A stretch of DNA of 64,000 nucleotides. It comes from an uncultured Bacilli bacterium. GTDB lineage: Bacteria; Bacillota_I; Bacilli_A; ML615J-28; CAG-313. The stretch covers positions 4,130 to 68,129 of the forward strand of contig CAKPBI010000003.1 of the NCBI GenBank assembly GCA_934140285.1. The letters run 5' to 3'. Below, piece after piece: positions 1 to 64,000 of the stretch. The notes under the pieces are model-generated. The model was not told the origin of the DNA and made no database searches. It saw nothing but the letters and a program-made list of their open reading frames with translations. Both the position numbers and the translations under genes were made by a program. Each line of letters opens with the position of its first letter. Within the stretch, counting starts at the first letter, position 1.

Positions 1-39
1 ACCCAAAAAAAGAAAAACTAAAAAAGGAGATTTAAAATT

Positions 40-240
40 ATGCCAAAAATGAGAACACATTGTTCATCTAAAAAACGTTTTAAAATCACTGGAAGCGGCC
101 AAGTTAGACGTGGTCAACCTGGAATCAGACACTTAGCTCCAGCAACAACATCAAAACAATCAAGACACTTAAGAAAGTTTGCCCTTGTCTCTACACCTGA
201 CAAACGTCATATCAGACAACAATTGGCAAATCTTAAATAG
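40..240 (+). CDS. rpmI: 50S ribosomal protein L35
   Basis: 66-aa very basic ORF (MPKMRTHCSSKKRFKITGSG..) typical of L35; GGAG SD upstream; directly followed by rplT. Confidence 0.95.
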   Translation: MPKMRTHCSSKKRFKITGSGQVRRGQPGIRHLAPATTSKQSRHLRKFALVSTPDKRHIRQQLANLK

Positions 241-253
241 GAGGTAAACTAAT

Positions 254-613
254 ATGGCACGTACAAAAGGTGGAGTAGTAGCAAGAAGAAGACGTAATCG
301 CGTTTTAAAACAAGCTAAAGGTTTCTTTGGTTCTAAACATTGTTTATATAAAGTTGCGAACCAACAAGTAATGAAATCTTTAATGTATGCATATCGCGAT
401 CGTAAAAATAACAAACGTAATTTCCGTAAATTATGGATCGTAAGAATTAATGCTGCATCAAGAGCAAATGGACTAAGCTATAATCAATTAATGCATGGAT
501 TAAAACTTGCATCTATCGATATCAATCGTAAGATGTTAGCTGACCTAGCAGTTAATGATATGCCTATGTTTGTAAATCTATGTGAAACTGCTAAAAAAGC
601 TTTAGCAAAATAA
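254..613 (+). CDS. rplT: 50S ribosomal protein L20
   Basis: 119 aa, [24 protein letters not shown].. is the canonical L20 N-terminus; 13 nt after rpmI. Confidence 0.95.
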
Positions 614-622
614 ATTAAAGAA

Positions 623-660
623 AAGCATATTAATGTTTGACATTAATATGCTTATTTTTT
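623..660. terminator. Bidirectional rho-independent terminator
   Basis: 13-bp perfect stem AAGCATATTAATG/CATTAATATGCTT with a 5-nt loop, then ATTTTTT; lies between convergent rplT and the minus-strand gene ending at 660. Confidence 0.85.
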
Positions 661-3095
661 TAGTGTTTCTTTCTTAATACAAAAGCAAGAAGGGTTACAG
701 CAGATGTTAGGGTAATAATCATTTCTATTGATTTTTTACATCCACAGCCTTTTTTATCTTCCGTTGGTTTATCATCCGCAGCCGCATTAACTGTAATCGT
801 AATAGAATCACTAATATTTGGATAATCTTTATCGCTAACAGTGATTGTTACTGTGCCTGCTTTGATTGTTTTAATTTTACCATTCGCATCAACTCTTGCA
901 ACTGATTCATCTGAACTCTTCCAAACTAAGTCAACACTAGCATCATTAGGAGTATGAGTTGTAGAAAGATTAAGTTCTTCATTAATCTCTAATGTTGTTT
1001 TATCAGGAGTAACAATTTTAATTTCTGTAATAGGTTTTCTTACAGTAATGGTTACGCTACAAGAAATTGAAGTATCAACTGTTGAGGTTGCTGTAATTGT
1101 TGCAGTACCATAGCCAAAGATATAAACTTTTCCATTAGCTACTTGAGCGACACTTGCATCACTTGTTTCCCATGTAACATTTTTACTTGCATCTGCTGGC
1201 TCAGCACTAATAGTAAATGGATATTGTTTGTCAACTTCAAATGAATTTGGAAGTCCATTAATTTGAAGACTTGTAGGTTTAGAAGTTGCAACAACTGTAA
1301 TATTAATTGTTCTTAAAACTTTTGGATTAATAGTAGATGTAGCTTTAATTTTACCACGTCCACTTGATAAAGCTGTAACTAGTCCATTTTCATCAACTGA
1401 TAAAATATCAGGAGTAAGTGATTCCCAAGTAACTGAAGCATCAGCTCCAACTGGCATAATATCAACTGTCAATTGTCCAGTTTCACCTACATTAAGGTTC
1501 TTAGGTCCATTAATTGAAATTGAACTTGGAATTAAATCTTTATTTAGTAAAACTTGAACATTCTTTGAAATTACCGAATCATCTTTCATTAAGAAATTGA
1601 TTGTAAAATTATAATTGTTAGTACTTAAAATACCACTCATAGTGTGTTTTGAGAAAGCTTCAGCGCAAGATGGAATAGTTTGTTCCCATTTGCCATCACC
1701 AGTACAATATACTTTTTTAACTTTTCCCCAAATGTCAGCAGTCCATGAGAATTCTAATGTACTATTTGCTTCGTTATATTCATAACTTACAGAATCTAAG
1801 ATATCTTCATTGGAAATGTCAGATACTTCAGCATTACGTTTAGCATTTAAAGTAAATGATTGATATACAGTACCTGTTTGATCATATAAAGAAACTATCA
1901 TTTTTGAACCTTGAGTTTTGATAACTTGTCCACGATAGTTACCACGCATTACAACATCTAGACCTTCAGTAGTTTGAACAGCGTAATCTTTCATACCTGC
2001 AGCAGGTCCAACTAAATAAGTGACACCTAATTCTTCGTTTTTCTCACCTTGATATGCAAGGTCTTTACGAATATAGATGTGTTCATGTCCACTGATTGCT
2101 AAGTCAACTTGGCATTCTTCCCAAGTTTCATGCCAATTATTCCATACTTCTTTCGCATCAGAAGCATAAGCACCAGCAGAAATAGCACCAGCATGAGATC
2201 CTACAACAATCCATCTTGTTGGATTATTTTCAACAACAGATTTAAACCAAGTCTTATGAGTTTCTAAATCATAACCAGATTTAGTATGAGGTAGGATATC
2301 TAACATAAAGAATAAAATATCATTATAAATAAAATAGTATGATGAATTTAAACGATCGATTGGTCCATTTTGTGGATTAAAGTAGAATTGATTATAAATT
2401 GATGCATCAATATAACTTGGATCATCATCATGATAATACTCATGGTTTCCAGGAATTGTTGCTGATTGATATCCATCAAGAGCAGTTAATCCATTGAAGA
2501 AAGCATCCCATTGAGCACTATAACCACCACGGTCAACAATATCACCAGTCATAACAACTAAGTTTAAATTCTTTTCTTTTGATTCAATAGCTTTAACTAA
2601 AGGATTAATTTTACTAAAATACTTAGTACTAGAACTTTGAGTATCTGTTAAAAATAAAATTGAACTTGCTCCTTCGTTTCCACCAGTTACAAAAGTTTTA
2701 ACATCACTTTTTTCATCACCTGCAACAACTTGATAATAATAAGTAGTCTTTGGTAAAAGATTTGTTAACCTTGCACGACAAACAAATCTAGTCGCAAAGC
2801 CTGTATTTACATCACGACCTTGTTCAATACCCCAAGATGTTGATGTAGTTTCAGCTTTAACAGCGTTTGTCATATTTTGGTTTGTGCTGTAAATAACATA
2901 AGAATTATCTACATTAGAATGATAGTTTACGCCAGCGGTTTCATAAGTTTCTCCTACACTGACAGTAAAATAATAGAAATTGTCACTTGCAGCTCTAACT
3001 ACACGAGTTGCTGAAAGGACAAAAAGTGATAGTGTCAGAAAAGCTAAACATGCAGTTAACAGTTTAGTTCCAACTTTTAAAAATTTTTTAATCAT
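660..3095 (-). CDS. Cell-surface metallophosphoesterase with Big_2-type Ig repeats and a C-terminal membrane anchor
   Basis: 811 aa; N-terminal signal peptide; calcineurin-like phosphoesterase motifs GDIVDRG, GNHEY, GHEH after a purple-acid-phosphatase-like N-domain; about 4 Big_2-like repeats (VTWES.., VTWETSD.., LVWKSSD..); hydrophobic C-terminal helix followed by RKKH. Confidence 0.75.
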   Translation of the reverse strand: MIKKFLKVGTKLLTACLAFLTLSLFVLSATRVVRAASDNFYYFTVSVGETYETAGVNYHSNVDNSYVIYSTNQNMTNAVKAETTSTSWGIEQGRDVNTGFATRFVCRARLTNLLPKTTYYYQVVAGDEKSDVKTFVTGGNEGASSILFLTDTQSSSTKYFSKINPLVKAIESKEKNLNLVVMTGDIVDRGGYSAQWDAFFNGLTALDGYQSATIPGNHEYYHDDDPSYIDASIYNQFYFNPQNGPIDRLNSSYYFIYNDILFFMLDILPHTKSGYDLETHKTWFKSVVENNPTRWIVVGSHAGAISAGAYASDAKEVWNNWHETWEECQVDLAISGHEHIYIRKDLAYQGEKNEELGVTYLVGPAAGMKDYAVQTTEGLDVVMRGNYRGQVIKTQGSKMIVSLYDQTGTVYQSFTLNAKRNAEVSDISNEDILDSVSYEYNEANSTLEFSWTADIWGKVKKVYCTGDGKWEQTIPSCAEAFSKHTMSGILSTNNYNFTINFLMKDDSVISKNVQVLLNKDLIPSSISINGPKNLNVGETGQLTVDIMPVGADASVTWESLTPDILSVDENGLVTALSSGRGKIKATSTINPKVLRTINITVVATSKPTSLQINGLPNSFEVDKQYPFTISAEPADASKNVTWETSDASVAQVANGKVYIFGYGTATITATSTVDTSISCSVTITVRKPITEIKIVTPDKTTLEINEELNLSTTHTPNDASVDLVWKSSDESVARVDANGKIKTIKAGTVTITVSDKDYPNISDSITITVNAAADDKPTEDKKGCGCKKSIEMIITLTSAVTLLAFVLRKKH

Positions 3096-3186
3096 ATATC
3101 TTCTCCTTTAATTTTTTACACATATATTTTACCATAAAACTAAACCTAAAAAAAATAAAATGATTTAAAATATCTTTGTCAAAAAG

Positions 3187-3215
3187 TTTACTTTTAAATA
3201 TTTGTATGGTATAAT
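3187..3215 (+). promoter_or_regulatory. Sigma-A type promoter (TTTACT-17-TGgTATAAT)
   Basis: -35 TTTACT at 3187-3192, 17-nt spacer, extended -10 TGgTATAAT ending at 3215; this makes the ATG at 3216 in the ORF track unlikely. Confidence 0.6.
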
Positions 3216-3245
3216 ATGAAAATATATGACATAAAGGGGGATTAT

Positions 3246-4178
3246 ATGTTTAAAATATTTTTTGATACACTAGCAAGACCAAGACATATCATTGATCACG
3301 TTGATGAAAAGCCTGCCATAAAATTTATTGGTTTTCTCATCCTAACAGCGATTATCTTAGTTCTTCCTTCAATAACATTGAATCTTGGTAGTTTTCATTT
3401 CCCAGATGATGAACAAAAATTAGTTATTAATGAAATTAGAAAAGCTGATGATATTGAATATAAAATTGAAAACAATCAATTAATATATACGGGAACTAAT
3501 ACCGAAAGTAATCAAACACTTAAATTTGAAAACTATGCATTTTTAGTTACCCTTACATCTATTAATATTCCTACAACAACATATGTTGTATTTTCAGAAT
3601 CAGGAGAAAACTACTTAAAAAACATAGATAACGAAAATGCAGTAATTGTTTTACTTACAAAAAATACGGTAAAAATAATTAGTCATTATAAACAACCAGA
3701 TAAAAGTGGAATGACAACTTTAGTTGCTACTTCTTCAAAAGAAGATAGAATAATCAAAGAATTTAAATATGATACATACAATGTTAACTTTAATAAGAGT
3801 AAAGAAAACAAAACCGTATTTGAAAATAATATTTACTTTTTCTGTGATTATTTATATGATCAATTAAAAACAAAATATTTAATTCTCTCAACATCAACTT
3901 TAATTATTATGATTGTTAGAAACTTACTAATAAGTATTGCGACAACTCTTTTAATTACTGGTTTATTCTTCCGCTTTATGGGGGTTCCTTTTGGAAAAAT
4001 GTTAAAGATAGTATTTTTATGCTATACACCATATGTTTTAGGAAGTGCTTTAGCAGTATGCTTTGGTGTTGATTTTCTCGCAATACTAGGGGAAGTAATT
4101 GCTTTATTTTATACATATCGTACAATGAAAATTTATTCACTATTACTATTACTTAAAAAAGGAGTTGAAACACGATGA
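3246..4178 (+). CDS. Polytopic membrane protein (possibly DUF1189-like)
   Basis: Start moved to the ATG at 3246 behind an AAGGGGG SD; hydrophobic helices at the N-terminus and in the C-terminal third; TGA stop overlaps the leuS ATG (ATGA). Confidence 0.55.
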
Positions 4179-6571
4179 GTTATAATCATCAACAAATTGA
4201 CGCAAAATGGCAAGAATATTGGGCTAGCCATCAAACATTTAAAACTGATACATGGGATTTTACCAAACCTAAGTATTATGCCCTAGATATGTTTCCATAT
4301 CCATCAGGCGTAGGTCTACATGCAGGACATCCCGAAGGTTATACCGCAACAGATGCTGTATCAAGAATGAAAAGAATGCAAGGTTACAATGTTCTTCATC
4401 CAATGGGATTTGACTCATTTGGTTTACCAGCTGAACAATATGCAATTAAAACAGGAAATCATCCCGATGGATTTACTAAAAAGAATATTGAAACATTTAA
4501 AAATCAACTCCGTATGCTTGGTTTCTCATATGATTGGGATAAAGAAATATCAACATGTGATCCTTCATTTTATAAGTGGACACAATGGATTTTTATCCGT
4601 CTTTATGAAGATGGACTAGCTAAGAAAGTTGATATGCCAGTTAACTGGTGTGAAGAACTTGGTACTGTTCTTGCTAACGATGAAGTAATCGATGGAAAGA
4701 GTGAACGTGGTGGATATCCTGTTGTAAGAAAGAACATGAAACAATGGGTAATCGATATTCCTAAATACGCAGAAAGATTACTTGAAAACTTAGATAACTT
4801 AGATTGGCCGGAATCAACAAAAGAAATTCAACGTAATTGGATTGGTAAATCAGTTGGTGCTCAAGTAAACTTTAAAGTAAAAGATGCCGATGATTCATTT
4901 ACAGTATTTACAACAAGATGTGATACATTGTTTGGTGCATCATATTGTGTGCTTGCTCCTGAACATAAGTTAGTTAAAAAAATAATGTCTAAAGAACAAA
5001 GTGAAGTTGTACTTAAATATATTGATGAATGTTCTAAGAAATCTGATATGGAAAGAACTGAATTAAATAAAGAAAAAACTGGTGTTTTTACTGGTGCATA
5101 TGCTGTCAATCCAGTAAATGGTAAAGCCTTACCAATATGGATATCTGATTATGTTCTTGCGACATATGGTACTGGTGCAATCATGGCGGTTCCTGCTCAT
5201 GATGAAAGAGATTATGCCTTCGCAACCAAATTTGGTCTTGATATTTTACCAGTATTAGAAGGTGGAGATATCACAAAAGAAGCCTTTACAGGTGATGGAT
5301 TACACATTAATTCTGGTTTTTTAAATGGTTTAAATAAAGAAGAAGCCATTAACAAAATGTTAGAATACTTAGAAGAAAATAAAATAGGTAGTAAAACAGT
5401 TAACTATAAAATTCGTGAATGGATTTTTGCTCGTCAACGTTATTGGGGTGAACCTATTCCAATTGTTACTTTTGAAGATGGTACAACTCGTGCCTTATCA
5501 GATGATGAACTACCTTTAGTATTACCAGAACTTGATGATTATAAACCAAGTAAGAGTGGACAATCACCACTAGCTAACGCTACTTCATGGATTAATGTTG
5601 TCGTAGATGGTAAGAAGGCAACAAGAGAAACCTCAACAATGCCAGGAAGTGCAGGCTCAAGTTGGTATTTCTTACGTTACATTGATCCAAAAAATGATCA
5701 AGCCTTTGCTGATGAAAAACTTTTAAAATATTGGATGCCAGTAGATTTATATATTGGTGGTCCTGAACATGCAGTTGGTCATTTACTATATTCAAGAATG
5801 TGGAATAATTACCTATATGATAAAGGTCTTGTACCATGTCAAGAACCATTCAAAAAGTTAGTACACCAGGGTATGATTCTTGGTTCTAATGGCATCAAAA
5901 TGGGTAAAAGATTCCCTGAATATGTTGTTGATCCCAATGTTGTTGTTAAAGAATATGGTGCAGATGCTATGCGTGTCTATGAAATGTTCATGGGCCCACT
6001 TGAAGCTGATAAACCATGGGATAACAAGGGAATTGAAGGATCTCGTAAATTCCTTGACCGTATCTATCGCTTATATGTAGAAGACTCAAAAATCAAGGAT
6101 GAACCAAATAAAAATCTTGAAATAATTTATCACCAAACAATCAAGAAAGTTACTGAAGATTATGAAGGCTTAAAATTTAATACAGCGATTGCTCAAATGA
6201 TGATATTTATCAATGCAGTATATAAAGAAAATGTCTTCCCTAGAGAATATGCCTTAGGATTTGTTAAAATTTTAAATCCTCTTGCTCCTCACCTTGCAGA
6301 AGAACTATGGGAAAAACTAGGTCATACCAACACTATTTCTTATGAACCTTGGCCTACATATGATGAGGCTAAAACAAAAGAAAGTAAAGTAACTTTAGTC
6401 GTTCAAATAAATGGTAAAGTACGTGACAAAATTGAAATAGAAATGGGACTTGATCAAGAACATATTAAAGAACTTGCTCTTAACACTCCACGTATTAAGG
6501 AATTAATAAATAATCAACCAATTAAAAAGGTTATAGTTGTTCCTAATAAATTAGTAAGTATCGTATTATAA
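4175..6571 (+). CDS. leuS: Leucine--tRNA ligase
   Basis: 798 aa; [16 protein letters not shown].., [15 protein letters not shown] (HIGH-type) and a KMGKR (KMSKS-type) motif; overall LeuRS pattern. Confidence 0.95.
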
Positions 6572-6576
6572 TAAGT

Positions 6577-6825
6577 ATGAAAGTATGGGATATGTTAAAA
6601 TTTATTCATAATGATAAATTACGAATAAATAAAATAGATGTGGGATATATTACTTATTACATAATAGAACTAGACAAAGAAGAAAAATTAGTAAATAATA
6701 AGTTAATAAAAAAACTTTTTACTCTAAATATTCCTCTTTATTGGTTTAGATCATACTATGAATTTGAAACATTCTTCTTAGTATTTAATCCAAAACAAGA
6801 TATAAACTTCATTTTAATTGGTTAA
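6577..6825 (+). CDS. Hypothetical small protein
   Basis: 82-aa ORF 5 nt after leuS; very AT-rich, no recognisable motif. Confidence 0.3.
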   Translation: MKVWDMLKFIHNDKLRINKIDVGYITYYIIELDKEEKLVNNKLIKKLFTLNIPLYWFRSYYEFETFFLVFNPKQDINFILIG

Positions 6826-6850
6826 AAATTAAAAAAATTAATAAATAATA

Positions 6851-6879
6851 TTTACAATTTTTTTCAAATATGATACAAT
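6851..6879 (+). promoter_or_regulatory. Sigma-A type promoter of hpf (TTTACA-17-TGaTACAAT)
   Basis: -35 TTTACA at 6851-6856, 17-nt spacer, extended -10 TGaTACAAT ending at 6879. Confidence 0.65.
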
Positions 6880-6933
6880 ATTAATAGGAGGTTTAATTAT
6901 AAATCTTCAATATATGAAAAGGAGTTGTAAATT

Positions 6934-7479
6934 ATGAAAGTAAACATTAGAGGAAATGGATTAGTAAAACTTTCTCAAACTGCACGTGAGGACATTACAG
7001 AAAAAGTAATGACATTAGACAAACTATTTAATAATAGTGAGTCACTAAATGTTAATGTTCTTTGTAAAGGTTATGAAAAGTACAATATTGTTGAAATAAC
7101 TATTCCAATGAAAAACATCATTTTACGAGCTGAAAGTAAAGCAGAAACACTTTATATGGCAGTAGATGATGCTGTCGACAAGATTGAGAGACAACTCTTG
7201 CGTCATAAGAAAAAAGTTAATTCAATTATTCGTAAACGTGAAGGTATCGCAAACTACTTTAGTGATCTAGTTGAAAATTCAAATGTTGATCAAGCAGAAA
7301 CCCCAAGCGTAAAAAGCAAAAAAATTGAATTAAATGTTATGACAATCGATGAAGCGGTAACCCAAATGGAAATGTTGGATCATGACTTCTTTGTATTTAT
7401 CAATGAGGATACCCATAAACAAACCATCGTTTACCTTCGTCGTGATGGGGGATATGGCGTTATTGAACCAAAAAATTAA
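6934..7479 (+). CDS. hpf: Ribosome hibernation promoting factor (long form)
   Basis: 181 aa; MKVNIRGNG..ITEKV.. N-domain plus a C-terminal dimerisation domain (MT.DEA..QME.L.HDFFVF.N..T); GGAG SD. Confidence 0.9.
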   Translation: MKVNIRGNGLVKLSQTAREDITEKVMTLDKLFNNSESLNVNVLCKGYEKYNIVEITIPMKNIILRAESKAETLYMAVDDAVDKIERQLLRHKKKVNSIIRKREGIANYFSDLVENSNVDQAETPSVKSKKIELNVMTIDEAVTQMEMLDHDFFVFINEDTHKQTIVYLRRDGGYGVIEPKN

Positions 7480-7605
7480 TAAATAATTTGATGTTTATTA
7501 ACCCATATGATCTAAAGAGATTCTTCGGAATCTCTTTTTCTTGCATATTTAGATTTGATTATAACAAAATATGTTATAATAATATATATTATGGAGGTTA
7601 AGTCT

Positions 7606-8328
7606 ATGATAAAATATATTATAATGGACCTAGGGGATACCCTCTTTAAAAATGTTGAACTTGATTTAACCAAGGGTGTAACATATATTTATAATAATTA
7701 TTGTAATCATAATATAGAAAAAGATGCGGTAGTAAAAGATTTCAATTTGATATGGGAATATGCATATCAAAAAAGAGATAATGATGATTTTGAAATTAAC
7801 ATTCATAATTATTTTAATTATCTAAGAGATACAATCGGATTTAAGACAACCTATGATAATAATTTTTTAGAAATTGAATTTCTAACCCACTCTACTAAAA
7901 CAATTTTGATGAATGACTTAGTTGAATTTTTAAGTTTATGCAAAACTAAGAATATTCATCTCGTAATTCTTAGTAATAGTACCTTCACAAAACAAGGTTT
8001 AATATATCAATTAAAAGAACACAACATTGATAGTTATTTTGAAGCAGTATTTTCTAGTGCAGATTATATCTTAAGAAAACCAAGCCCTCTATTCTTTAAT
8101 CTTGCTGTAAACTACCTAAAGAAAACATATTCAAATCTAAAACTTGAAGAAGTTAGATTTATTGGTAATGATTACCATTATGATGTTTTAGGCTCAACCA
8201 ACCAAGGAATAAAGGCTATCTGGTTTAATGAACAAAAACTACCTAATCCTCATTTAGTAGAATGCACAGAAGTAAAGAGCTATAAAGAATTAATCAAAAT
8301 GATGAGTGAAGAAAATGAAACCATATGA
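7606..8328 (+). CDS. HAD-superfamily hydrolase
   Basis: Start at the ATG at 7606 (GGAGG SD 8 nt upstream); MDLGDTLF motif I-like, ILSNS motif II, K..P and GNDYHYD motifs III/IV. Confidence 0.7.
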   Translation: MIKYIIMDLGDTLFKNVELDLTKGVTYIYNNYCNHNIEKDAVVKDFNLIWEYAYQKRDNDDFEINIHNYFNYLRDTIGFKTTYDNNFLEIEFLTHSTKTILMNDLVEFLSLCKTKNIHLVILSNSTFTKQGLIYQLKEHNIDSYFEAVFSSADYILRKPSPLFFNLAVNYLKKTYSNLKLEEVRFIGNDYHYDVLGSTNQGIKAIWFNEQKLPNPHLVECTEVKSYKELIKMMSEENETI

Positions 8329-8932
8329 AGAATTTAAACAAAAATTAGAAAGTATAAAAGCTTCAAATCAACGACCAAAATTATTACTTCATAGTTGTTG
8401 TGGACCATGTAGTACACATGTATTAAAAGTATTACAACCGTATTTTGATATTACAATATTTTATTATAACCCTAATATCTATCCATCTAGTGAATTTGAA
8501 CTAAGGCTAGAAACTCAAAAGAAACTACTTGATGCTCTTGATTTTCATGTAGATTTATTAGTAGAAAGAGATGACTATCAAGTCTTTTTAAAGGCTGTTG
8601 ATAAATATAAACATCTAAAGGAAAAAAGCCTAAGATGTTATGAGTGCTATAAATTTAGAATGATTAAATTACAAGAAGTAGCTATCAAATATAACTTTGA
8701 TTATTTTACAACAACCTTATCTGTAAGTCCTCATAAAAATAGTACCTGGATTAATGAAATAGGGTACTCACTAGATACTCCTGATTGTCACTATCTATAT
8801 TCAGACTTTAAAAAAGAAAATGGGTATTTAGATTCAACTCTTCTTGCTAAACAATTCGATTTATATCGACAACATTATTGTGGATGCGGCTTTTCTTTGA
8901 AAGAAAGCATGGAGAAAAATGACAATCAATGA
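8306..8932 (+). CDS. queH: Epoxyqueuosine reductase QueH (DUF208)
   Basis: LLLHSCCGPCS hallmark near the N-terminus and a C-terminal YCGC cysteine pair; about 205 aa; the start could be 8306 or 8315. Confidence 0.85.
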   Translation: MKKMKPYEEFKQKLESIKASNQRPKLLLHSCCGPCSTHVLKVLQPYFDITIFYYNPNIYPSSEFELRLETQKKLLDALDFHVDLLVERDDYQVFLKAVDKYKHLKEKSLRCYECYKFRMIKLQEVAIKYNFDYFTTTLSVSPHKNSTWINEIGYSLDTPDCHYLYSDFKKENGYLDSTLLAKQFDLYRQHYCGCGFSLKESMEKNDNQ

Positions 8933-9047
8933 TTAATCAATGAATAATTAAAAGAAATATTTAGCCTAATATTTTTTGAAAAAATTAAATACTTGAAAAA
9001 ATTGAAAAAATTTGATATTATATAATTAATATGAAAGGAAGTGTCTT

Positions 9048-11588
9048 ATGTTTAAAAGACTATTCGATCCTTCTTATAAGGAATTTAAAAAATGTGAAAA
9101 ACTAGCTACTCAAGTAATGGCTTTAGAAGATGAGTATGCTAAACTATCTGATGATGAATTAAAGGCTAAAACCACGGAATTTAAAGAAAGAATTAAAAAC
9201 GGAGCAACTTTAGACTCTATTTTAGTTGAAGCGTTTGCGACTGTTCGTGAAGCAAGTAAACGTGTACTTGGATTATTCCCATTTAAAGTTCAAGTAATTG
9301 GTGCTTGTGCAATGCACTTTGGTAATATTGCCGAAATGAAAACTGGTGAAGGTAAAACTCTAACTAGCGTTATGCCCGCGTATCTAAATGCTTTATCTGG
9401 TGAAGGTGTTCATATTGTAACTGTCAATGAATATCTAGCTCATCGTGATGCTACAGAAATGGGTAAAGTTCATGAATTCTTAGGCTTAACCGTCGGTCTA
9501 AATTTACGTGATTTATCACCTGAGGATAAACGTGCTCAATACTATTGTGATATTACATATACAACTAACAATGAACTTGGATTTGACTACTTAAGAGACC
9601 ATATGGTTCTTTATAAAGAAAAAATGGTTCAACGTCCTGTTCTAAATTTTGCGATTGTCGATGAAGTTGACTCCATCTTAATCGATGAAGCAAGAACTCC
9701 ATTAATTATTTCAGGTGGTGCTAAAAAAGGACCTAATCTATATATCCAAGCTAATACCTTTGTTAAAAACTTGATAGAAGCCAATGATGAACATCCTGAT
9801 GGTGATTATGAAATAGATGTAAAAGATCGTCAAGTAAACCTAACTGAAAATGGTATGAAGAAGGCAGAAAACTTCTTTGGAGTAGAAAATATCTATGATG
9901 TAAGATACGTAAATTTAGTTCACCATATTGATAATGCTCTACGTGCAAACTACATTATGGCTCGTGATGTTGATTATGTTGTTCAAGATAACACTGTAAT
10001 CATCGTTGACCCATTTACTGGTCGTTTAATGCATGGACGTCAATATAGTGAAGGATTACATCAAGCTCTAGAAGCAAAAGAAAATGTTGAAATCAAAAAA
10101 GAAACTAGAACCCTTGCGACAATTACTTTCCAAAATTACTTTAGAATGTATAAAAAACTTGCGGGTATGACAGGTACTGCGAAAACTGAAGAAGAAGAAT
10201 TTAGAAATATTTACAATATGTTTGTTGTTGAAATTCCAACTAATAAACCAGTTATTCGTATAGATGCTCCTGATCTAATCTTTAAAACTTCAAATGCTAA
10301 ATATAAAGCTATAGCTCGAGAAATTAAAGAAAGACATGAAAAAGGACAACCTATCCTAGTTGGTACTATCTCTATTGAAACCAGTGAATTACTATCAAGT
10401 ATTCTAAAGAAATATGGGATTCCTCATAATGTTTTAAATGCTAAACAACATGAGCGTGAAGCTGAGATAATCGCAAAAGCTGGTCAAAAAGGTGCTGTAA
10501 CAATTGCGACCAACATGGCTGGACGTGGTACCGACATTAAACTTGGAGAAGGCGTCGTTGAACTTGGTGGCCTTGCAGTTATTGGTACTGAAAGACATGA
10601 AGCCCGTCGTATTGATAACCAATTAAGAGGTCGTAGCGGACGTCAAGGAGACCCTGGATACAGTCGTTTCTACATTTCAACCCAAGATGACCTAATGGTT
10701 AGATTCGGTGGTGAAAGACTTGAAAGATTATTTGGCATGGTAATTAAAACCGATGAACAAGGTGATGAGGAACCACTAGAATACAAGATGTTAAGTCGTG
10801 TTGTTGAAAGTGCTCAACGCCGTGTAGAAGGATACAACTATGATCGTCGTAAGAGTGTTGTAGAATATGATGAAGTATTAAGAAAACAAAGAGAAATCAT
10901 TTATTCACAACGTAAAGATATTCTATTCTTAGATGATGTTGAACCAATTATCATTCGTATGTTCAAGTCTGTAGTAACAAGACTTATCCCTCAATATCGT
11001 GATCCTGAAAGTAAACAAGGAATAGTAGATAGTGATCGACTAATGAAAGAATTCTGTATGAAATTCTTTAACATTAATGATATTGAAGAATTTGAATTTA
11101 ATGGTATGAAAATTGATGAAGTTGAAGATTTCATCTGTGCACGTTTTGAAGCAAATCTTCATGCTAAGAAAGAACAACTACCAATTGAAGTATATGAAGA
11201 ATTTATGAAAGTAGTTTTACTTCGTACTGTTGATGAACATTGGATGGACCATATTGACCAAATGAGTGGTCTTCGTCAAAGTATTGGCTTAAAATCATAT
11301 GCTCAAATCAACCCACTACGTGAGTATCAAAGTATTGGTTATGAGATGTTTACTGAGATGATTGAAAATATCGAAAATCAAGTAGTTACAATCATTAATC
11401 GTGCTCAAGTACGTGATAACTTACAACGTGAGGAAGTAGCTAAACCTACAGGAACCTCAGCAGGTAATGATGAACCAGTCAAGAAAAAACCTGTTGTAAA
11501 TAAAACTAAAAAACCTGGTCGTAATGATCCATGTCCTTGTGGCAGTGGTAAAAAATATAAATATTGTTGTGGCAGAGGCGAACAATAA
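9048..11588 (+). CDS. secA: Preprotein translocase ATPase SecA
   Basis: 846 aa; MKTGEGKTL Walker [21 protein letters not shown]-terminal zinc motif [14 protein letters not shown]. Confidence 0.97.
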
Positions 11589-11605
11589 AAAAATAAGGAG
11601 GAAAT

Positions 11606-12703
11606 ATGGAAAAGTTTGAAATAGTAAAAGCTTATGAAGATTTTAAAACGAGACTAAATGATTTAGAAAAAGTTTTACAAATACCAATCTTAAAAGCTAA
11701 AATACAAGAAAACGATCAAGCCATGTCTTCTCCAACTTTCTGGGATAACCCAACTTTAGCCGCGAAGTTTCTTCAAGAAAATAATGAAAATAAAGAAAAA
11801 ATCAAAACATACGAAAATCTAAAACAAGAGCTTGATGAATTAAATGTCGTACTTGAATTAGATGATGAATCTTTATATGATGAGGCTGAAGAAATAGTTA
11901 AAAAACTTTCTAAGAAAATTGAAAAGTTTGAAAATGAACAATTATTAAATGAACCGTATGACCATATGAATGCAATTCTTGAACTTCACCCCGGAGCTGG
12001 AGGAACTGAAGCTCAAGATTGGGCCTTAATGCTTTACCGAATGTACAAAAGATATGCGGAAAGAAATCATTTTGATTTTGAATTATTAGATTATGAAGAA
12101 GCAAATGATGCCGGAATTAAAAGTGCAACTTTTGTTATTAAAGGTAAGAATGCATATGGAATTTTAAAAGGAGAAAAAGGCGTCCACCGCTTAGTTAGAA
12201 TCTCTCCTTTTGATAGTAACGCAAGACGACATACAAGCTTTGTTGCATTAAACGTTACACCGGAAATTGATAATACTGTTGATGTAGAAATTAATCCTGA
12301 TGATTTAAAAATTGATACATACCGTTCAAGTGGAGCAGGAGGTCAACATATTAATAAAACAGACTCAGCTGTTCGTATCACTCATCTTCCAACTGGAATT
12401 GTAGTATCATGTCAAAATCAACGTAGCCAAATTCAAAACAGAGAAAAGGCTATGCAAATATTAAAATCAAAATTATATCAATTAGAAATGGAAAAACAAG
12501 AAAAAATGTTAAAGAGTATTGGCGGAGAATTAAGCGACAATGCTTTTGGCAGTCAAATTAGAAGTTATGTTTTACATCCATATTCAATGGTGAAAGATCA
12601 TCGTACTAATGTAGAATCATCAAATCCTACTAATGTTTTAGATGGTGATATAGATATTTTTATTGATGCTTATTTAAAATACAATAAGGATAAGGAGAAA
12701 TAA
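11606..12703 (+). CDS. prfB: Peptide chain release factor 2 (single uninterrupted ORF)
   Basis: 365 aa; SPF tripeptide (RISPFDS) and GGQ (SGAGGQHINK); AAGGAGG SD; no in-frame stop near codon 25. Confidence 0.95.
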   Translation: MEKFEIVKAYEDFKTRLNDLEKVLQIPILKAKIQENDQAMSSPTFWDNPTLAAKFLQENNENKEKIKTYENLKQELDELNVVLELDDESLYDEAEEIVKKLSKKIEKFENEQLLNEPYDHMNAILELHPGAGGTEAQDWALMLYRMYKRYAERNHFDFELLDYEEANDAGIKSATFVIKGKNAYGILKGEKGVHRLVRISPFDSNARRHTSFVALNVTPEIDNTVDVEINPDDLKIDTYRSSGAGGQHINKTDSAVRITHLPTGIVVSCQNQRSQIQNREKAMQILKSKLYQLEMEKQEKMLKSIGGELSDNAFGSQIRSYVLHPYSMVKDHRTNVESSNPTNVLDGDIDIFIDAYLKYNKDKEK

Positions 12704-12704
12704 A

Positions 12705-13673
12705 ATGTCAGAAAAAAATAAAAATGTAATTACTAAAAGAAAAGTCAAAGAGTTCCTTTTAATTAACTTAGGTGTTTTCTTAATGGCTGCTGCTTACTCT
12801 TTACTCCTTGATCCTAACCACGTTATCGTAGGTGGGGTTGGGGGAATATCAACAATAGTGTCAGCTGAACTACATGTTTCATCAAGTTTGGTAATGTTAA
12901 TTCTTAACTTAATCTTACTTGTATTTGCGTTAATATTTGTTGGTAAAGACTTTTTCATTAAAACCGCATATGCATCTTTAATCTATCCACTATATGCTTA
13001 TCTTTGGGAATTAATAAGACGCTATGCTTTAAAGGATATGTTACCAGATCTTACAAGTATTCCTTCTGTAAATGGAATTGATCCAAGAATCATTTCTGCA
13101 GGAGCATATCTTGTAATAGTTATTTTTGGAGCTGTAATTTCTGGGTTTGGCCTTGGCCTTGCGTTAAGAAATGGAGCATCAACTGGTGGTGTTGATATTA
13201 TTCAACGTATACTTCTAAAATATTTTAAACTTCCTTTTTCTGTAAGTTTAATCTTTATTGATGGAACAATTGTATTAGTATCAGGTCTTATTTTTAAAGA
13301 TATCTTTACAATTCTTTATGGTGCAATGTTTATCTTTATATCTGGATATGTTATGGATGCCATTATTTTTAGTGGGTTTAATTCAAGATGTGTTAATATT
13401 GTTACATCAAAACCTGAAGAAATAAAAAAACAAATATTTGATATTCTTGCTCGTGGAGTAACGGTAATCAATGCCAAAGGTGGATTCACTAATCTTGATC
13501 GTACATTATTAGTTTGTGTTATGAGTAATAATGAATTCTACAAAATGAAAGAGATAATTTACAACATTGATGAAAAAGCCTTCATCTATGTAACAAGAGC
13601 TAGTGAAGTTCATGGTGAAGGATTTACTCCAGAACTTACTCCTGATGAGGAGGTAAACAATGGAGGAAATTAA
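12705..13673 (+). CDS. YitT-family membrane protein (DUF2179 C-terminal domain)
   Basis: 322 aa; several TM helices, STGGVDII motif, soluble C-terminal domain typical of the YitT family. Confidence 0.75.
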   Translation: MSEKNKNVITKRKVKEFLLINLGVFLMAAAYSLLLDPNHVIVGGVGGISTIVSAELHVSSSLVMLILNLILLVFALIFVGKDFFIKTAYASLIYPLYAYLWELIRRYALKDMLPDLTSIPSVNGIDPRIISAGAYLVIVIFGAVISGFGLGLALRNGASTGGVDIIQRILLKYFKLPFSVSLIFIDGTIVLVSGLIFKDIFTILYGAMFIFISGYVMDAIIFSGFNSRCVNIVTSKPEEIKKQIFDILARGVTVINAKGGFTNLDRTLLVCVMSNNEFYKMKEIIYNIDEKAFIYVTRASEVHGEGFTPELTPDEEVNNGGN

Positions 13674-14415
13674 AGTTTTAAGTGTTGAAAAAAAAGGTAA
13701 AAAGTATTTAGTTTATGTAAGTACAGAAGAAGAACCAATCAAATTAACGGAAGATTCAATTGTCAATAATCGCATCTTAAAAGGAGCAGTAATTGATGCT
13801 GAGACTTGGGAAAAAATAAAAAAAGGAAAAGATGCAGCTTTCATATTTGACAAAGTATTAAACTACATTGACTTTAAACCAAGAACAACCAAAGAAATTA
13901 GAACATACTTAAAACAAAAAGAAATTGACAATGAAACAATTAACAACATAATAGAACGACTAGAAGAAATCCACTATCTTGATGATGATAAATATACTAA
14001 AATGTATATTGAAGAAGGTATTAAAAATAAAAAAGGGCCACAATTAATAATCTATAGTTTAAGTGAATTAGGCATTGATAAAGGATTAATAAATAAGTAT
14101 CTTTCACTTTATACAAAAGACCTAATGCAAGATAATGCTTTAGATGTTGGTAAAAAACATCAAAAACTTAATTTAAAGTATCCTGCTAAAAAACAACGTG
14201 AGTTAGTGTTCCAAAAATTATCAAGAAGTGGTTATTACACAGAAACTATTAATTATGTTCTTAATAATCTTGATTATCCGAGTGATTCAATGGAACAACT
14301 TAAAGATGAATATCAAAAGTTAAAAAAGAAAACTGATGATAAAAATAAAATCATAACCACCTTAATCACTAAAGGATATCGCTATGAGGATATTAAAAAA
14401 ATAATAGAATCTTAG
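13660..14415 (+). CDS. recX: Recombination regulator RecX
   Basis: 251 aa; repeated three-helix pattern (ALNYIDFKPRTTKEIRTYL.., IIERLEEIHYLDD..Y); overlaps the upstream gene by 14 nt. Confidence 0.75.
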   Translation: MEEIKVLSVEKKGKKYLVYVSTEEEPIKLTEDSIVNNRILKGAVIDAETWEKIKKGKDAAFIFDKVLNYIDFKPRTTKEIRTYLKQKEIDNETINNIIERLEEIHYLDDDKYTKMYIEEGIKNKKGPQLIIYSLSELGIDKGLINKYLSLYTKDLMQDNALDVGKKHQKLNLKYPAKKQRELVFQKLSRSGYYTETINYVLNNLDYPSDSMEQLKDEYQKLKKKTDDKNKIITTLITKGYRYEDIKKIIES

Positions 14416-14460
14416 CATATAATATAGTAAAATATCATATCTATTAATGGGTGATATTTT

Positions 14461-14592
14461 ATGGCAACAAAAAAGAAAAAGGTAAATGAAGGCTTAAGAG
14501 GTATAGCACAAAACTTAATTAAAGAACAAGAAATTGAGAGAAACTTAAGAACAGAGATTTCTAAAGAACTTCATGAACCTAAAAAAAAGTAA
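14461..14592 (+). CDS. Possible small basic protein (43 aa)
   Basis: MATKKKKVNEGLRGIAQNLIKEQEIERNLRTEISKELHEPKKK; GGGTGA SD-like element 6 nt upstream; below the ORF-track length cutoff; unverified. Confidence 0.3.
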   Translation: MATKKKKVNEGLRGIAQNLIKEQEIERNLRTEISKELHEPKKK

Positions 14593-14597
14593 TATTA

Positions 14598-14626
14598 TTG
14601 CAATGCAAACTAAATTAGAGTATAAT
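14598..14626 (+). promoter_or_regulatory. Sigma-A promoter driving the FMN riboswitch (TTGCAA-17-TATAAT)
   Basis: -35 TTGCAA at 14598-14603, exact 17-nt spacer, -10 TATAAT at 14621-14626; the riboswitch P1 begins about 7 nt downstream. Confidence 0.8.
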
Positions 14627-14632
14627 ATATTT

Positions 14633-14737
14633 ATCTTCAGGGCAGGGTGAAATTCCCGACCGGTGGTAAAGTCCACGAGCGTTTAGCTGATTTGGTGAAA
14701 TTCCAAAACCGATAGTAAAAGTCTAGATGAAAGAGGA
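14633..14737 (+). promoter_or_regulatory. FMN riboswitch (RFN element) aptamer
   Basis: Conserved RFN core: CAGGGCAGGGTGAAATTCCCGACCGGTGGTAAAGTCCACGAGC .. GATTTGGTGAAATTCCAAAACCGATAGTAAAAGTCTAGATGAAAGAGG. Confidence 0.93.
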
Positions 14738-14765
14738 TTGATTTTATAATCAATAGTTTTTTAAC

Positions 14766-14791
14766 ATGCCCTAGAAATAGGGCATTTTTTG
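14766..14791 (+). terminator. Riboswitch expression-platform terminator
   Basis: ATGCCCT-AGAAAT-AGGGCAT hairpin followed by TTTTTT, directly upstream of the SD of the regulated gene. Confidence 0.85.
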
Positions 14792-14809
14792 TATTTAGGA
14801 GATGATATA

Positions 14810-16525
14810 GTGAACAAACGAATGAAACTTATTAATAAGATAACAAAAATTGGAATCTTTACTGCACTATCGATAGTGCTATATAACATAAAATTCCCCC
14901 TTCCATTTTTTCCTCCCTTTTTAGAGGTTAATTTTTCAATGTTACCAATCATCCTCGTTTCATTAATGTTTGGCCCTGTTGAAGGTGCATTGGTTGTATT
15001 AATTAGATTCCTAATTAAACTTCCCTTTACTCATACGGTTATTGTCGGTGAAACTGCTGATTTAATTATTGGCCTTTTGACTGTCGTTCCCACAAGTTTA
15101 ATTTACCAACTTCATCGTTCAAAAAAAGGTGGTGTCATTGCTTTAATTGTTACCTTCTTTATTTGGACTATCGCTGGAGCGTTATCTAATTTCTTCACCG
15201 TTCCGCTTTATGTTAAATATTTCTTTGGTGGAGATGTAGAAGCAATCGTTAGAGTTTTAACAACCATACCTGGTATTAACGCAAGTAATTATTTGTGGAA
15301 ATACTTTATTTTTGCGGCATTACCATTTAATGCATTACTTTCATTTGTAATATGTTTAACTACTTTCTTCTTGTATAAACATATTTCCAAAATCTTTAAG
15401 CATGATTTCTTTAAAGATTCAACAAACACTAAAAAAGTAATGGTTATGATTGACTCATTTAAAGGAACTATTACCTCACGAGAAGCAAATAAAATTGTCA
15501 AAGATAAACTAACCGAAAAAGGTTATGTTGTAGATACTTTATCTATATCTGATGGTGGAGAAGGTTTTGTAGATTCAATTAGTGAAATTACTAAATTGAA
15601 ATTTCTTACAACAGTAACTTATGATGCTTTATTTAGAAAACATAATGCTAGATATTTGTATGATAAGAAAACTAAAACCGCCTATGTTGAACTTGCTGAA
15701 TGTTGTGGAATTGCAAGTCTAAAATATAGTGAATTAGATCCTTACAAAGCAAGCTCTTATGGTCTTGGCTATATGATTAACTATATTGTTAAAAATCATA
15801 AAGTAAAAAAAATTATTATTGGTATTGGTGGTTCCGCAAGCTCTGATGGTGGATGTGGAATGCTAGAGGCTTTAGGTACTAAATTCTATAATCAACAAAA
15901 CCAAGAAATAACAAAAATGAATAATGAGAAAATTAAAGAAGTTGCCTCAATTGATTTTAGTCAAACTAAAGAACTATTAAAAGGTATAGTAGTAGAGGTA
16001 CTAACGGATGTTTCTAATCCTTTAATCGGTCCAAATGGAGCTGTTTATGTATTTAGTAAACAAAAAGGTGCAACCCAAGATGACATGATAGTATTAGAAA
16101 ATAATATGATGCACTTAAAAAATATTATTGAAAATGATAACAAGTGTATTACAAAAAATGAAAATGGTGAAGGAGCAGCAGGTGGTGTTGGATTTGCGTT
16201 TAACCGTATAATTGGTGCTACCCTTAACCCAGGAGTAAATACCATTTTAAAGTTAGTTGATTTTAGTAAGATATGCCAAGAATATGATGAAGTAATTACT
16301 GGTGAAGGTTGTCTTGATGAACAAACCTTAAACGGCAAAGTCATTAAAGGAATTATGGAATATAAACCAAAACGCTTAATTCTTATTGTTGGTAGTGCTA
16401 AAATAAAAGTAAATGAATGTGATGTTTATCCAGTTGTTCCAACAGTATGTTCACTTGAAGAATCATTAACAAATCCAATTGAATGTTTTGTTGAACTTAT
16501 TGATAAAATAAAAGAAGAACTTTAA
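14810..16525 (+). CDS. Fusion protein: RibU-like riboflavin ECF S-component (N-terminal) + glycerate kinase family domain (C-terminal)
   Basis: GTG at 14810 lies 8 nt after AGGAG (the ATG at 14822 is an alternative). The first about 200 aa are 5-6 TM helices (ITKIGIFTALSIVLY..) as in RibU. From about 15437: MIDSFKGTITS..ISDGGEGF..GIGGSASSDGGCGMLEALG..GEG.LD.QT..GK, the glycerate kinase family pattern. No stop codon between the two parts. Confidence 0.75.
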   Translation: MNKRMKLINKITKIGIFTALSIVLYNIKFPLPFFPPFLEVNFSMLPIILVSLMFGPVEGALVVLIRFLIKLPFTHTVIVGETADLIIGLLTVVPTSLIYQLHRSKKGGVIALIVTFFIWTIAGALSNFFTVPLYVKYFFGGDVEAIVRVLTTIPGINASNYLWKYFIFAALPFNALLSFVICLTTFFLYKHISKIFKHDFFKDSTNTKKVMVMIDSFKGTITSREANKIVKDKLTEKGYVVDTLSISDGGEGFVDSISEITKLKFLTTVTYDALFRKHNARYLYDKKTKTAYVELAECCGIASLKYSELDPYKASSYGLGYMINYIVKNHKVKKIIIGIGGSASSDGGCGMLEALGTKFYNQQNQEITKMNNEKIKEVASIDFSQTKELLKGIVVEVLTDVSNPLIGPNGAVYVFSKQKGATQDDMIVLENNMMHLKNIIENDNKCITKNENGEGAAGGVGFAFNRIIGATLNPGVNTILKLVDFSKICQEYDEVITGEGCLDEQTLNGKVIKGIMEYKPKRLILIVGSAKIKVNECDVYPVVPTVCSLEESLTNPIECFVELIDKIKEEL

Positions 16526-16609
16526 CTATTAATTAGAGCTTATAGAAAAAGAATAATTGTGGATAACATAATTATTCTTTTTTATCATAAAATATTAAAG
16601 GTGAGTATT

Positions 16610-17371
16610 GTGATAAATTATATTGGAATTTTTCAAGCAGGAGGAATAAAAGGTATTGCTCATATTGGTGCCGTTACTGCTTTAGAAGAACGTGGATTCA
16701 AATGTGTAAAAGCTGCAGGAACAAGTGTTGGTGCTGTTATCGCATGCTTATTAATTGCAGGGTACAGTGGGAAAGAATTAAAGGAAATTGCCTTAAACCT
16801 TGATTTAGAAACTCTACGACAAAAAGGTAAACTAATTCAAGTCTTTAAAGACTTAGGACTATATTCTCCATATCCACTTGAAAGATACTTAGATAAACTC
16901 TTACAAGCTAAAAATATTAAAACTTATCAAGATATAAAAAAGGGAAATGAATACCCCTTAAAGGTAGTCGCAACCGACATTACAAGAAAAAAAGAAATTG
17001 TCTTTCCTGATTCATTAAAAGAATATTATAAAAATCCTGATACTTTTCCAATATCACAAAGTGTTGTAATGAGTGCTACATATCCATTATTTTATAAACC
17101 ACTACGTCTAAATAATAATCTAATTGTTGATGGAGCTGTAGTTAACAATTTTCCATGTAATCTATTTGATAGTGATAATCAATTAACTATTGGTTTTACC
17201 TTTCAAAATGAAAAGCGAAAAAACAAATCTACTATTCCTTATCTTATATCAATAGAACTACCTAAAGTTAGAAGTATGAACTTTAAAGTAAATAAAGAAA
17301 TACAATATCAATTATTTATTGCGGGATATAAAGCTGGTAAAAAGTTTGTAGAAAGTTATTTTAGTAGTTAA
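16610..17371 (+). CDS. Patatin-like phospholipase
   Basis: GGIKGIAHIG oxyanion motif, GTSVG (GxSxG) nucleophile elbow, DGA (VDGAV) catalytic Asp; GTG at 16610 behind AAGGTGAG is preferred to the track start at 16559. Confidence 0.8.
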   Translation: MINYIGIFQAGGIKGIAHIGAVTALEERGFKCVKAAGTSVGAVIACLLIAGYSGKELKEIALNLDLETLRQKGKLIQVFKDLGLYSPYPLERYLDKLLQAKNIKTYQDIKKGNEYPLKVVATDITRKKEIVFPDSLKEYYKNPDTFPISQSVVMSATYPLFYKPLRLNNNLIVDGAVVNNFPCNLFDSDNQLTIGFTFQNEKRKNKSTIPYLISIELPKVRSMNFKVNKEIQYQLFIAGYKAGKKFVESYFSS

Positions 17372-17506
17372 TTACAATCATAAAATATAAAACCACTTTA
17401 CTTTACTTTTACAATAATTTATGATATAATATGTCAGTATGATTAATTTAATCATCCCTTGCTTTTCTTACATGAAAAGCCGATAGACCAGAAGGAGGTG
17501 TAAAGA

Positions 17507-17788
17507 ATGAAAAAATACGAAGTAATGTATATCATTCGCCCAAATGTTGAAGAAGAACCAAGAAAAGCTCTAATGGCTGAATTAGAACAAGCATTCTTAG
17601 GAAATGCATCAGAAGTTCTTAACACAAAAGAAATGGGCTTAAGAGATTTAGCTTACGAAGTAGAAGGTGAAAAGAAAGGCTTTTATGTTTTATTAAACGT
17701 AAACGCAACACCAGCTGCTGTTAAAGAATTTGAACGTTTAGCTAATATCAAAGAAGCAGTTATTCGTCATATCGTTGTAGCTGAATAG
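17507..17788 (+). CDS. rpsF: 30S ribosomal protein S6
   Basis: 93 aa, MKKYEVMYIIRPNVEEE.. canonical S6; GGAGGTG SD. Confidence 0.95.
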   Translation: MKKYEVMYIIRPNVEEEPRKALMAELEQAFLGNASEVLNTKEMGLRDLAYEVEGEKKGFYVLLNVNATPAAVKEFERLANIKEAVIRHIVVAE

Positions 17789-17797
17789 GAGGTTATT

Positions 17798-18352
17798 ATG
17801 AATCGAGTTACTTTAGTTGGAAGGATTACTAAAGATCCTGAATTGAGAACTTCACCTAGTAACGTTTCATTCGTTGCATTTACTATTGCTGTCAATCGTA
17901 TTGGCACTAATGGTAATGGCGAAAGAGAAGCAGACTTTATTAATTGTATTGCATTTAATAAACAAGCTGAAAATTTAGCCCGTTTTATTAAAAAGGGTTC
18001 ACTAATTGGTGTTGAAGGAAAACTTCAAACCAGAAGATATCAAGCTGCTGATGGCAGTAATCGTGTTGCAACAGAAGTTATTTGTGATATGGTTCACTTC
18101 TTAGAACCACGTGGAACAAGTACTACTCAAGGTGGATATAATGATTATTCATCATATGAACCAAGACAAACTAATACTTATCAACCACAACAAAATAGCT
18201 ATCAACCTCAAGGAAATAGTTATCAACCTCGTCCAAATAATTATCAACAACCAACACCAAACAATGCTCCAGCAACTAATACACCATCAGATAATCCATT
18301 TGATGATATCCAAAATCAATTCAATATTACTGATGATGATTTACCATTTTAG
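17798..18352 (+). CDS. ssb: Single-stranded DNA-binding protein
   Basis: MNRVTLVGRITKDPELR OB-fold N-terminus, Q/P/N/Y-rich linker with 7-aa repeats, acidic tip DDDLPF. Confidence 0.95.
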   Translation: MNRVTLVGRITKDPELRTSPSNVSFVAFTIAVNRIGTNGNGEREADFINCIAFNKQAENLARFIKKGSLIGVEGKLQTRRYQAADGSNRVATEVICDMVHFLEPRGTSTTQGGYNDYSSYEPRQTNTYQPQQNSYQPQGNSYQPRPNNYQQPTPNNAPATNTPSDNPFDDIQNQFNITDDDLPF

Positions 18353-18366
18353 GAGGATAAATATAC

Positions 18367-18588
18367 ATGGCAACTTTTAGAAAACGTAAAAAGACTTGCT
18401 ACTTTACTGATAATAAAGTTGAAAAGATTGATTGGAAAGATGCTGACCTACTAAAGAGATTTATCTCTGATCGTGGAAAAATCTTACCTCGTCGTATCAC
18501 TGGTACAAAAGCAATCTATCAAAGAGAACTTGCTGTTGCAATCAAGAGAGCACGTCATATGGCCTTATTACCATTCGTAAAAGAATAG
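18367..18588 (+). CDS. rpsR: 30S ribosomal protein S18
   Basis: 73 aa; [32 protein letters not shown] pattern of S18. Confidence 0.95.
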
Positions 18589-18609
18589 TAATAAACAAAT
18601 TAAAATATA

Positions 18610-18638
18610 GATCAGGTAGTACTACTTGGTCTTTTTTT
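18610..18638 (+). terminator. Rho-independent terminator after rpsR
   Basis: GATCAGGTAG..CTACTTGGTC hairpin (with G-U pairs) followed by TTTTTTT. Confidence 0.7.
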
Positions 18639-18804
18639 ATGACAAAGGCTTTTAAACAAACATTTAAATATAGGAAAATATCGTTCAATAAAAATAGACT
18701 TTAATATTAAATTGTATGAATAGAAACAAAAAAAATAACATTAAACGTGGAAAAAATCTCAACATGTGGTATAATAAGGAAGAGAAAAAAATATAGGTGA
18801 TAAT

Positions 18805-21267
18805 ATGAAAAGAAAGTCAACAATCCTTTATATTCTTCTAATATTAGGTATTGGAGTATCTTTATACTTTATGTATACTTTATCAGAAGATATGAAATCA
18901 TTTAATTATTATATTTTAATCCCAACAATTTGTTTAATTATTTTTCTAAGTTTAATCTTTACACTTGTACTTGGAGAAAAAAACTCAAAGACAGTATCCA
19001 CCCTTAAAAATAGACTAAAGATGTGGAATACCATCACATACAAGGTAAAAAAAGCTGGAGAATCTGCATTTAATGAATTACCTATTGGTATAATAGTAAT
19101 TGATAACAATTACAAAATAATGTGGTCAAATGACCAAGCAAAACATATCTTCATGAGTCAACTAGATAGTATTAATCTAAATGAAATTAAACTTCCTTTA
19201 TTTAGTCAACTATCAGTACAAACTCCTGATGAACTAGGCAAAATTACATTTGAAACTGATATTTATGGTGTAATTTATCAAGTTGAATATTTAACTACAC
19301 ATAATATTTTGTATTTTACAAATATTAATGAATTTGTTAATCTTGAAGCTAAATATAAACGTCGTACTCTTGCGATTGGTTATATTAACATTGACAACCT
19401 CGAAGAAGCATTATCTGATTTCGATGTTCAAGAAAGAGCTGAATACCAAGGTAAAATAATTGGTACTATTGCTAAATGGGCTGAAAAATTTGGTACTTTC
19501 GTTCGTGCCTTCAGTGATTCAAAATACATGATTGTAATGGACCATGGTCAATTACTTGATATGATGAATAATAACTTTTCAATACTAGATGAAGTTAAAG
19601 ATGTATTACGTGCATCACGAGTTGTTCGTATAACATTAAGTATTGGTATATCTTGTCATGATATTAACGTTATTGATTTATCAACTGATGCCCAAGAACA
19701 ACTTGAACTTGCTTTAAACCGTGGTGGTGACCAAGCCGTAGTAAAGATTGATGATCAAATCACCTTCTTTGGTGCGAAGACAGACCCAATCCAAAAAGAA
19801 TCAAAAGTTGAAATTAGAAATAAGAGTCAAGAATTACAAGACATTATTCGTTGTTCAAGCAATGTATTTGTAATGGGACATAGAAACATTGATGCGGATG
19901 GATTTGCGGCATGCCTTGCGATATATAGACTTGCAAGAGCGATGAACAAAAAAGCTTATATCATTCTTGATCCTAATAGTATCGATGCAACTGTTGCTAA
20001 AATCTTTGATACAATTCGTCAAGAATATGTAGGATTACAACAAGATATAATTTCTCCAACCAAAGTTTCAAGTTACATTGATGATAATAGTTTCTTAATG
20101 GTTGTTGATTGTCAAACTGACCAACAAGTAATGGATAGTAAAGTTGTTAAAAGATTTGACAAGATTGGAATTATTGACCACCATCGTAAAGGTGTGGGAG
20201 CTATTCAAAATCCTGTTTTCTACTATTCACAAACAGCCGCTTCATCAAGTGTTGAATTAATATTTGAATTACTTGAATTCTTTGAAGGACACCTTGAATT
20301 TACAGATTTAGAAGCAACATGGATGTTACTTGGTATTGTTGTTGATACTAATAACTTTATCTATCGTGCATCAGCTATAACATTTGAAGTAGCTGCTGAA
20401 ATCAAAAGATATGGTGCTGACATGAATGTTGTTAAGAAATACTTAAAAGAAGAACATTCAGAAAAAGTTATTCGTAGTGAATTCTTAAAGAATATGGAAA
20501 TGTACCATGGCATTGTTGCGATAGCTACAGCTCCTGATAATATGCCAATATTAGATCGTGCAACTCTTGCAAAGGTATCAGATGAATTAATCTCAATTGC
20601 GGGGGTTGAACTAGGAATTACATTAGGCTATATTGGTGAAAATCAAGTAGGCCTTTCAGCAAGAAGCCTTGGCTCAATTAACTCACAAATAATCATGGAA
20701 AAAATGGGTGGTGGTGGTCACTTAAATAATGCGGCTGCCCAAATCACTAATCAAAGTATTCCAGAAATTGTTAAAAAACTTAAAGAAGTCATAGATAATT
20801 ATATGACGGAGGAGGAAAACGTGAAAGTAATATTAATCAAAGATGTTAAAGGTAAAGGAAAGAAAAATGATATTCTTGATTTAAATTCAGGATATGCAAA
20901 CTTCCTAATTCGTGGTGGATCCGCAATTATCGCATCCCCTGAAAACATTAAAGCCGTTGAACAATTACAAGAAGAAGAAAAATACAAAGCTGAATTATTA
21001 CTTCAAGAGATGAAAGAATTAAAGAAAGTTCTTGAATCTGCTCCGGTTAAGATTGAAGTAAAAGTAGGTACAGATAGTAAAATCTATGGTTCAGTTAATA
21101 CAAAACAAATCGCTGATGCTGTTGAAGCAACAATGAATGTAAAAATTGACAAGAGAAAAATCGTACTTCCTTCATCTCTTTCATCACTTGGAGAGTATGA
21201 AGTAAAAGTTCAATTACATCGTGATGTAACCGCAACATTAAAAGTATTCATCGTTGAAAAAAAATAG
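18805..21267 (+). CDS. gdpP: GdpP-type DHH/DHHA1 phosphodiesterase; the ORF has no stop before rplI and continues through it in frame
   Basis: Two N-terminal TM helices, PAS-like and degenerate GGDEF region, DHH motifs (GHRNIDADG, IIDHHRK), DHHA1 GGGH; the GdpP part is about 672 codons and the frame then continues into the L9 sequence. Confidence 0.85.
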   Translation: MKRKSTILYILLILGIGVSLYFMYTLSEDMKSFNYYILIPTICLIIFLSLIFTLVLGEKNSKTVSTLKNRLKMWNTITYKVKKAGESAFNELPIGIIVIDNNYKIMWSNDQAKHIFMSQLDSINLNEIKLPLFSQLSVQTPDELGKITFETDIYGVIYQVEYLTTHNILYFTNINEFVNLEAKYKRRTLAIGYINIDNLEEALSDFDVQERAEYQGKIIGTIAKWAEKFGTFVRAFSDSKYMIVMDHGQLLDMMNNNFSILDEVKDVLRASRVVRITLSIGISCHDINVIDLSTDAQEQLELALNRGGDQAVVKIDDQITFFGAKTDPIQKESKVEIRNKSQELQDIIRCSSNVFVMGHRNIDADGFAACLAIYRLARAMNKKAYIILDPNSIDATVAKIFDTIRQEYVGLQQDIISPTKVSSYIDDNSFLMVVDCQTDQQVMDSKVVKRFDKIGIIDHHRKGVGAIQNPVFYYSQTAASSSVELIFELLEFFEGHLEFTDLEATWMLLGIVVDTNNFIYRASAITFEVAAEIKRYGADMNVVKKYLKEEHSEKVIRSEFLKNMEMYHGIVAIATAPDNMPILDRATLAKVSDELISIAGVELGITLGYIGENQVGLSARSLGSINSQIIMEKMGGGGHLNNAAAQITNQSIPEIVKKLKEVIDNYMTEEENVKVILIKDVKGKGKKNDILDLNSGYANFLIRGGSAIIASPENIKAVEQLQEEEKYKAELLLQEMKELKKVLESAPVKIEVKVGTDSKIYGSVNTKQIADAVEATMNVKIDKRKIVLPSSLSSLGEYEVKVQLHRDVTATLKVFIVEKK
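20821..21267 (+). CDS. rplI: 50S ribosomal protein L9 (internal GTG start in the gdpP frame)
   Basis: VKVILIKDVKGKGKKNDILDL.. is a canonical L9 N-terminus; 148 aa; GGAGGAGG SD at 20808-20815, 5 nt before the GTG at 20821. Confidence 0.85.
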   Translation: MKVILIKDVKGKGKKNDILDLNSGYANFLIRGGSAIIASPENIKAVEQLQEEEKYKAELLLQEMKELKKVLESAPVKIEVKVGTDSKIYGSVNTKQIADAVEATMNVKIDKRKIVLPSSLSSLGEYEVKVQLHRDVTATLKVFIVEKK

Positions 21268-21276
21268 GAGTAAAAT

Positions 21277-22698
21277 ATGGAGAATAGACGAACTGTTCCC
21301 TATAATGTAGATGCTGAAATCTATGTCTTAGGTAGTGCTTTTATTGACAACCGCCTATTAAGTGGTTATATTGGAAAATTAACAGAAAATGATTTTTATG
21401 ATGAACGAAATCAAGTAATCTATCGTGCAATGATTAATTTATTCAATCAAGGTAAAAAGGTTGAAATAATTACAGTTGTTGAAGAATTAAAACGATTAGG
21501 CGTCAATGTTGATGAAGCATATCGTGTTTATCTACTAGATTTAATTGATGCTGTTCCATCAACTTCAACAACAAACTTATATATGCAAATAGTTGAAGAA
21601 AAATCACTTGAAAGAAAACTTTTAAAAGATATGCAAGAAATATCAGATGATATCTTATCAAGTAGATTAGACTTTAATGGTATTTTAGATAAGACTGAAG
21701 ATTCGATTATTAACGTAATCAAAAAACGACGTACATCGTTAATAATGGGAATTGATAAAGCCAGTGATATTGTATATCAACAAATTCAAAAATTCACTGA
21801 AAATAATAGTGATTTAACTGGCCTTGATACAGGATATCCTAATCTTAATAAAACAACACTAGGATTCCAAAAGGGTGACTTAATGATTCTTGCAGCAAGA
21901 CCATCTGTTGGTAAATCAACATATGCCATCAATCTTGCCATCCAAGTTAGTAAATTAAATAATGCCCATGTAGCTTTATTCTCTCTAGAAATGAGTATTG
22001 AACAATTACTTATGAGAATGTACAGCTATCAAGCAGAAATTGAACTTTCAAATATTAGAAGTGGTAAGTTATCAAGTGAAGATATGTTACTATTAGGCCT
22101 TGCGAAACAAGATTTATCAAAACTTCATATTTATTTTGATGAAGATAGTTCAAGTAACATTTCAGATATTAGAACTAAATGTCGTCAATTAAAGAATGAA
22201 GGAAAACTTGATTTTGTAATCATTGACTATCTTCAATTAATTACAGCTGTTAACTCAAGAGGGAATAGACAAGAAGAAGTATCTATGATTTCTCGTTCCT
22301 TAAAAACCCTTGCTCGTGAACTAGAAGTTCCAATTTTAGCTTTATCACAACTTTCAAGAAGCATTGAAGGTCGTGAAAACAAAATACCACAACTTGCGGA
22401 CTTACGTGAATCAGGAAGTATCGAACAAGATGCCGACTTAGTATTATTCTTATTTAGACGTGCTGATGTTGAAGATGAAAGTGAGTCATCAAGTGAAGAT
22501 AATCAACAACAAACCCCAAGAAAGAAGAATGAAGAAGTCATTCAAGAAATTGTTCTTTCGGTTGCTAAAAACCGTCAAGGTCCTCTTAACTACATTGATT
22601 ATCATTTCTACGGTTCATATTGTCGTTTTAATGAACAAAGAATTACGAAGAAGTTACTCGTAAAAAAAGCAAAGAAAAAGAAAAATTTTACTGAATAA
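21277..22698 (+). CDS. dnaB: Replicative DNA helicase DnaB
   Basis: 473 aa; PYNVDAEIYVLGSAF N-domain, Walker A ARPSVGKST, DYLQLI, SQLSR motifs. Confidence 0.95.
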   Translation: MENRRTVPYNVDAEIYVLGSAFIDNRLLSGYIGKLTENDFYDERNQVIYRAMINLFNQGKKVEIITVVEELKRLGVNVDEAYRVYLLDLIDAVPSTSTTNLYMQIVEEKSLERKLLKDMQEISDDILSSRLDFNGILDKTEDSIINVIKKRRTSLIMGIDKASDIVYQQIQKFTENNSDLTGLDTGYPNLNKTTLGFQKGDLMILAARPSVGKSTYAINLAIQVSKLNNAHVALFSLEMSIEQLLMRMYSYQAEIELSNIRSGKLSSEDMLLLGLAKQDLSKLHIYFDEDSSSNISDIRTKCRQLKNEGKLDFVIIDYLQLITAVNSRGNRQEEVSMISRSLKTLARELEVPILALSQLSRSIEGRENKIPQLADLRESGSIEQDADLVLFLFRRADVEDESESSSEDNQQQTPRKKNEEVIQEIVLSVAKNRQGPLNYIDYHFYGSYCRFNEQRITKKLLVKKAKKKKNFTE

Positions 22699-22715
22699 GA
22701 CTGGAGTGAATTAAT

Positions 22716-23789
22716 ATGACAAGCCGTTTAGAGGTTATATGTCAAAGATATGATCAAATATCAACAATGCTTACAGATATGACTATCATTAGTGACATAA
22801 AAAAACTAACTGAACTTTCAAAAGAACAACGTTCAATTGAAAAGATAGTTTTAAAATATCGTGAATTACAACAAGTAGAAAAAGACATTGCTGATTTAAA
22901 AGAAATGCAAAAAGATGAAGATGCTGAAATTAGAGAAATGGCTGAGGTTGAACTTCCTGAAGCTGAACAAAAGAAAGCAGCATTAGAAGAAGAACTAAAG
23001 ATTCTTCTTTTACCAAAAGATCCAAACGATGAGAAAAACGTAATTGTTGAAATAAGAGGAGCTGCTGGTGGTGATGAAGCAAATATCTTTGCAGGCGATT
23101 TATATCGTATGTACTTAAAATTTGCCGAATCAAAAGGTTGGAAAGTTGAAACAATTGACTCTGAACCTTGTGAAGCAGGTGGTTTCGCAAAAATCTCCTT
23201 CATGGTTACTGGTGATTCGGTATACTCTCAACTAAAATATGAATCAGGATCACATCGTGTTCAACGTGTACCAGTAACAGAATCAGCAGGAAGAATTCAT
23301 ACTTCTACTGCGACGGTACTTGTAATGCCTGAAGCTGATGAACTAGAAGTAAACTTAGATATGAATGATGTTAGAATTGATATCTTCTGCTCTAGTGGAC
23401 CTGGTGGACAAAGTGTTAACACTACCAAATCTGCAATTCGTGTAACGCATATTCCAACTGGTATTGTGGTATCATGTCAAGATGGAAAGAGCCAACATGA
23501 AAACAAAGCAAGTGCCCTAAAAGTATTACAAGCAAGACTATACGATAAAATGCTAGAAGAAAAAGAAGCTCAAGAAGGAGCTGAAAGACAAGCAAAAATT
23601 GGTAGAGGTAATCGTAGTGAAAAGATTAGAACTTACAACTATCCTCAAAACCGTGTAACTGATCATAGAATTGGCTTTACAATTCAACAATTAGATCGCG
23701 TTATGGAAGGTAAACTTGATAGCATTATCGAAGCATTAATAACTTATGAACAAAAGCGTCTTCTAAGTATGGAAGAAACAAACGAATAA
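22716..23789 (+). CDS. prfA: Peptide chain release factor 1
   Basis: 357 aa; PVT tripeptide (RVPVTES) and GGQ (GPGGQSVN). Confidence 0.95.
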   Translation: MTSRLEVICQRYDQISTMLTDMTIISDIKKLTELSKEQRSIEKIVLKYRELQQVEKDIADLKEMQKDEDAEIREMAEVELPEAEQKKAALEEELKILLLPKDPNDEKNVIVEIRGAAGGDEANIFAGDLYRMYLKFAESKGWKVETIDSEPCEAGGFAKISFMVTGDSVYSQLKYESGSHRVQRVPVTESAGRIHTSTATVLVMPEADELEVNLDMNDVRIDIFCSSGPGGQSVNTTKSAIRVTHIPTGIVVSCQDGKSQHENKASALKVLQARLYDKMLEEKEAQEGAERQAKIGRGNRSEKIRTYNYPQNRVTDHRIGFTIQQLDRVMEGKLDSIIEALITYEQKRLLSMEETNE

Positions 23790-23795
23790 AATAAA

Positions 23796-23825
23796 GAGAA
23801 TAGTTCATTGAACTATTCTTTTTTG
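23796..23825 (+). terminator. Rho-independent terminator after prfA
   Basis: GAATAGTTC-ATT-GAACTATTC hairpin followed by TTTTTT. Confidence 0.8.
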
Positions 23826-23866
23826 CATATTATTATCTTAAAGTACTATAATATATTGGTGATAAT

Positions 23867-24985
23867 ATGTCTTTATTTGTTGATGTTAATAGAATTAAAA
23901 AAAATATAAAATTAATAAAAGAAACTACAAAAAAAGAAATAATGGCGGTTTTAAAGGATAATGCCTATGGAATATCTTCCAACAAGATGATTGAAATACT
24001 TTATAAATGTAATGTAAAATGGATAGTTTATAATACCTATAAAGAATACCTAAAAGATAAAACCTTAATTATTAAACGTCATCTAAATGTTTTAATTCTT
24101 GAAAGTATAACCAAAAAGATGATAGATGATAACTACAAAAATTTATATCTATCGATTAATTCAAAAGATGATTTTTTAAATAATGAAACCTATATAACTA
24201 AACCCCTAAACATTCATCTACAAATTGATACAGGAATGAATAGAATGGGAATAAGAAGTATAGATGAAGCAAAAGAAATAATTAATCTAATAACCAAAAA
24301 TAAAAACATAAATCTAGATGGTATTTATACACATTTTAGTAGTAGTGATAATGAATATGAATATTATTATAGACAACTACATAAATTTAAAAAATACTTA
24401 AAATTATATCCATTTAAAAATATTCATTCTGCCGCAACCTCATCATTAAATAAAAAGATAATTGGTAATATGGTAAGAATAGGTCTAGCCTTATATGGAT
24501 ATGGAAACAGAACCCTTAATCTATTGCCATCTATCTCATATGTTTCAAGAATCATTAATTCCTTTAAGGTTTTACCAAATGAGTCCATCGGATATGATCA
24601 AAAGTTTGTAACTAAAGAAGAAGGTTATATTTCTGTAGTTCCTATTGGATATTATGATATTTCAGGAGTATCTCATCTTATAATAAATAAGCAAAAAATC
24701 CCTATTGTTGGAAAAACATGTATGAACCATCTTTTCTTATTCTCTAAAAATGAAAATAAAAAAAGTTCTCAATTGCTAGTTTTATCAAAAAATGATATAA
24801 TAGGAAGAGTAAAATATAATTGGTATCAAATACTTATTTCATTAAAAAATACACCTAAAAATTTTATAGAAAGAGGTTCTTATGACATATCAACAATTTT
24901 TAAAAGAACAAAAAAAACGCATCAAAAATACCAACTTAGAAGAAGAAGCTATCAAAATCTTAGTATTAGAACTATCAGGGCTTGA
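23867..24985 (+). CDS. alr: Alanine racemase-like PLP enzyme
   Basis: AVLKDNAYG (PLP lysine motif), IDTGMNRMG, YTHFSSSD, GYYD motifs; very AT-rich; the 3' end overlaps prmC by 104 nt out of frame. Confidence 0.7.
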   Translation: MSLFVDVNRIKKNIKLIKETTKKEIMAVLKDNAYGISSNKMIEILYKCNVKWIVYNTYKEYLKDKTLIIKRHLNVLILESITKKMIDDNYKNLYLSINSKDDFLNNETYITKPLNIHLQIDTGMNRMGIRSIDEAKEIINLITKNKNINLDGIYTHFSSSDNEYEYYYRQLHKFKKYLKLYPFKNIHSAATSSLNKKIIGNMVRIGLALYGYGNRTLNLLPSISYVSRIINSFKVLPNESIGYDQKFVTKEEGYISVVPIGYYDISGVSHLIINKQKIPIVGKTCMNHLFLFSKNENKKSSQLLVLSKNDIIGRVKYNWYQILISLKNTPKNFIERGSYDISTIFKRTKKTHQKYQLRRRSYQNLSIRTIRA

Positions 24986-25730
24986 TGGAGCAAATTTTCT
25001 TCTTGCTTTAAATGAAGAAATACCAGAAGAAACATATCAACAATTAGTTAAGGCTGTAGATGAGTATATTGTTCATGGCATTCCTATTCAACATATCCTT
25101 GGATACAGTTATTTCTTTGGATATAAAATGAAAGTAAGTGATGCTGTCTTGATTCCTCGTCCTGAGACTGAAGAATTAGTTGGATACGTACTTTCCACAT
25201 ATGATGATGTGTTTAATGGTAAGAAGGTAAAGGTAGTCGATGTAGGTACTGGCTCTGGTGCTATCGCAATAGCCCTCTCTAAAGAAGAACCTAACATGAC
25301 ATTATCTGCTACCGACATCAGTAATGAAGCATTAGATGTTGCTAAGTTAAATGCTAAACAAAATGATACAGAAGTTACTTTTTATCAAGGGGATATGTTA
25401 CAACCTTTAATAGAAAGAAATCTAAAATTTGATATTTTAGTATCTAATCCTCCATATATCCCAGATCATGAATATGTAGAAGATATTGTTATAAACAATG
25501 AGCCTCATGTTGCTTTATTTGGTGGAGAAGATGGAATGAATTTCTATGATATAATTTTAAGAGATGCTCAAAAAATCTTAAATACTCCGAGTTTTATTGC
25601 CTTTGAACATAGTTATAATAAGAAAAAAGAAATGCATGAATTAATAAAAAAATACTTTCCAAATTCAAAATACGAAACAATCAAAGATTTAAGTGGTAAA
25701 GATCGTATCACCATCATTATTAATGAGTAA
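24882..25730 (+). CDS. prmC: Release-factor glutamine N5-methyltransferase PrmC/HemK
   Basis: 282 aa; VDVGTGSGAIAI SAM motif and NPPYI catalytic motif; AAGAGG SD. Confidence 0.9.
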   Translation: MTYQQFLKEQKKRIKNTNLEEEAIKILVLELSGLDGANFLLALNEEIPEETYQQLVKAVDEYIVHGIPIQHILGYSYFFGYKMKVSDAVLIPRPETEELVGYVLSTYDDVFNGKKVKVVDVGTGSGAIAIALSKEEPNMTLSATDISNEALDVAKLNAKQNDTEVTFYQGDMLQPLIERNLKFDILVSNPPYIPDHEYVEDIVINNEPHVALFGGEDGMNFYDIILRDAQKILNTPSFIAFEHSYNKKKEMHELIKKYFPNSKYETIKDLSGKDRITIIINE

Positions 25731-25733
25731 TCT

Positions 25734-26357
25734 ATGAAACTATTATGTTTTATTTTATCATTATTTAGTTTATTAAGTACCAAAGTATATATAACCCAAA
25801 AAGAAAAATTCTTAAATACGATAAATAGTGCATATGCAGAATATGAAGTATTTGAAAAAGAATTATCTGTTGGTACTTTAATTATCTCTAAAGGTAAAGT
25901 TGAAGAAACGGAAACTTTATCCTTGTATTTTGAAACAAACGAAAGTAAAAAATATAATCTTGTTGTAAAAGAAGACCGAAAAACTTTTACAATGTCAAAA
26001 GATGATTACCAAATCTTCTATAACATTAAGCTCAAAGAATCATCAACATATAAGATAGTAATTTCTCAATCGGGACTAACATACTATGAAATATCATTAA
26101 GTGATATTACTTTCACTAGTAAAGTTGGGGAGGGAAATAATGATTTTCCTTATACTACAAAATTAAAAAATAAACTTCCAACTCTTGTTTATATCTTTAT
26201 TGGTGGTTTAATATTTATTCTATTAGAAGCTGTAGTAATTATCTTAATTATTATGAAAAAGAAATCAAAACAAAAAACAATAGTAGAGACATCAAATAAC
26301 ATAACATACAATAGTATGGGCTATGAAGTAGTAGGTGATGAACATGAAACTAAATGA
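25734..26357 (+). CDS. Hypothetical membrane-anchored extracytoplasmic protein
   Basis: Signal peptide-like N-terminus, one C-proximal TM helix (LVYIFIGGLIFILLEAVVIILIIM) then KKKSK. Confidence 0.5.
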   Translation: MKLLCFILSLFSLLSTKVYITQKEKFLNTINSAYAEYEVFEKELSVGTLIISKGKVEETETLSLYFETNESKKYNLVVKEDRKTFTMSKDDYQIFYNIKLKESSTYKIVISQSGLTYYEISLSDITFTSKVGEGNNDFPYTTKLKNKLPTLVYIFIGGLIFILLEAVVIILIIMKKKSKQKTIVETSNNITYNSMGYEVVGDEHETK

Positions 26358-26919
26358 TTTTTTAAAAATCCCCAAAGAAGAATTAGTCGGAAAAATAATT
26401 TGTTTTCCTACGGATACAGTCTATGGGGTTGCAGCAATGTTTAATGACAAAGAAGCTGCTGAAAAAATCTATCAATTAAAAGAAAGAGATATTCATAAAG
26501 CTCTACCAGTTCTCGCGGGGAACCTTGATGATGTTTTAAAATATGTCGAAATCCCTAACCCCCAAGTAACTGAAATTATGAAAGAATATTGGCCGGGAGC
26601 TTTAACTATCATTTTTAACAAGAAAAATGATGTAAAATATTTAGTTAATGAAGAATTTAAAACCATCGGTTTTAGAATACCTAATTCTTTAGTCGCAAGA
26701 ACAATTCTAAATAAGTATGGCCCTTTTCTTACCACAAGTGTAAATTTAAGTGGTTCACTTCCTTTAAATAGTTATGAAGAAATAACAAAACATTTTGGGG
26801 ATAGAATAGACTATATTATTGAAGATGTTGAAACAACATCAAATGTTTCATCCACCGTCGTTGACGCAACATCTCATCCTTTTAAAATACTAAGACAAGG
26901 CGATATTATTATTAAATAA
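26335..26919 (+). CDS. tsaC: L-threonylcarbamoyladenylate synthase (YrdC/Sua5 domain only)
   Basis: FPTDTVYGVAA hallmark, GPFLTTSVNLSG, SSTVVD motifs; 194 aa. Confidence 0.85.
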   Translation: MMNMKLNDFLKIPKEELVGKIICFPTDTVYGVAAMFNDKEAAEKIYQLKERDIHKALPVLAGNLDDVLKYVEIPNPQVTEIMKEYWPGALTIIFNKKNDVKYLVNEEFKTIGFRIPNSLVARTILNKYGPFLTTSVNLSGSLPLNSYEEITKHFGDRIDYIIEDVETTSNVSSTVVDATSHPFKILRQGDIIIK

Positions 26920-26927
26920 TTAAAATT

Positions 26928-26960
26928 AAGATTGAGTAATAGTTTTACTCAATCTTTTTT
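26928..26960 (+). terminator. Rho-independent terminator after tsaC
   Basis: 12-bp perfect stem AAGATTGAGTAA/TTACTCAATCTT followed by TTTT. Confidence 0.85.
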
Positions 26961-27008
26961 ACTATGTATATAATCAATTTTATCGGATATACTATAAATG
27001 GTGATAAA

Positions 27009-27482
27009 ATGGAAAAAATTAGAAATAAATTATATATTCTTGCTTTATTAATCTTTACATTATTTTTGTTAAATGGATGTACAACCAAAAATGATAGTTT
27101 AAGGCTTAGAATAATAGCTTCATCCAACTCGGAGATTGATCAACAAAACAAAATAGAAGTAAAAGAAGCAATAAAAAAAATATATGAGGAAAATCCCCAT
27201 ATAAAATATTTTCAGATTCTTGATGAGTTAAAAAAGAAAATTAAGAAACCATATATTAATACCATAAAGGTAGAATATAAAAATGAAACATATCCTGCTA
27301 AATCATATAATGATGAATTTATCCCCTCAGGTACTTATCCATCAATTGTTATAACAATAGGTGAAGGAAAGGGAAAAAACTTTTGGACTTTACTTTATCC
27401 AGATTTCTTTAAGATTTCATTTGATGATAACAATGAAATAGAGTATCGCAGTTATATCTATGATAAAATAAAGAAAAAGTAA
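27009..27482 (+). CDS. spoIIR: Stage II sporulation protein R-like
   Basis: Signal/lipobox-like N-terminus (LLNGC) then LRLRIIASSNSEIDQQNKIEVKEAI, matching the SpoIIR LRLHV.ANSD...DQ..K..VRD pattern; same neighbourhood as in B. subtilis (prmC..spoIIR..ywlC..rpiB). Confidence 0.7.
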   Translation: MEKIRNKLYILALLIFTLFLLNGCTTKNDSLRLRIIASSNSEIDQQNKIEVKEAIKKIYEENPHIKYFQILDELKKKIKKPYINTIKVEYKNETYPAKSYNDEFIPSGTYPSIVITIGEGKGKNFWTLLYPDFFKISFDDNNEIEYRSYIYDKIKKK

Positions 27483-27548
27483 TATTCTTTTAAAAAGATT
27501 AATAATGGGGTATAATAGTATTATAATATGATAAAGGAAGGTAATACT

Positions 27549-27989
27549 ATGAAATTAGCAATTGGATCAGACCATGCAGGATTTGAACTAAAAGAACAAG
27601 CCAAGGAATATTTAAAATCAAAAGGATATGAAGTAATTGATTATGGAACTAACTCTAAAGAATCAGTAGATTACCCTGATTATGCTAAACCTGTAAGTTA
27701 CGCTGTAAAAAACAATGAAGTTGAATATGGAATTCTCATATGTTATACCGGAATTGGAATGTCAATGTCCAGCAATAAAGTAAAAGGCATTCGTGCTGCA
27801 CTTGTAACAAATGTCGAGAATGCACGTTTAACTAGAGAACATAATAATGCTAATGTCCTATGTATAGGTGCAAAAGATGTTTCATTTGAATTATTAAAGG
27901 AAATCCTAGATACTTTTCTTAATACTAAATTTTTAGGTGATCGTCATTTAAGAAGAGTGAATAAGGTAATGGCTCTTGAAAATGAATAA
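27549..27989 (+). CDS. rpiB: Ribose-5-phosphate isomerase B
   Basis: MKLAIGSDHAGFELK.., CYTGIGMSMSSNK, RLTREHNNANVLC pattern of RpiB/LacAB. Confidence 0.92.
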   Translation: MKLAIGSDHAGFELKEQAKEYLKSKGYEVIDYGTNSKESVDYPDYAKPVSYAVKNNEVEYGILICYTGIGMSMSSNKVKGIRAALVTNVENARLTREHNNANVLCIGAKDVSFELLKEILDTFLNTKFLGDRHLRRVNKVMALENE

Positions 27990-28251
27990 AGAAAAGAAAA
28001 AGATGAACCCCGTTATTAAGGATATTGTTCTAACCAACCTTATTCAACTTGGAACAATCATTTTATTTGGGGTATTAACAGGATATTTACTATGGCGTAA
28101 TGCGGAAAAAGAAAAAGATCCTCAAGGAAATATCTACTTCATTTTTAGCATAGTTTTATTCGCAGTAATTGGTATTACGATATTTACAGTTAAAACTGTA
28201 AAGAAAATTAAAACCTATAAGAAAGGAAAGGAGAACAAATCAAATGAATAA
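27976..28251 (+). CDS. Small two-helix membrane protein
   Basis: 91 aa with two hydrophobic helices and lysine-rich ends; overlaps its neighbours. Confidence 0.45.
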   Translation: MKMNKEKKKMNPVIKDIVLTNLIQLGTIILFGVLTGYLLWRNAEKEKDPQGNIYFIFSIVLFAVIGITIFTVKTVKKIKTYKKGKENKSNE

Positions 28252-28459
28252 TTATAATAATATTTTATATGTTATTATTTTCTTTCTAATGATGGTTGTG
28301 TCTTTTCTATTATTACTTGCTAGCAACTTTGAAAAACTATTTAAACAAGGTAAAATAACGGAAATAAGAATAGCCTATGTTATTGCTTCAATAATTATTA
28401 GTTACTTAGTAACTAGTGCCTTCATAACCTTAGTTGAGAGAATTCATAATATATTTTAA
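28244..28459 (+). CDS. Small membrane protein (DUF1146/YwzB-like?)
   Basis: 71 aa; ..NFEKLFKQGKITEIRIAYVIASIIISYLV.. resembles my recollection of YwzB (NFEKLIKK....ARLLYIL). Confidence 0.45.
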   Translation: MNNYNNILYVIIFFLMMVVSFLLLLASNFEKLFKQGKITEIRIAYVIASIIISYLVTSAFITLVERIHNIF

Positions 28460-28522
28460 ATTTATATAGAAATTTTTGTATAACACTTAATATTTGGTTA
28501 ATACTAAATATGAGGTGAAATT

Positions 28523-29161
28523 ATGAAATTGTTTAAGAAAATTGCTCAACACAAATTTCAGTTTTTCTTCTTTGTTGGTTTAGTTGGATTACTTGTTGTA
28601 GCTTTAGTTGTAAGTGCAAGCTCATCAACAACAAAGCCTAATGACCCTACTAAGGATCCAGAAAAACCAAACGTTGATCCAGGTGTTGATGTTAAACCTG
28701 AGGAATTAATGACTCTTCCATTTGATAAAACCATGGATTACACAATTGTTCGTAAATTTTATGAAAAAGATGAAACTAAAGAAAATCAAAAGCTTGGTCT
28801 AATAAAATATCAAAATAGTTATCGTACTAGTCTTGGAACAAGTTTTGCGAAAAAAGATGATACCGCATTTGATGTATTAGCTGTCTTTAGTGGTAAAGTA
28901 GTAGAAGTAAAAGAAAATCCATTATTTTCAAATTATGTTGTAATTGAACATAAAGATGGAGTAAAAACTTATTACTATGGTTTAAGTGAAGTATGCGTAA
29001 CTGTTGGTAAAGAAGTAGCTCAAGGTGATAAACTTGGGGTAAGTGGAAAAACTGAGATTGATGCAGAAACTGGCAATCATGTTTATTTTAAAATATGTAA
29101 AGCTGGAACATACTACAATCCTGAAAAATTAATCGGGAAAAAGTTAACTGAAATTAAGTAA
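28523..29161 (+). CDS. Membrane-anchored LytM/M23-fold protein with degenerate metal ligands (SpoIIQ-like)
   Basis: N-terminal TM helix, P/D/K-rich linker, M23 fold pattern (VLAVFSGKVVEV..YVVIEHKDGVKTYYYGL..GDKLGVSG..GNHVYFKI), but HxxxD is absent and HxH is replaced by HVY. Confidence 0.65.
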   Translation: MKLFKKIAQHKFQFFFFVGLVGLLVVALVVSASSSTTKPNDPTKDPEKPNVDPGVDVKPEELMTLPFDKTMDYTIVRKFYEKDETKENQKLGLIKYQNSYRTSLGTSFAKKDDTAFDVLAVFSGKVVEVKENPLFSNYVVIEHKDGVKTYYYGLSEVCVTVGKEVAQGDKLGVSGKTEIDAETGNHVYFKICKAGTYYNPEKLIGKKLTEIK

Positions 29162-29195
29162 AAAAACTGCTAGTAAATGCTAGCAGTTTTCTTCT
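29162..29195. terminator. Bidirectional terminator
   Basis: ACTGCTAG-taaatg-CTAGCAGT hairpin flanked by an A-run and a T-run, between convergent genes. Confidence 0.8.
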
Positions 29196-29208
29196 TTTAA
29201 TATGTATA

Positions 29209-29778
29209 TTACTTTTTTAAATTATTTTTAGATATAGTTAAAATATATGGCGAAGTAGGTCGATTGTAATTTTGATATTTACATACTAAAAAATCTTTGC
29301 TTGATAATGACTTTACATATTCATCAATCATTGAACTTTCAATTTTACCTTCCTCATGCCAAGGATATAAAACTATAATAATTAACATATCAGGATTTAA
29401 CCAAAACCTGCTTAAGACTTTTTTTAAACTAGCCATTGTGCTTTCATGGTTAGTAGTAATTGATTTATCCCCATTTGGAAGATACCCTAAGTTATAGATA
29501 ATTAAGTCAAGATTAGTTTCATCAATAAATTCATGACTTTTGAGCTTTAGAGTTACATTTTCAATATTTTCTTTTTTTAATTCATCTAAAGTATAATCAA
29601 GAGCTATTTGTTGAATATCATAACTATAGACATGACCAATGGTTGAAAGTAGTTTTGCCATAAAGATTGTATCACTACCTCTACCACATGTTGCGTCAAC
29701 AAAAACCATATTTTCATGTTTAAATCTTTTAAAATAATCATTTATTAATAGATGGGAAAATTCAACTATTTTGTACAT
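29209..29778 (-). CDS. mnmM: tRNA (mnm5s2U34) methyltransferase MnmM (YtqB family)
   Basis: VDATCGRGSDTIFMA, GHVYSYDIQ, YNLGYLPNGDKSITT closely follow the B. subtilis YtqB pattern; overlaps ytqA by 13 nt. Confidence 0.85.
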   Translation of the reverse strand: MYKIVEFSHLLINDYFKRFKHENMVFVDATCGRGSDTIFMAKLLSTIGHVYSYDIQQIALDYTLDELKKENIENVTLKLKSHEFIDETNLDLIIYNLGYLPNGDKSITTNHESTMASLKKVLSRFWLNPDMLIIIVLYPWHEEGKIESSMIDEYVKSLSSKDFLVCKYQNYNRPTSPYILTISKNNLKK

Positions 29779-30713
29779 AAATCACCTTGAAAGACATTTT
29801 CTTTTCGCATTAATTTATCAATTTCATTTAATACTACAAATTTCTTTAAAGTCCAAGTAGGTTCAATCAACAAATCTTTAGGAGCATCTCCAGTTAAACG
29901 ATGAATAACAATATTTTCATCTAATAACCTAAGTTGTTGAACAACAATCTTTACATATTCTTCAAGAGTCAAAACATGAAAAGGATGCATCATATAATAC
30001 TTTTCAAGTGGTGTATTTTTCATAATATGAAGCATATGAATCTTAACACCATCAGGATGCTCATTATTAACAAATTTAACTGTATTTATCATATCAGTAG
30101 TAGTTTCATTAGGAAGTCCATTAATAATATGAACAATCGTATGAATTCCCGCTTTCTTAAGCTTTCTAATGGCATCAAGAAAAACTTCATTATGGTACCC
30201 CCTATTAATAAGTTTTGCAGTAACTTCATTAGAGGTTTGAAACCCTAGTTCTACCCATACTTCAATTCTTTGATTTAATTCTTGTAAATATTTAATTTTT
30301 TCATCATCAATGGCATCTGGTCTTGTCGCAATACTAAGTACTTTAATATTTTCATCAATTGGACCATCTTTAGTTATGATTTGTTCATAGACGCTTTTTA
30401 ATTTTTCCAAACTTCCATAGGTGTTAGTATTAGCTTGAAAGTAAGCTATGTAATACCCATCATTCCACTTATGCATCATCATTTTCTTAATTTCTTCAAA
30501 TTGGGTTCTTAATGGATGTTTTACGTTTCCTGCGAAATCACCACTACCTGCCTCAGAACAAAAGATGCAACCAAGTTTACTGATAGTGCCATCACGGTTT
30601 GGACAACTAAAGTTGCCATTTAAAGATATTCTAAATGTTTTTTTACCAAAGCGCTGTAAACAATAATTATTCATTGTATAGTAATGCTTTTCATTATTAA
30701 ATAAGGGATTCAT
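29766..30713 (-). CDS. ytqA: TIGR01212-family radical SAM protein (YtqA)
   Basis: CPNRDGT..GCIFCSE cysteine cluster and conserved ytqA-ytqB pairing; start taken at MNPLF behind an AAGAGGAAA SD. Confidence 0.85.
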   Translation of the reverse strand: MNPLFNNEKHYYTMNNYCLQRFGKKTFRISLNGNFSCPNRDGTISKLGCIFCSEAGSGDFAGNVKHPLRTQFEEIKKMMMHKWNDGYYIAYFQANTNTYGSLEKLKSVYEQIITKDGPIDENIKVLSIATRPDAIDDEKIKYLQELNQRIEVWVELGFQTSNEVTAKLINRGYHNEVFLDAIRKLKKAGIHTIVHIINGLPNETTTDMINTVKFVNNEHPDGVKIHMLHIMKNTPLEKYYMMHPFHVLTLEEYVKIVVQQLRLLDENIVIHRLTGDAPKDLLIEPTWTLKKFVVLNEIDKLMRKENVFQGDLCTK

Positions 30714-30854
30714 AATATTTCCTCTTTTCATATATATAGTTTAACAAAATAACGATGTTTTGTCAAAAACAAAGAAATGCAAAAACGCTTTAAAATGTTA
30801 AATATTATTTTTTTTACTTAAAAAGTGATATAATAAAATGTAGGAGAAATGACT

Positions 30855-31742
30855 ATGAAACAAAATAAAACAATCAGAATTATAATCAATTTATTAATCT
30901 ATTTAGTAGGAATAATCGGCAGTTACTTTCTATATCAATTATTTGAAAGTATTCTTCCTCAAAAACTTAATAATCCATTATTCATTTTAATAATTCTTAA
31001 TGTTATTCTCACCATTTTTATTTTTACTTTGGGAACAATAATAAAAGAATATAATCTATATAATTTATATTGGGGAGTTGTATCACTATTTTCAATATTG
31101 ATGTTCGCTTTAAAAACAAAATTGCTTTCTAATGGTAATGTTATAATCATAATTATATGTATAGCAATTTATACTTTAAAGTCACTTGCTGAATTTATTA
31201 TAAAAATAACTAATAATGAAAATGATGACTGGAAGTATGAAACTTTACAAAAGAAGCATCCATCCATTTGGCCAATCTTTGCTTTCTTTTTAATGTCACT
31301 ACTTCCTACAGCTTTACTTTATTTAGGAATGCTTCCAGCATTTAAGTATATTGAAGAATTTAAAAGAGGCGCTACACCAACCCTTTCAACATGGCTTGGC
31401 CTTGTAGTACTTTTAGTAGGTATTGTTTTTGAAGAAATAGCAGAAATTCAAAAGTCAATATTTAATAAAAAACAAGATAATAAGGGTAAAATTTGTAATT
31501 ATGGCTTATACAAGAAGAGTCGCTACCCTCAATATTTTGGAGAAATATTATTTTGGTTTGGTCTTTGCATGATGGGAATATCGTTTGTTAATGATCAAAA
31601 TTGGATTTTAATTTCTTCACCAGTGATGATTTTAGTATATATCAGTGCATTAATCATTCCTATGAATGATAAACATAATCTTGAAGTCTATCATGACTTT
31701 GACAAACATAAAGAAAAAACAAATGGATTTTTTCCATTTTAG
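30855..31742 (+). CDS. DUF1295 / steroid 5-alpha-reductase-like membrane protein
   Basis: Multi-TM protein; C-terminal YGLYKKSRYPQYFGEILFWFG motif typical of DUF1295/ICMT-like enzymes; the ATG at 30855 is 8 nt after AGGAG. Confidence 0.7.
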   Translation: MKQNKTIRIIINLLIYLVGIIGSYFLYQLFESILPQKLNNPLFILIILNVILTIFIFTLGTIIKEYNLYNLYWGVVSLFSILMFALKTKLLSNGNVIIIIICIAIYTLKSLAEFIIKITNNENDDWKYETLQKKHPSIWPIFAFFLMSLLPTALLYLGMLPAFKYIEEFKRGATPTLSTWLGLVVLLVGIVFEEIAEIQKSIFNKKQDNKGKICNYGLYKKSRYPQYFGEILFWFGLCMMGISFVNDQNWILISSPVMILVYISALIIPMNDKHNLEVYHDFDKHKEKTNGFFPF

Positions 31743-31756
31743 AAAAGAGGTAAAAT

Positions 31757-33217
31757 ATGGCTTGTACAACAATTTTAGTAGGTAAAGATGCGAGTTATGA
31801 TGGTTCAACCATGATCGCACGTAATGATGATGGTTTTTTTGATGAAAAAAAACTAATCGTAGTTGAACCTAAAGATCAACCAAGAAAGTACAAAACAGTA
31901 AATAGTCACTTAGAGATTGAACTTCCAGACAATCCTCTTCGCTATACTTCATGTCCTAGCGTTAATCCTAAACATGGAGTTTGGCCCGCAAATGGCATTA
32001 ATGAAGCTAATGTTGCGATGACGGCTACAGAAACTATTACATCTAATCCTTTAGTCCTTGGTGCTGATCCATATGTAAAATATGTTAAAGCAAAATCAGA
32101 AGAGGAAAAAGATATCCCTGGTGGTATTGGTGAAGAAGACTTAGTATTAATTACGCTTCCTTATATTACAACTGCTAAAGAAGGGGTAATTAGACTTGGA
32201 AGTTTACTTGAAAAATACGGAACTTATGAACCTAATGGTATTGCTTTTTCTGATTCTAAGGAAATATGGTGGCTTGAAACTATTGGTGGACATAACTGGA
32301 TTGCTCGCAAAGTAAAAGATAATGAATATGTAGTAATGCCAAATCAATTTGGTCTTGATCGTTTTGATTTTGATGATGCATATGGAGAACAAAAAGAAAA
32401 CATGTGTTCAAAAGGCTTAAAACAATTAGTTGAAGATTATCATTTAAATCTTAACAATGATGGTAAATTTAATCCACGTCTTGCTTTTGGCAGCCATAGT
32501 GATGCTGATCACATTTATAATACTCCACGTGCATGGTATATGGCACGCTACTTTAATCCTAATACTTACAAATGGGATGGTGAAAATGCTGACTTTAACC
32601 CACAAAGTGATAATATCCCATGGTCATTTGTTCCAGAAAGAAAGATTACTGTAGAAGATGTTAAGTATATCTTATCATCATATTATCAAGGAACTCCATA
32701 TAACCCATATAGTAAGATAGGTGACAAACAAGGAATCTATCGTCCAATCGGTATTAGCCGTACTGGTGTAATGGCAGTACTTCAAATAAGAGGATATATG
32801 CCAAAAGAAATTGCGGCAGTGGAATGGATATGTTTTGGGTCTAATGCTTTTAATGCGATAATTCCAATGTATACTAATACCAATAAAATGCCTAAATATA
32901 TTAGTGATGTCACACTTGATGTATCAACTTCTAATTTTTATTGGACATCTCGTTTAATTGGAGCTTTAGCAGATGCTCACTATGCTAGTGGTATAATTAT
33001 AGTTGAACGTTACCAAGCTCAAGTTGCTAATGAATCACATCACCTTTTAAATGTATATGATAAAAAGATGATAGAGACAAATAACTTCACCCTAATTGAT
33101 GAAGCAAACGATGCCGTCGCAAAAATGGCTGAAGAAAAAACTCAAGATGCTCTAAATAAAATACTACTTGATGCATCAACCCATATGAAGAATGGATATA
33201 ATCGCGCAGATAATTAA
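31757..33217 (+). CDS. C69-family dipeptidase
   Basis: MACTTILVGK.. with the nucleophile Cys at position 3; 486 aa; typical PepD/C69 pattern (GIAFSD..WWLE, YNTPRAW). Confidence 0.85.
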   Translation: MACTTILVGKDASYDGSTMIARNDDGFFDEKKLIVVEPKDQPRKYKTVNSHLEIELPDNPLRYTSCPSVNPKHGVWPANGINEANVAMTATETITSNPLVLGADPYVKYVKAKSEEEKDIPGGIGEEDLVLITLPYITTAKEGVIRLGSLLEKYGTYEPNGIAFSDSKEIWWLETIGGHNWIARKVKDNEYVVMPNQFGLDRFDFDDAYGEQKENMCSKGLKQLVEDYHLNLNNDGKFNPRLAFGSHSDADHIYNTPRAWYMARYFNPNTYKWDGENADFNPQSDNIPWSFVPERKITVEDVKYILSSYYQGTPYNPYSKIGDKQGIYRPIGISRTGVMAVLQIRGYMPKEIAAVEWICFGSNAFNAIIPMYTNTNKMPKYISDVTLDVSTSNFYWTSRLIGALADAHYASGIIIVERYQAQVANESHHLLNVYDKKMIETNNFTLIDEANDAVAKMAEEKTQDALNKILLDASTHMKNGYNRADN

Positions 33218-33220
33218 AAA

Positions 33221-33248
33221 AAAGGATTACTTGAAAAAGTAATCCTTT
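33221..33248. terminator. Bidirectional terminator
   Basis: AAAGGATTACTT-gaaa-AAGTAATCCTTT perfect 12-bp stem between convergent genes. Confidence 0.85.
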
Positions 33249-33861
33249 ATTCTATTTCCTCTTCATCATCATTTTTTAAGATTCTTATCTTAATAAGATT
33301 ATTAGTCATACTAATTAATTGATTACAAACTCCTGTTACTTCATCTTTAGGTACTCTTACAATAAAAGTAACATCTGTAGAAAATTGCTTTTTAATAATC
33401 TCATATTTTGAAAGTCTATTTTCAATAATATTCATAAAACTATAATCAAAGGAAAGATATAATCCTAGATAATTAATAATAGGGGTAATTTCTAACATTT
33501 TTAAGGCTGTACTTGCACTCTTAGAGTAGGCTCTAACTAAACCTCCAGCTCCAAGTTTAACCCCACCAAAATAACGCACAATCACACATGTAAAGTTTGT
33601 GATATCATTTTTCCTAAAAACATCAAGGGTAGGAAGACCAGCGGTTCCACTTGGTTCCCCATCATCATTAGCTTGTCCATACTCTCCCGTTTTTCCGATA
33701 GTCATGGCAACCACATGATGGGTAGCACTAGGATGAAGAGCTTTAACATAACTTACATAGTCTTTTGCGTCATCAACATTATCTGTATGTTTAAGGTAGG
33801 TTATAAATCTACTTTTATTAATTTCTAATTCATTTACGATTTCACCTTTAATTGTATTCAT
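33247..33861 (-). CDS. yigZ: YigZ / IMPACT-family protein
   Basis: INKSRFITYL, ATHHVVAM, DDGEPSGTAGLP motifs; 204 aa. Confidence 0.85.
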   Translation of the reverse strand: MNTIKGEIVNELEINKSRFITYLKHTDNVDDAKDYVSYVKALHPSATHHVVAMTIGKTGEYGQANDDGEPSGTAGLPTLDVFRKNDITNFTCVIVRYFGGVKLGAGGLVRAYSKSASTALKMLEITPIINYLGLYLSFDYSFMNIIENRLSKYEIIKKQFSTDVTFIVRVPKDEVTGVCNQLISMTNNLIKIRILKNDDEEEIE

Positions 33862-33936
33862 AAATATTACCTCCTTTATAGTATAGCAAAAACAAGAAGA
33901 TTTTTAAAGTAATGTGGTATAATTTATTAAATAAGG

Positions 33937-34416
33937 ATGGAAGAAAATATGGAAAAAGAACTCGTAACCCTACTTAGAAAATTAAATCTTACAATCAGTT
34001 TTGGAGAATCATGTACAGGAGGACTTCTCGCAAGTACCCTTGTTAATGTAAGTGGAGCCTCTAATGTATTTAACGAAAGCTATGTAACATATAGCGAAGA
34101 AGCTAAAATGAGAATCCTTGGTGTAAAAAAAGAAACCTTAGATAAATACTCAGTATACTCAGAAGAAGTAGCTATTGAAATGGTAAAAGGAGTTTACAAT
34201 TTATCTAAAGCAAACATCGCTGTATCAATTACTGGCCGTGCTGGAGGCGAAGTAAAAGAAGAACAAGATGGCAGTTGTGACTTTGCTATTCTCCTTCATA
34301 TAGGTGAAAAAGAAACTCTTTATACAGAACATTTTATTACCTCAGGATTAAGAAATGAGGTTAGGAAAAATCAGGTTGAACACATTTTTGAAGTGATTAT
34401 AAACATGCTAAAATAA
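33937..34416 (+). CDS. pncC: CinA C-terminal domain / nicotinamide-nucleotide amidohydrolase
   Basis: FGESCTGGLLAS hallmark, ITGRAGG; 159 aa stand-alone domain. Confidence 0.8.
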   Translation: MEENMEKELVTLLRKLNLTISFGESCTGGLLASTLVNVSGASNVFNESYVTYSEEAKMRILGVKKETLDKYSVYSEEVAIEMVKGVYNLSKANIAVSITGRAGGEVKEEQDGSCDFAILLHIGEKETLYTEHFITSGLRNEVRKNQVEHIFEVIINMLK

Positions 34417-34438
34417 TAGAATTAATCGGCCAAATTAT

Positions 34439-34467
34439 TTGCTAAAAAAGGTCAAATATGGTATAAT
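34439..34467 (+). promoter_or_regulatory. Sigma-A promoter of tex (TTGCTA-17-TGgTATAAT)
   Basis: -35 TTGCTA at 34439-34444, 17-nt spacer, extended -10 ending at 34467; shows the track start at 34439 is an artefact. Confidence 0.7.
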
Positions 34468-34522
34468 ATTAAAGCCTGTGAAAACAGGGCACACACAATT
34501 TATTGATATACTGGAGGAAATG

Positions 34523-36823
34523 ATGGAAGAAAATAATTACATTAATGAGGCATTACTTGCGAAAATTTCAAAAGAACAAAATGTTAAAATTGTCCAAATT
34601 AATGCCGTTTTAGGACTAATTGAACAAGGTGCAACTGTACCTTTTATCGCTCGTTATCGTAAGGAAGTAACTGGCAATCTTGATGAAGAACAAATTAGAG
34701 CTATTTATCAAGAATGGGAATATGGTCAAAAACTTGCAGCGCGTAAAGAAGATGTAATGCGCTTAATAGAAGAAAAAGGAAAACTAACTGAAGAAATTAA
34801 ACAAGCAATTATCGTTGCTACTAAACTTTCAGAAATTGAAGATATATATCGTCCATTTAAGGAAAAGAAAAAGACTCGTGCGACAGATGCTAAGAAAAAA
34901 GGCTTAGATCCACTTGCTGAATATTTACTAAGTTTCCCTACTGAAGGAAATGTTGAAGAAGAAGCTAGTAAGTATGTAACTAACCTTGATGGCAAGACTG
35001 ATGAAGAAATTGAAGCCATGAAAAAAGAAGGCTTAATTGTTAAAAATGTTCAAGAAGCTTTACAAGGTGCTAAAGATATTATTGCTGAAATGGTATCTGA
35101 TGAACCACGTTATCGTACATGGATTAGAAATAACTTCATCAATTTTGGTAAAATGAAATCAGAAGTAAAAGATGAATCACTTGATGAAAAACATGTTTAT
35201 GAAATGTACTATAATTATGAAGAACCAATTAAGACAATTAAACTTCATAGAATTCTTGCTTTAAATAGAGCCGAAGCTGAAAAAGTAATTAAAGTAAGTA
35301 TCGTTGAAAATCGTGATTTTGTTATCATGTATATTGAAAAAGATAAAATAGGTGATGAAAACATGAAGTCACTTACTGCTCCATATGTTCAAGAAGCATG
35401 TGAAGATGCATATGATCGTTTAATTAAACCTGCAATTGTTCGTGAAATTAGAGCTGACCTAAAAGATAAAGCTGAAGATCAAGCTATCCATATTTTTGGT
35501 GAAAACCTAAGAAACTACTTATTACAAGCACCAATGAAAGGAAAAACAGTTCTTGGTGTTGACCCAGCTTATCGTACTGGATGTAAACTTTGTGTAGTTG
35601 ATGCTACAGGAAAAGTTCTTGAAAAGAGTGTTATGTATCCTCACCAAAAACAAAAAGGTGAAGTTGTTCCTCCAGGAAGATATGAAAATGCTATTAACAT
35701 TTTCTTAGATTTAGTTGAAAGATACAATGTAGAAGTTGTAGCTATCGGTAATGGTACAGCTAGCCGTGAAACAGAAGCCTTTGTTGCAGAACAATTAAAA
35801 CGTGTTTCTCGTCCTGTTAAATACATTATCGTAAATGAAGCTGGTGCATCAGTATATTCTGCATCTGACCTTGCTCGTGAAGAATTCCCTGATTATTCAG
35901 TAGAAGAACGTTCAGCAGTATCAATCGCTCGTCGTCTACAAGATCCACTTTCAGAATTAGTTAAGATTGAACCTAAAGCTATCGGTGTTGGCCAATATCA
36001 ACATGACGTAACACAAAGTAAATTAACGGAATCTCTAGACTTCGTTGTTGAAACTGCCGTTAACCAAGTTGGTGTTAACATCAATACTGCATCAGTATCT
36101 CTACTTCAATATGTAGCTGGTCTTAATGCTGGTGCAGCTAAAAAGATTGTAGCTTATCGTGATGCTAATGGTCGTTTCGTAACAAGAGAAGATATTAAAG
36201 TTAAAGGTGTTGGTCCAAAAGCCTTAGAACAAGCAATTGGTTTCTTAAGAATCGTTGATGGTTCTGAACCACTTGATATGACTGCTATCCACCCTGAAAG
36301 TTATGAAGTTGCTAAAGCAATTCTTACAAAACTTGGATTTACAACAAGTGACCTTGGAAAAGCAGAATTAGTTGAAAAAGTTAAAGTTTTAACAGATGAA
36401 GATAAGAAAGCTCTAATCACTGAACTTAACGTTGGTGAATATACATTAAATGATATTCTTGATGCCTTTGTATCTCCACTACGTGACCCACGTGATGAAA
36501 TTGAAGCTCCTGTTTTAAGAAGTGATGTTCTACATCTTGAAGACTTAAAACCAGGTATGGAACTTCAAGGTACAGTTCGTAACGTTGTTGACTTTGGTGC
36601 TTTCGTTGACTGTGGTGTTAAAGATGATGGTTTAGTTCACATCTCTAAGATGTCAAAGGGCTATATTAAACATCCACTTGATGCGGTAAGTGTTGGTCAA
36701 ATTGTTAAAGTTTGGGTATTAGATGTTGATCTAAAGAAGAGCCGTTTACAATTAACAATGATCGACCCTAATGAAAAAACTGCCGAAAAGCCTAAAAAAC
36801 AAGCAAAAAAACAAGAAAATTAA
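34523..36823 (+). CDS. tex: Tex-like transcription accessory protein (S1 domain)
   Basis: FIARYRKE motif, YqgF-like and HhH regions, C-terminal S1 domain (GTVRNVVDFGAFVD); start after GGAGG at 34513-34517. Confidence 0.92.
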   Translation: MEENNYINEALLAKISKEQNVKIVQINAVLGLIEQGATVPFIARYRKEVTGNLDEEQIRAIYQEWEYGQKLAARKEDVMRLIEEKGKLTEEIKQAIIVATKLSEIEDIYRPFKEKKKTRATDAKKKGLDPLAEYLLSFPTEGNVEEEASKYVTNLDGKTDEEIEAMKKEGLIVKNVQEALQGAKDIIAEMVSDEPRYRTWIRNNFINFGKMKSEVKDESLDEKHVYEMYYNYEEPIKTIKLHRILALNRAEAEKVIKVSIVENRDFVIMYIEKDKIGDENMKSLTAPYVQEACEDAYDRLIKPAIVREIRADLKDKAEDQAIHIFGENLRNYLLQAPMKGKTVLGVDPAYRTGCKLCVVDATGKVLEKSVMYPHQKQKGEVVPPGRYENAINIFLDLVERYNVEVVAIGNGTASRETEAFVAEQLKRVSRPVKYIIVNEAGASVYSASDLAREEFPDYSVEERSAVSIARRLQDPLSELVKIEPKAIGVGQYQHDVTQSKLTESLDFVVETAVNQVGVNINTASVSLLQYVAGLNAGAAKKIVAYRDANGRFVTREDIKVKGVGPKALEQAIGFLRIVDGSEPLDMTAIHPESYEVAKAILTKLGFTTSDLGKAELVEKVKVLTDEDKKALITELNVGEYTLNDILDAFVSPLRDPRDEIEAPVLRSDVLHLEDLKPGMELQGTVRNVVDFGAFVDCGVKDDGLVHISKMSKGYIKHPLDAVSVGQIVKVWVLDVDLKKSRLQLTMIDPNEKTAEKPKKQAKKQEN

Positions 36824-36859
36824 TATAAATATAGTATAATATGTTTAGGAGGATTTTTT

Positions 36860-37087
36860 ATGGTATTAGAAACTGTTGCTGCGATTATCGCAAAAGAATT
36901 AAACAAAAAAGCTGAAGACATAAAAATGGAAACTAGATTAGTTGAAGATCTTGGTGCTGACTCTTTGGATGCAGTTGAAATTATGTTCGCATTAGAAGAA
37001 AAATTTGGCCTTGAAATAGATGATGATGCCGCTTTACAAATGAAGACTGTTGGCGATCTAGTTAACTATATTGAAGCACATAAATAA
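36860..37087 (+). CDS. acpP: Acyl carrier protein
   Basis: 75 aa; LGADSLDAVEIM phosphopantetheine attachment motif. Confidence 0.92.
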   Translation: MVLETVAAIIAKELNKKAEDIKMETRLVEDLGADSLDAVEIMFALEEKFGLEIDDDAALQMKTVGDLVNYIEAHK

Positions 37088-37100
37088 TAACAACTAAAAC

Positions 37101-37135
37101 AAAATCCTATTCTACTTAGTAGAGTAGGATTTTTA
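37101..37135 (+). terminator. Rho-independent terminator after acpP
   Basis: 14-bp stem AATCCTATTCTACT/AGTAGAGTAGGATT (one G-U pair) followed by TTTT. Confidence 0.85.
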
Positions 37136-37236
37136 ATTATATTGTTAATAATTTAATATTATAAGTTAATACTAAATTATGTATAGCTAATAAATGAATA
37201 TTAGCTAACTATTTTAAAACTTTTAAATTAAAAGAG

Positions 37237-37265
37237 TTGACTATTTTTTGATTTTGTTTTATAAT
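37237..37265 (+). promoter_or_regulatory. Sigma-A promoter (TTGACT-17-TATAAT)
   Basis: -35 TTGACT at 37237-37242, 17-nt spacer, -10 TATAAT at 37260-37265. Confidence 0.75.
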
Positions 37266-37286
37266 TTAAATGATGAGGTGAAGAAT

Positions 37287-38420
37287 ATGGAAAAACAAGA
37301 AAAAGTAAAAAAAGAATCTAAAAAGACAACAGTAAAAAAGACTACTCCGGTAAAGACTAAGATTGACCCTAAAACTGGTACTCTAAAAGTAGTTACTCCT
37401 AAAAAGACAACTAAGAAAGAAGAACCTAAGAAAACAACAAAAACAACTACTAAAAAAGCAACTACTACCACTAAGAAGACTACCACTAAAAAAGCAACGT
37501 CTACTCCTAAAAAGACAACAGTTAAAAAAGAACCTAAAGTAGTAGTTCCAGAAACTCCAGTGGTTGAAATAGTACCTGAAGTTACTCCTGAGGTTGTAAA
37601 CACTGTACAAGAAATAGTAGAAACTATCACCCCTGAAAAGAAAGAAGAAACAACTGAAGTAGTTACTCCAACTAATGAAGAAGAAATAACTAGCTTTGAA
37701 GAAATACTTACGGATACTGAACAACCTGAAAAGGTTATGCCTTTTGTTAAGGTAGAAACTCCTAAAAAACGTGGACGTAAACCATCAGAAAATCCTCTAC
37801 CAAAGAAAAGTTCTCGTGAACTAACAATTGAACCTCCTAAACGTCAACCTAAGGTTGAACCTAAAAAAGAGGAAAAGAAACCAGAGGAACCAAAACCAAT
37901 AGTTCGTCCTACTCCAAAAAAACCTAAAAACTTTACAAAAGAAGAAAAGGTTGTTTATAAGAAATTACAAGAAGCATTTAATTTTGTTGCGAATATGACA
38001 AACGTTATTGAAGAAAGAACAATGGATCCAAAATTAATTTCTGATTTAACAGTCGGTGAACTTCATGTTATTGAAGCAGTAGATCAAAATAATAATAAAC
38101 CAATGTCATTAATTGCAAAAAAATTAAAGGTTACAGTTGGTTCACTTACTATAAGCATTAATCGTCTTGTTCAAAAAGGATACTTACTTCGTACAAGACA
38201 TGAAATGGACCATCGTATTATTTTAATAAGCATTACTCAAAAAGGTAAAAAAGTTTTAAAAGTTCATGATAATTTCCATGAAACAATTCTAGGTTTAGTT
38301 CTTGATTCATTAACACTAAAACAAACATATACGGTTATGAATCAATTCGCAATGGTTCTTGAAAATTATTATGATCCAACAACAATAGAGTCGATTAGTA
38401 AGAAAGGAAGTAAGAAATAA
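37287..38420 (+). CDS. MarR-family (FabT-like) regulator with a roughly 230-aa K/T/P/E-rich N-terminal extension
   Basis: ATG at 37287 behind GAGGTG. The C-terminal about 145 aa (..ELHVIEAV..VTVGSLTISINRLVQKGYLLRTRHEMDHRIILISITQKGKK..HDNFH) parallels streptococcal FabT. The N-terminal part is KKTT/KKAT/PKK low-complexity sequence. Confidence 0.7.
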   Translation: MEKQEKVKKESKKTTVKKTTPVKTKIDPKTGTLKVVTPKKTTKKEEPKKTTKTTTKKATTTTKKTTTKKATSTPKKTTVKKEPKVVVPETPVVEIVPEVTPEVVNTVQEIVETITPEKKEETTEVVTPTNEEEITSFEEILTDTEQPEKVMPFVKVETPKKRGRKPSENPLPKKSSRELTIEPPKRQPKVEPKKEEKKPEEPKPIVRPTPKKPKNFTKEEKVVYKKLQEAFNFVANMTNVIEERTMDPKLISDLTVGELHVIEAVDQNNNKPMSLIAKKLKVTVGSLTISINRLVQKGYLLRTRHEMDHRIILISITQKGKKVLKVHDNFHETILGLVLDSLTLKQTYTVMNQFAMVLENYYDPTTIESISKKGSKK

Positions 38421-39673
38421 TGAAAGAAGAACTTATTAAAAATAGAATTAGACTCTCAAAGATGCTTGAAAATAATTCATTCGCAGTTATCCATTCAGGC
38501 TATAATAAATTTAAATCTGCGGATTCTGTTTATGACTTTTTTGTTAATAATAATTTTTACTATTTAACAAACATAGATCAAGCTAATGTAATTTTACTTG
38601 TTGGTAATGTTAATAACCATCATTTTGAAAAACTATTTATTGAAAGTGTTGACCCTGAAGTCGCAAAGTGGCTAGGTGCAACCCTAACTCATGAAGAAGC
38701 AAGTGAATTATCAGGAATTGCTATGCAAGATATTTTAGACATTAATATGTTTGAAAAATATACAGATTCTCTTTATCAATCTAATCGCTATGGATTAATG
38801 GAAGCTCATACTGTATATTTAGATCTTGAATATCGTGACATTCCTCTATATAATACTTTTGGAAGAGTTTATGCGAAAACTGTTCGTGATCGTTTCCCAA
38901 GTGTAAAAATTGAAAATTGTTATAATATGATTATCTCATTAAGAATGTGTAAAAATGAAAAAGAAGTTGCTTTAATTAAAGAAAGTATCGCAACTACTAA
39001 AAGAGCTATTCTAAATGTTATGAGTCATCATAATGAATTATCTAATGAATCAATAGCAAATGCATATCATGATTTTACGATAATTAAAGAAGGTAAGAAT
39101 TTATCATTTAATGATATTATTGCCTCAGGTCATAATGCGACAGTATTACACTACGATGATAACAATAGTGACATTCTTCCTAATAGTTTATTACTAATGG
39201 ATGTTGGTTGTTATACTAAACATTATTCAAGTGATATCACAAGAACATTCCCTGTAAATGGTAAATTTACAGAACGTCAAAAAGAAGTATATGAAGTTGT
39301 ACTTGATACAAATAAAAAATGTATTGAGTATGCAACTGCAGGTATGAGTTGGAAAGAATTAAATGATTATGCAAATAATCTACTCGCAAAAGGTTTAATC
39401 AAACTTGGTTTAATTAAAGACATAAGTGAACTTCGTAAATACTACTTCCACTCAATTGGCCATTCTCTTGGGCTTGATGTACATGATCCATCACATGCAA
39501 GTGAAGGACTAAAAGAAGGAATGGTAATTACAATTGAACCAGGACTATATATTCCAGAAGAAAGTATTGGTATTCGTATTGAAGATAATATTATGATAAC
39601 TAAGGGAAAAGCTATTCTTCTATCTAAAGATATTATCAAAGAAGTAGAAGATATTGAAAATTTCTTAAAATAA
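38420..39673 (+). CDS. M24-family Xaa-Pro aminopeptidase
   Basis: 417 aa; DVGCYTKHYSSDITRT, HSIGHSLGLDVHD, IEPGLY, IRIEDN metal-ligand motifs. Confidence 0.85.
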   Translation: MKEELIKNRIRLSKMLENNSFAVIHSGYNKFKSADSVYDFFVNNNFYYLTNIDQANVILLVGNVNNHHFEKLFIESVDPEVAKWLGATLTHEEASELSGIAMQDILDINMFEKYTDSLYQSNRYGLMEAHTVYLDLEYRDIPLYNTFGRVYAKTVRDRFPSVKIENCYNMIISLRMCKNEKEVALIKESIATTKRAILNVMSHHNELSNESIANAYHDFTIIKEGKNLSFNDIIASGHNATVLHYDDNNSDILPNSLLLMDVGCYTKHYSSDITRTFPVNGKFTERQKEVYEVVLDTNKKCIEYATAGMSWKELNDYANNLLAKGLIKLGLIKDISELRKYYFHSIGHSLGLDVHDPSHASEGLKEGMVITIEPGLYIPEESIGIRIEDNIMITKGKAILLSKDIIKEVEDIENFLK

Positions 39674-39681
39674 ATAATCGT

Positions 39682-39717
39682 TAACTTCTCATTATTTAAA
39701 TGAGAAGTTATCTTTTT
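39682..39717 (+). terminator. Rho-independent terminator
   Basis: 12-bp perfect stem TAACTTCTCATT/AATGAGAAGTTA followed by TCTTTTT. Confidence 0.85.
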
Positions 39718-39786
39718 ATTAGTATTTTTTTAAATAAACATCATATGATATAAATACTAAACATAATAACAAAAGGAAGTGACAAA

Positions 39787-40521
39787 ATGAAAAAAATTAA
39801 AGAATTTTATGACTATACTAACAAACTATATTTATCTAATCTTGCGGCTTCAATCACATTTTATTTACTATTTATGTTAGTTCCTTTAATTAATTTAATT
39901 AATAATATTTTAGGCTATCTTCATGTTGAAGGATTTACTAGTGATGAATACTTAGTAAGATCTAATGTATTATCAATTATTATGTTTGTAATTTCTATTA
40001 TCTTTGTATCTTCAAAAGTAGTTAATTCTCTAGCCATCTCAACTAATATAATTTATGGAGATAAAAATAAACGTAGCACGATTAGAAGAAGAATTCTTTC
40101 AGTTCTTTTGATGATTTTGTTTATTATTTTAATAATAGTTCAAATATGCTTATCATTTGTGATTTCCCATATATTTAAAAATATATTACATTTTAAACTT
40201 TATTCTTTAGTCAATCTTTTATATATCTTTTTATCAGTATCTTTTATCAGTAGTATTGTATATAAATATATTATTCCAGTTAAAGTAAAGTTAAGAAGAA
40301 CCTTTGTTATAAGTATGGTTGTATCAATAATCTGGTATCTTGCGACATTCTTTTATGATTTATTTAGAACACTTTTCATGAATGATTCTTATAGTAAGTT
40401 ATATGGATCATTAGCCAATCTAATGCTTACAATGCTTTGGCTCTACATAATTGTTTTAGTTTATATTTATGGTATTGCCTTTAATTTTTATTTTTCCAAA
40501 AATTATCAGGTAAAAAAATAA
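39787..40521 (+). CDS. YihY/BrkB-family membrane protein
   Basis: 244 aa, 6 TM helices, N-terminal ..NLAASITFYLLFMLVPL.. typical of the YihY family. Confidence 0.65.
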   Translation: MKKIKEFYDYTNKLYLSNLAASITFYLLFMLVPLINLINNILGYLHVEGFTSDEYLVRSNVLSIIMFVISIIFVSSKVVNSLAISTNIIYGDKNKRSTIRRRILSVLLMILFIILIIVQICLSFVISHIFKNILHFKLYSLVNLLYIFLSVSFISSIVYKYIIPVKVKLRRTFVISMVVSIIWYLATFFYDLFRTLFMNDSYSKLYGSLANLMLTMLWLYIIVLVYIYGIAFNFYFSKNYQVKK

Positions 40522-40563
40522 ATAATTTGGTCATACTAATACTGAACAAGGCGAGGTAAAAAA

Positions 40564-41313
40564 ATGTTAAAAAAGAAAATCTTATTATTCCTTTGTTTGT
40601 TCACTATCTTTTTCTTAAATTTTGTTATAACAAGTAATGCGGCTGGATGGGGATTTAGTAGAAATACTAATCACGAAACTCCATCTATCGGAAAGTATCA
40701 ACAAATTCTTGAGGGTACAAATTCCTTTTATGTAGGAAATGTGAATAAGAAAGAAGTAATCCTGACATTTGATGCAGGATATGACAATGGTAATTTAACA
40801 CCAATTCTTGATACCTTAAGATGCAAAAATGTAACCGCCAGTTTCTTTGTTACAGGTGATTTTGTTAAAAGATTTCCTGAGTTAGTAGTTAGAATGACTA
40901 ATGATGGTCACATAGTTTGTAACCATTCATACAGCCACAAAAAGATTCAAACGCTATCAAAAAATGAACTTAAAGATGATTTGGAAAAATTGGAAAATGC
41001 TTATTTTAAATTAACAGGCAAAACGATGCCTAAATACTTTCGTCCACCAGAAGGTGAGTTTACGAAAGAATCATTGCTAAATGTTAAGAATCTAGGTTAT
41101 AAAACAATATTTTGGTCAATTGCTTATAAAGATTGGGATGTAAGAAATCAAAAAGCCAAAGAACTTGCAATCGACAGTGTCTTAAATAATTTACATCTAG
41201 GTGCAATCATCTTACTTCATTCTGTATCTAAAACTAATAGTGAAATATTAGGTACACTTATTGAAAAAATCAGTGACGAGGGATACACATTTAAAACTGT
41301 ACTTGATTTATAA
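40564..41313 (+). CDS. Polysaccharide deacetylase, PdaA-like (delta-lactam biosynthesis type)
   Basis: Signal peptide; LTFDAGYDNG, FFVTGDF, GHIVCNHSYSH, FRPPEG, ILLH motifs of NodB-fold PdaA-type deacetylases. Confidence 0.8.
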   Translation: MLKKKILLFLCLFTIFFLNFVITSNAAGWGFSRNTNHETPSIGKYQQILEGTNSFYVGNVNKKEVILTFDAGYDNGNLTPILDTLRCKNVTASFFVTGDFVKRFPELVVRMTNDGHIVCNHSYSHKKIQTLSKNELKDDLEKLENAYFKLTGKTMPKYFRPPEGEFTKESLLNVKNLGYKTIFWSIAYKDWDVRNQKAKELAIDSVLNNLHLGAIILLHSVSKTNSEILGTLIEKISDEGYTFKTVLDL

Positions 41314-41322
41314 CAAAAAACA

Positions 41323-41350
41323 AAAACCTTTCTTTCGAAAGGTTTTTTGT
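41323..41350. terminator. Bidirectional terminator
   Basis: AAAACCTTTC-tttc-GAAAGGTTTT hairpin flanked by A- and T-runs between convergent genes. Confidence 0.85.
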
Positions 41351-41354
41351 TTTG

Positions 41355-42014
41355 TTATTTCCATTTTGCGTATAAAATAATATCTGCAGGTGTACTGTTG
41401 TTAATTCTACTAATACTATTACCTGCAAAATCTGGAGTAGTGTACCAACCATCAAAAGTATAACCTTCCTTAGTTGGTGCATACAACTCAACTTTACGAT
41501 TCATGATATCTTCATCAGGAAGTGGAATCTTTGAAGCACTATTGTTAAAATCTTGTTCCCAAGTTTCATCTTCCGCTTTATCATGCTTTACTACATAAAT
41601 AGTAGGATTGTTTGGATTATTCTTTCCGCCATCAAGTTCATATGTAATAGTATAGCGATGAAGACGCCATTTTGCATAAATCTTAGTTTGAGTTGTAAAT
41701 TTTTCTTTACTTAAATCTTCAATTTTAGAAGTTAACTTTTCATCACGATACCAACCTTCAAAATCCCAGTATTCACGTTTGGGATCGTTAGGAACACTTA
41801 TGTATCCATCACTATCTGCAGCAATAGGGTCAATTGTTGATCCACGATTAGTTACAAAAGTTATAGTAACTGGTTGTTTAAAAAAGAATATTAATAAAAG
41901 AATGATAAGAACAAAAGCACCTAAGCTAGACCATAAAACTATCTTTCTTCTCTTAGAAGCTTTTTGTTCATCATTTACTGTCATTGTAGAATTATTGTCA
42001 TTCATATTTGCCAT
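41355..42014 (-). CDS. Membrane-anchored protein with Listeria-Bacteroides (InlB B-repeat / Flg_new) repeats
   Basis: Start at MANMNDNN behind AGGGGGA; one TM helix; two repeats ending W.FEGWYRD..IYAKW and GYTFDGWYT..LYAKWK. Confidence 0.75.
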   Translation of the reverse strand: MANMNDNNSTMTVNDEQKASKRRKIVLWSSLGAFVLIILLLIFFFKQPVTITFVTNRGSTIDPIAADSDGYISVPNDPKREYWDFEGWYRDEKLTSKIEDLSKEKFTTQTKIYAKWRLHRYTITYELDGGKNNPNNPTIYVVKHDKAEDETWEQDFNNSASKIPLPDEDIMNRKVELYAPTKEGYTFDGWYTTPDFAGNSISRINNSTPADIILYAKWK

Positions 42015-42125
42015 ATAAATCCCCCTTGTTATATATTTTTCTACATTACCTTTTTTATTATACCACATCACTTTAAAAAAAGCAAGATTTGTGGTATAAT
42101 CTAAGAAAAGAAAGAGGTGTATAGG

Positions 42126-43493
42126 ATGCCAACTAATGTATTAAATAAAAATCAAGAAGTTTTACTTACGATCAAAAGATTAGGAATAAATGGTGAAGGA
42201 ATCGGATATTATAAAAGACTAGCAGTGTTTGTTCCTTTCGCAATCCCAGGTGAAGAAGTCGTAACAAAAATTACTGAAACTAACGAAAAATATGCAAGAG
42301 GAAAAATAGTAAAGGTTAAAGCTCCATCAGTTGGTAGAATAACCCCACTATGCAAGTACTTTGAACTTTGTGGTGGATGTCAATTATTACACCTAGATTA
42401 CAAATATCATGGACAATTAAAGAAAGAACTAGTAATGGAAGCCTTTGATAGATACTTTAATGGCTCTTTAAATGAAAAAGTCTTTAAAGATACAATTACT
42501 ATGGACTATCCATACCACTATCGTAATAAGGCAAAACTTCCAGTACGTTATGATGGGGAAAAACTAGTAACTGGTCTTTATGCTTTTGATACTAATAAAC
42601 TAGTATATATTGAAAATTGTTTAGTTGAAAAAGAAGACATTAGAAAAGCCGTAAAAGAAATCTGTGAATATTTAACAAAATATCAAGTAATAGCATATAA
42701 CCCAAAAACTAAAGATGGAGTATTACGTCATATAGTAGTACGCTCATCAAGTGAAACCAATGAAATCCAAGTAACATTGATTTTATTTAGTTATGATCAA
42801 AGAACCATCAATATTGCTAAAGACTTAACAAAAATAGAAAATGTAGTTAGTGTATATGTAAGTATTAATAGTGATCCTGATGCAATCGAAAACTTTGGTG
42901 CGGAAACATTTAAAGTAACTGGTCAAGATACCATTACAGAAAGACTCGGAAAATATACCTTTGATTTACTTCCAACAGCATTTTTCCAATTAAATAAAGA
43001 ACAAACTGAAAAACTATATACAAAAGTAATTGAACTAGCAAAATTTAAACCAACAAACAATGTAGTTGATGCTTTTTGTGGGGTTGGAACAATCGGACTT
43101 TGGGTATCAGAATATGTAAAAGAAGTAAGAGGTATTGATATCAACAAAGAAGGTATCAAAAATGCTATCGAAAATGCGAAAAAAAATAATGTAGACAACG
43201 CTAGATTCTACACGGGAGATATATTAAGCTATCTTACTAAATGGCGCCGTGAAGGATTTATCCCAGATGTTTTAGTTGTAGACCCTCCAAGAACTGGTCT
43301 AGACATTCGCCTTTTAAATTACTTACAACAATTCCCTGTATCTAAAATAATATATGTTTCATGCAATCCTGCGACTCTAGCCAAAAATTGTAACCACCTT
43401 CAAAAAGTCTACCACATTCTTCAGGTTCAACCTCTTGATATGTTTCCACAAACATCAAATGTTGAGTGTGTAGTTTGTCTTGAAAGAAGATAG
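42126..43493 (+). CDS. 23S rRNA (uracil-5-)-methyltransferase, RumA/RlmCD type
   Basis: TRAM-like N-terminus, Fe-S cysteines C..CGGCQ, FFQLN, DAFCGVGTIG SAM motif, VDPPRTG, YVSCNP; ATG at 42126 behind GAGGTG. Confidence 0.9.
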   Translation: MPTNVLNKNQEVLLTIKRLGINGEGIGYYKRLAVFVPFAIPGEEVVTKITETNEKYARGKIVKVKAPSVGRITPLCKYFELCGGCQLLHLDYKYHGQLKKELVMEAFDRYFNGSLNEKVFKDTITMDYPYHYRNKAKLPVRYDGEKLVTGLYAFDTNKLVYIENCLVEKEDIRKAVKEICEYLTKYQVIAYNPKTKDGVLRHIVVRSSSETNEIQVTLILFSYDQRTINIAKDLTKIENVVSVYVSINSDPDAIENFGAETFKVTGQDTITERLGKYTFDLLPTAFFQLNKEQTEKLYTKVIELAKFKPTNNVVDAFCGVGTIGLWVSEYVKEVRGIDINKEGIKNAIENAKKNNVDNARFYTGDILSYLTKWRREGFIPDVLVVDPPRTGLDIRLLNYLQQFPVSKIIYVSCNPATLAKNCNHLQKVYHILQVQPLDMFPQTSNVECVVCLERR

Positions 43494-43724
43494 GTAAAAA
43501 TAGGGCTTTTATGACTATTTTGAACTAAAAAATAGAAAATTAAGCAAAAATTCATATAAATACAACATATACCTTTGGTACGTTCAACCTAGGTTTAAGA
43601 CTACCAAAAGTCCAAGTGTGAGGGAACATAATAGTGAGTTTTAATATTAAAATCTGTATAGTTTTATCATTAAAGTCGAATAAATAAAAAATGTTTTAAA
43701 ATACCAATATTGGAGGTGTGATAG

Positions 43725-44516
43725 ATGAAGATTAAATTGTTTTGTAATAAATGCGAAGAACCTGTCTGCACTGAATCTAATAAAATTATGGTTGTTGTGC
43801 ACCATGGTAAACAGTATTCTATAGAAATAACAGACAAACTTTTATATGAATTTTCTTGCGAAAATGGACATTTGAATAGATTTTTTATTACAAACCCTAA
43901 ATATGAATTATTGTTTGATATGGGGTTGTGTGCTTATCTTAATGGCTTTTATAGAGAGGCTGTTTTGGATTTTGCTGCAAGTCTTGAAAGATTTTACGAG
44001 AATTGTATTAATATTTTTCTTATAGAGCGCTATCTTAACCAAAATGCATATGGTGAAAAAATAGAGCAACTTTGGAAACCAATAAAGAAGCAATCAGAAA
44101 GGCAATATGGGGCATTTCTTGCTATGTATATGATGACTAGAGGTCATTTGCCTGAATTATTTCCAGATAAACAAACGGAATTTCGTAATAAAGTAACACA
44201 TCAAGGATTATTTCCAAATAAGAATGATACCTTGAAATATGCAAAAGAAGTGGCAAAATATATTGTTAATGTTTATAATGAATTGACAAATGGTTTTACT
44301 AATATGGATAAATTAAATGATTTACGATCTTTTGAAATAATACAAAATGAGAATCAACTTAAAAAAGAGAGAGATGAAATGGGTGTGCCAAGCAATGTAA
44401 ATATTGAAGGAATTTCGATTTTTTCATTTTTCAGAAATCATTATTCTCAGGAAAATTGGTTTGAATGTATGTTTGAAGAATTTGAAAAGAATTTTAACAA
44501 TCGCTACGATATATAG
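43725..44516 (+). CDS. Zinc-ribbon + HEPN-like (DUF4145-like) protein
   Basis: 263 aa; GGAGGTG SD; N-terminal CNKC..C..(28 aa)..CENGH; helical domain carrying the Rx4H motif RNKVTH (44184-44201). Confidence 0.55.
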   Translation: MKIKLFCNKCEEPVCTESNKIMVVVHHGKQYSIEITDKLLYEFSCENGHLNRFFITNPKYELLFDMGLCAYLNGFYREAVLDFAASLERFYENCINIFLIERYLNQNAYGEKIEQLWKPIKKQSERQYGAFLAMYMMTRGHLPELFPDKQTEFRNKVTHQGLFPNKNDTLKYAKEVAKYIVNVYNELTNGFTNMDKLNDLRSFEIIQNENQLKKERDEMGVPSNVNIEGISIFSFFRNHYSQENWFECMFEEFEKNFNNRYDI

Positions 44517-44680
44517 AATCCTTAATAATATGGTTTTATATTTAGATGATGTGCTAAATTTAACTTTTATAATTATCTTGTAGTTATTATGTATGCAAAA
44601 GTAAAAAATGCTCAAGAAGTCTTTTGTAGACTTTTAAAAAATAAGCTATTTTCACAAGAATTCATAGTTTCACTATGATG

Positions 44681-44706
44681 AAGAGCTGAAAATAGCTCTT
44701 TTTTTA
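44681..44706 (+). terminator. Rho-independent terminator
   Basis: AAGAGCT-gaaaat-AGCTCTT hairpin followed by a T-run (TTTTTTT). Confidence 0.8.
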
Positions 44707-44926
44707 TTCAAAAAGTGTAGAGCTGTACGGGGAGTTGAACTAATTTCAAATTTTAGGAACAAGGGGATTTGAATATTATTATCATTGCCAACTTTTAAGC
44801 AGATTTTAGGGCTTTTGTCAGTTCTTTATCAAAATTAGGAGTAAATATAGGTAAAAGCATATTGAAGAGAACGCTCACGATATTTCGAGCAGATTTTTAT
44901 TTAAATCTATCAATAAGTAAAAAATG

Positions 44927-44955
44927 TTGAAATTTGTCGAATATTATGGTATATT
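44927..44955 (+). promoter_or_regulatory. Sigma-A promoter (TTGAAA-17-TGgTATATT)
   Basis: -35 TTGAAA at 44927-44932, 17-nt spacer, extended -10 TGgTATATT ending at 44955; the track start at 44934 lies inside it. Confidence 0.65.
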
Positions 44956-44984
44956 ATATTTATTATGTTAGGAGGAAAATCACA

Positions 44985-46106
44985 ATGAAACATTTTAATT
45001 TTGATTTATATAAAGAATCTAAACAGTATTTTCAATTATTTGATGTTTATATTAAACAATTTGAAAAGAACAAAGAAAATGTATTTAATAAATTAAACAT
45101 TAATAATAGCTCGTATAGAAGAGCAAGAGATAATGAACAAACTGTTGGTAGAGAAATAATAAAGAAATTATCAGATAATTATGATTTAAAAATTCCTAGC
45201 GATTCATTTATTGATAAATTAGAAAAAATAACAACTAGAATATACAATAATTTGTATTATAAAGTCTATGATGCTTTTGATGATGATTCAAATTTTATTG
45301 ATGAATCATTAACTAATAAAACATTAATGTTTCCTGTATTAAATCTATTAAAACTATTTTTAATTATCAATTCTAACATTTCTCCTAAAAAAGTTTTTGA
45401 AGAATATAAAGAGTTGTATGAAGAAATAAAGAAGTATAAAACATTCCTTACTTATGAATTATTAGAAATATTTGAAATTATGTCATTATTTTTTGAAGAT
45501 GAATATATTAATGATGGTGAATGGGTAACTAATTATAATAACCCAATGACATATCAAATATTAGCATCAAGGTTTTATTCAAAAGAAAGATATGTTGAAG
45601 CGATATTCTTTTCACTACAAGCTTTAGATATAATGATAAAAGATCAAAACTTTAAAAGATATATCACTGTTAATCATACTCTAATGAGTAGTTTACTATA
45701 TGCAGGTAATTATCAAGATTGTTACAACAGAGTTGAAAAACATTATTATTGTATTAATTCTTTAAACCTTGGAAGTAGTGAAATAAATATAACTGAAAAA
45801 TATTTATATGTATCATTATTAGGTTTAAAAGAATATAACAGAATAATAAAAGATTTAATCAATAGAGATGATTTTAATCTAACATTACTTACATGTTTGC
45901 TTGTTGCCCTTCATTCAGTTAGTAAGAAAGATTTATATAAAAAATATATTGACGAAAATATTAAGTTAGAAGAATTTGATGAAGATTCTGCTAAATACTT
46001 AAAATTACTAATATATTACTTAAGTCATAGAGATCATAAGATATTAAAGAACTTAGGAAAACATGCAATAATGGGTTCATTAATAAATATTTTGAAAAAA
46101 ATTTAA
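44985..46106 (+). CDS. HTH + TPR-like all-helical protein (RRNPP/AimR-like regulator candidate)
   Basis: 373 aa from the ATG at 44985 (GGAGG 9 nt upstream); N-terminal HTH-like segment (VFNKLNINNSSYRRARDNEQTVGREIIKKLSDNY); the remainder is helical-repeat-like (..YVEAIFFSLQALDI.., ..GNYQDCYNRVEKHY..). Confidence 0.4.
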   Translation: MKHFNFDLYKESKQYFQLFDVYIKQFEKNKENVFNKLNINNSSYRRARDNEQTVGREIIKKLSDNYDLKIPSDSFIDKLEKITTRIYNNLYYKVYDAFDDDSNFIDESLTNKTLMFPVLNLLKLFLIINSNISPKKVFEEYKELYEEIKKYKTFLTYELLEIFEIMSLFFEDEYINDGEWVTNYNNPMTYQILASRFYSKERYVEAIFFSLQALDIMIKDQNFKRYITVNHTLMSSLLYAGNYQDCYNRVEKHYYCINSLNLGSSEINITEKYLYVSLLGLKEYNRIIKDLINRDDFNLTLLTCLLVALHSVSKKDLYKKYIDENIKLEEFDEDSAKYLKLLIYYLSHRDHKILKNLGKHAIMGSLINILKKI

Positions 46107-46144
46107 TTTGGGCAGAAAAATGCAAAAAGCCAATTTTAATAGAA

Positions 46145-46175
46145 AAGTGTTCATCAATATTGAGCACTTTTTTTA
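46145..46175 (+). terminator. Rho-independent terminator
   Basis: AAGTGTTCA-tcaatat-TGAGCACTT hairpin (one G-U pair) followed by TTTTT. Confidence 0.75.
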
Positions 46176-46225
46176 TTTTTCTTCAAAAACACAAAAAAAT
46201 GCTCATTGATAAAAATTGAAAGCCA

Positions 46226-46254
46226 TTGACAAAATTTTCCATATAATGTATAAT
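46226..46254 (+). promoter_or_regulatory. Perfect-consensus sigma-A promoter (TTGACA-17-TATAAT)
   Basis: TTGACA at 46226-46231, exactly 17 nt, TATAAT at 46249-46254. Confidence 0.85.
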
Positions 46255-46281
46255 ATAATCAAAAGAAAGGAGAATTCAGCT

Positions 46282-46683
46282 ATGAAGAAATTATTTAAAG
46301 CTTTTTTAATTTTAATTGTTGTAGCATTATGTGGGAGCATCGTTTTTGTAGAAGCAAAGGGAATAACAATCATAAGAGATGATAATCCTGATGGTGTATC
46401 TGTATTATCAATTGATAATGAAAATTATTATATTGAAATTGATGAAGAAACAAATGTTGGTTATGTAATGCAAAAATTAGACAATGAAACAATTGTGCTT
46501 GGTACTTGTGAGGTTTCTGTTATTGTGGGAGATAAAGATCCTGAAGTGCTATGTGTTTCCGCTGAAAATTCAATGGGAAGTTTAGTTATAGTTACAAATA
46601 ACAGTGTTTCAACAATATCATTAAGTGAAGGCGATATAAGTAGTATATTTACTATCGATACAAAAGTTATAATAAATCGATAA
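46282..46683 (+). CDS. Small secreted protein (133 aa), unknown function
   Basis: ATG at 46282 behind AAAGGAG; signal peptide MKKLFKAFLILIVVALCGSIVFVEA|KG; acidic beta-rich mature part. Confidence 0.6.
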   Translation: MKKLFKAFLILIVVALCGSIVFVEAKGITIIRDDNPDGVSVLSIDNENYYIEIDEETNVGYVMQKLDNETIVLGTCEVSVIVGDKDPEVLCVSAENSMGSLVIVTNNSVSTISLSEGDISSIFTIDTKVIINR

Positions 46684-46792
46684 AATATATTAGTATAGTC
46701 CTTATTATTAGAGTGTTAAAGTAATTATAATTGAAAAAAGTATGTAAATTAAATTCCTAAGTCTGCTTTGGGGAAACGCTCTTAGAAATAAA

Positions 46793-46824
46793 GCTCTCTT
46801 TGGATAAAAGGGGGCTTTTTGTTT
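46793..46824 (+). terminator. Probable rho-independent terminator
   Basis: GCTCTCTT..AAGGGGGC hairpin (8 bp including 3 G-U pairs, 7-nt loop) followed by TTTTTGTTT. Confidence 0.55.
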
Positions 46825-46899
46825 AAAAATAAATTATTATATGTAGTTTGCATATAATAGTAATGATGAAACGTAAAAGACAATATGGGGAGGAACTAT

Positions 46900-46974
46900 A
46901 TGTTAATTTATTTAGTATTAAAACGTATCATCAAAGAGCTAGTTGGCCATAGTATACGGCCAAAAGTATACTAA
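46900..46974 (+). CDS. Candidate micro-ORF (24 aa, hydrophobic-cationic)
   Basis: MLIYLVLKRIIKELVGHSIRPKVY; strong GGGGAGGA SD about 6 nt upstream; unverified. Confidence 0.25.
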   Translation: MLIYLVLKRIIKELVGHSIRPKVY

Positions 46975-46999
46975 TATCATTAAATAGGAGATGCTAGAT

Positions 47000-47089
47000 A
47001 TGATTAAGATTTATTCAATGAATATGGTGATTATTTTTGAAAATATATTACTAAATAATAATATTAATATGATTGAAAGGGGATGCTAA
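47000..47089 (+). CDS. Candidate micro-ORF (29 aa)
   Basis: MIKIYSMNMVIIFENILLNNNINMIERGC; AGGAG 9 nt upstream; the stop abuts the start of the next gene; unverified. Confidence 0.2.
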   Translation: MIKIYSMNMVIIFENILLNNNINMIERGC

Positions 47090-47091
47090 AA

Positions 47092-47793
47092 ATGAAAAAA
47101 ATATTAATGGTATGTTTTATGTTAGTTATTGTATTTGTGATGGTTGGATGTGATAATAAAAATAATTTATTAACAGTTAGTTTTAAAATAAATGAAGATA
47201 TTTTATTAATAGAAAAAGAAAAAGGTAGTATTATTTCATTTGATGATGTGCCAATTGACAATGTAGATTATATAGAAAATTTGTATTATGATAGCCTATA
47301 TACTAAAAAATATGATAACGAATTAGTTGAACAAAATATTAAGTTATATGTTAAATTAAAGGAAAAAAGTAATATGATAAATAATGGCAAAAAGATTAAA
47401 TATAAGATAAATTATAATGGTATGGGGTTTTTTGGATACAAAATAGTAGATAATAAATTTCAAATATATTCTTGTGGAATAATTAATTCATATGAAGAAT
47501 TGAATAATTTGTGTAAAGAATATAACAATAATTTTATAAATGAATATGAATCAATTTATAATAATGAGTTCTTTAAAGAACAATCATTAATTATATATTC
47601 CTTTGAAACAGGATATGGTAAAGAAACTGTAATAGAAGACTTGATTTTAAACGAAGAAGAATTGATAATTGTTGAAAAAACAATTTTAAAAGATGGCTTT
47701 TATACAACAGAAGCATTTCGTTGGATGATATTAATAGAAGTAAATAAGATAGAAATTGAAAATGTCAAAGAAATAAAAATAAATTATGCATAA
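47092..47793 (+). CDS. Lipoprotein: degenerate Listeria-Bacteroides repeat + PrcB_C-like domain
   Basis: Lipobox ..FVMVGC|DNK; N-terminal half LTVSF..YYDSLYTKKY..IKLYVKLK; C-terminal half SYEELNNL..NEFFKEQSLIIYSFETGYG..TTEAFRWMILIEVNK resembles the PrcB C-terminal domain pattern. Confidence 0.55.
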   Translation: MKKILMVCFMLVIVFVMVGCDNKNNLLTVSFKINEDILLIEKEKGSIISFDDVPIDNVDYIENLYYDSLYTKKYDNELVEQNIKLYVKLKEKSNMINNGKKIKYKINYNGMGFFGYKIVDNKFQIYSCGIINSYEELNNLCKEYNNNFINEYESIYNNEFFKEQSLIIYSFETGYGKETVIEDLILNEEELIIVEKTILKDGFYTTEAFRWMILIEVNKIEIENVKEIKINYA

Positions 47794-47825
47794 AAATTTT
47801 GATAAAAAAGGTGGTGTAAACTGAG

Positions 47826-50800
47826 ATGAAAAAAATATTTTTGCTGCCTATGACTTTAATATTTGTACTAGTTAGTTCTCTTTTTGGATTAAATACTTTT
47901 ACAATTTATGCACATATAGATAATGATTTAGAACTAGCTCATACAAATGAAGAAACAATACTTAATGATACATATGAACAAGTATATAATTCTTTCATAG
48001 TTAGAAATGAAATATATAATAACAAACAATATAATATTTACGACGAAAATTTTGCTGGTGTATTTGTTGATAGCCAAGGTGTATTAAATATTGCGTATGT
48101 CAATAATAATACACTTACTTATACAAGTAGTATTAATAATAATTCGGTAATTAATTTTGTAGAGTTTACTTTTTCTTATAATTATTTACAGCAAGTATTA
48201 AATTGCATTGAAGATGTTATGATAGAATATAATGTAATTATGGTTCAGATTAGTGATGAGGATAATCAAGTTCTTCTTTTTATGAAAGATAATAGTAAAA
48301 TTCCAAATATTATTCAATATTTAGAAAGTAAAGAACTATATGAACAAAGTGCGATTAGTTTTATTTGTGATCCTTTAGTTAATTTTTCTAAAACATTCGA
48401 AACCTCCTATGGAGGAGAATCAATATTCTATATGGAACCTAACCCAGATAGACCAGGATATCTTAATGTTTTTCGAGGAACAATTGGCGTACAGGCAATA
48501 AATAATGTAACTGGAGAATTAGGAATTTTGACAAATGAACATGTTGCTCCGATGGGGAGAAATATGTATTATGGTGAACACTTTGATCATACTTTATCAT
48601 CTCTGTTTACCAAACAAGTTTTCTTAGGGACACCGTCAATTACTCATAGTGGTGACACTATTGATGCGTCATTTGTACCATTTGAAAATCAGTCAAATTG
48701 GGAAATTACTCCATATGGAAAATATAACAGCACGATATTCAGTAACATTTTTCTTGGTAATGATAGTCAAATAATTAATGGATGTTCAATAACAAAAATT
48801 GGTCAAACAACAGGAATAACAACAGGAACTATAAATAATAGAAATACGTCTATTAATGTTGAGGGTACTCTTTTTTCAAATGTAATGATATATACAAATT
48901 CTTCTCAAGCAGGTGATAGTGGTGGTCCTGTATATTATAATAACGGAACAGATTTATTTTTAATAGGACTTAATTTTGCAGGAGGTACAATTTTAAACAA
49001 AACAGTTGGTGTAGCGTGTCGTATTTCTAACGTTATAAGTGAATTAAATGTTACTCCAATCACAAATGATAGTTTTAGCACCACTATTCTTCCAGATGGA
49101 ACAGTACAATTGGACGCTATAAACTTTAATTTTAATGGTGCTTTCGTTGTACCTTCATCTTTAAATGGGAGAATTGTGTCAAAAATTGGACCTAATGTAT
49201 TTAAAAATAGAAATAAAATAACAGAAATAATTTTGCCTAACACAATTAATTCAATAGGTGATTATGCATTTGAAAATTGTTCATCTTTACGATCAGTTAC
49301 TTTGTCGACAAGTTTAATAACAATTGGATTAGCAGCTTTTAAAGGATGTGCAAGTTTAGAAAGTATTAGTATACCTAATAGCGTAACACACATAGATACA
49401 AGTGCCTTTGAGGGGTGTTCATATTTGCAGTCAGTAACATTATCAACTAATTTGATTGCTATAGGTAGTTCGGCATTCAAAGGATGTGCAAGTTTAGAAA
49501 GTATTAGTATACCTAATAGCGTAACACACATAGATACAAGTGCCTTTGAAGGGTGTTCATATTTGCAGTCAGTAACATTATCAAATAACTTAATTGCTAT
49601 TGGTAGTTCAGCCTTTAAAGGGTGTGCTAGCTTAGCTAGGATTACGATTCCAAATACTGTAACAAATATAGATACAAGTGCCTTTGAAGGGTGTTCATAT
49701 TTGCAGTCAGTAACATTATCAACTAATTTGATTGCTATAGGCAGTTCGGCATTTAAAGGATGTGGAAGTTTAGAAAGAATTGTCATACCATTAAGTGTAC
49801 AGTATATTGATGATGAAGCATTTAAGAATTGTTCATCACTTTCTGTAGTTACTGTAAATAGAAGAATAACAAACATTACTAACCTAGGAGTAAGCGTGTA
49901 TGATGGTTGTAATGCTAGTTTAAAAATTATCGTACCAGTAAATAGAATTGCTGAATATAAAAATAAAGAGTATTGGTCAAGTTATCGAAATAAAATAATG
50001 CCTTCTGAAGATTATACAGAGCTTGAAATTGACTGTGAAGGAAATGTTAGTGAATCTTTAAGCTTAAGCAAGGCAACTAATGAATTATATAAATTAAATG
50101 TTAATTGTTCAAAATCTTATAAGATTAATGCAAATTCATCCAAGACAATTAATATAATAATCTATGATGCAAACATGAATGTGATAAGTAGTGGTAGTAA
50201 CACAGTAACTCAATTTTTAGGTTGTGGAACATACTATATATCTTTTGAATTTGATGATACTAATGCTTCAGGTACATTCGAAATTGGAATTTCATTAACA
50301 TGGACTAGTAGCAATATTCTATTAAACAAAGGTACTAATAATATTAAAAATAGTATGCATTTAAATAATGAAAATGTATATCATTGTAGTTATAAATATC
50401 TTAATAATCAAGGTGAAGGTTTTTATAGATTCTCACTAAATGTTGGAAGTAATATAATTTTACCTGAAGGAACTATAAAAATATATTCAAATATAAATAA
50501 AACAGAATTACTTAATCGATATGGATCAACAGGAATAAATGAACAGGCAATAACTTACAATGGTGAAAATGAAATATATGTATTTTTACCTGAAAATGGA
50601 TATTATTACATAGATGTTGTTCTACCTAAATCAACTTATTCATTAATTACCTTAACAATTGAGCAAGTAGAGAAAAATGATATAAATTATCAAAATAGAC
50701 TTGCTACAATTGGTTTCGATGAATTATTTGATAATAAAACTGTGACTAATTATTTTGAAGAAGTAACAATAAGTCATCGTTCAAAAATTGAACTTGATAT

Positions 50801-51656
50801 TGTGACAAGTGGAACAATCAATAGAAATATACCTATTTATATTTTTGAAAAGCATCGTGATCCAGGTTATGAACCAGGGGATAATCATTATTATTTAGTG
50901 TTGGAATACACTAATAATATTACTAGTATAAATAGTGGCCCAGTATTTACTGTAATTTTAAATCCTGGAACTTATTATATAGGATATTCTGATAACTTTG
51001 ATAAAGTTCAAATACAATTTGCGTTAAGAAGAAAGGTAAATACAGATTTGAATATTGATGGTACACTTGTAACTGATCATGCAAGAAATCAAGGGTTCCC
51101 TTTAGGAAGTGAAGTAACATTCAATAATGGATCTTTACGTGGAAATACAATAACAGAAGGATTTACAAGAAATCTTTATTTAATGGTAGAAGATAGATTA
51201 CGTGATCCAATGTCAAGACTTGATTATGATTGGTATTCAAGTAATGAAAATGTTGCTAAAGTAACTAAATATGGAACAGTTCTTGCACTAAATGTTAGTG
51301 AAAATACAACTGTGACTATATATGCGATAAATAAAGATGATCCATCTATAGTCTATAAAAAAGATTTTATTATTTTAAAAGAAACAAAAACAGAACAAAT
51401 AGTAATAGAATGTAATATGTCTTATTCATATTCTGAAGAAAATGGAATGTACACATTGGAACTAGATTTTACGAATAGTCCATATCCATATATAGGTTAT
51501 TATGTATGGGATATTGAATGTTTTAATGGAATCAATGTGGATATGGAGCATCATGGTTTAGTATCTTCAACAGGTCCAGGTGCAGCGTTACTTACAGCAA
51601 ATTATACTTTAAATATGAGAATATTCCTTAAGATACATTTAACAATTACTGAATAA
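47826..51656 (+). CDS. Large secreted trypsin-like serine protease with BspA-type leucine-rich repeats and a C-terminal Big_2-like domain
   Basis: 1276 aa; signal peptide; putative triad His239 (LTNEHV, 48540), Asp280 (IDASFV, 48663), Ser365 in GDSGGP (48912-48929); about 10 LRR_5-type 23-aa repeats; YDWYSSNENVAKVTKYGTVLAL Big_2-like; no LPXTG or other anchor seen. Confidence 0.75.
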   Translation: MKKIFLLPMTLIFVLVSSLFGLNTFTIYAHIDNDLELAHTNEETILNDTYEQVYNSFIVRNEIYNNKQYNIYDENFAGVFVDSQGVLNIAYVNNNTLTYTSSINNNSVINFVEFTFSYNYLQQVLNCIEDVMIEYNVIMVQISDEDNQVLLFMKDNSKIPNIIQYLESKELYEQSAISFICDPLVNFSKTFETSYGGESIFYMEPNPDRPGYLNVFRGTIGVQAINNVTGELGILTNEHVAPMGRNMYYGEHFDHTLSSLFTKQVFLGTPSITHSGDTIDASFVPFENQSNWEITPYGKYNSTIFSNIFLGNDSQIINGCSITKIGQTTGITTGTINNRNTSINVEGTLFSNVMIYTNSSQAGDSGGPVYYNNGTDLFLIGLNFAGGTILNKTVGVACRISNVISELNVTPITNDSFSTTILPDGTVQLDAINFNFNGAFVVPSSLNGRIVSKIGPNVFKNRNKITEIILPNTINSIGDYAFENCSSLRSVTLSTSLITIGLAAFKGCASLESISIPNSVTHIDTSAFEGCSYLQSVTLSTNLIAIGSSAFKGCASLESISIPNSVTHIDTSAFEGCSYLQSVTLSNNLIAIGSSAFKGCASLARITIPNTVTNIDTSAFEGCSYLQSVTLSTNLIAIGSSAFKGCGSLERIVIPLSVQYIDDEAFKNCSSLSVVTVNRRITNITNLGVSVYDGCNASLKIIVPVNRIAEYKNKEYWSSYRNKIMPSEDYTELEIDCEGNVSESLSLSKATNELYKLNVNCSKSYKINANSSKTINIIIYDANMNVISSGSNTVTQFLGCGTYYISFEFDDTNASGTFEIGISLTWTSSNILLNKGTNNIKNSMHLNNENVYHCSYKYLNNQGEGFYRFSLNVGSNIILPEGTIKIYSNINKTELLNRYGSTGINEQAITYNGENEIYVFLPENGYYYIDVVLPKSTYSLITLTIEQVEKNDINYQNRLATIGFDELFDNKTVTNYFEEVTISHRSKIELDIVTSGTINRNIPIYIFEKHRDPGYEPGDNHYYLVLEYTNNITSINSGPVFTVILNPGTYYIGYSDNFDKVQIQFALRRKVNTDLNIDGTLVTDHARNQGFPLGSEVTFNNGSLRGNTITEGFTRNLYLMVEDRLRDPMSRLDYDWYSSNENVAKVTKYGTVLALNVSENTTVTIYAINKDDPSIVYKKDFIILKETKTEQIVIECNMSYSYSEENGMYTLELDFTNSPYPYIGYYVWDIECFNGINVDMEHHGLVSSTGPGAALLTANYTLNMRIFLKIHLTITE
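49203..49892 (+). repeat. 138-bp (46-aa, two-LRR) tandem repeat array, 5 units, central units near-identical
   Basis: AAAGG[AG]TGTG phase markers at 49341, 49479, 49617 and 49755 (period exactly 138). Units 49341-49478 and 49479-49616 differ at only about 10 positions. The second half of unit 2 recurs almost exactly at 49689-49752. Confidence 0.9.
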
Positions 51657-51671
51657 AATTTTATTGTTATA

Positions 51672-51712
51672 AAAGAGTTAATTCTAATATTTTAAAAGGA
51701 TTAACTCTTTTT
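51672..51712 (+). terminator. Rho-independent terminator after the protease gene
   Basis: AAGAGTTAATTC..GGATTAACTCTT stem (one G-U pair) followed by TTT. Confidence 0.75.
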
Positions 51713-51755
51713 ACATTTTTAAAAATTCTAAGCAAGATGAAATTATTCGTTTATC

Positions 51756-51784
51756 TTGTAAATTAACCAAAAAAATGATATAAT
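51756..51784 (+). promoter_or_regulatory. Sigma-A promoter (TTGTAA-17-TGaTATAAT)
   Basis: -35 TTGTAA at 51756-51761, 17-nt spacer, extended -10 ending at 51784. Confidence 0.75.
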
Positions 51785-51805
51785 TATAGTAGTGGGGGAC
51801 ATTCA

Positions 51806-52312
51806 ATGAAAATATTATTTAAAATATCGATTGTATTAAGTTTATTTAGTGCATTATTATTTACAAGTGGTTTTTCTACTAGTAATGATAGTGTCCAATT
51901 TATAAAAACTAATTGGGTTGAAAATTCAGAGGATGTAAAAATAGTTAATTCACATAAAGAATTACTGGAATATTACAATGTTAATCTAAAAAAATTTAGT
52001 TTAGGGCCACGTGAGAAAATAGCAAGTGATAGTACAATTGGTTTTGCCAATGCTATAGAAAAATATGATGAAGAGTACTTTAAAAATAGTTCAATAATTA
52101 TTGCAATTTTAGAAGAAAATAGTGGTAGTTATAGACATAAATATGATGGTTATAGTGTAAATAAAATAGGTACACTAACTGTGAATATCAAGACCACTTG
52201 TGATAGCGATTATGCAACTTGCGATATGGCTGGTTGGCATATGATTATAGAAACAAATAAACTTGATAATATTAAAGAAACTAAACTTTGTAAAACAGGA
52301 CTCCATCAATAG
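51806..52312 (+). CDS. Secreted PrcB_C-like protein
   Basis: 168 aa; signal peptide; ..SHKELLEYY..EEYFKNSSIIIAILEENSGSY..TCDMAGWHMIIETNK, parallel to the C-terminal half of the ORF at 47092-47793. Confidence 0.5.
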   Translation: MKILFKISIVLSLFSALLFTSGFSTSNDSVQFIKTNWVENSEDVKIVNSHKELLEYYNVNLKKFSLGPREKIASDSTIGFANAIEKYDEEYFKNSSIIIAILEENSGSYRHKYDGYSVNKIGTLTVNIKTTCDSDYATCDMAGWHMIIETNKLDNIKETKLCKTGLHQ

Positions 52313-52350
52313 TGGAGTTCTTTATTACATTATTATGGGGATGAAAAGCA

Positions 52351-52806
52351 ATGAAGTTAGATGAACTAGCAAAAAGAATAGCTAATCACTTAGCAGTAGA
52401 AGAACTTGAAATTAAGTTTGATAAAATTATTGATGATAGTAGATTATATCCAAAAGAAGGACTTATTGTTATTAATGAAAAGTACAAAGACAATTATATT
52501 GAGTGTGCTAAATCTTTGACACATGAATATAGGCATGTATTCCAAATATATTATGCTAATTTAATGGATGATGAATTAGCAAAAATATGGAAAGAGGACC
52601 TTGGGACAGCAAAAAATTCAAATAACATAAATATTAATAATGCAACTGAATTTACTGAATATAGCTTACAAATGATTGAAATTGATGCTGAAGCATTTAC
52701 TGTCTATTATTTAAAAGAATATGAAAATATTTATGCAGATTTTAAATCCAGTAGATACAAAAAGCTTATTGATAATTATATTATTAGGTATAAACAAATA
52801 ATGTGA
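52351..52806 (+). CDS. Small ImmA/IrrE-like zinc metallopeptidase-motif protein
   Basis: 151 aa; GLIVINEKY..LTHEYRH (HExxH at 52522-52536) and downstream EIDAEAF (compare E.EAN.FA of ImmA/IrrE); GGGGATGA SD. Confidence 0.55.
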   Translation: MKLDELAKRIANHLAVEELEIKFDKIIDDSRLYPKEGLIVINEKYKDNYIECAKSLTHEYRHVFQIYYANLMDDELAKIWKEDLGTAKNSNNININNATEFTEYSLQMIEIDAEAFTVYYLKEYENIYADFKSSRYKKLIDNYIIRYKQIM

Positions 52807-52872
52807 AGTTATTATTTGAAAAAAGAATTATTGTGATAAAATAATATAAAATGAAATAGGAGGCTGTTTATT

Positions 52873-53751
52873 ATGAGCAGAAATTGTAAAATAATAAATT
52901 ACTTTATAATATTGCAGTTGGTAAAATTTGATAGAAGTAAAGCAAGAAAAATATTTCTCAAATTTGCTGATTATCTAGAACATCCATTTGATGAAATAGC
53001 ATTAATTTTATCAAGAGATATACCAAATATATTTGAATTAATTAATGATAATATAAAAATTAATGCGGAAAGTGTTTTAGACATAGAAAAAAATGGAAAT
53101 ATTATTTATTATGAAGATTTTGATGCCCCAACTAGTATTTTTAGTACTACTGAATCACCTATAGTTGTTTTTTATCAAGGAAATAAACAACTTCTATATG
53201 AAAAAAGTATTAGTGTTGTGGGAACGAGAAGACCTACAGAAAAAGGTGTTTATAATGCAGAAAGAATTGCGAAGTTTTTAATGAACAATCAAATAACTGT
53301 CGTATCAGGATTGGCTGAAGGCATAGATTATATAACTCAATATACATGTGCAGATTATAATTATAAAAAATTAATAGCTGTTATTGGAACTCCTATATCA
53401 AAATACTATCCTATTAAAAATAAAAAATTGCAAGAATACATAAAACTTGAAGGTTTGCTTGTAAGCGAATATGCAAATTTTGAAAACACAATGAAGTGGA
53501 ACTTTTTGAGAAGAAATTACTTAATGAGTTCAATATCAAATGCAACAATTGTTATAGAGGCTGGCGATACTAGTGGTACTGTTAGTCAAGCAAGAAGTAC
53601 ATTGAAAAACGGAAAACCTTTGTTTGTACCAAATAATGTCTTTGAGAATCCCGAAAACAGTTGGCCTATTAAATTTAGAAATGTATTTAATAATGTATAT
53701 AAATTTTCATCATATGAAGAGTTAAAGATACTAATTACGAGAAATCTTTAG
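52873..53751 (+). CDS. DprA/Smf-fold protein (ShosA-like)
   Basis: 292 aa; VVGTRRPTEKG, VVSGLAEGID, AVIGTPISKYYP, LLVSEY, RRNYLMSSIS, VIEAGDTSGT follow the DprA Rossmann-domain motifs; GGAGG SD. Confidence 0.8.
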   Translation: MSRNCKIINYFIILQLVKFDRSKARKIFLKFADYLEHPFDEIALILSRDIPNIFELINDNIKINAESVLDIEKNGNIIYYEDFDAPTSIFSTTESPIVVFYQGNKQLLYEKSISVVGTRRPTEKGVYNAERIAKFLMNNQITVVSGLAEGIDYITQYTCADYNYKKLIAVIGTPISKYYPIKNKKLQEYIKLEGLLVSEYANFENTMKWNFLRRNYLMSSISNATIVIEAGDTSGTVSQARSTLKNGKPLFVPNNVFENPENSWPIKFRNVFNNVYKFSSYEELKILITRNL

Positions 53752-53763
53752 TGAGGGGATAAT

Positions 53764-54828
53764 ATGAAATTTATTATAGATAAATTAAGTTTTACTAATG
53801 AAGAGTTGGCTATCTTAAAAAAATCAAAGTTGGATTATACTATATTTGATGGGGATAATGTATCTGTTAAATTTGATGGGGATAATGTATCTGTTAATTC
53901 TCTTTTGACAAACATAGTATATGTAACAAAACGCAATGATTCTATTACACTAAAAAAAGAAAACATGGATTTTATACCTGTTATTATTAAAATAAGTGGA
54001 GAAGATACATGGAATGATGAAGAGGAAATGATTGATGCAAAGTGTAAAACAATTAATGAATTATTAGAGTTTAAATTTACCACGCTTTTGGGAGAAAAAC
54101 TTGCTTATTGTAATTTTGAAAATTATCAAATAAATAATTCTTCATATTTTCATTATAATTATCCAGCTTTACAAATAAATGGCGATGATAAACCTAAACA
54201 AGTTGAAGTATATGCTTTTGGAAGATATTTTCCTAAGGGGAGAGGTAAAGATAATATAAATGTTTATTCATCAAAAATTTTATCTGCAAAATATGCTAAT
54301 GAAGTAACCAAAAAATTTTATAAAAATATTCTGAGAACCGCAATAGAATTACTGAATATAAAATTTGATTATTGTTGGTATGTTCCATGTAAAGAAAATC
54401 AAGGCAATCGTTTCGAAATGATTACAGATAACAACGGAATAATTTTAATTGAGAATTATAAATCAAACAAAGAATTTGGTTTCACTGAGCGTTGTGATAA
54501 TATGAAAAATAAATATTCGATAGATAATACTTTTGAAGTAAAAGATAAAACTATACTTGTTGTCGATGATATCATCACTACTAATGCCACACTTGTAACA
54601 ATATCAAAGTTATTATATGATAAGGGTGCATTTAAGGTAATCTGGTTTTCTTTTGCAAAAACTATTTCAAAACATATTGATGAATATAAATATAAGTGTG
54701 ATAAGTGTAAAAATGAATATAAATTAAGATTTGATTATGAAGGGAACCCGATCTTAAAGTGCTCTAAGTGCAATAAGCACTACATATATAAAGCTAATAA
54801 TTTGGAGCTAATTTATAAAAGTAAGTAA
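53764..54828 (+). CDS. Phosphoribosyltransferase-domain protein with C-terminal zinc ribbon (ShosT-like / ComF-like)
   Basis: 354 aa; PRPP-binding loop ILVVDDIITTNATL (about 54553-54594); C-terminal CDKC-x17-CSKC; N-terminal about 170 aa unassigned and containing a 9-aa tandem duplication. Confidence 0.75.
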   Translation: MKFIIDKLSFTNEELAILKKSKLDYTIFDGDNVSVKFDGDNVSVNSLLTNIVYVTKRNDSITLKKENMDFIPVIIKISGEDTWNDEEEMIDAKCKTINELLEFKFTTLLGEKLAYCNFENYQINNSSYFHYNYPALQINGDDKPKQVEVYAFGRYFPKGRGKDNINVYSSKILSAKYANEVTKKFYKNILRTAIELLNIKFDYCWYVPCKENQGNRFEMITDNNGIILIENYKSNKEFGFTERCDNMKNKYSIDNTFEVKDKTILVVDDIITTNATLVTISKLLYDKGAFKVIWFSFAKTISKHIDEYKYKCDKCKNEYKLRFDYEGNPILKCSKCNKHYIYKANNLELIYKSK

Positions 54829-54982
54829 TTTCTCAATTATCAAAAATGAATAATGGTGCTTTAATATAAATATATTTTATATTTGAATATTCTATATAAA
54901 ATAATATAGATATTATTTGATTTGCATATATTATTTTTTAAAAATTAAAAGACAAATCAATCCACTTTTACGAATAAATTGT

Positions 54983-55011
54983 TTGACTTATCGAACAAAA
55001 TATTATATAAT
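54983..55011 (+). promoter_or_regulatory. Sigma-A promoter (TTGACT-17-TATAAT)
   Basis: -35 TTGACT at 54983-54988, 17-nt spacer, -10 TATAAT at 55006-55011. Confidence 0.75.
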
Positions 55012-55029
55012 ATTCTAGAGGTGAAATAA

Positions 55030-55239
55030 ATGTCGTTAAATTATAATAAACTTTGGAAACTTCTCATTGATAAAAGAATGAATAAAACTGATTTAAGAAA
55101 AAAAACGGGATTAAGTCAATCAACTATTGCTAAATTAGTAAATGGAAAAAATGTAAATATTCAAGTACTTGAGCGAATATGTTATGTTCTAGAATGTGAC
55201 ATATGTGATATTGTTGAAATAAATAAAGAGGAAAACTAA
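55030..55239 (+). CDS. XRE-family HTH protein (possible R-M controller)
   Basis: 69 aa; ..MNKTDLRKKTGLSQSTIAKLVNGKNV..VLERICYVLECDICDIVE; its stop is 1 nt before the methyltransferase ATG. Confidence 0.7.
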   Translation: MSLNYNKLWKLLIDKRMNKTDLRKKTGLSQSTIAKLVNGKNVNIQVLERICYVLECDICDIVEINKEEN

Positions 55240-55240
55240 T

Positions 55241-56497
55241 ATGACTGATTATAATACCATTCACAAGAGAATTTACGATAAAAAATGGAATTTCAAAGAT
55301 GGAAGCATGAAGGATTTAGTTCATGGTTTGCATCCATATCCTGCTATGATGATGCCCTTAATCGCTAGAACAATGTTTGAAAAATATGGTAAAGGTAAAG
55401 AAACAATATTTATGGATCCGTATGTGGGTTCTGGTACAACAATAGTGGAAGCACAAAGGTATGGTGTGTCTCAGGCGATAGGAATAGATCTTAATCCATT
55501 AGCAATATTAATATCAAAAGTAAAAACTCAAAATATTAATTTAATATTATTGAAAAGTAAAATTGATAGTTATGATGATTTTATAAAAAATGTAAGATAT
55601 TGTACTGCACCTGAATTTTCAATAAGAGATTCATGGTTTTCAAAACAAGTTATAGATGATTTAGCTAAAATTAAGGAGTTTGTAAGTACAATAGAAGACG
55701 AAGAATTAAGAGATTTCTTTAATATGTCATTTTCAGAAGTTATTAGAGCATCTTCTGAAACCAGAAATGGGGAATTCAAATTATATAGAATGAGCAAAAA
55801 ATCATTAGCAAAATTTAACCCACAACCAATTAAAATGTTTTCAGATGTAATTTTAAGAAATTATGAAATTTTAAAAAAAGCTGATTACGACAGAAATACA
55901 AATGTAATATTACTTAATGAAAACACTATCAATTTAATTAATCATAAAAATTTTTCTAATAAAGTTGATTTAATAATTACTTCTCCACCATATGGTGATA
56001 GTCATACCACGGTTGCTTATGGCCAATTTTCGAGATTAGCTAATGAATGGCTGGGTGTAAAAAATGCATGCTCTTTGGATAAACAATTATTAGGTGGAAC
56101 AAGGGTTAAAGAAAAAAAATTTAACATTCAGGAACTTGATGAAGCGATTCAAATGATCAAAGAAAAGGATGTAGTGTTTAATAGAGATCGCTACTGGGAA
56201 GTAATTTCGTTTTATGATGATTATGAAAAGTCTCTTAAAGCTGTGGCTTGTACAGTAAAAGTAGGCGGCTATGTAATTTATGTTGTCGGTAATAGAAGAG
56301 TTAGAAATATAGAATTGCCAATGGATATTATAACGTATAAAATGTTTGAAAAAATGGGGTTTGAACACATTATTACTCATGTGCGTGATATATTAAATAA
56401 GAGAATGCCATCAAAAGCATCGCCTTCAAATGAAAAAGGAGAGCAAATTCCTACAATGACTAACGAATACATAGTTGTAATGAAAAGAATAAAATAG
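55241..56497 (+). CDS. DNA amino-methyltransferase (motif order I-TRD-IV; SPPY suggests N4-C or N6-A)
   Basis: 418 aa; FMDPYVGSGTTIVEA (motif I), about 170-aa variable region, DLIITSPPYGD (motif IV). Confidence 0.8.
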   Translation: MTDYNTIHKRIYDKKWNFKDGSMKDLVHGLHPYPAMMMPLIARTMFEKYGKGKETIFMDPYVGSGTTIVEAQRYGVSQAIGIDLNPLAILISKVKTQNINLILLKSKIDSYDDFIKNVRYCTAPEFSIRDSWFSKQVIDDLAKIKEFVSTIEDEELRDFFNMSFSEVIRASSETRNGEFKLYRMSKKSLAKFNPQPIKMFSDVILRNYEILKKADYDRNTNVILLNENTINLINHKNFSNKVDLIITSPPYGDSHTTVAYGQFSRLANEWLGVKNACSLDKQLLGGTRVKEKKFNIQELDEAIQMIKEKDVVFNRDRYWEVISFYDDYEKSLKAVACTVKVGGYVIYVVGNRRVRNIELPMDIITYKMFEKMGFEHIITHVRDILNKRMPSKASPSNEKGEQIPTMTNEYIVVMKRIK

Positions 56498-56500
56498 ACT

Positions 56501-56526
56501 AGAGCATTGTGATATGCTCTTTTTTA
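56501..56526 (+). terminator. Rho-independent terminator after the methyltransferase gene
   Basis: AGAGCAT-tgtgat-ATGCTCT hairpin followed by TTTTTT. Confidence 0.8.
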
Positions 56527-56551
56527 TTTTTATTAGAATTTAGTTTAATAA

Positions 56552-56580
56552 TTGTAATTTTCTGCTAAATATGTTATAAT
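56552..56580 (+). promoter_or_regulatory. Sigma-A promoter of the nuclease gene (TTGTAA-17-TGtTATAAT)
   Basis: -35 TTGTAA at 56552-56557, 17-nt spacer, extended -10 ending at 56580. Confidence 0.75.
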
Positions 56581-56601
56581 TTAAAATATTTGGAGGTTAT
56601 T

Positions 56602-57360
56602 ATGATGATTGAACAACAATTAGTTAATTTCTTTTTTTCTATCAAGAATAAAGGTTGGATAGAAACAAAAAGGCATGGAGACCAGTGCTTAGGTAATGCC
56701 TTTGAAGATTTAATCGGTAAAATTGAAGATAATAAATCAGAGGCAGATTACCATGGAATAGAATTAAAATCTCATAGAGAAATTACAAATTCTTTACTAA
56801 CATTATTTTCAAAATCTCCATCGTTTCCTAGAGGAGTAAATACTTATTTAAGAGAAACTTATGGTGTTGATAATGATATTAATCAGGACAAAAAAGTTTT
56901 GAATACTACAATTTCGGGTAAGCAATTTAACTCTCACAGAGGTGGACATAGTTTTAAAGTTACTGTTGATCGTGTAAATAAAAAAATATGGCTGATAGTA
57001 AAAGATAGTAAAACAAATTTAATTTTAGAAGATTGTAATACTGGTAAAAAAATAAATTGGGATTTTGCTGTTTTAGAAAAAGCTCTTAAAAACAAATTAA
57101 ATAAAATTGCCATTATGTATGGTGAAGAAAAAGATGAAAATTCAAAACATTTTGTAAAATATAATAAGATGATAATGTTTGAAGGACTAACCTTAGAAAA
57201 AATGTTGAACGCAATAGAAACAGGGGACTTATTTATTGATATAAGACTTGGCGTTTATGCTTCAGGAAGTAAGTTAGGGAAAACTCATGATCATGGAACT
57301 GCATTTAGAATAAATTTAGACAAGCTCCTTTCATATGGTATTATAAAAACTTATGAATAG
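56602..57360 (+). CDS. Type II restriction endonuclease candidate (MutH/Sau3AI/MvaI-BcnI-like PD-(D/E)XK)
   Basis: 252 aa from the ATG at 56602 (GGAGG 5 nt upstream); GNAFEDLIG..EADYHGIELKS matches the D-x6-E-x-K arrangement of MutH-like nucleases; adjacent to the methyltransferase. Confidence 0.6.
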   Translation: MMIEQQLVNFFFSIKNKGWIETKRHGDQCLGNAFEDLIGKIEDNKSEADYHGIELKSHREITNSLLTLFSKSPSFPRGVNTYLRETYGVDNDINQDKKVLNTTISGKQFNSHRGGHSFKVTVDRVNKKIWLIVKDSKTNLILEDCNTGKKINWDFAVLEKALKNKLNKIAIMYGEEKDENSKHFVKYNKMIMFEGLTLEKMLNAIETGDLFIDIRLGVYASGSKLGKTHDHGTAFRINLDKLLSYGIIKTYE

Positions 57361-57433
57361 AATTTGATATGATAAAATTGTTTTATTTTAATATTAATTT
57401 TTAACTAATAGAAACTGAGAATTGGAGAACAAT

Positions 57434-59329
57434 ATGCAACAGTATAAAAAGTCACCATTTTTAAGATATATAGAAACAAATTTTGATAAAGTAATAACAA
57501 AAAAGTTAGAGGAATTTGTAGATGCAAAAAAGGATTTATTTTTAGACAAAATTGATAAAATCTCTCACATTTCGGAAGTGACTATACCAGAGTCAATAGA
57601 TTACAAAACAGTATGGATTGAAAACGATCCTCATGAAGATATATTAAAATTTGATGTTGCTTTTGCCACAACCGTTAATGTAACTGGATATGGAAGATAT
57701 GGAATGTTGACTGAATCTATATTCAAATGGTTTGTTGCTTTTTGCGAGGGAGATTTATCTTTAGGATTAAAGAAGATAGATGTTGTTATAGATGAATATT
57801 CGTGTAAATCTCGATTTAAAAATGCTCTTAATGGAGATTTGGTACCAATTATTAAGAGAGAACAATATGATGCTATTGCAGAATCAATAATTCTAAAATA
57901 TTATGATGAAATTCCTAGAAAAGTAAAAATAATTAAACTTGCAAATAGAATGGGCCTTAAGGTATATAACAGAAGAATAACTAAAGATGCGTCAATATTT
58001 GGACAAATATACTTTACTGATTCATATCAAGATTTATATGATGAAGAAAGTGACTCTTATAAAAAACACAAAGTAAAAGCTAATTCAATATATTACGATG
58101 AAAAAGCTATATTTTTATATGCAGTTGGTTCAAAAAAACTTACAATAGCACATGAATGTGTTCATTATGCGATACATAAAAAAGCGTTTCTTTTTGCTAA
58201 ATTATTTGATAAATCGTTGGAGATCATTCAATGTGAAACTACAGGTGGTATAAAAGCAAATAAAAAAACAAATGCGATAGAATGGATGGAACGACAAGCA
58301 AATGCTATTGCACCGTATATTATTATGCCAACCAAAACCTTCACTAAAAATGTTAAAGAAATTGTAACAAAATATGAATGTTATAGTGATGAAGATGTTG
58401 TGAGTCACATTGAAAAAATTATTGAAGAGTTAGCTGAATATTATGGTGTAACAATATATGCAGCAAGAAATAGATTAATTGATATTGGCTATGATGAAGC
58501 AAGAGGAGCATTTAATTGGGTAGATAATCATTATGTTCCGCCATACCTTTTTAGAAAAGGAACACTTAAAAAAAGTGAATCATTTTCTATAGATTATAAA
58601 GATATAGCGATGAAACTAATATCTAACAAAGATACACGTGAATTAATTTGCTTAAATGATTTAGTGTTTGTCGAAAATCATGTATGCATAAATGACAAGA
58701 AGTATATAACTAAAGATGATGCTGGAAATCTAATTCTAACATATTATGCTAGAATGAATATGGATGAATGTTGCATAAAGTTTGTATACAAGGAAAAAGG
58801 AAAAAATGATGAAAATGGTTATGGAGCATTTTGTTATTTATGTAGAGATGCAAATCAAGGCTTTAATTTTGAAATTGATATATCTTTGGATAAAAATGGA
58901 AGATTAGCAGATAAACTTGATACAATAAAAAGAAGTGAACAGTATTTTAAAGATATTCAAGAAATGAGAAAAATAGGCTCAATGCCTTTTACTGAAGCAT
59001 TAAAATTTCTAAAAGAATATCTTGATGTAAGTAATGAAGAGTTAGAAATTGAATCAGGATTAGATGAAAGAACTATTAGAAGATACTTAAATGGAGAAAA
59101 CAAAGTTCCTGATAAGAAAACAGTCATTGCTTTGTGTAGAGGATTAAAACTACCTATTCAAATTTGTGATATGTTAATGAAATTAGCAGGTCACACTTTA
59201 AACACTAATACCAAAGAAGATGATGCTTATTTTGCAATACTGACTGGAATGATGATGTGGACACCTAGACAAGTTAATCAGTATCTAGTTGAAACTGGAT
59301 TTGAACCTTTAACAAAAGAAAAAAAATAA
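57434..59329 (+). CDS. Large ImmA/IrrE-family metallopeptidase with a C-terminal XRE-type HTH
   Basis: 631 aa from the ATG at 57434; IAHECVHYAIH (HExxH at 58151-58165) and ERQANAIAPYIIMP; C-terminal HTH (..ESGLDERTIRRYLNGENKVPDKKTVIALCRGL..); two unassigned regions of about 140 and 200 aa. Confidence 0.7.
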   Translation: MQQYKKSPFLRYIETNFDKVITKKLEEFVDAKKDLFLDKIDKISHISEVTIPESIDYKTVWIENDPHEDILKFDVAFATTVNVTGYGRYGMLTESIFKWFVAFCEGDLSLGLKKIDVVIDEYSCKSRFKNALNGDLVPIIKREQYDAIAESIILKYYDEIPRKVKIIKLANRMGLKVYNRRITKDASIFGQIYFTDSYQDLYDEESDSYKKHKVKANSIYYDEKAIFLYAVGSKKLTIAHECVHYAIHKKAFLFAKLFDKSLEIIQCETTGGIKANKKTNAIEWMERQANAIAPYIIMPTKTFTKNVKEIVTKYECYSDEDVVSHIEKIIEELAEYYGVTIYAARNRLIDIGYDEARGAFNWVDNHYVPPYLFRKGTLKKSESFSIDYKDIAMKLISNKDTRELICLNDLVFVENHVCINDKKYITKDDAGNLILTYYARMNMDECCIKFVYKEKGKNDENGYGAFCYLCRDANQGFNFEIDISLDKNGRLADKLDTIKRSEQYFKDIQEMRKIGSMPFTEALKFLKEYLDVSNEELEIESGLDERTIRRYLNGENKVPDKKTVIALCRGLKLPIQICDMLMKLAGHTLNTNTKEDDAYFAILTGMMMWTPRQVNQYLVETGFEPLTKEKK

Positions 59330-59388
59330 AAAAATTCGGACAGGTGTTGTCCTAAAAAAATTCATAATTAAATATTAAATGTACAGTA

Positions 59389-59415
59389 AAGAGGATGAAA
59401 AGTCCTCTTTTTTTT
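59389..59415 (+). terminator. Rho-independent terminator
   Basis: AAGAGGA-tgaaaag-TCCTCTT hairpin followed by TTTTTT. Confidence 0.85.
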
Positions 59416-59583
59416 GCGTTTAATCTAAAAAAGCAACTAAAAATCATAAATAATAGCGGACAAGGGTTGCCTTTCAAAATAATGAGATACTTGATATACT
59501 ATTTGCGTAAATTGATTTACAAAACTTATTCATATAATTGTTGAACTGGCCATTCAACAAAACATATGAGGAAAGGAATTGTT

Positions 59584-59712
59584 ATGTATTATAAAGAAAC
59601 AGATGCAACAGGCATCGATGGACAAAGAGTAAATTCATGGGATTTATTTAGAGAAGCTGAATTAGCAAAAGAGAGAAACAACCAATATGTTGAAGGTGAA
59701 GAAGATGCCTAG
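59584..59712 (+). CDS. Small acidic phage-module ORF (42 aa)
   Basis: MYYKETDATGIDGQRVNSWDLFREAELAKERNNQYVEGEEDA; GAGGAAAGG SD; overlaps the next start by 8 nt (ATGCCTAG). Confidence 0.4.
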   Translation: MYYKETDATGIDGQRVNSWDLFREAELAKERNNQYVEGEEDA

Positions 59713-60835
59713 TGAACATGCAATATTATCTGCAAGTGGAAGTCATAGATGGCTAGCATGTACGCCCAGTGCAAGATTAGAACAAGAATTTAGTGATACT
59801 GATTCAACAGCTAGCCTTGAAGGTACAGCAGCACATTCACTAGCAGAACACAAATTAAAGAAAAAACTAAAAATGCAAAGTACTAGACCTAACACAATTT
59901 ATGATAATGATGAAATGGAGATGTATACAGATGATTACTCAGACTACGTCGTTGAACAATATACAAAAGCAAAAAGATATGATGAAAATGCAAAAGTATT
60001 AATTGAACAGCGATTAGACTTCAGTTGCTACGTTCCAGAAGGGTTTGGTACAGGAGATGCAGTAATCGTAAGTAAAGGTAAACTACATATAATTGATCTA
60101 AAATATGGACTAGGTGTATTAGTAAATGCAGAAAAGAATCCGCAAATGATGTTATATGCACTAGGTGCATTAAGAAAATATGAAAAAGAGTATGAAATAA
60201 AAAAAGTAAAATTAACAATTTTTCAACCACGACGTGAAAATGTAACAACATGGGAAACCACAACAGCAGCTCTAAAAAAATGGGCAAATAAAATATTAAG
60301 ACCAAAAGCTGAAATGGCATATAGAGGAACAGGCAAATATGAACCAGGAGCACACTGCCAGTTTTGTAAAGCAGCAATTAAATGTAGAGCAAGAGCGGAA
60401 GAAAAGTTAAAACTTGCAAAAGAAGAATTTAAAAAGCCACCATTAATAACAGATAATGAAATTGAAAGTGTGTTAGCAAAAATATCAGATATCAAAAAAT
60501 GGTGTGATGATATTATGGAATATGCATTAGAAAAAGCACTAAATGGAAAAAAGTGGGAAGGCTTTAAAATAGTAGCTGGACGTGGAACACGAAAGTATTT
60601 AAATGAAGAAGCTGTAGTAGAGGCTTTAAATAAAGCAGGATATTATGATATTTATAAAAAGTCATTACTTCCAATAACAGAAATGGAAAAACTAATGACT
60701 AAAAAAACATTTAGTGAAGTGCTAGGAAAACTAGTAGGTAAAACTGAAGGAAAACCAACTTTAGTTAATCTTGATGACAAAAGACCAGAACTAAATACTA
60801 TACAAGCAAAAAATGAATTTAAGGAGGAAAAATAA
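59705..60835 (+). CDS. DUF2800-family PD-(D/E)XK (Cas4-like) nuclease, phage type
   Basis: MPSEHAILSASGSHRWLACTPS.. N-terminus, DLKYG nuclease motif, C-terminal Cys cluster HCQFCKAAIKC. Confidence 0.8.
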   Translation: MPSEHAILSASGSHRWLACTPSARLEQEFSDTDSTASLEGTAAHSLAEHKLKKKLKMQSTRPNTIYDNDEMEMYTDDYSDYVVEQYTKAKRYDENAKVLIEQRLDFSCYVPEGFGTGDAVIVSKGKLHIIDLKYGLGVLVNAEKNPQMMLYALGALRKYEKEYEIKKVKLTIFQPRRENVTTWETTTAALKKWANKILRPKAEMAYRGTGKYEPGAHCQFCKAAIKCRARAEEKLKLAKEEFKKPPLITDNEIESVLAKISDIKKWCDDIMEYALEKALNGKKWEGFKIVAGRGTRKYLNEEAVVEALNKAGYYDIYKKSLLPITEMEKLMTKKTFSEVLGKLVGKTEGKPTLVNLDDKRPELNTIQAKNEFKEEK

Positions 60836-60836
60836 T

Positions 60837-61367
60837 ATGTCAAATAAAACTAGAATTGTAACTGGAAAGGTAAGATTATCATATGCAAATATATGGGAAG
60901 CAAAAGCATTAAATGAAGGAGCAAAGCCAAAATATTCAACAAGTATTATCATTCCAAAAACTGATAAAGAAACAATCAAAAAAATTAATGATGCAATAAA
61001 CTGTGCTATCGAAGAAGGAATTGGAAAATTTGGTGGCAAAAAACCAAATATAAAAGTATTAAAAACTCCTCTTCGTGATGGAGATTTGGAAAGAAGTGAT
61101 GATGAAGCATATATGAACTCATACTTTTTAAATGCGAACTCACTAACTGCACCTCAAATAGTTGATGCTAATTGTGAAGCAATTTTAGATAAATCAGAGG
61201 TTTATTCAGGATGTTATGCTAGAGTGTCAATCACATTCTATGCATATAATTCAAATGGTAATAAAGGAATTGCTGCAGGACTTGGTAACATTCAAAAACT
61301 TTCAGATGGAGAACCACTATCAGGTAAAACTAATGCACAAACAGATTTTAAAGAAGAATTTATCTAA
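60837..61367 (+). CDS. DUF2815-family phage protein (SSB-like)
   Basis: MSNKTRIVTGKVRLSYANIWEAKA.. typical DUF2815 N-terminus; AAGGAGGA SD; conserved position between DUF2800 and the polymerase. Confidence 0.75.
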   Translation: MSNKTRIVTGKVRLSYANIWEAKALNEGAKPKYSTSIIIPKTDKETIKKINDAINCAIEEGIGKFGGKKPNIKVLKTPLRDGDLERSDDEAYMNSYFLNANSLTAPQIVDANCEAILDKSEVYSGCYARVSITFYAYNSNGNKGIAAGLGNIQKLSDGEPLSGKTNAQTDFKEEFI

Positions 61368-61437
61368 AACAAATGTTGTTTATAAGGGTAGGAGAAATCT
61401 TACCCTTATAGATTAACACTAGAAAGGAAACAGTATA

Positions 61438-63390
61438 ATGAAAGAATTATTTATAGATCTTGAAACGTATTCTGATGTAGACCTTAGTAAAAGTGGTGTA
61501 TATAGATATGCACAATCTTCAAATTTTGAAATCTTATTATTTTCATACTCTGTTGACAAAGGACCAGTACAAGAAATTAACATTAAAGAAAATGAACAAA
61601 TACCAATAGATGTACTTAATGCACTAACAGATAATAGTGTTAAAAAATATGCATATAATGCTGCATTTGAGCGCATATGTTTATCAAAATATTTAGGATA
61701 TCCTATAGGAATGTATTTATCACCAAATTCTTGGTATTGTGATATGGTTCATGCTGCAACGCTAGGACTACCATTATCACTAGAAAATGTAGGAATTGTC
61801 TTAGGAATAGAAAAACAAAAATTAACAATAGGTAAAAGTTTAATCAAATATTTTTGCATTCCTTGTACTCCAACTAAAGCTAATGGCTATAGAACAAGAA
61901 ACTTACCACATCATGATAGAGATAAATGGAATGAATTTATTAAATACAACAAGAGAGATGTAGAAACCGAAATGGAAATTCATAATAGACTAGCAAAATT
62001 TCCAGTATTAGAACAAGAATGGGATAACTATCATTTAGATCAAAGAATTAATGACTATGGGATTATGATTGATATAGATTTTGTAAACCATGCAATTAGA
62101 TGTGATGAAGAAAATCAAGAAAACAATATTGAAAAAGTAAAGCTAATAACAGGTGTTAATAATCCTAATTCACCAAAACAATTAAAAGAATGGTTAATAG
62201 AGCAAGGAATGACAGAGATTGATTCACTCTCAAAAGCTGATGTAACAAGGCTTTTAAAAGATGCAACAGGAAATGTTGAAGAAATATTAAAACTAAGACA
62301 GGATATTGCTAAATCCAGTGTTAAAAAATACATAGCAATGCAAAACGTAGTTTGTAAAGATGATAGATGTAGAGGATTAATACAGTTCTATGGAGCAAAT
62401 AGAACAGGAAGATATGCAGGAAGACTAATTCAAATGCAAAACCTTCCTCAGAACCATTTAGAGCCATTAAGTGAGGCAAGAGAATTAATACGAATGGAGA
62501 ATTTAGATGGAACGCTTGCGAAATTTGGAGCTATTTCAACCGTTTTGTCAGAACTAATAAGAACAGCATTTATTCCAAAAAAGGGATATCGCTTTATAGT
62601 ATCAGACTTTTCTGCTATTGAAGCAAGAGTATTAGCATGGCTTGCAAAAGAAGAATGGAGACTAGAACTATTTAGAAATGGCGGAGATATATACTGCATG
62701 TCAGCTAGCAAGATGTTTGGTGTACCAGTTGAAAAAAATGGGATAAATAAAGAGCTAAGACAAAAAGGTAAAATGGCTGAACTCGCGTGTGGATACGGTG
62801 GTTCTGTTGGTGCCTTAAAAGCCTTTGGAGCAGTTGCTTTAGGAATTAAAGAAAGTGAGCTTAAAGGGATAATTGATAAATGGCGAGAAGCTAATCCTAA
62901 TATTATAAAGCTATGGTGGGAAGTAGACAAGACAGCAAAAAATGTGATAACAAATAAATCAACACTTATGTGTTATGGGTTAAAGTTTTCATATGAAAAA
63001 GGTATTATGTTCATCGAACTACCTAGTAAAAGAAGACTTGCATATTGTAAACCAAGAATAGGTATTAATGCATTAGGATTAAAGTGTATTACTTATGAAG
63101 GAATAGGAACAGGAAAAAAATGGGAGCGAATTGAATCATACGGACCAAAATTAGTAGAAAATATTGTGCAAGGAATTGCAAGAGATATTTTGGCAGAAGC
63201 AATGATGAGGCTATATAAAAATGGCTATAAGATAACTATGCATATTCATGATGAAGTTGTGCTTGAAGTAGAAGAAAATGTATCAACTGTTGAGGAGGTT
63301 TGTCGTATCATGAAAATATCACCAGTTTGGGCAAAAGATTTACCACTTAATGCAGATGGATACGAATGCAAGTTTTACAAAAAGGAGTAA
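61438..63390 (+). CDS. Family A DNA polymerase, phage type, with 3'-5' exonuclease domain
   Basis: 650 aa; FIDLETYS (Exo I), YNAAFE (Exo II), RQKGKMAELACGYGG (motif B-like), MHIHDEVVLE (motif C). Confidence 0.85.
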   Translation: MKELFIDLETYSDVDLSKSGVYRYAQSSNFEILLFSYSVDKGPVQEINIKENEQIPIDVLNALTDNSVKKYAYNAAFERICLSKYLGYPIGMYLSPNSWYCDMVHAATLGLPLSLENVGIVLGIEKQKLTIGKSLIKYFCIPCTPTKANGYRTRNLPHHDRDKWNEFIKYNKRDVETEMEIHNRLAKFPVLEQEWDNYHLDQRINDYGIMIDIDFVNHAIRCDEENQENNIEKVKLITGVNNPNSPKQLKEWLIEQGMTEIDSLSKADVTRLLKDATGNVEEILKLRQDIAKSSVKKYIAMQNVVCKDDRCRGLIQFYGANRTGRYAGRLIQMQNLPQNHLEPLSEARELIRMENLDGTLAKFGAISTVLSELIRTAFIPKKGYRFIVSDFSAIEARVLAWLAKEEWRLELFRNGGDIYCMSASKMFGVPVEKNGINKELRQKGKMAELACGYGGSVGALKAFGAVALGIKESELKGIIDKWREANPNIIKLWWEVDKTAKNVITNKSTLMCYGLKFSYEKGIMFIELPSKRRLAYCKPRIGINALGLKCITYEGIGTGKKWERIESYGPKLVENIVQGIARDILAEAMMRLYKNGYKITMHIHDEVVLEVEENVSTVEEVCRIMKISPVWAKDLPLNADGYECKFYKKE

Positions 63391-63395
63391 TAGAA

Positions 63396-64000
63396 ATGAT
63401 CGATATATTTAGAGGCTATGTAAGAACAAAAGATAAAAAGCCAATTCAAAAATTTAAAGGAATTGAAAATCTACCAACAATAGATGAAGTAAGTAAATAT
63501 AGTGAATATGCAGGTATTCTAAATAACGACTATACCGTAATGGATGTAGATGATGGAATTGAAGCAGAAAAAACTTATAAGCTAGTGTGTGATGAAAACA
63601 TTAATTGTAGAGTAATTAAAACCACTAGAGGAATGCATTTTGTATTTAAAAAAAATAAGTATGCAACAAAAGGAAATACTCATCAAATAAATGCACTAGG
63701 ATTTACATTTGATATTAGAACTGGAGAAAATCAATATATAGTTGTAAAAAAAGATGGTAAAAATAGAGAAATATTAAGAGACTTTGATGAAAGTAGAAAG
63801 ATAGACGAATATCCTAAAATATTTAAACCAATTATATCAGATGCAACGTTTACTGGTATGAAAAATGGAAGTGGTAGAAATGGGAAACTATTTAATCATT
63901 TGATAACCTTAACTAAAAACGGATTTACTAAAGAAGAATGTAAAGAAATCATAAAGCTGATTAATGTATATTCATTCGATGAACCTCTATCAGATTATGA
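63396..64000 (+). CDS. Prim-pol / phage-plasmid primase N-terminal domain protein (partial, continues beyond the window)
   Basis: Open frame from the ATG at 63396 (AAAGGAG 8 nt upstream) to the window end, not in the ORF track; VMDVDD and GMHFVFK motifs resemble the bifunctional primase/polymerase N-domain. Confidence 0.6.
   Translation, partial: MIDIFRGYVRTKDKKPIQKFKGIENLPTIDEVSKYSEYAGILNNDYTVMDVDDGIEAEKTYKLVCDENINCRVIKTTRGMHFVFKKNKYATKGNTHQINALGFTFDIRTGENQYIVVKKDGKNREILRDFDESRKIDEYPKIFKPIISDATFTGMKNGSGRNGKLFNHLITLTKNGFTKEECKEIIKLINVYSFDEPLSDY

Follow-up and report, generated by a model that had tools for sequence, protein, structure and literature searches.

The two genes at 52873-54828 of the window (the whole 64,000-nucleotide stretch analysed here, from an uncultured Bacilli bacterium) form a divergent ShosTA-like variant, a DprA-like protein followed by a PRTase, located in a prophage defence hotspot. 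They probably constitute an abortive-infection cassette of two genes, ShosTA in kind and resembling a type IV toxin-antitoxin system, carried as exchangeable cargo of that hotspot. An earlier, sequence-only reading had proposed a ShosTA-type DprA-like plus PRTase module at this locus, and the proposal is supported by the match to the ShosA HMM, by the ShosT fold matches, by the pairing of the two genes in seven of seven contexts and by the position of the pair in a hotspot beside an RM system. The four-gene operon into which that reading had placed the module was not supported, as described below.

Four + strand open reading frames occupy the region, all of them real and of the sizes first proposed: ORF1 (51806-52312; 168 aa, with a hydrophobic N-terminus), ORF2 (52351-52806; 151 aa, a minimal HExxH zincin), ORF3 (52873-53751; 292 aa, a ShosA-like member of the DprA family and putative antitoxin) and ORF4 (53764-54828; 354 aa, a PRTase and putative ShosT-like toxin). 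The motifs originally quoted can be read in the translations, i.e. HEYRH and EIDAEAF in ORF2, VVGTRRPTEKG, VVSGLAEGID, SEY, RRNYLMS and VIEAGDTSGT in ORF3, and ILVVDDIITTNATL and C312xxC315-x17-C333xxC336 in ORF4. The shared orientation of the genes, taken as a sign of an operon, is no argument for one, since the + strand bears almost every long ORF in the window. The promoter TTGTAA-17-TATAAT proposed at 51756-51784 does exist (10 of 12 positions match, and a TG precedes the -10 hexamer) but is uninformative, promoter-like sites being at chance level in this DNA of 26-29% GC (78 found versus 72.1 +/- 6.9 in shuffles). A further site, TTGAAA-18-AATAAT (52816-52845, + strand; 10 of 12 matches, a consensus match only and at the same chance density), lies within cargo-specific DNA 5' of ORF3. 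The absence of any hairpin before 54828, also claimed, proved wrong: a 10-bp hairpin between ORF1 and ORF2 (52297-52321, + strand) spans the ORF1 stop codon and has a U-rich tract after it, with a dG of -16.3 kcal/mol and a z of -4.61 (0 of 200 shuffles equally stable). A terminator scan places this inverted repeat on the - strand (52318-52300), and the hairpin may terminate or attenuate transcription between ORF1 and the zincin gene. No hairpin was found between the zincin gene and the ShosA-like gene, nor any terminator-like hairpin 3' of ORF4 (z = +0.96), the next one on the + strand being at 56501-56520, after the methylase gene.

Judged by its profile matches, ORF3 strongly fits the ShosA model and fails the cut-off for housekeeping dprA. 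PADLOC model PDLC03961 (ShosA) is matched at 1.4e-62 and 209.7 bits, the same model giving 284 bits for the canonical P2-borne ShosA and 236 bits for gp32 of phage phiOH2. ORF3 also matches Pfam DNA_processg_A (1.3e-49), and with TIGR00732 (dprA) it scores 156.8 bits, under the equivalog cut-off of 191.15. Sequence matches in the PDB include S. pneumoniae DprA (3uqz, 2.3e-27) and E. coli ShosA (8zva/9vzo, ~1.5e-21).

ORF4 appears to belong to a distinct PRTase clade, marked by an N-terminal domain of its own and by a zinc ribbon conserved at the C-terminus. The N-terminal domain (residues ~1-140) is followed by the PRTase core (~140-305), in which D268 and D269 mark the PRPP loop, and by the CxxC-x17-CxxC ribbon at residues 312-336; D268, D269, C312, C315 and C333 are invariant in the family alignment A1 (17 members). 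The protein matches Pfam Pribosyltran (9.8e-7). ShosT HMMs match it at the PRPP loop only (PADLOC PDLC03962: 32.6 bits over residues 245-311, compared with 179.8 bits for canonical ShosT), and its match to PsyrT is equally good. An hhalign comparison with P2-type ShosT covers only 49 columns, within which D268/D269 align with D331/D332, the residues whose mutation in E. coli abolished ShosT toxicity (PMC11961720). With gp31 of phage phiOH2, the hhalign alignment extends over 202 columns (5.9e-23) and includes the zinc ribbon; the ribbon of the ORF4 clade thus occurs also in this Geobacillus phage. Foldseek searches with the AF2 model (pLDDT 89.3) returned three ShosT structures as top matches (8zvd, 8zvc and 8zvb; 7.5e-7 to 1.2e-5), the global TM-scores with ShosT being low (0.30-0.35), and ComF (7p0h, 4.7e-5) as the fourth. 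No sequence relation was detectable between the N-terminal domain of ORF4 and the pyrophosphatase-like domain of ShosT. Both this domain and the zinc ribbon had been regarded as lying outside the canonical description. For the domain this is mistaken, since characterised E. coli ShosT includes an N-terminal domain of ~164 aa (PMC11961720, PMC12961424), and an N-terminal domain alone is therefore not an extra component; the ribbon is truly missing from canonical ShosT and is conserved in the ORF4 clade.

A ShosA-like gene lies directly 5' of the ORF4-family PRTase in all seven contexts that have upstream DNA (the window and loci L035, L117/L118, L119, L120, L025 and L036), and the order, A then T, is that of phage P2_4C9. 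L036, L120 and a Hujiaoplasma prophage have the pair but no zincin, which is missing in three of the five evaluable pair lineages; the annotated stretch of phiOH2, from the wider clade, also has no zincin. In P2, ShosTA (DprA plus PRTase) was found in a hotspot beside cos (PMC9122126).

The limits of the exchangeable segment were set by blastn against sister alleles of the locus (L006, L007, L012, L014 and L017), in which ORF3 is absent. Identity ends at 52730/52731, in the 3'-terminal part of the zincin gene, and is regained at 57424 (97.8% for L012 and L014) or only beyond it, at 59491 or 59694; therefore the ShosA-like, PRTase and MvaI/BcnI-type RM genes (52731-57423) are shown by these alignments to be exchangeable cargo of a defence hotspot. 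The type II RM cassette, second cargo of the segment (55030-57360, + strand; Pfam, PADLOC), encodes a C-protein HTH (55030-55239, +; Pfam HTH_26, 6.6e-21), a methyltransferase (55241-56497, +; PADLOC MTase_II, 4.4e-105) and an MvaI/BcnI-family endonuclease (56590-57360, +; Pfam MvaI_BcnI, 4.7e-44; PADLOC REase_II, 4.2e-58). In sister alleles, the same slot holds Type III, AlwI-type, Tsp45I or Bsp6I RM genes, or an HNH/MTase/DUF3427 helicase set. On the right, the cargo is bordered by a Peptidase_M78 plus HTH gene, an ImmA/ImmR-like fusion of 631-635 aa (57422-59329, +), which matches Pfam Peptidase_M78 (6.8e-8) and PADLOC capP (6.5e-10), and more weakly, under cut-offs, HTH_3 and HTH_31. Its alleles are strongly divergent, with 96.7% identity in L012 and only 26% in L001 and L006, and the DUF2800 gene that follows keeps 97-99% identity. 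On the left, a conserved island of 455 bp (52277-52731), made of the hairpin and most of the zincin gene, separates two variable regions: the left-side alignment of L012 and L014 to the window is limited to this island (95.4%), ParB_N and other genes replacing ORF1 and an LRR protein 5' of it. The alignments thus show the zincin gene and the M78-HTH gene to be conserved borders where homologous recombination exchanges the cargo. They also place the hotspot in an integrated phage-like element, ~8 kb from its left end; a 99% identical copy of this element adjoins different chromosomal genes (left junction 44612), and the element backbone encodes DUF2800/PD-(D/E)XK, an Enc34 ssDNA-binding protein, a family A DNA polymerase and a D5 primase.

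For ORF1, the first of the two genes to the left, searches of Pfam, PADLOC, NCBIfam and PHROGs gave no family. Alleles with Type III RM (L006-L010) and one with AlwI (L017) carry it before the zincin gene at 96% identity; it is swapped for other genes in L012-L015 and L001 and is part of the second, left-hand variable region, outside the ShosTA-like module. ORF2 is a minimal IrrE/ImmA/CapP-like peptidase domain only. It matches Pfam DUF3920 under cut-off (22.3 bits); H58, Y60, R61 and H62 are invariant, conservation of E59, E110 and D112 is 90% or higher, and the closest folds to its AF2 model (pLDDT 90.4) are PprI/IrrE and minigluzincins (E ~0.012). Of the HMMs proposed for checking with the sequence-only reading, ShosA, DNA_processg_A and Pribosyltran match, ShosT does so at the PRPP loop only, and Peptidase_M78 is unmatched by ORF2. 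The survey of zincin neighbourhoods, proposed likewise, revealed no conserved linkage to DprA/PRTase genes. Zincin relatives precede 12 different right-hand gene sets, mostly RM but also an SpbK-like TIR set and others, and only two of the 12 include the pair; zincin genes of 79-83% protein identity, often accompanied by the 168-aa gene, stand before quite different cargo. As a conserved gene, the zincin marks the left border of the hotspot and is no dedicated part of ShosTA. It also precedes a DprA/PRTase pair in another, divergent lineage, that of L035 and L117, the PRTase being 41% identical, so a functional tie between zincin and pair is still conceivable.

We see a small chance that the zincin is a generic CapP/ImmA-type cargo regulator, portable among many cargos rather than a ShosTA-specific third component, which would respond to DNA damage or infection by cleaving an HTH repressor, thereby turning on whichever defence cassette follows it, the ShosTA-like pair included. 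In all 12 contexts it lies directly 5' of the cargo and co-directional with it, its HExxH and downstream E/D residues are conserved, its fold resembles the IrrE/PprI peptidase domain, and no hairpin intervenes between it and the ShosA-like gene. In L035 and L117, moreover, it is followed by an overlapping 65-aa XRE HTH gene, and L117 has a second, 94% identical and HTH-fused copy before the SpbK-like TIR set, the two copies forming 844-bp direct repeats that flank the ShosTA-like cassette. However, in the window lineage the zincin has no adjacent HTH partner, it lacks a GAF or other sensor domain, and the Peptidase_M78 (Pfam) and capP (PADLOC) HMMs do not match it. CapH/CapP is described as divergent from its operon (bioRxiv 10.1101/2022.04.27.489752), whereas the zincin is co-directional with its cargo. 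The recombination junction within the zincin gene is what a passive anchor would show, and the cargos are mostly RM systems, of which at least that of the window has its own C-protein.

It is improbable that the pair is instead a DprA/ComFC-type DNA-processing module of the element, acting in RecA loading on ssDNA or in recombination, or a mere addiction module that stabilises the element. The PDB sequence search with ORF3 does rank S. pneumoniae DprA slightly above E. coli ShosA, ORF4 has a weak ComF match (TIGR00201, 2.2e-11) besides the fourth-ranked fold match, the phiOH2 and Hujiaoplasma pairs lie among phage replication/packaging genes, just 5' of terminase, and DprA-like genes are common in phages (matches in 39 phage records). 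But both proteins are far under the equivalog/subfamily cut-offs (156.8 versus 191 and 44 versus 233 bits), and the zinc ribbon of ORF4 is C-terminal, unlike the zinc module of ComFC, which is N-terminal. The pair is also dispensable to the element, because sister alleles with 95-98% identical flanks are without it, and its slot otherwise holds RM and Abi genes. Finally, the sole phage-hotspot DprA plus PRTase pair that has been tested is a defence system (PMC9122126, PMC11961720).

Least credible of all is the dedicated four-gene (or three-component) ShosTA variant of the sequence-only reading, with the protease as trigger or regulator: the genes adjoin one another in the same orientation behind a single promoter-like site, and zincin and pair occur together in two divergent lineages (window type and L035/L117), but 10 of the 12 zincin contexts are without DprA/PRTase, three of the five evaluable pair lineages have no zincin, the breakpoint falls within the zincin gene, a hairpin separates ORF1 from ORF2, and ORF1 and the zincin also precede Type III and AlwI RM cargo.

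For the two-gene ShosTA-like cassette, homology suggests the following mechanism. The 354-aa PRTase would be the toxin, binding PRPP via its D268/D269 loop and derailing nucleotide metabolism or DNA replication, and its C-terminal zinc ribbon may add nucleic-acid binding. The 292-aa DprA-like protein would act as an indirect antitoxin through ssDNA binding and RecA-dependent repair. Infection might strip this protection, either because the host is shut off and the antitoxin is labile, or by way of ssDNA and replication proteins of the phage, and its loss would lead to death of the infected cell.

ShosTA of E. coli APEC O1 and the P2-like phage hotspot (Kimelman 2012, Millman 2022, Rousset 2022; structures 8ZVA-8ZVD, 9VZO, 9W2P) is likewise a module of two genes, the DprA-like one (A) before the PRTase (T). 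ORF3 matches the general ShosA model, the folds closest to ORF4 are those of ShosT, the PRPP-loop DD of ORF4 aligns with the toxicity-essential D331/D332 (PMC11961720), and both modules sit in prophage hotspots with other defence genes alongside (PMC9122126). ORF4 differs from ShosT in length (354 versus 424 aa), in similarity confined to the PRPP loop, in an N-terminal domain without detectable relation to the pyrophosphatase-like domain and in its clade's conserved CxxC-x17-CxxC ribbon, which ShosT descriptions do not contain; the window host, too, is different, a low-GC gut member of the Bacilli. The pairs of Geobacillus/Thermus phage phiOH2 (DprA-like gp32 and gp31, a 'predicted amidophosphoribosyltransferase') and of the Hujiaoplasma nucleasis prophage (HF295_04625 and the upstream DprA-like gene) share with ours the PRTase core and C-terminal zinc ribbon (Pfam Zn_ribbon_Top1 in P0067), a ShosA-model partner, gene order and phage or prophage carriage. 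They are located just 5' of terminase genes, outside a zincin/M78-HTH slot, and in phiOH2 the N-terminal domain of gp31 is different and gp32 is longer (410 aa).

PsyrTA/RqlHI resembles the pair at profile level, ORF4 matching PADLOC PsyrT at 3.8e-9 (versus 1.7e-8 for ShosT) and ORF3 matching PsyrA at 5.7e-24. PsyrT carries a RecQ-like helicase, a domain that ORF4 does not have, and only the last ~60 of the 689 positions of the PsyrT model match ORF4. With ComFC plus DprA the pair shares a four-cysteine-zinc protein of PRTase fold functionally paired with a DprA-family ssDNA/RecA mediator; unlike them, it fails the comF (44 versus 233 bits) and dprA (157 versus 191 bits) cut-offs, has its zinc module at the C-terminus and is strain-variable mobile-element cargo. 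The zincin resembles the peptidases of ImmA/ImmR, IrrE/DdrO and CapP/CapH in its HExxH motif, its three-stranded sheet plus helices and its best PDB folds (PprI/IrrE), and its relatives in L035 and L117, like those switches, have an XRE HTH following or fused, 5' of defence cargo. It differs from them in being only 151 aa long with no GAF/linker domain and no Peptidase_M78/capP match, in having no HTH partner in the window and, relative to CapH/CapP, which is divergent from its operon, in being co-directional with its cargo (bioRxiv 10.1101/2022.04.27.489752). At the level of the locus, the P2/P4 prophage and satellite hotspots (Rousset et al. 2022) likewise have conserved flanks around alternative defence systems in near-identical elements; here, the element is of another family, the host is a gut member of the Bacilli, and the flanks are a mini-zincin and an M78-HTH gene.

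All four plus-strand ORFs listed in the sequence-only reading were found at their positions: ORF1 (51806-52312, a 168-aa secreted-type protein), ORF2 (52351-52806, a 151-aa HExxH mini-protease, referred to below as the zincin), ORF3 (52873-53751, a 292-aa DprA-family protein) and ORF4 (53764-54828, a 354-aa PRTase). The motifs quoted for them are all readable in the translations. We started from the DprA-like and PRTase genes and compared them with ShosTA, the two-gene anti-phage system made of a DprA-like antitoxin (ShosA) and a PRTase toxin (ShosT). The PADLOC models were calibrated with the P2_4C9 pair, in the order A then T. ORF3 scores 209.7 bits on the ShosA model PDLC03961 (1.4e-62) and also matches Pfam DNA_processg_A (1.3e-49). 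The canonical P2 ShosA reaches 764 bits on PDLC02997 and 284 bits on PDLC03961, and on the latter the partners from Geobacillus phage phiOH2 (gp32) and from Hujiaoplasma score 236 and 212 bits. At 210 bits ORF3 resembles these two, and it is therefore assigned to the ShosA side. A housekeeping DprA/ComFC competence pair is not supported, since ORF3 scores 156.8 on the NCBIfam dprA equivalog TIGR00732 (cut-off 191.15 bits), ORF4 scores 44.1 on comF (cut-off 233.55) and both genes are strain-variable. ORF3 as a housekeeping DprA is likewise rejected: it is below the cut-off, its gene is missing from sister alleles and it is always paired with a PRTase. No second dprA lies within the 64-kb window.

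ORF4 has a PRTase core and its profile matches are confined to the surroundings of the PRPP loop, residues about 240-311: comF (2.2e-11, far under its cut-off), PsyrT (3.8e-9), ShosT PDLC03962 (1.7e-8) and Pfam Pribosyltran (9.8e-7). On PDLC03962 its 32.6-bit match occupies profile positions 150-226 of 237, canonical ShosT reaching 179.8 bits, and ORF4 does not match PDLC03012, where canonical ShosT scores 973 bits. An hhalign comparison with P2-type ShosT covers 49 columns only, around the PRPP loop. It aligns D268/D269, invariant in the 17 members of the ORF4 family, to ShosT D331/D332, an acidic pair needed for toxicity, which is abolished in D331A/D332A (PMC11961720). The AF2 model of ORF4 (pLDDT 89.3, pTM 0.89) has ShosT structures 8zvd, 8zvc and 8zvb as its top three PDB folds (7.5e-7 to 1.2e-5), with global TM-scores of just 0.30-0.35, and the whole-chain Foldseek alignment with ShosT spans 474 columns. 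ComF (4.7e-5) and generic PRTases (1e-3 or worse) come lower.

The sequence-only reading had counted the N-terminal domain among the non-canonical extras. This was mistaken: in the 424-aa E. coli ShosT, residues 1-164 are an N-terminal, pyrophosphatase-like domain and residues 165-424 the PRTase domain (PMC11961720, PMC12961424), so an N-terminal domain is not in itself extra. What separates ORF4 from ShosT is that its N-terminal domain, of about 140 aa with family-conserved D6, W83, K93 and E111, is different or unplaced, having no sequence match to ShosT residues 1-164, and that a C-terminal zinc ribbon is added on the ORF4 side. The ribbon scored as Zn_ribbon_Top1 in the relative P0067. Further conserved positions in the family alignment are G153-R154, D268/D269 and cysteines C312, C315 and C333, and C336 of the ribbon is invariant in a closer family subset. 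The candidate toxin thus belongs, by its sequence, to a PRTase clade separate from ShosT. The PRTase gene also carries a perfect-frame 27-nt tandem duplication (53841-53894) that encodes FDGDNVSV twice; it is shared with the 95% relative P0053, is missing in other family members and maps to the model region of lowest confidence (pLDDT about 64).

The ORF4 family surfaced only through an exhaustive phmmer search, which brought up about 17 full-length clusters of the family, 25-43% identical, along with many 400-460-aa proteins aligned at residues about 140-340 only. Close relatives are nearly absent: a word-indexed homologue search gave one 95% relative, and a search with the profile of the 17-member alignment gave three proteins. 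No stretch of that alignment was conserved enough to yield search patterns. Scanning genome contigs returned nothing with ORF4 alone and one MAG locus (L035) with A3, a sub-alignment of the family. Metagenome contigs scanned with A3 yielded mainly generic PRTases, with an adjacent DprA-like gene only in L036 and, marginally, L043. No relative of ORF4 was found in IMG/VR, neither ORF2 nor ORF4 had a tblastn match among INPHARED phages, and a sequence search of the PDB with ORF2 returned noise only. A literature search on DUF3920 and on DprA plus PRTase plus zinc ribbon found no description of the variant.

In all seven family contexts that include upstream DNA (the window, the Bacilli MAG locus L035, L117/L118, L119, L120, L025 and L036), the gene immediately before the PRTase gene is ShosA-like, the order also seen in P2_4C9. 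The zincin is not nearby in three of them (L025, L036 and L120). L025 is a Hujiaoplasma nucleasis prophage in which the pair stands just before the terminase. In phage phiOH2 (L122), the DprA-like gp32 and the PRTase gp31 are ordered as in the window, just upstream of the terminase genes, and gp31 matches the ORF4 family profile at 5.9e-23 over the PRTase core and zinc ribbon. On these comparative grounds the DprA-like and PRTase genes are a real two-gene module. E. coli ShosA, a SAM plus Rossmann DprA-like protein, binds ssDNA and RecA, and its neutralisation of ShosT involves no binding between the two (PMC11961720, PMC12961424). By homology, the pair of the window would work like ShosTA, with which it has its antitoxin family in common.

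Do the two genes further upstream belong to the same unit? The sequence-only reading had placed all four in one operon behind a promoter, TTGTAA-17-TATAAT, at 51756-51784. The site is present, but such sites occur at chance density in this 25-29% GC DNA (78 observed versus 72.1 +/- 6.9 in shuffles). Co-directionality is uninformative because the plus strand carries nearly all long ORFs of the window, and both arguments were dropped as operon evidence. The statement that no hairpin precedes 54828 was wrong: at 52297-52321 a 10-bp hairpin (dG -16.3 kcal/mol, z = -4.6) overlaps the stop codon of ORF1, with a U-rich tract after it. No terminator-like hairpin was found 3’ of ORF4 (z = +0.96). A conserved four-gene operon without internal terminator is not supported, given this hairpin between ORF1 and ORF2 and the sister alleles, in which linkage is broken at 52277 and 52731. 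ORF1 has no family match in Pfam, PADLOC, NCBIfam or PHROGs; it also accompanies the zincin before Type III and AlwI cargo, and elsewhere its position is taken by ParB_N or NTP-transferase genes. ORF1 is part of a left-hand variable region, and the protease and secreted-protein genes are border and neighbouring genes.

The decisive test was a neighbourhood survey of the zincin, in which the contigs of its 52 detectable relatives were read. Conserved linkage to DprA/PRTase pairs, whose absence the sequence-only reading had named as refuting it, was not seen: such a pair occurs in 2 of 12 contexts. The zincin precedes unlike gene sets: a Type III restriction-modification (RM) system in L006-L010 (relative P0008, 83% identical), two Dam-type methylases with an AlwI-family endonuclease in L012-L017 (P0012, 79%), a Tsp45I RM system in L001-L003 (P0022), a Bsp6I RM system in L004, an HNH/methyltransferase/DUF3427-helicase set in L005, and four more unrelated sets in the IMG/VR viral contigs L029-L034. 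In these viral contigs the zincin relatives (about 45% identical) come right after two large ORFs of 431-440 and 528-529 aa, whose N-termini are serine recombinase-like as judged by eye only, and varied small cargo comes next, as expected of a moron/defence slot at a prophage end.

Most human-gut alleles share a backbone after the cargo, consisting of a gene of about 630 aa, DUF2800, Enc34 and PolA. In blastn of the window against L006, L007, L012, L014 and L017, identity stops at 52730/52731, 75 nt before the zincin stop codon. In L012 and L014 it is back, at 97.8%, from 57424, ten bases ahead of the ATG of the 631-aa gene; other alleles regain it later, at 59491 or 59694. On the left side, L012 and L014 match only from 52277 onwards, which leaves the zincin gene and hairpin as a conserved island of 455 bp with a variable region on either side. 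The last 25 residues of the zincin, at its C-terminus, vary blockwise among alleles, in keeping with crossovers within the gene. Direct or inverted repeats at the cassette ends (52250-57500) were limited to AT-rich chance matches, and the window holds no tRNA genes. Cargo thus seems to be swapped by homologous recombination between flanking sequences, not by site-specific insertion. Next to the pair, the exchanged segment holds a complete type II RM cassette (55030-57360) encoding a C-protein, a methyltransferase (PADLOC MTase_II 4.4e-105) and an MvaI/BcnI-family endonuclease. This cassette comes with a strong promoter-like site of its own, TTGACT-17-TATAAT (54983-55011), and its methyltransferase and endonuclease genes are separated by a terminator-like hairpin (56501-56520).

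The zincin itself matches neither Peptidase_M78 PF06114 (at E <= 0.1) nor PADLOC capP; its sole Pfam match, DUF3920, is at 22.3 bits, below the 27.3 cut-off. Four residues are invariant among its relatives (H58, Y60, R61, H62) and three more at least 90% conserved (E59, E110, D112). A three-stranded sheet with five to six helices makes up the AF2 model (pLDDT 90.4). The best fold matches of the model are weak, PprI 8sln and IrrE 3dte (E about 0.012, probability 1.0, TM 0.44), with minigluzincins level, and a viral library returned small SprT-like and IrrE-like phage zincins. ORF2 is probably a minimal but active zincin. No HTH gene adjoins it in the window, L001, L004-L006, L012 or L029-L034; such a neighbour occurs in L035 and L117 alone, where a zincin (46% identical) is followed by an overlapping 65-aa XRE HTH gene, a ShosA-like gene (63%) and a PRTase gene (41%). 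L117 has a second zincin plus HTH copy, fused as a single 223-aa ORF, before different cargo: a 252-aa gene, an 820-aa gene and a SpbK-like TIR gene (PADLOC spbK 1.2e-70). The two zincin plus HTH copies make up 844-bp direct repeats (4018-4859 and 7714-8554 of L117, 94% identical) that bracket the ShosTA-like cassette. With or without the HTH, the zincin thus repeatedly accompanies cargo of varied kinds, whether as a recombination anchor only or as a generic ImmA/CapP-like switch.

Downstream of the RM cassette lie genes for a Peptidase_M78 plus HTH protein (57422-59329, 631-635 aa), a DUF2800/PD-(D/E)XK protein, a protein whose counterpart in L019, a 100% identical contig, is labelled Enc34 ssDNA-binding, and a DNA polymerase of family A. 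Alleles of the Peptidase_M78 plus HTH protein are about 26% identical (L001, L006), the next gene, DUF2800, being 97-99% identical; this variation resembles the allelic variation of an immunity region whose ImmA/ImmR-like regulator is fused. The PolA gene (61438-63390) encodes 650 aa in the window, L019, L020, L023 and L024 and is called at 957 aa in L021, L022, L012 and L001, a length difference that could stem from gene fusion, from a frameshift or from insertion of a segment. These genes belong to an integrated phage-like element from about 44612 to 64000 or beyond, with a backbone of DUF2800/PD-(D/E)XK, Enc34, PolA and D5_N primase; ordinary chromosomal genes lie upstream of about 43500, and no integrase was seen in the window. 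The element is 99% identical across assemblies, adjoining different chromosomal genes at its left junction (44612). In the window the neighbour there is a tRNA U5-methyltransferase gene; other assemblies have a MiaB-like or tRNA-synthetase gene at this point. The same element at different chromosomal sites, together with immunity-like alleles, makes the cassette the cargo of a temperate-phage-like element. The element also bears a gene (47826-51656) for a secreted 1276-aa protein with a leucine-rich-repeat region and internal DNA repeats of about 138 bp (49265-49876). It is shorter or broken as called in sister contigs (552 aa in L007, 651 aa in L021), which looks like a hypervariable surface protein.

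Taken as a whole, the locus is, on homology, a divergent variant of a known two-gene defence/toxin-antitoxin system, accompanied by an RM system in a prophage hotspot. A wider joint reading, which we regard as unlikely, would have the bare-peptidase zincin, with the HTH where present, act as a portable co-directional ImmA/CapP-like module that anchors cassette exchange and controls the following defence cargo in gut Bacilli prophages, and would have the PRTase-zinc-ribbon protein and its ShosA-like partner form an undescribed Bacillota/Mollicute-phage branch of ShosTA, whose toxin reads a nucleic-acid signal via its topoisomerase-type zinc ribbon. The branch is found in gut Bacilli, a Mollicute-like prophage and a thermophilic Geobacillus phage, and since current ShosT profiles scarcely detect the PRTase of the window, and then only at the PRPP loop, profile tools may undercount the branch. 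Its distinct N-terminal domain and zinc ribbon offer a natural comparison for the roles of ShosT accessory domains. The hotspot is a clean one: in a human-gut prophage-like element, two conserved genes enclose any of at least six alternative defence cargos, and the slot is a practical hunting ground for new defence systems in seldom-cultured organisms.

No new principle is involved, as ShosTA, prophage hotspots and protease/HTH switches are already known. The zincin differs from CapP/CapH in being without a GAF domain and, in the window lineage, without an HTH partner, and in being co-directional with its cargo where CapP/CapH is divergent (bioRxiv 10.1101/2022.04.27.489752). DprA+PRTase was discovered in the P2 hotspot adjoining cos (PMC9122126), which the cassette parallels as phage-element cargo, and the pair beside the terminase in the Hujiaoplasma prophage and in phiOH2 mirrors the position of E. 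coli ShosTA next to cos.
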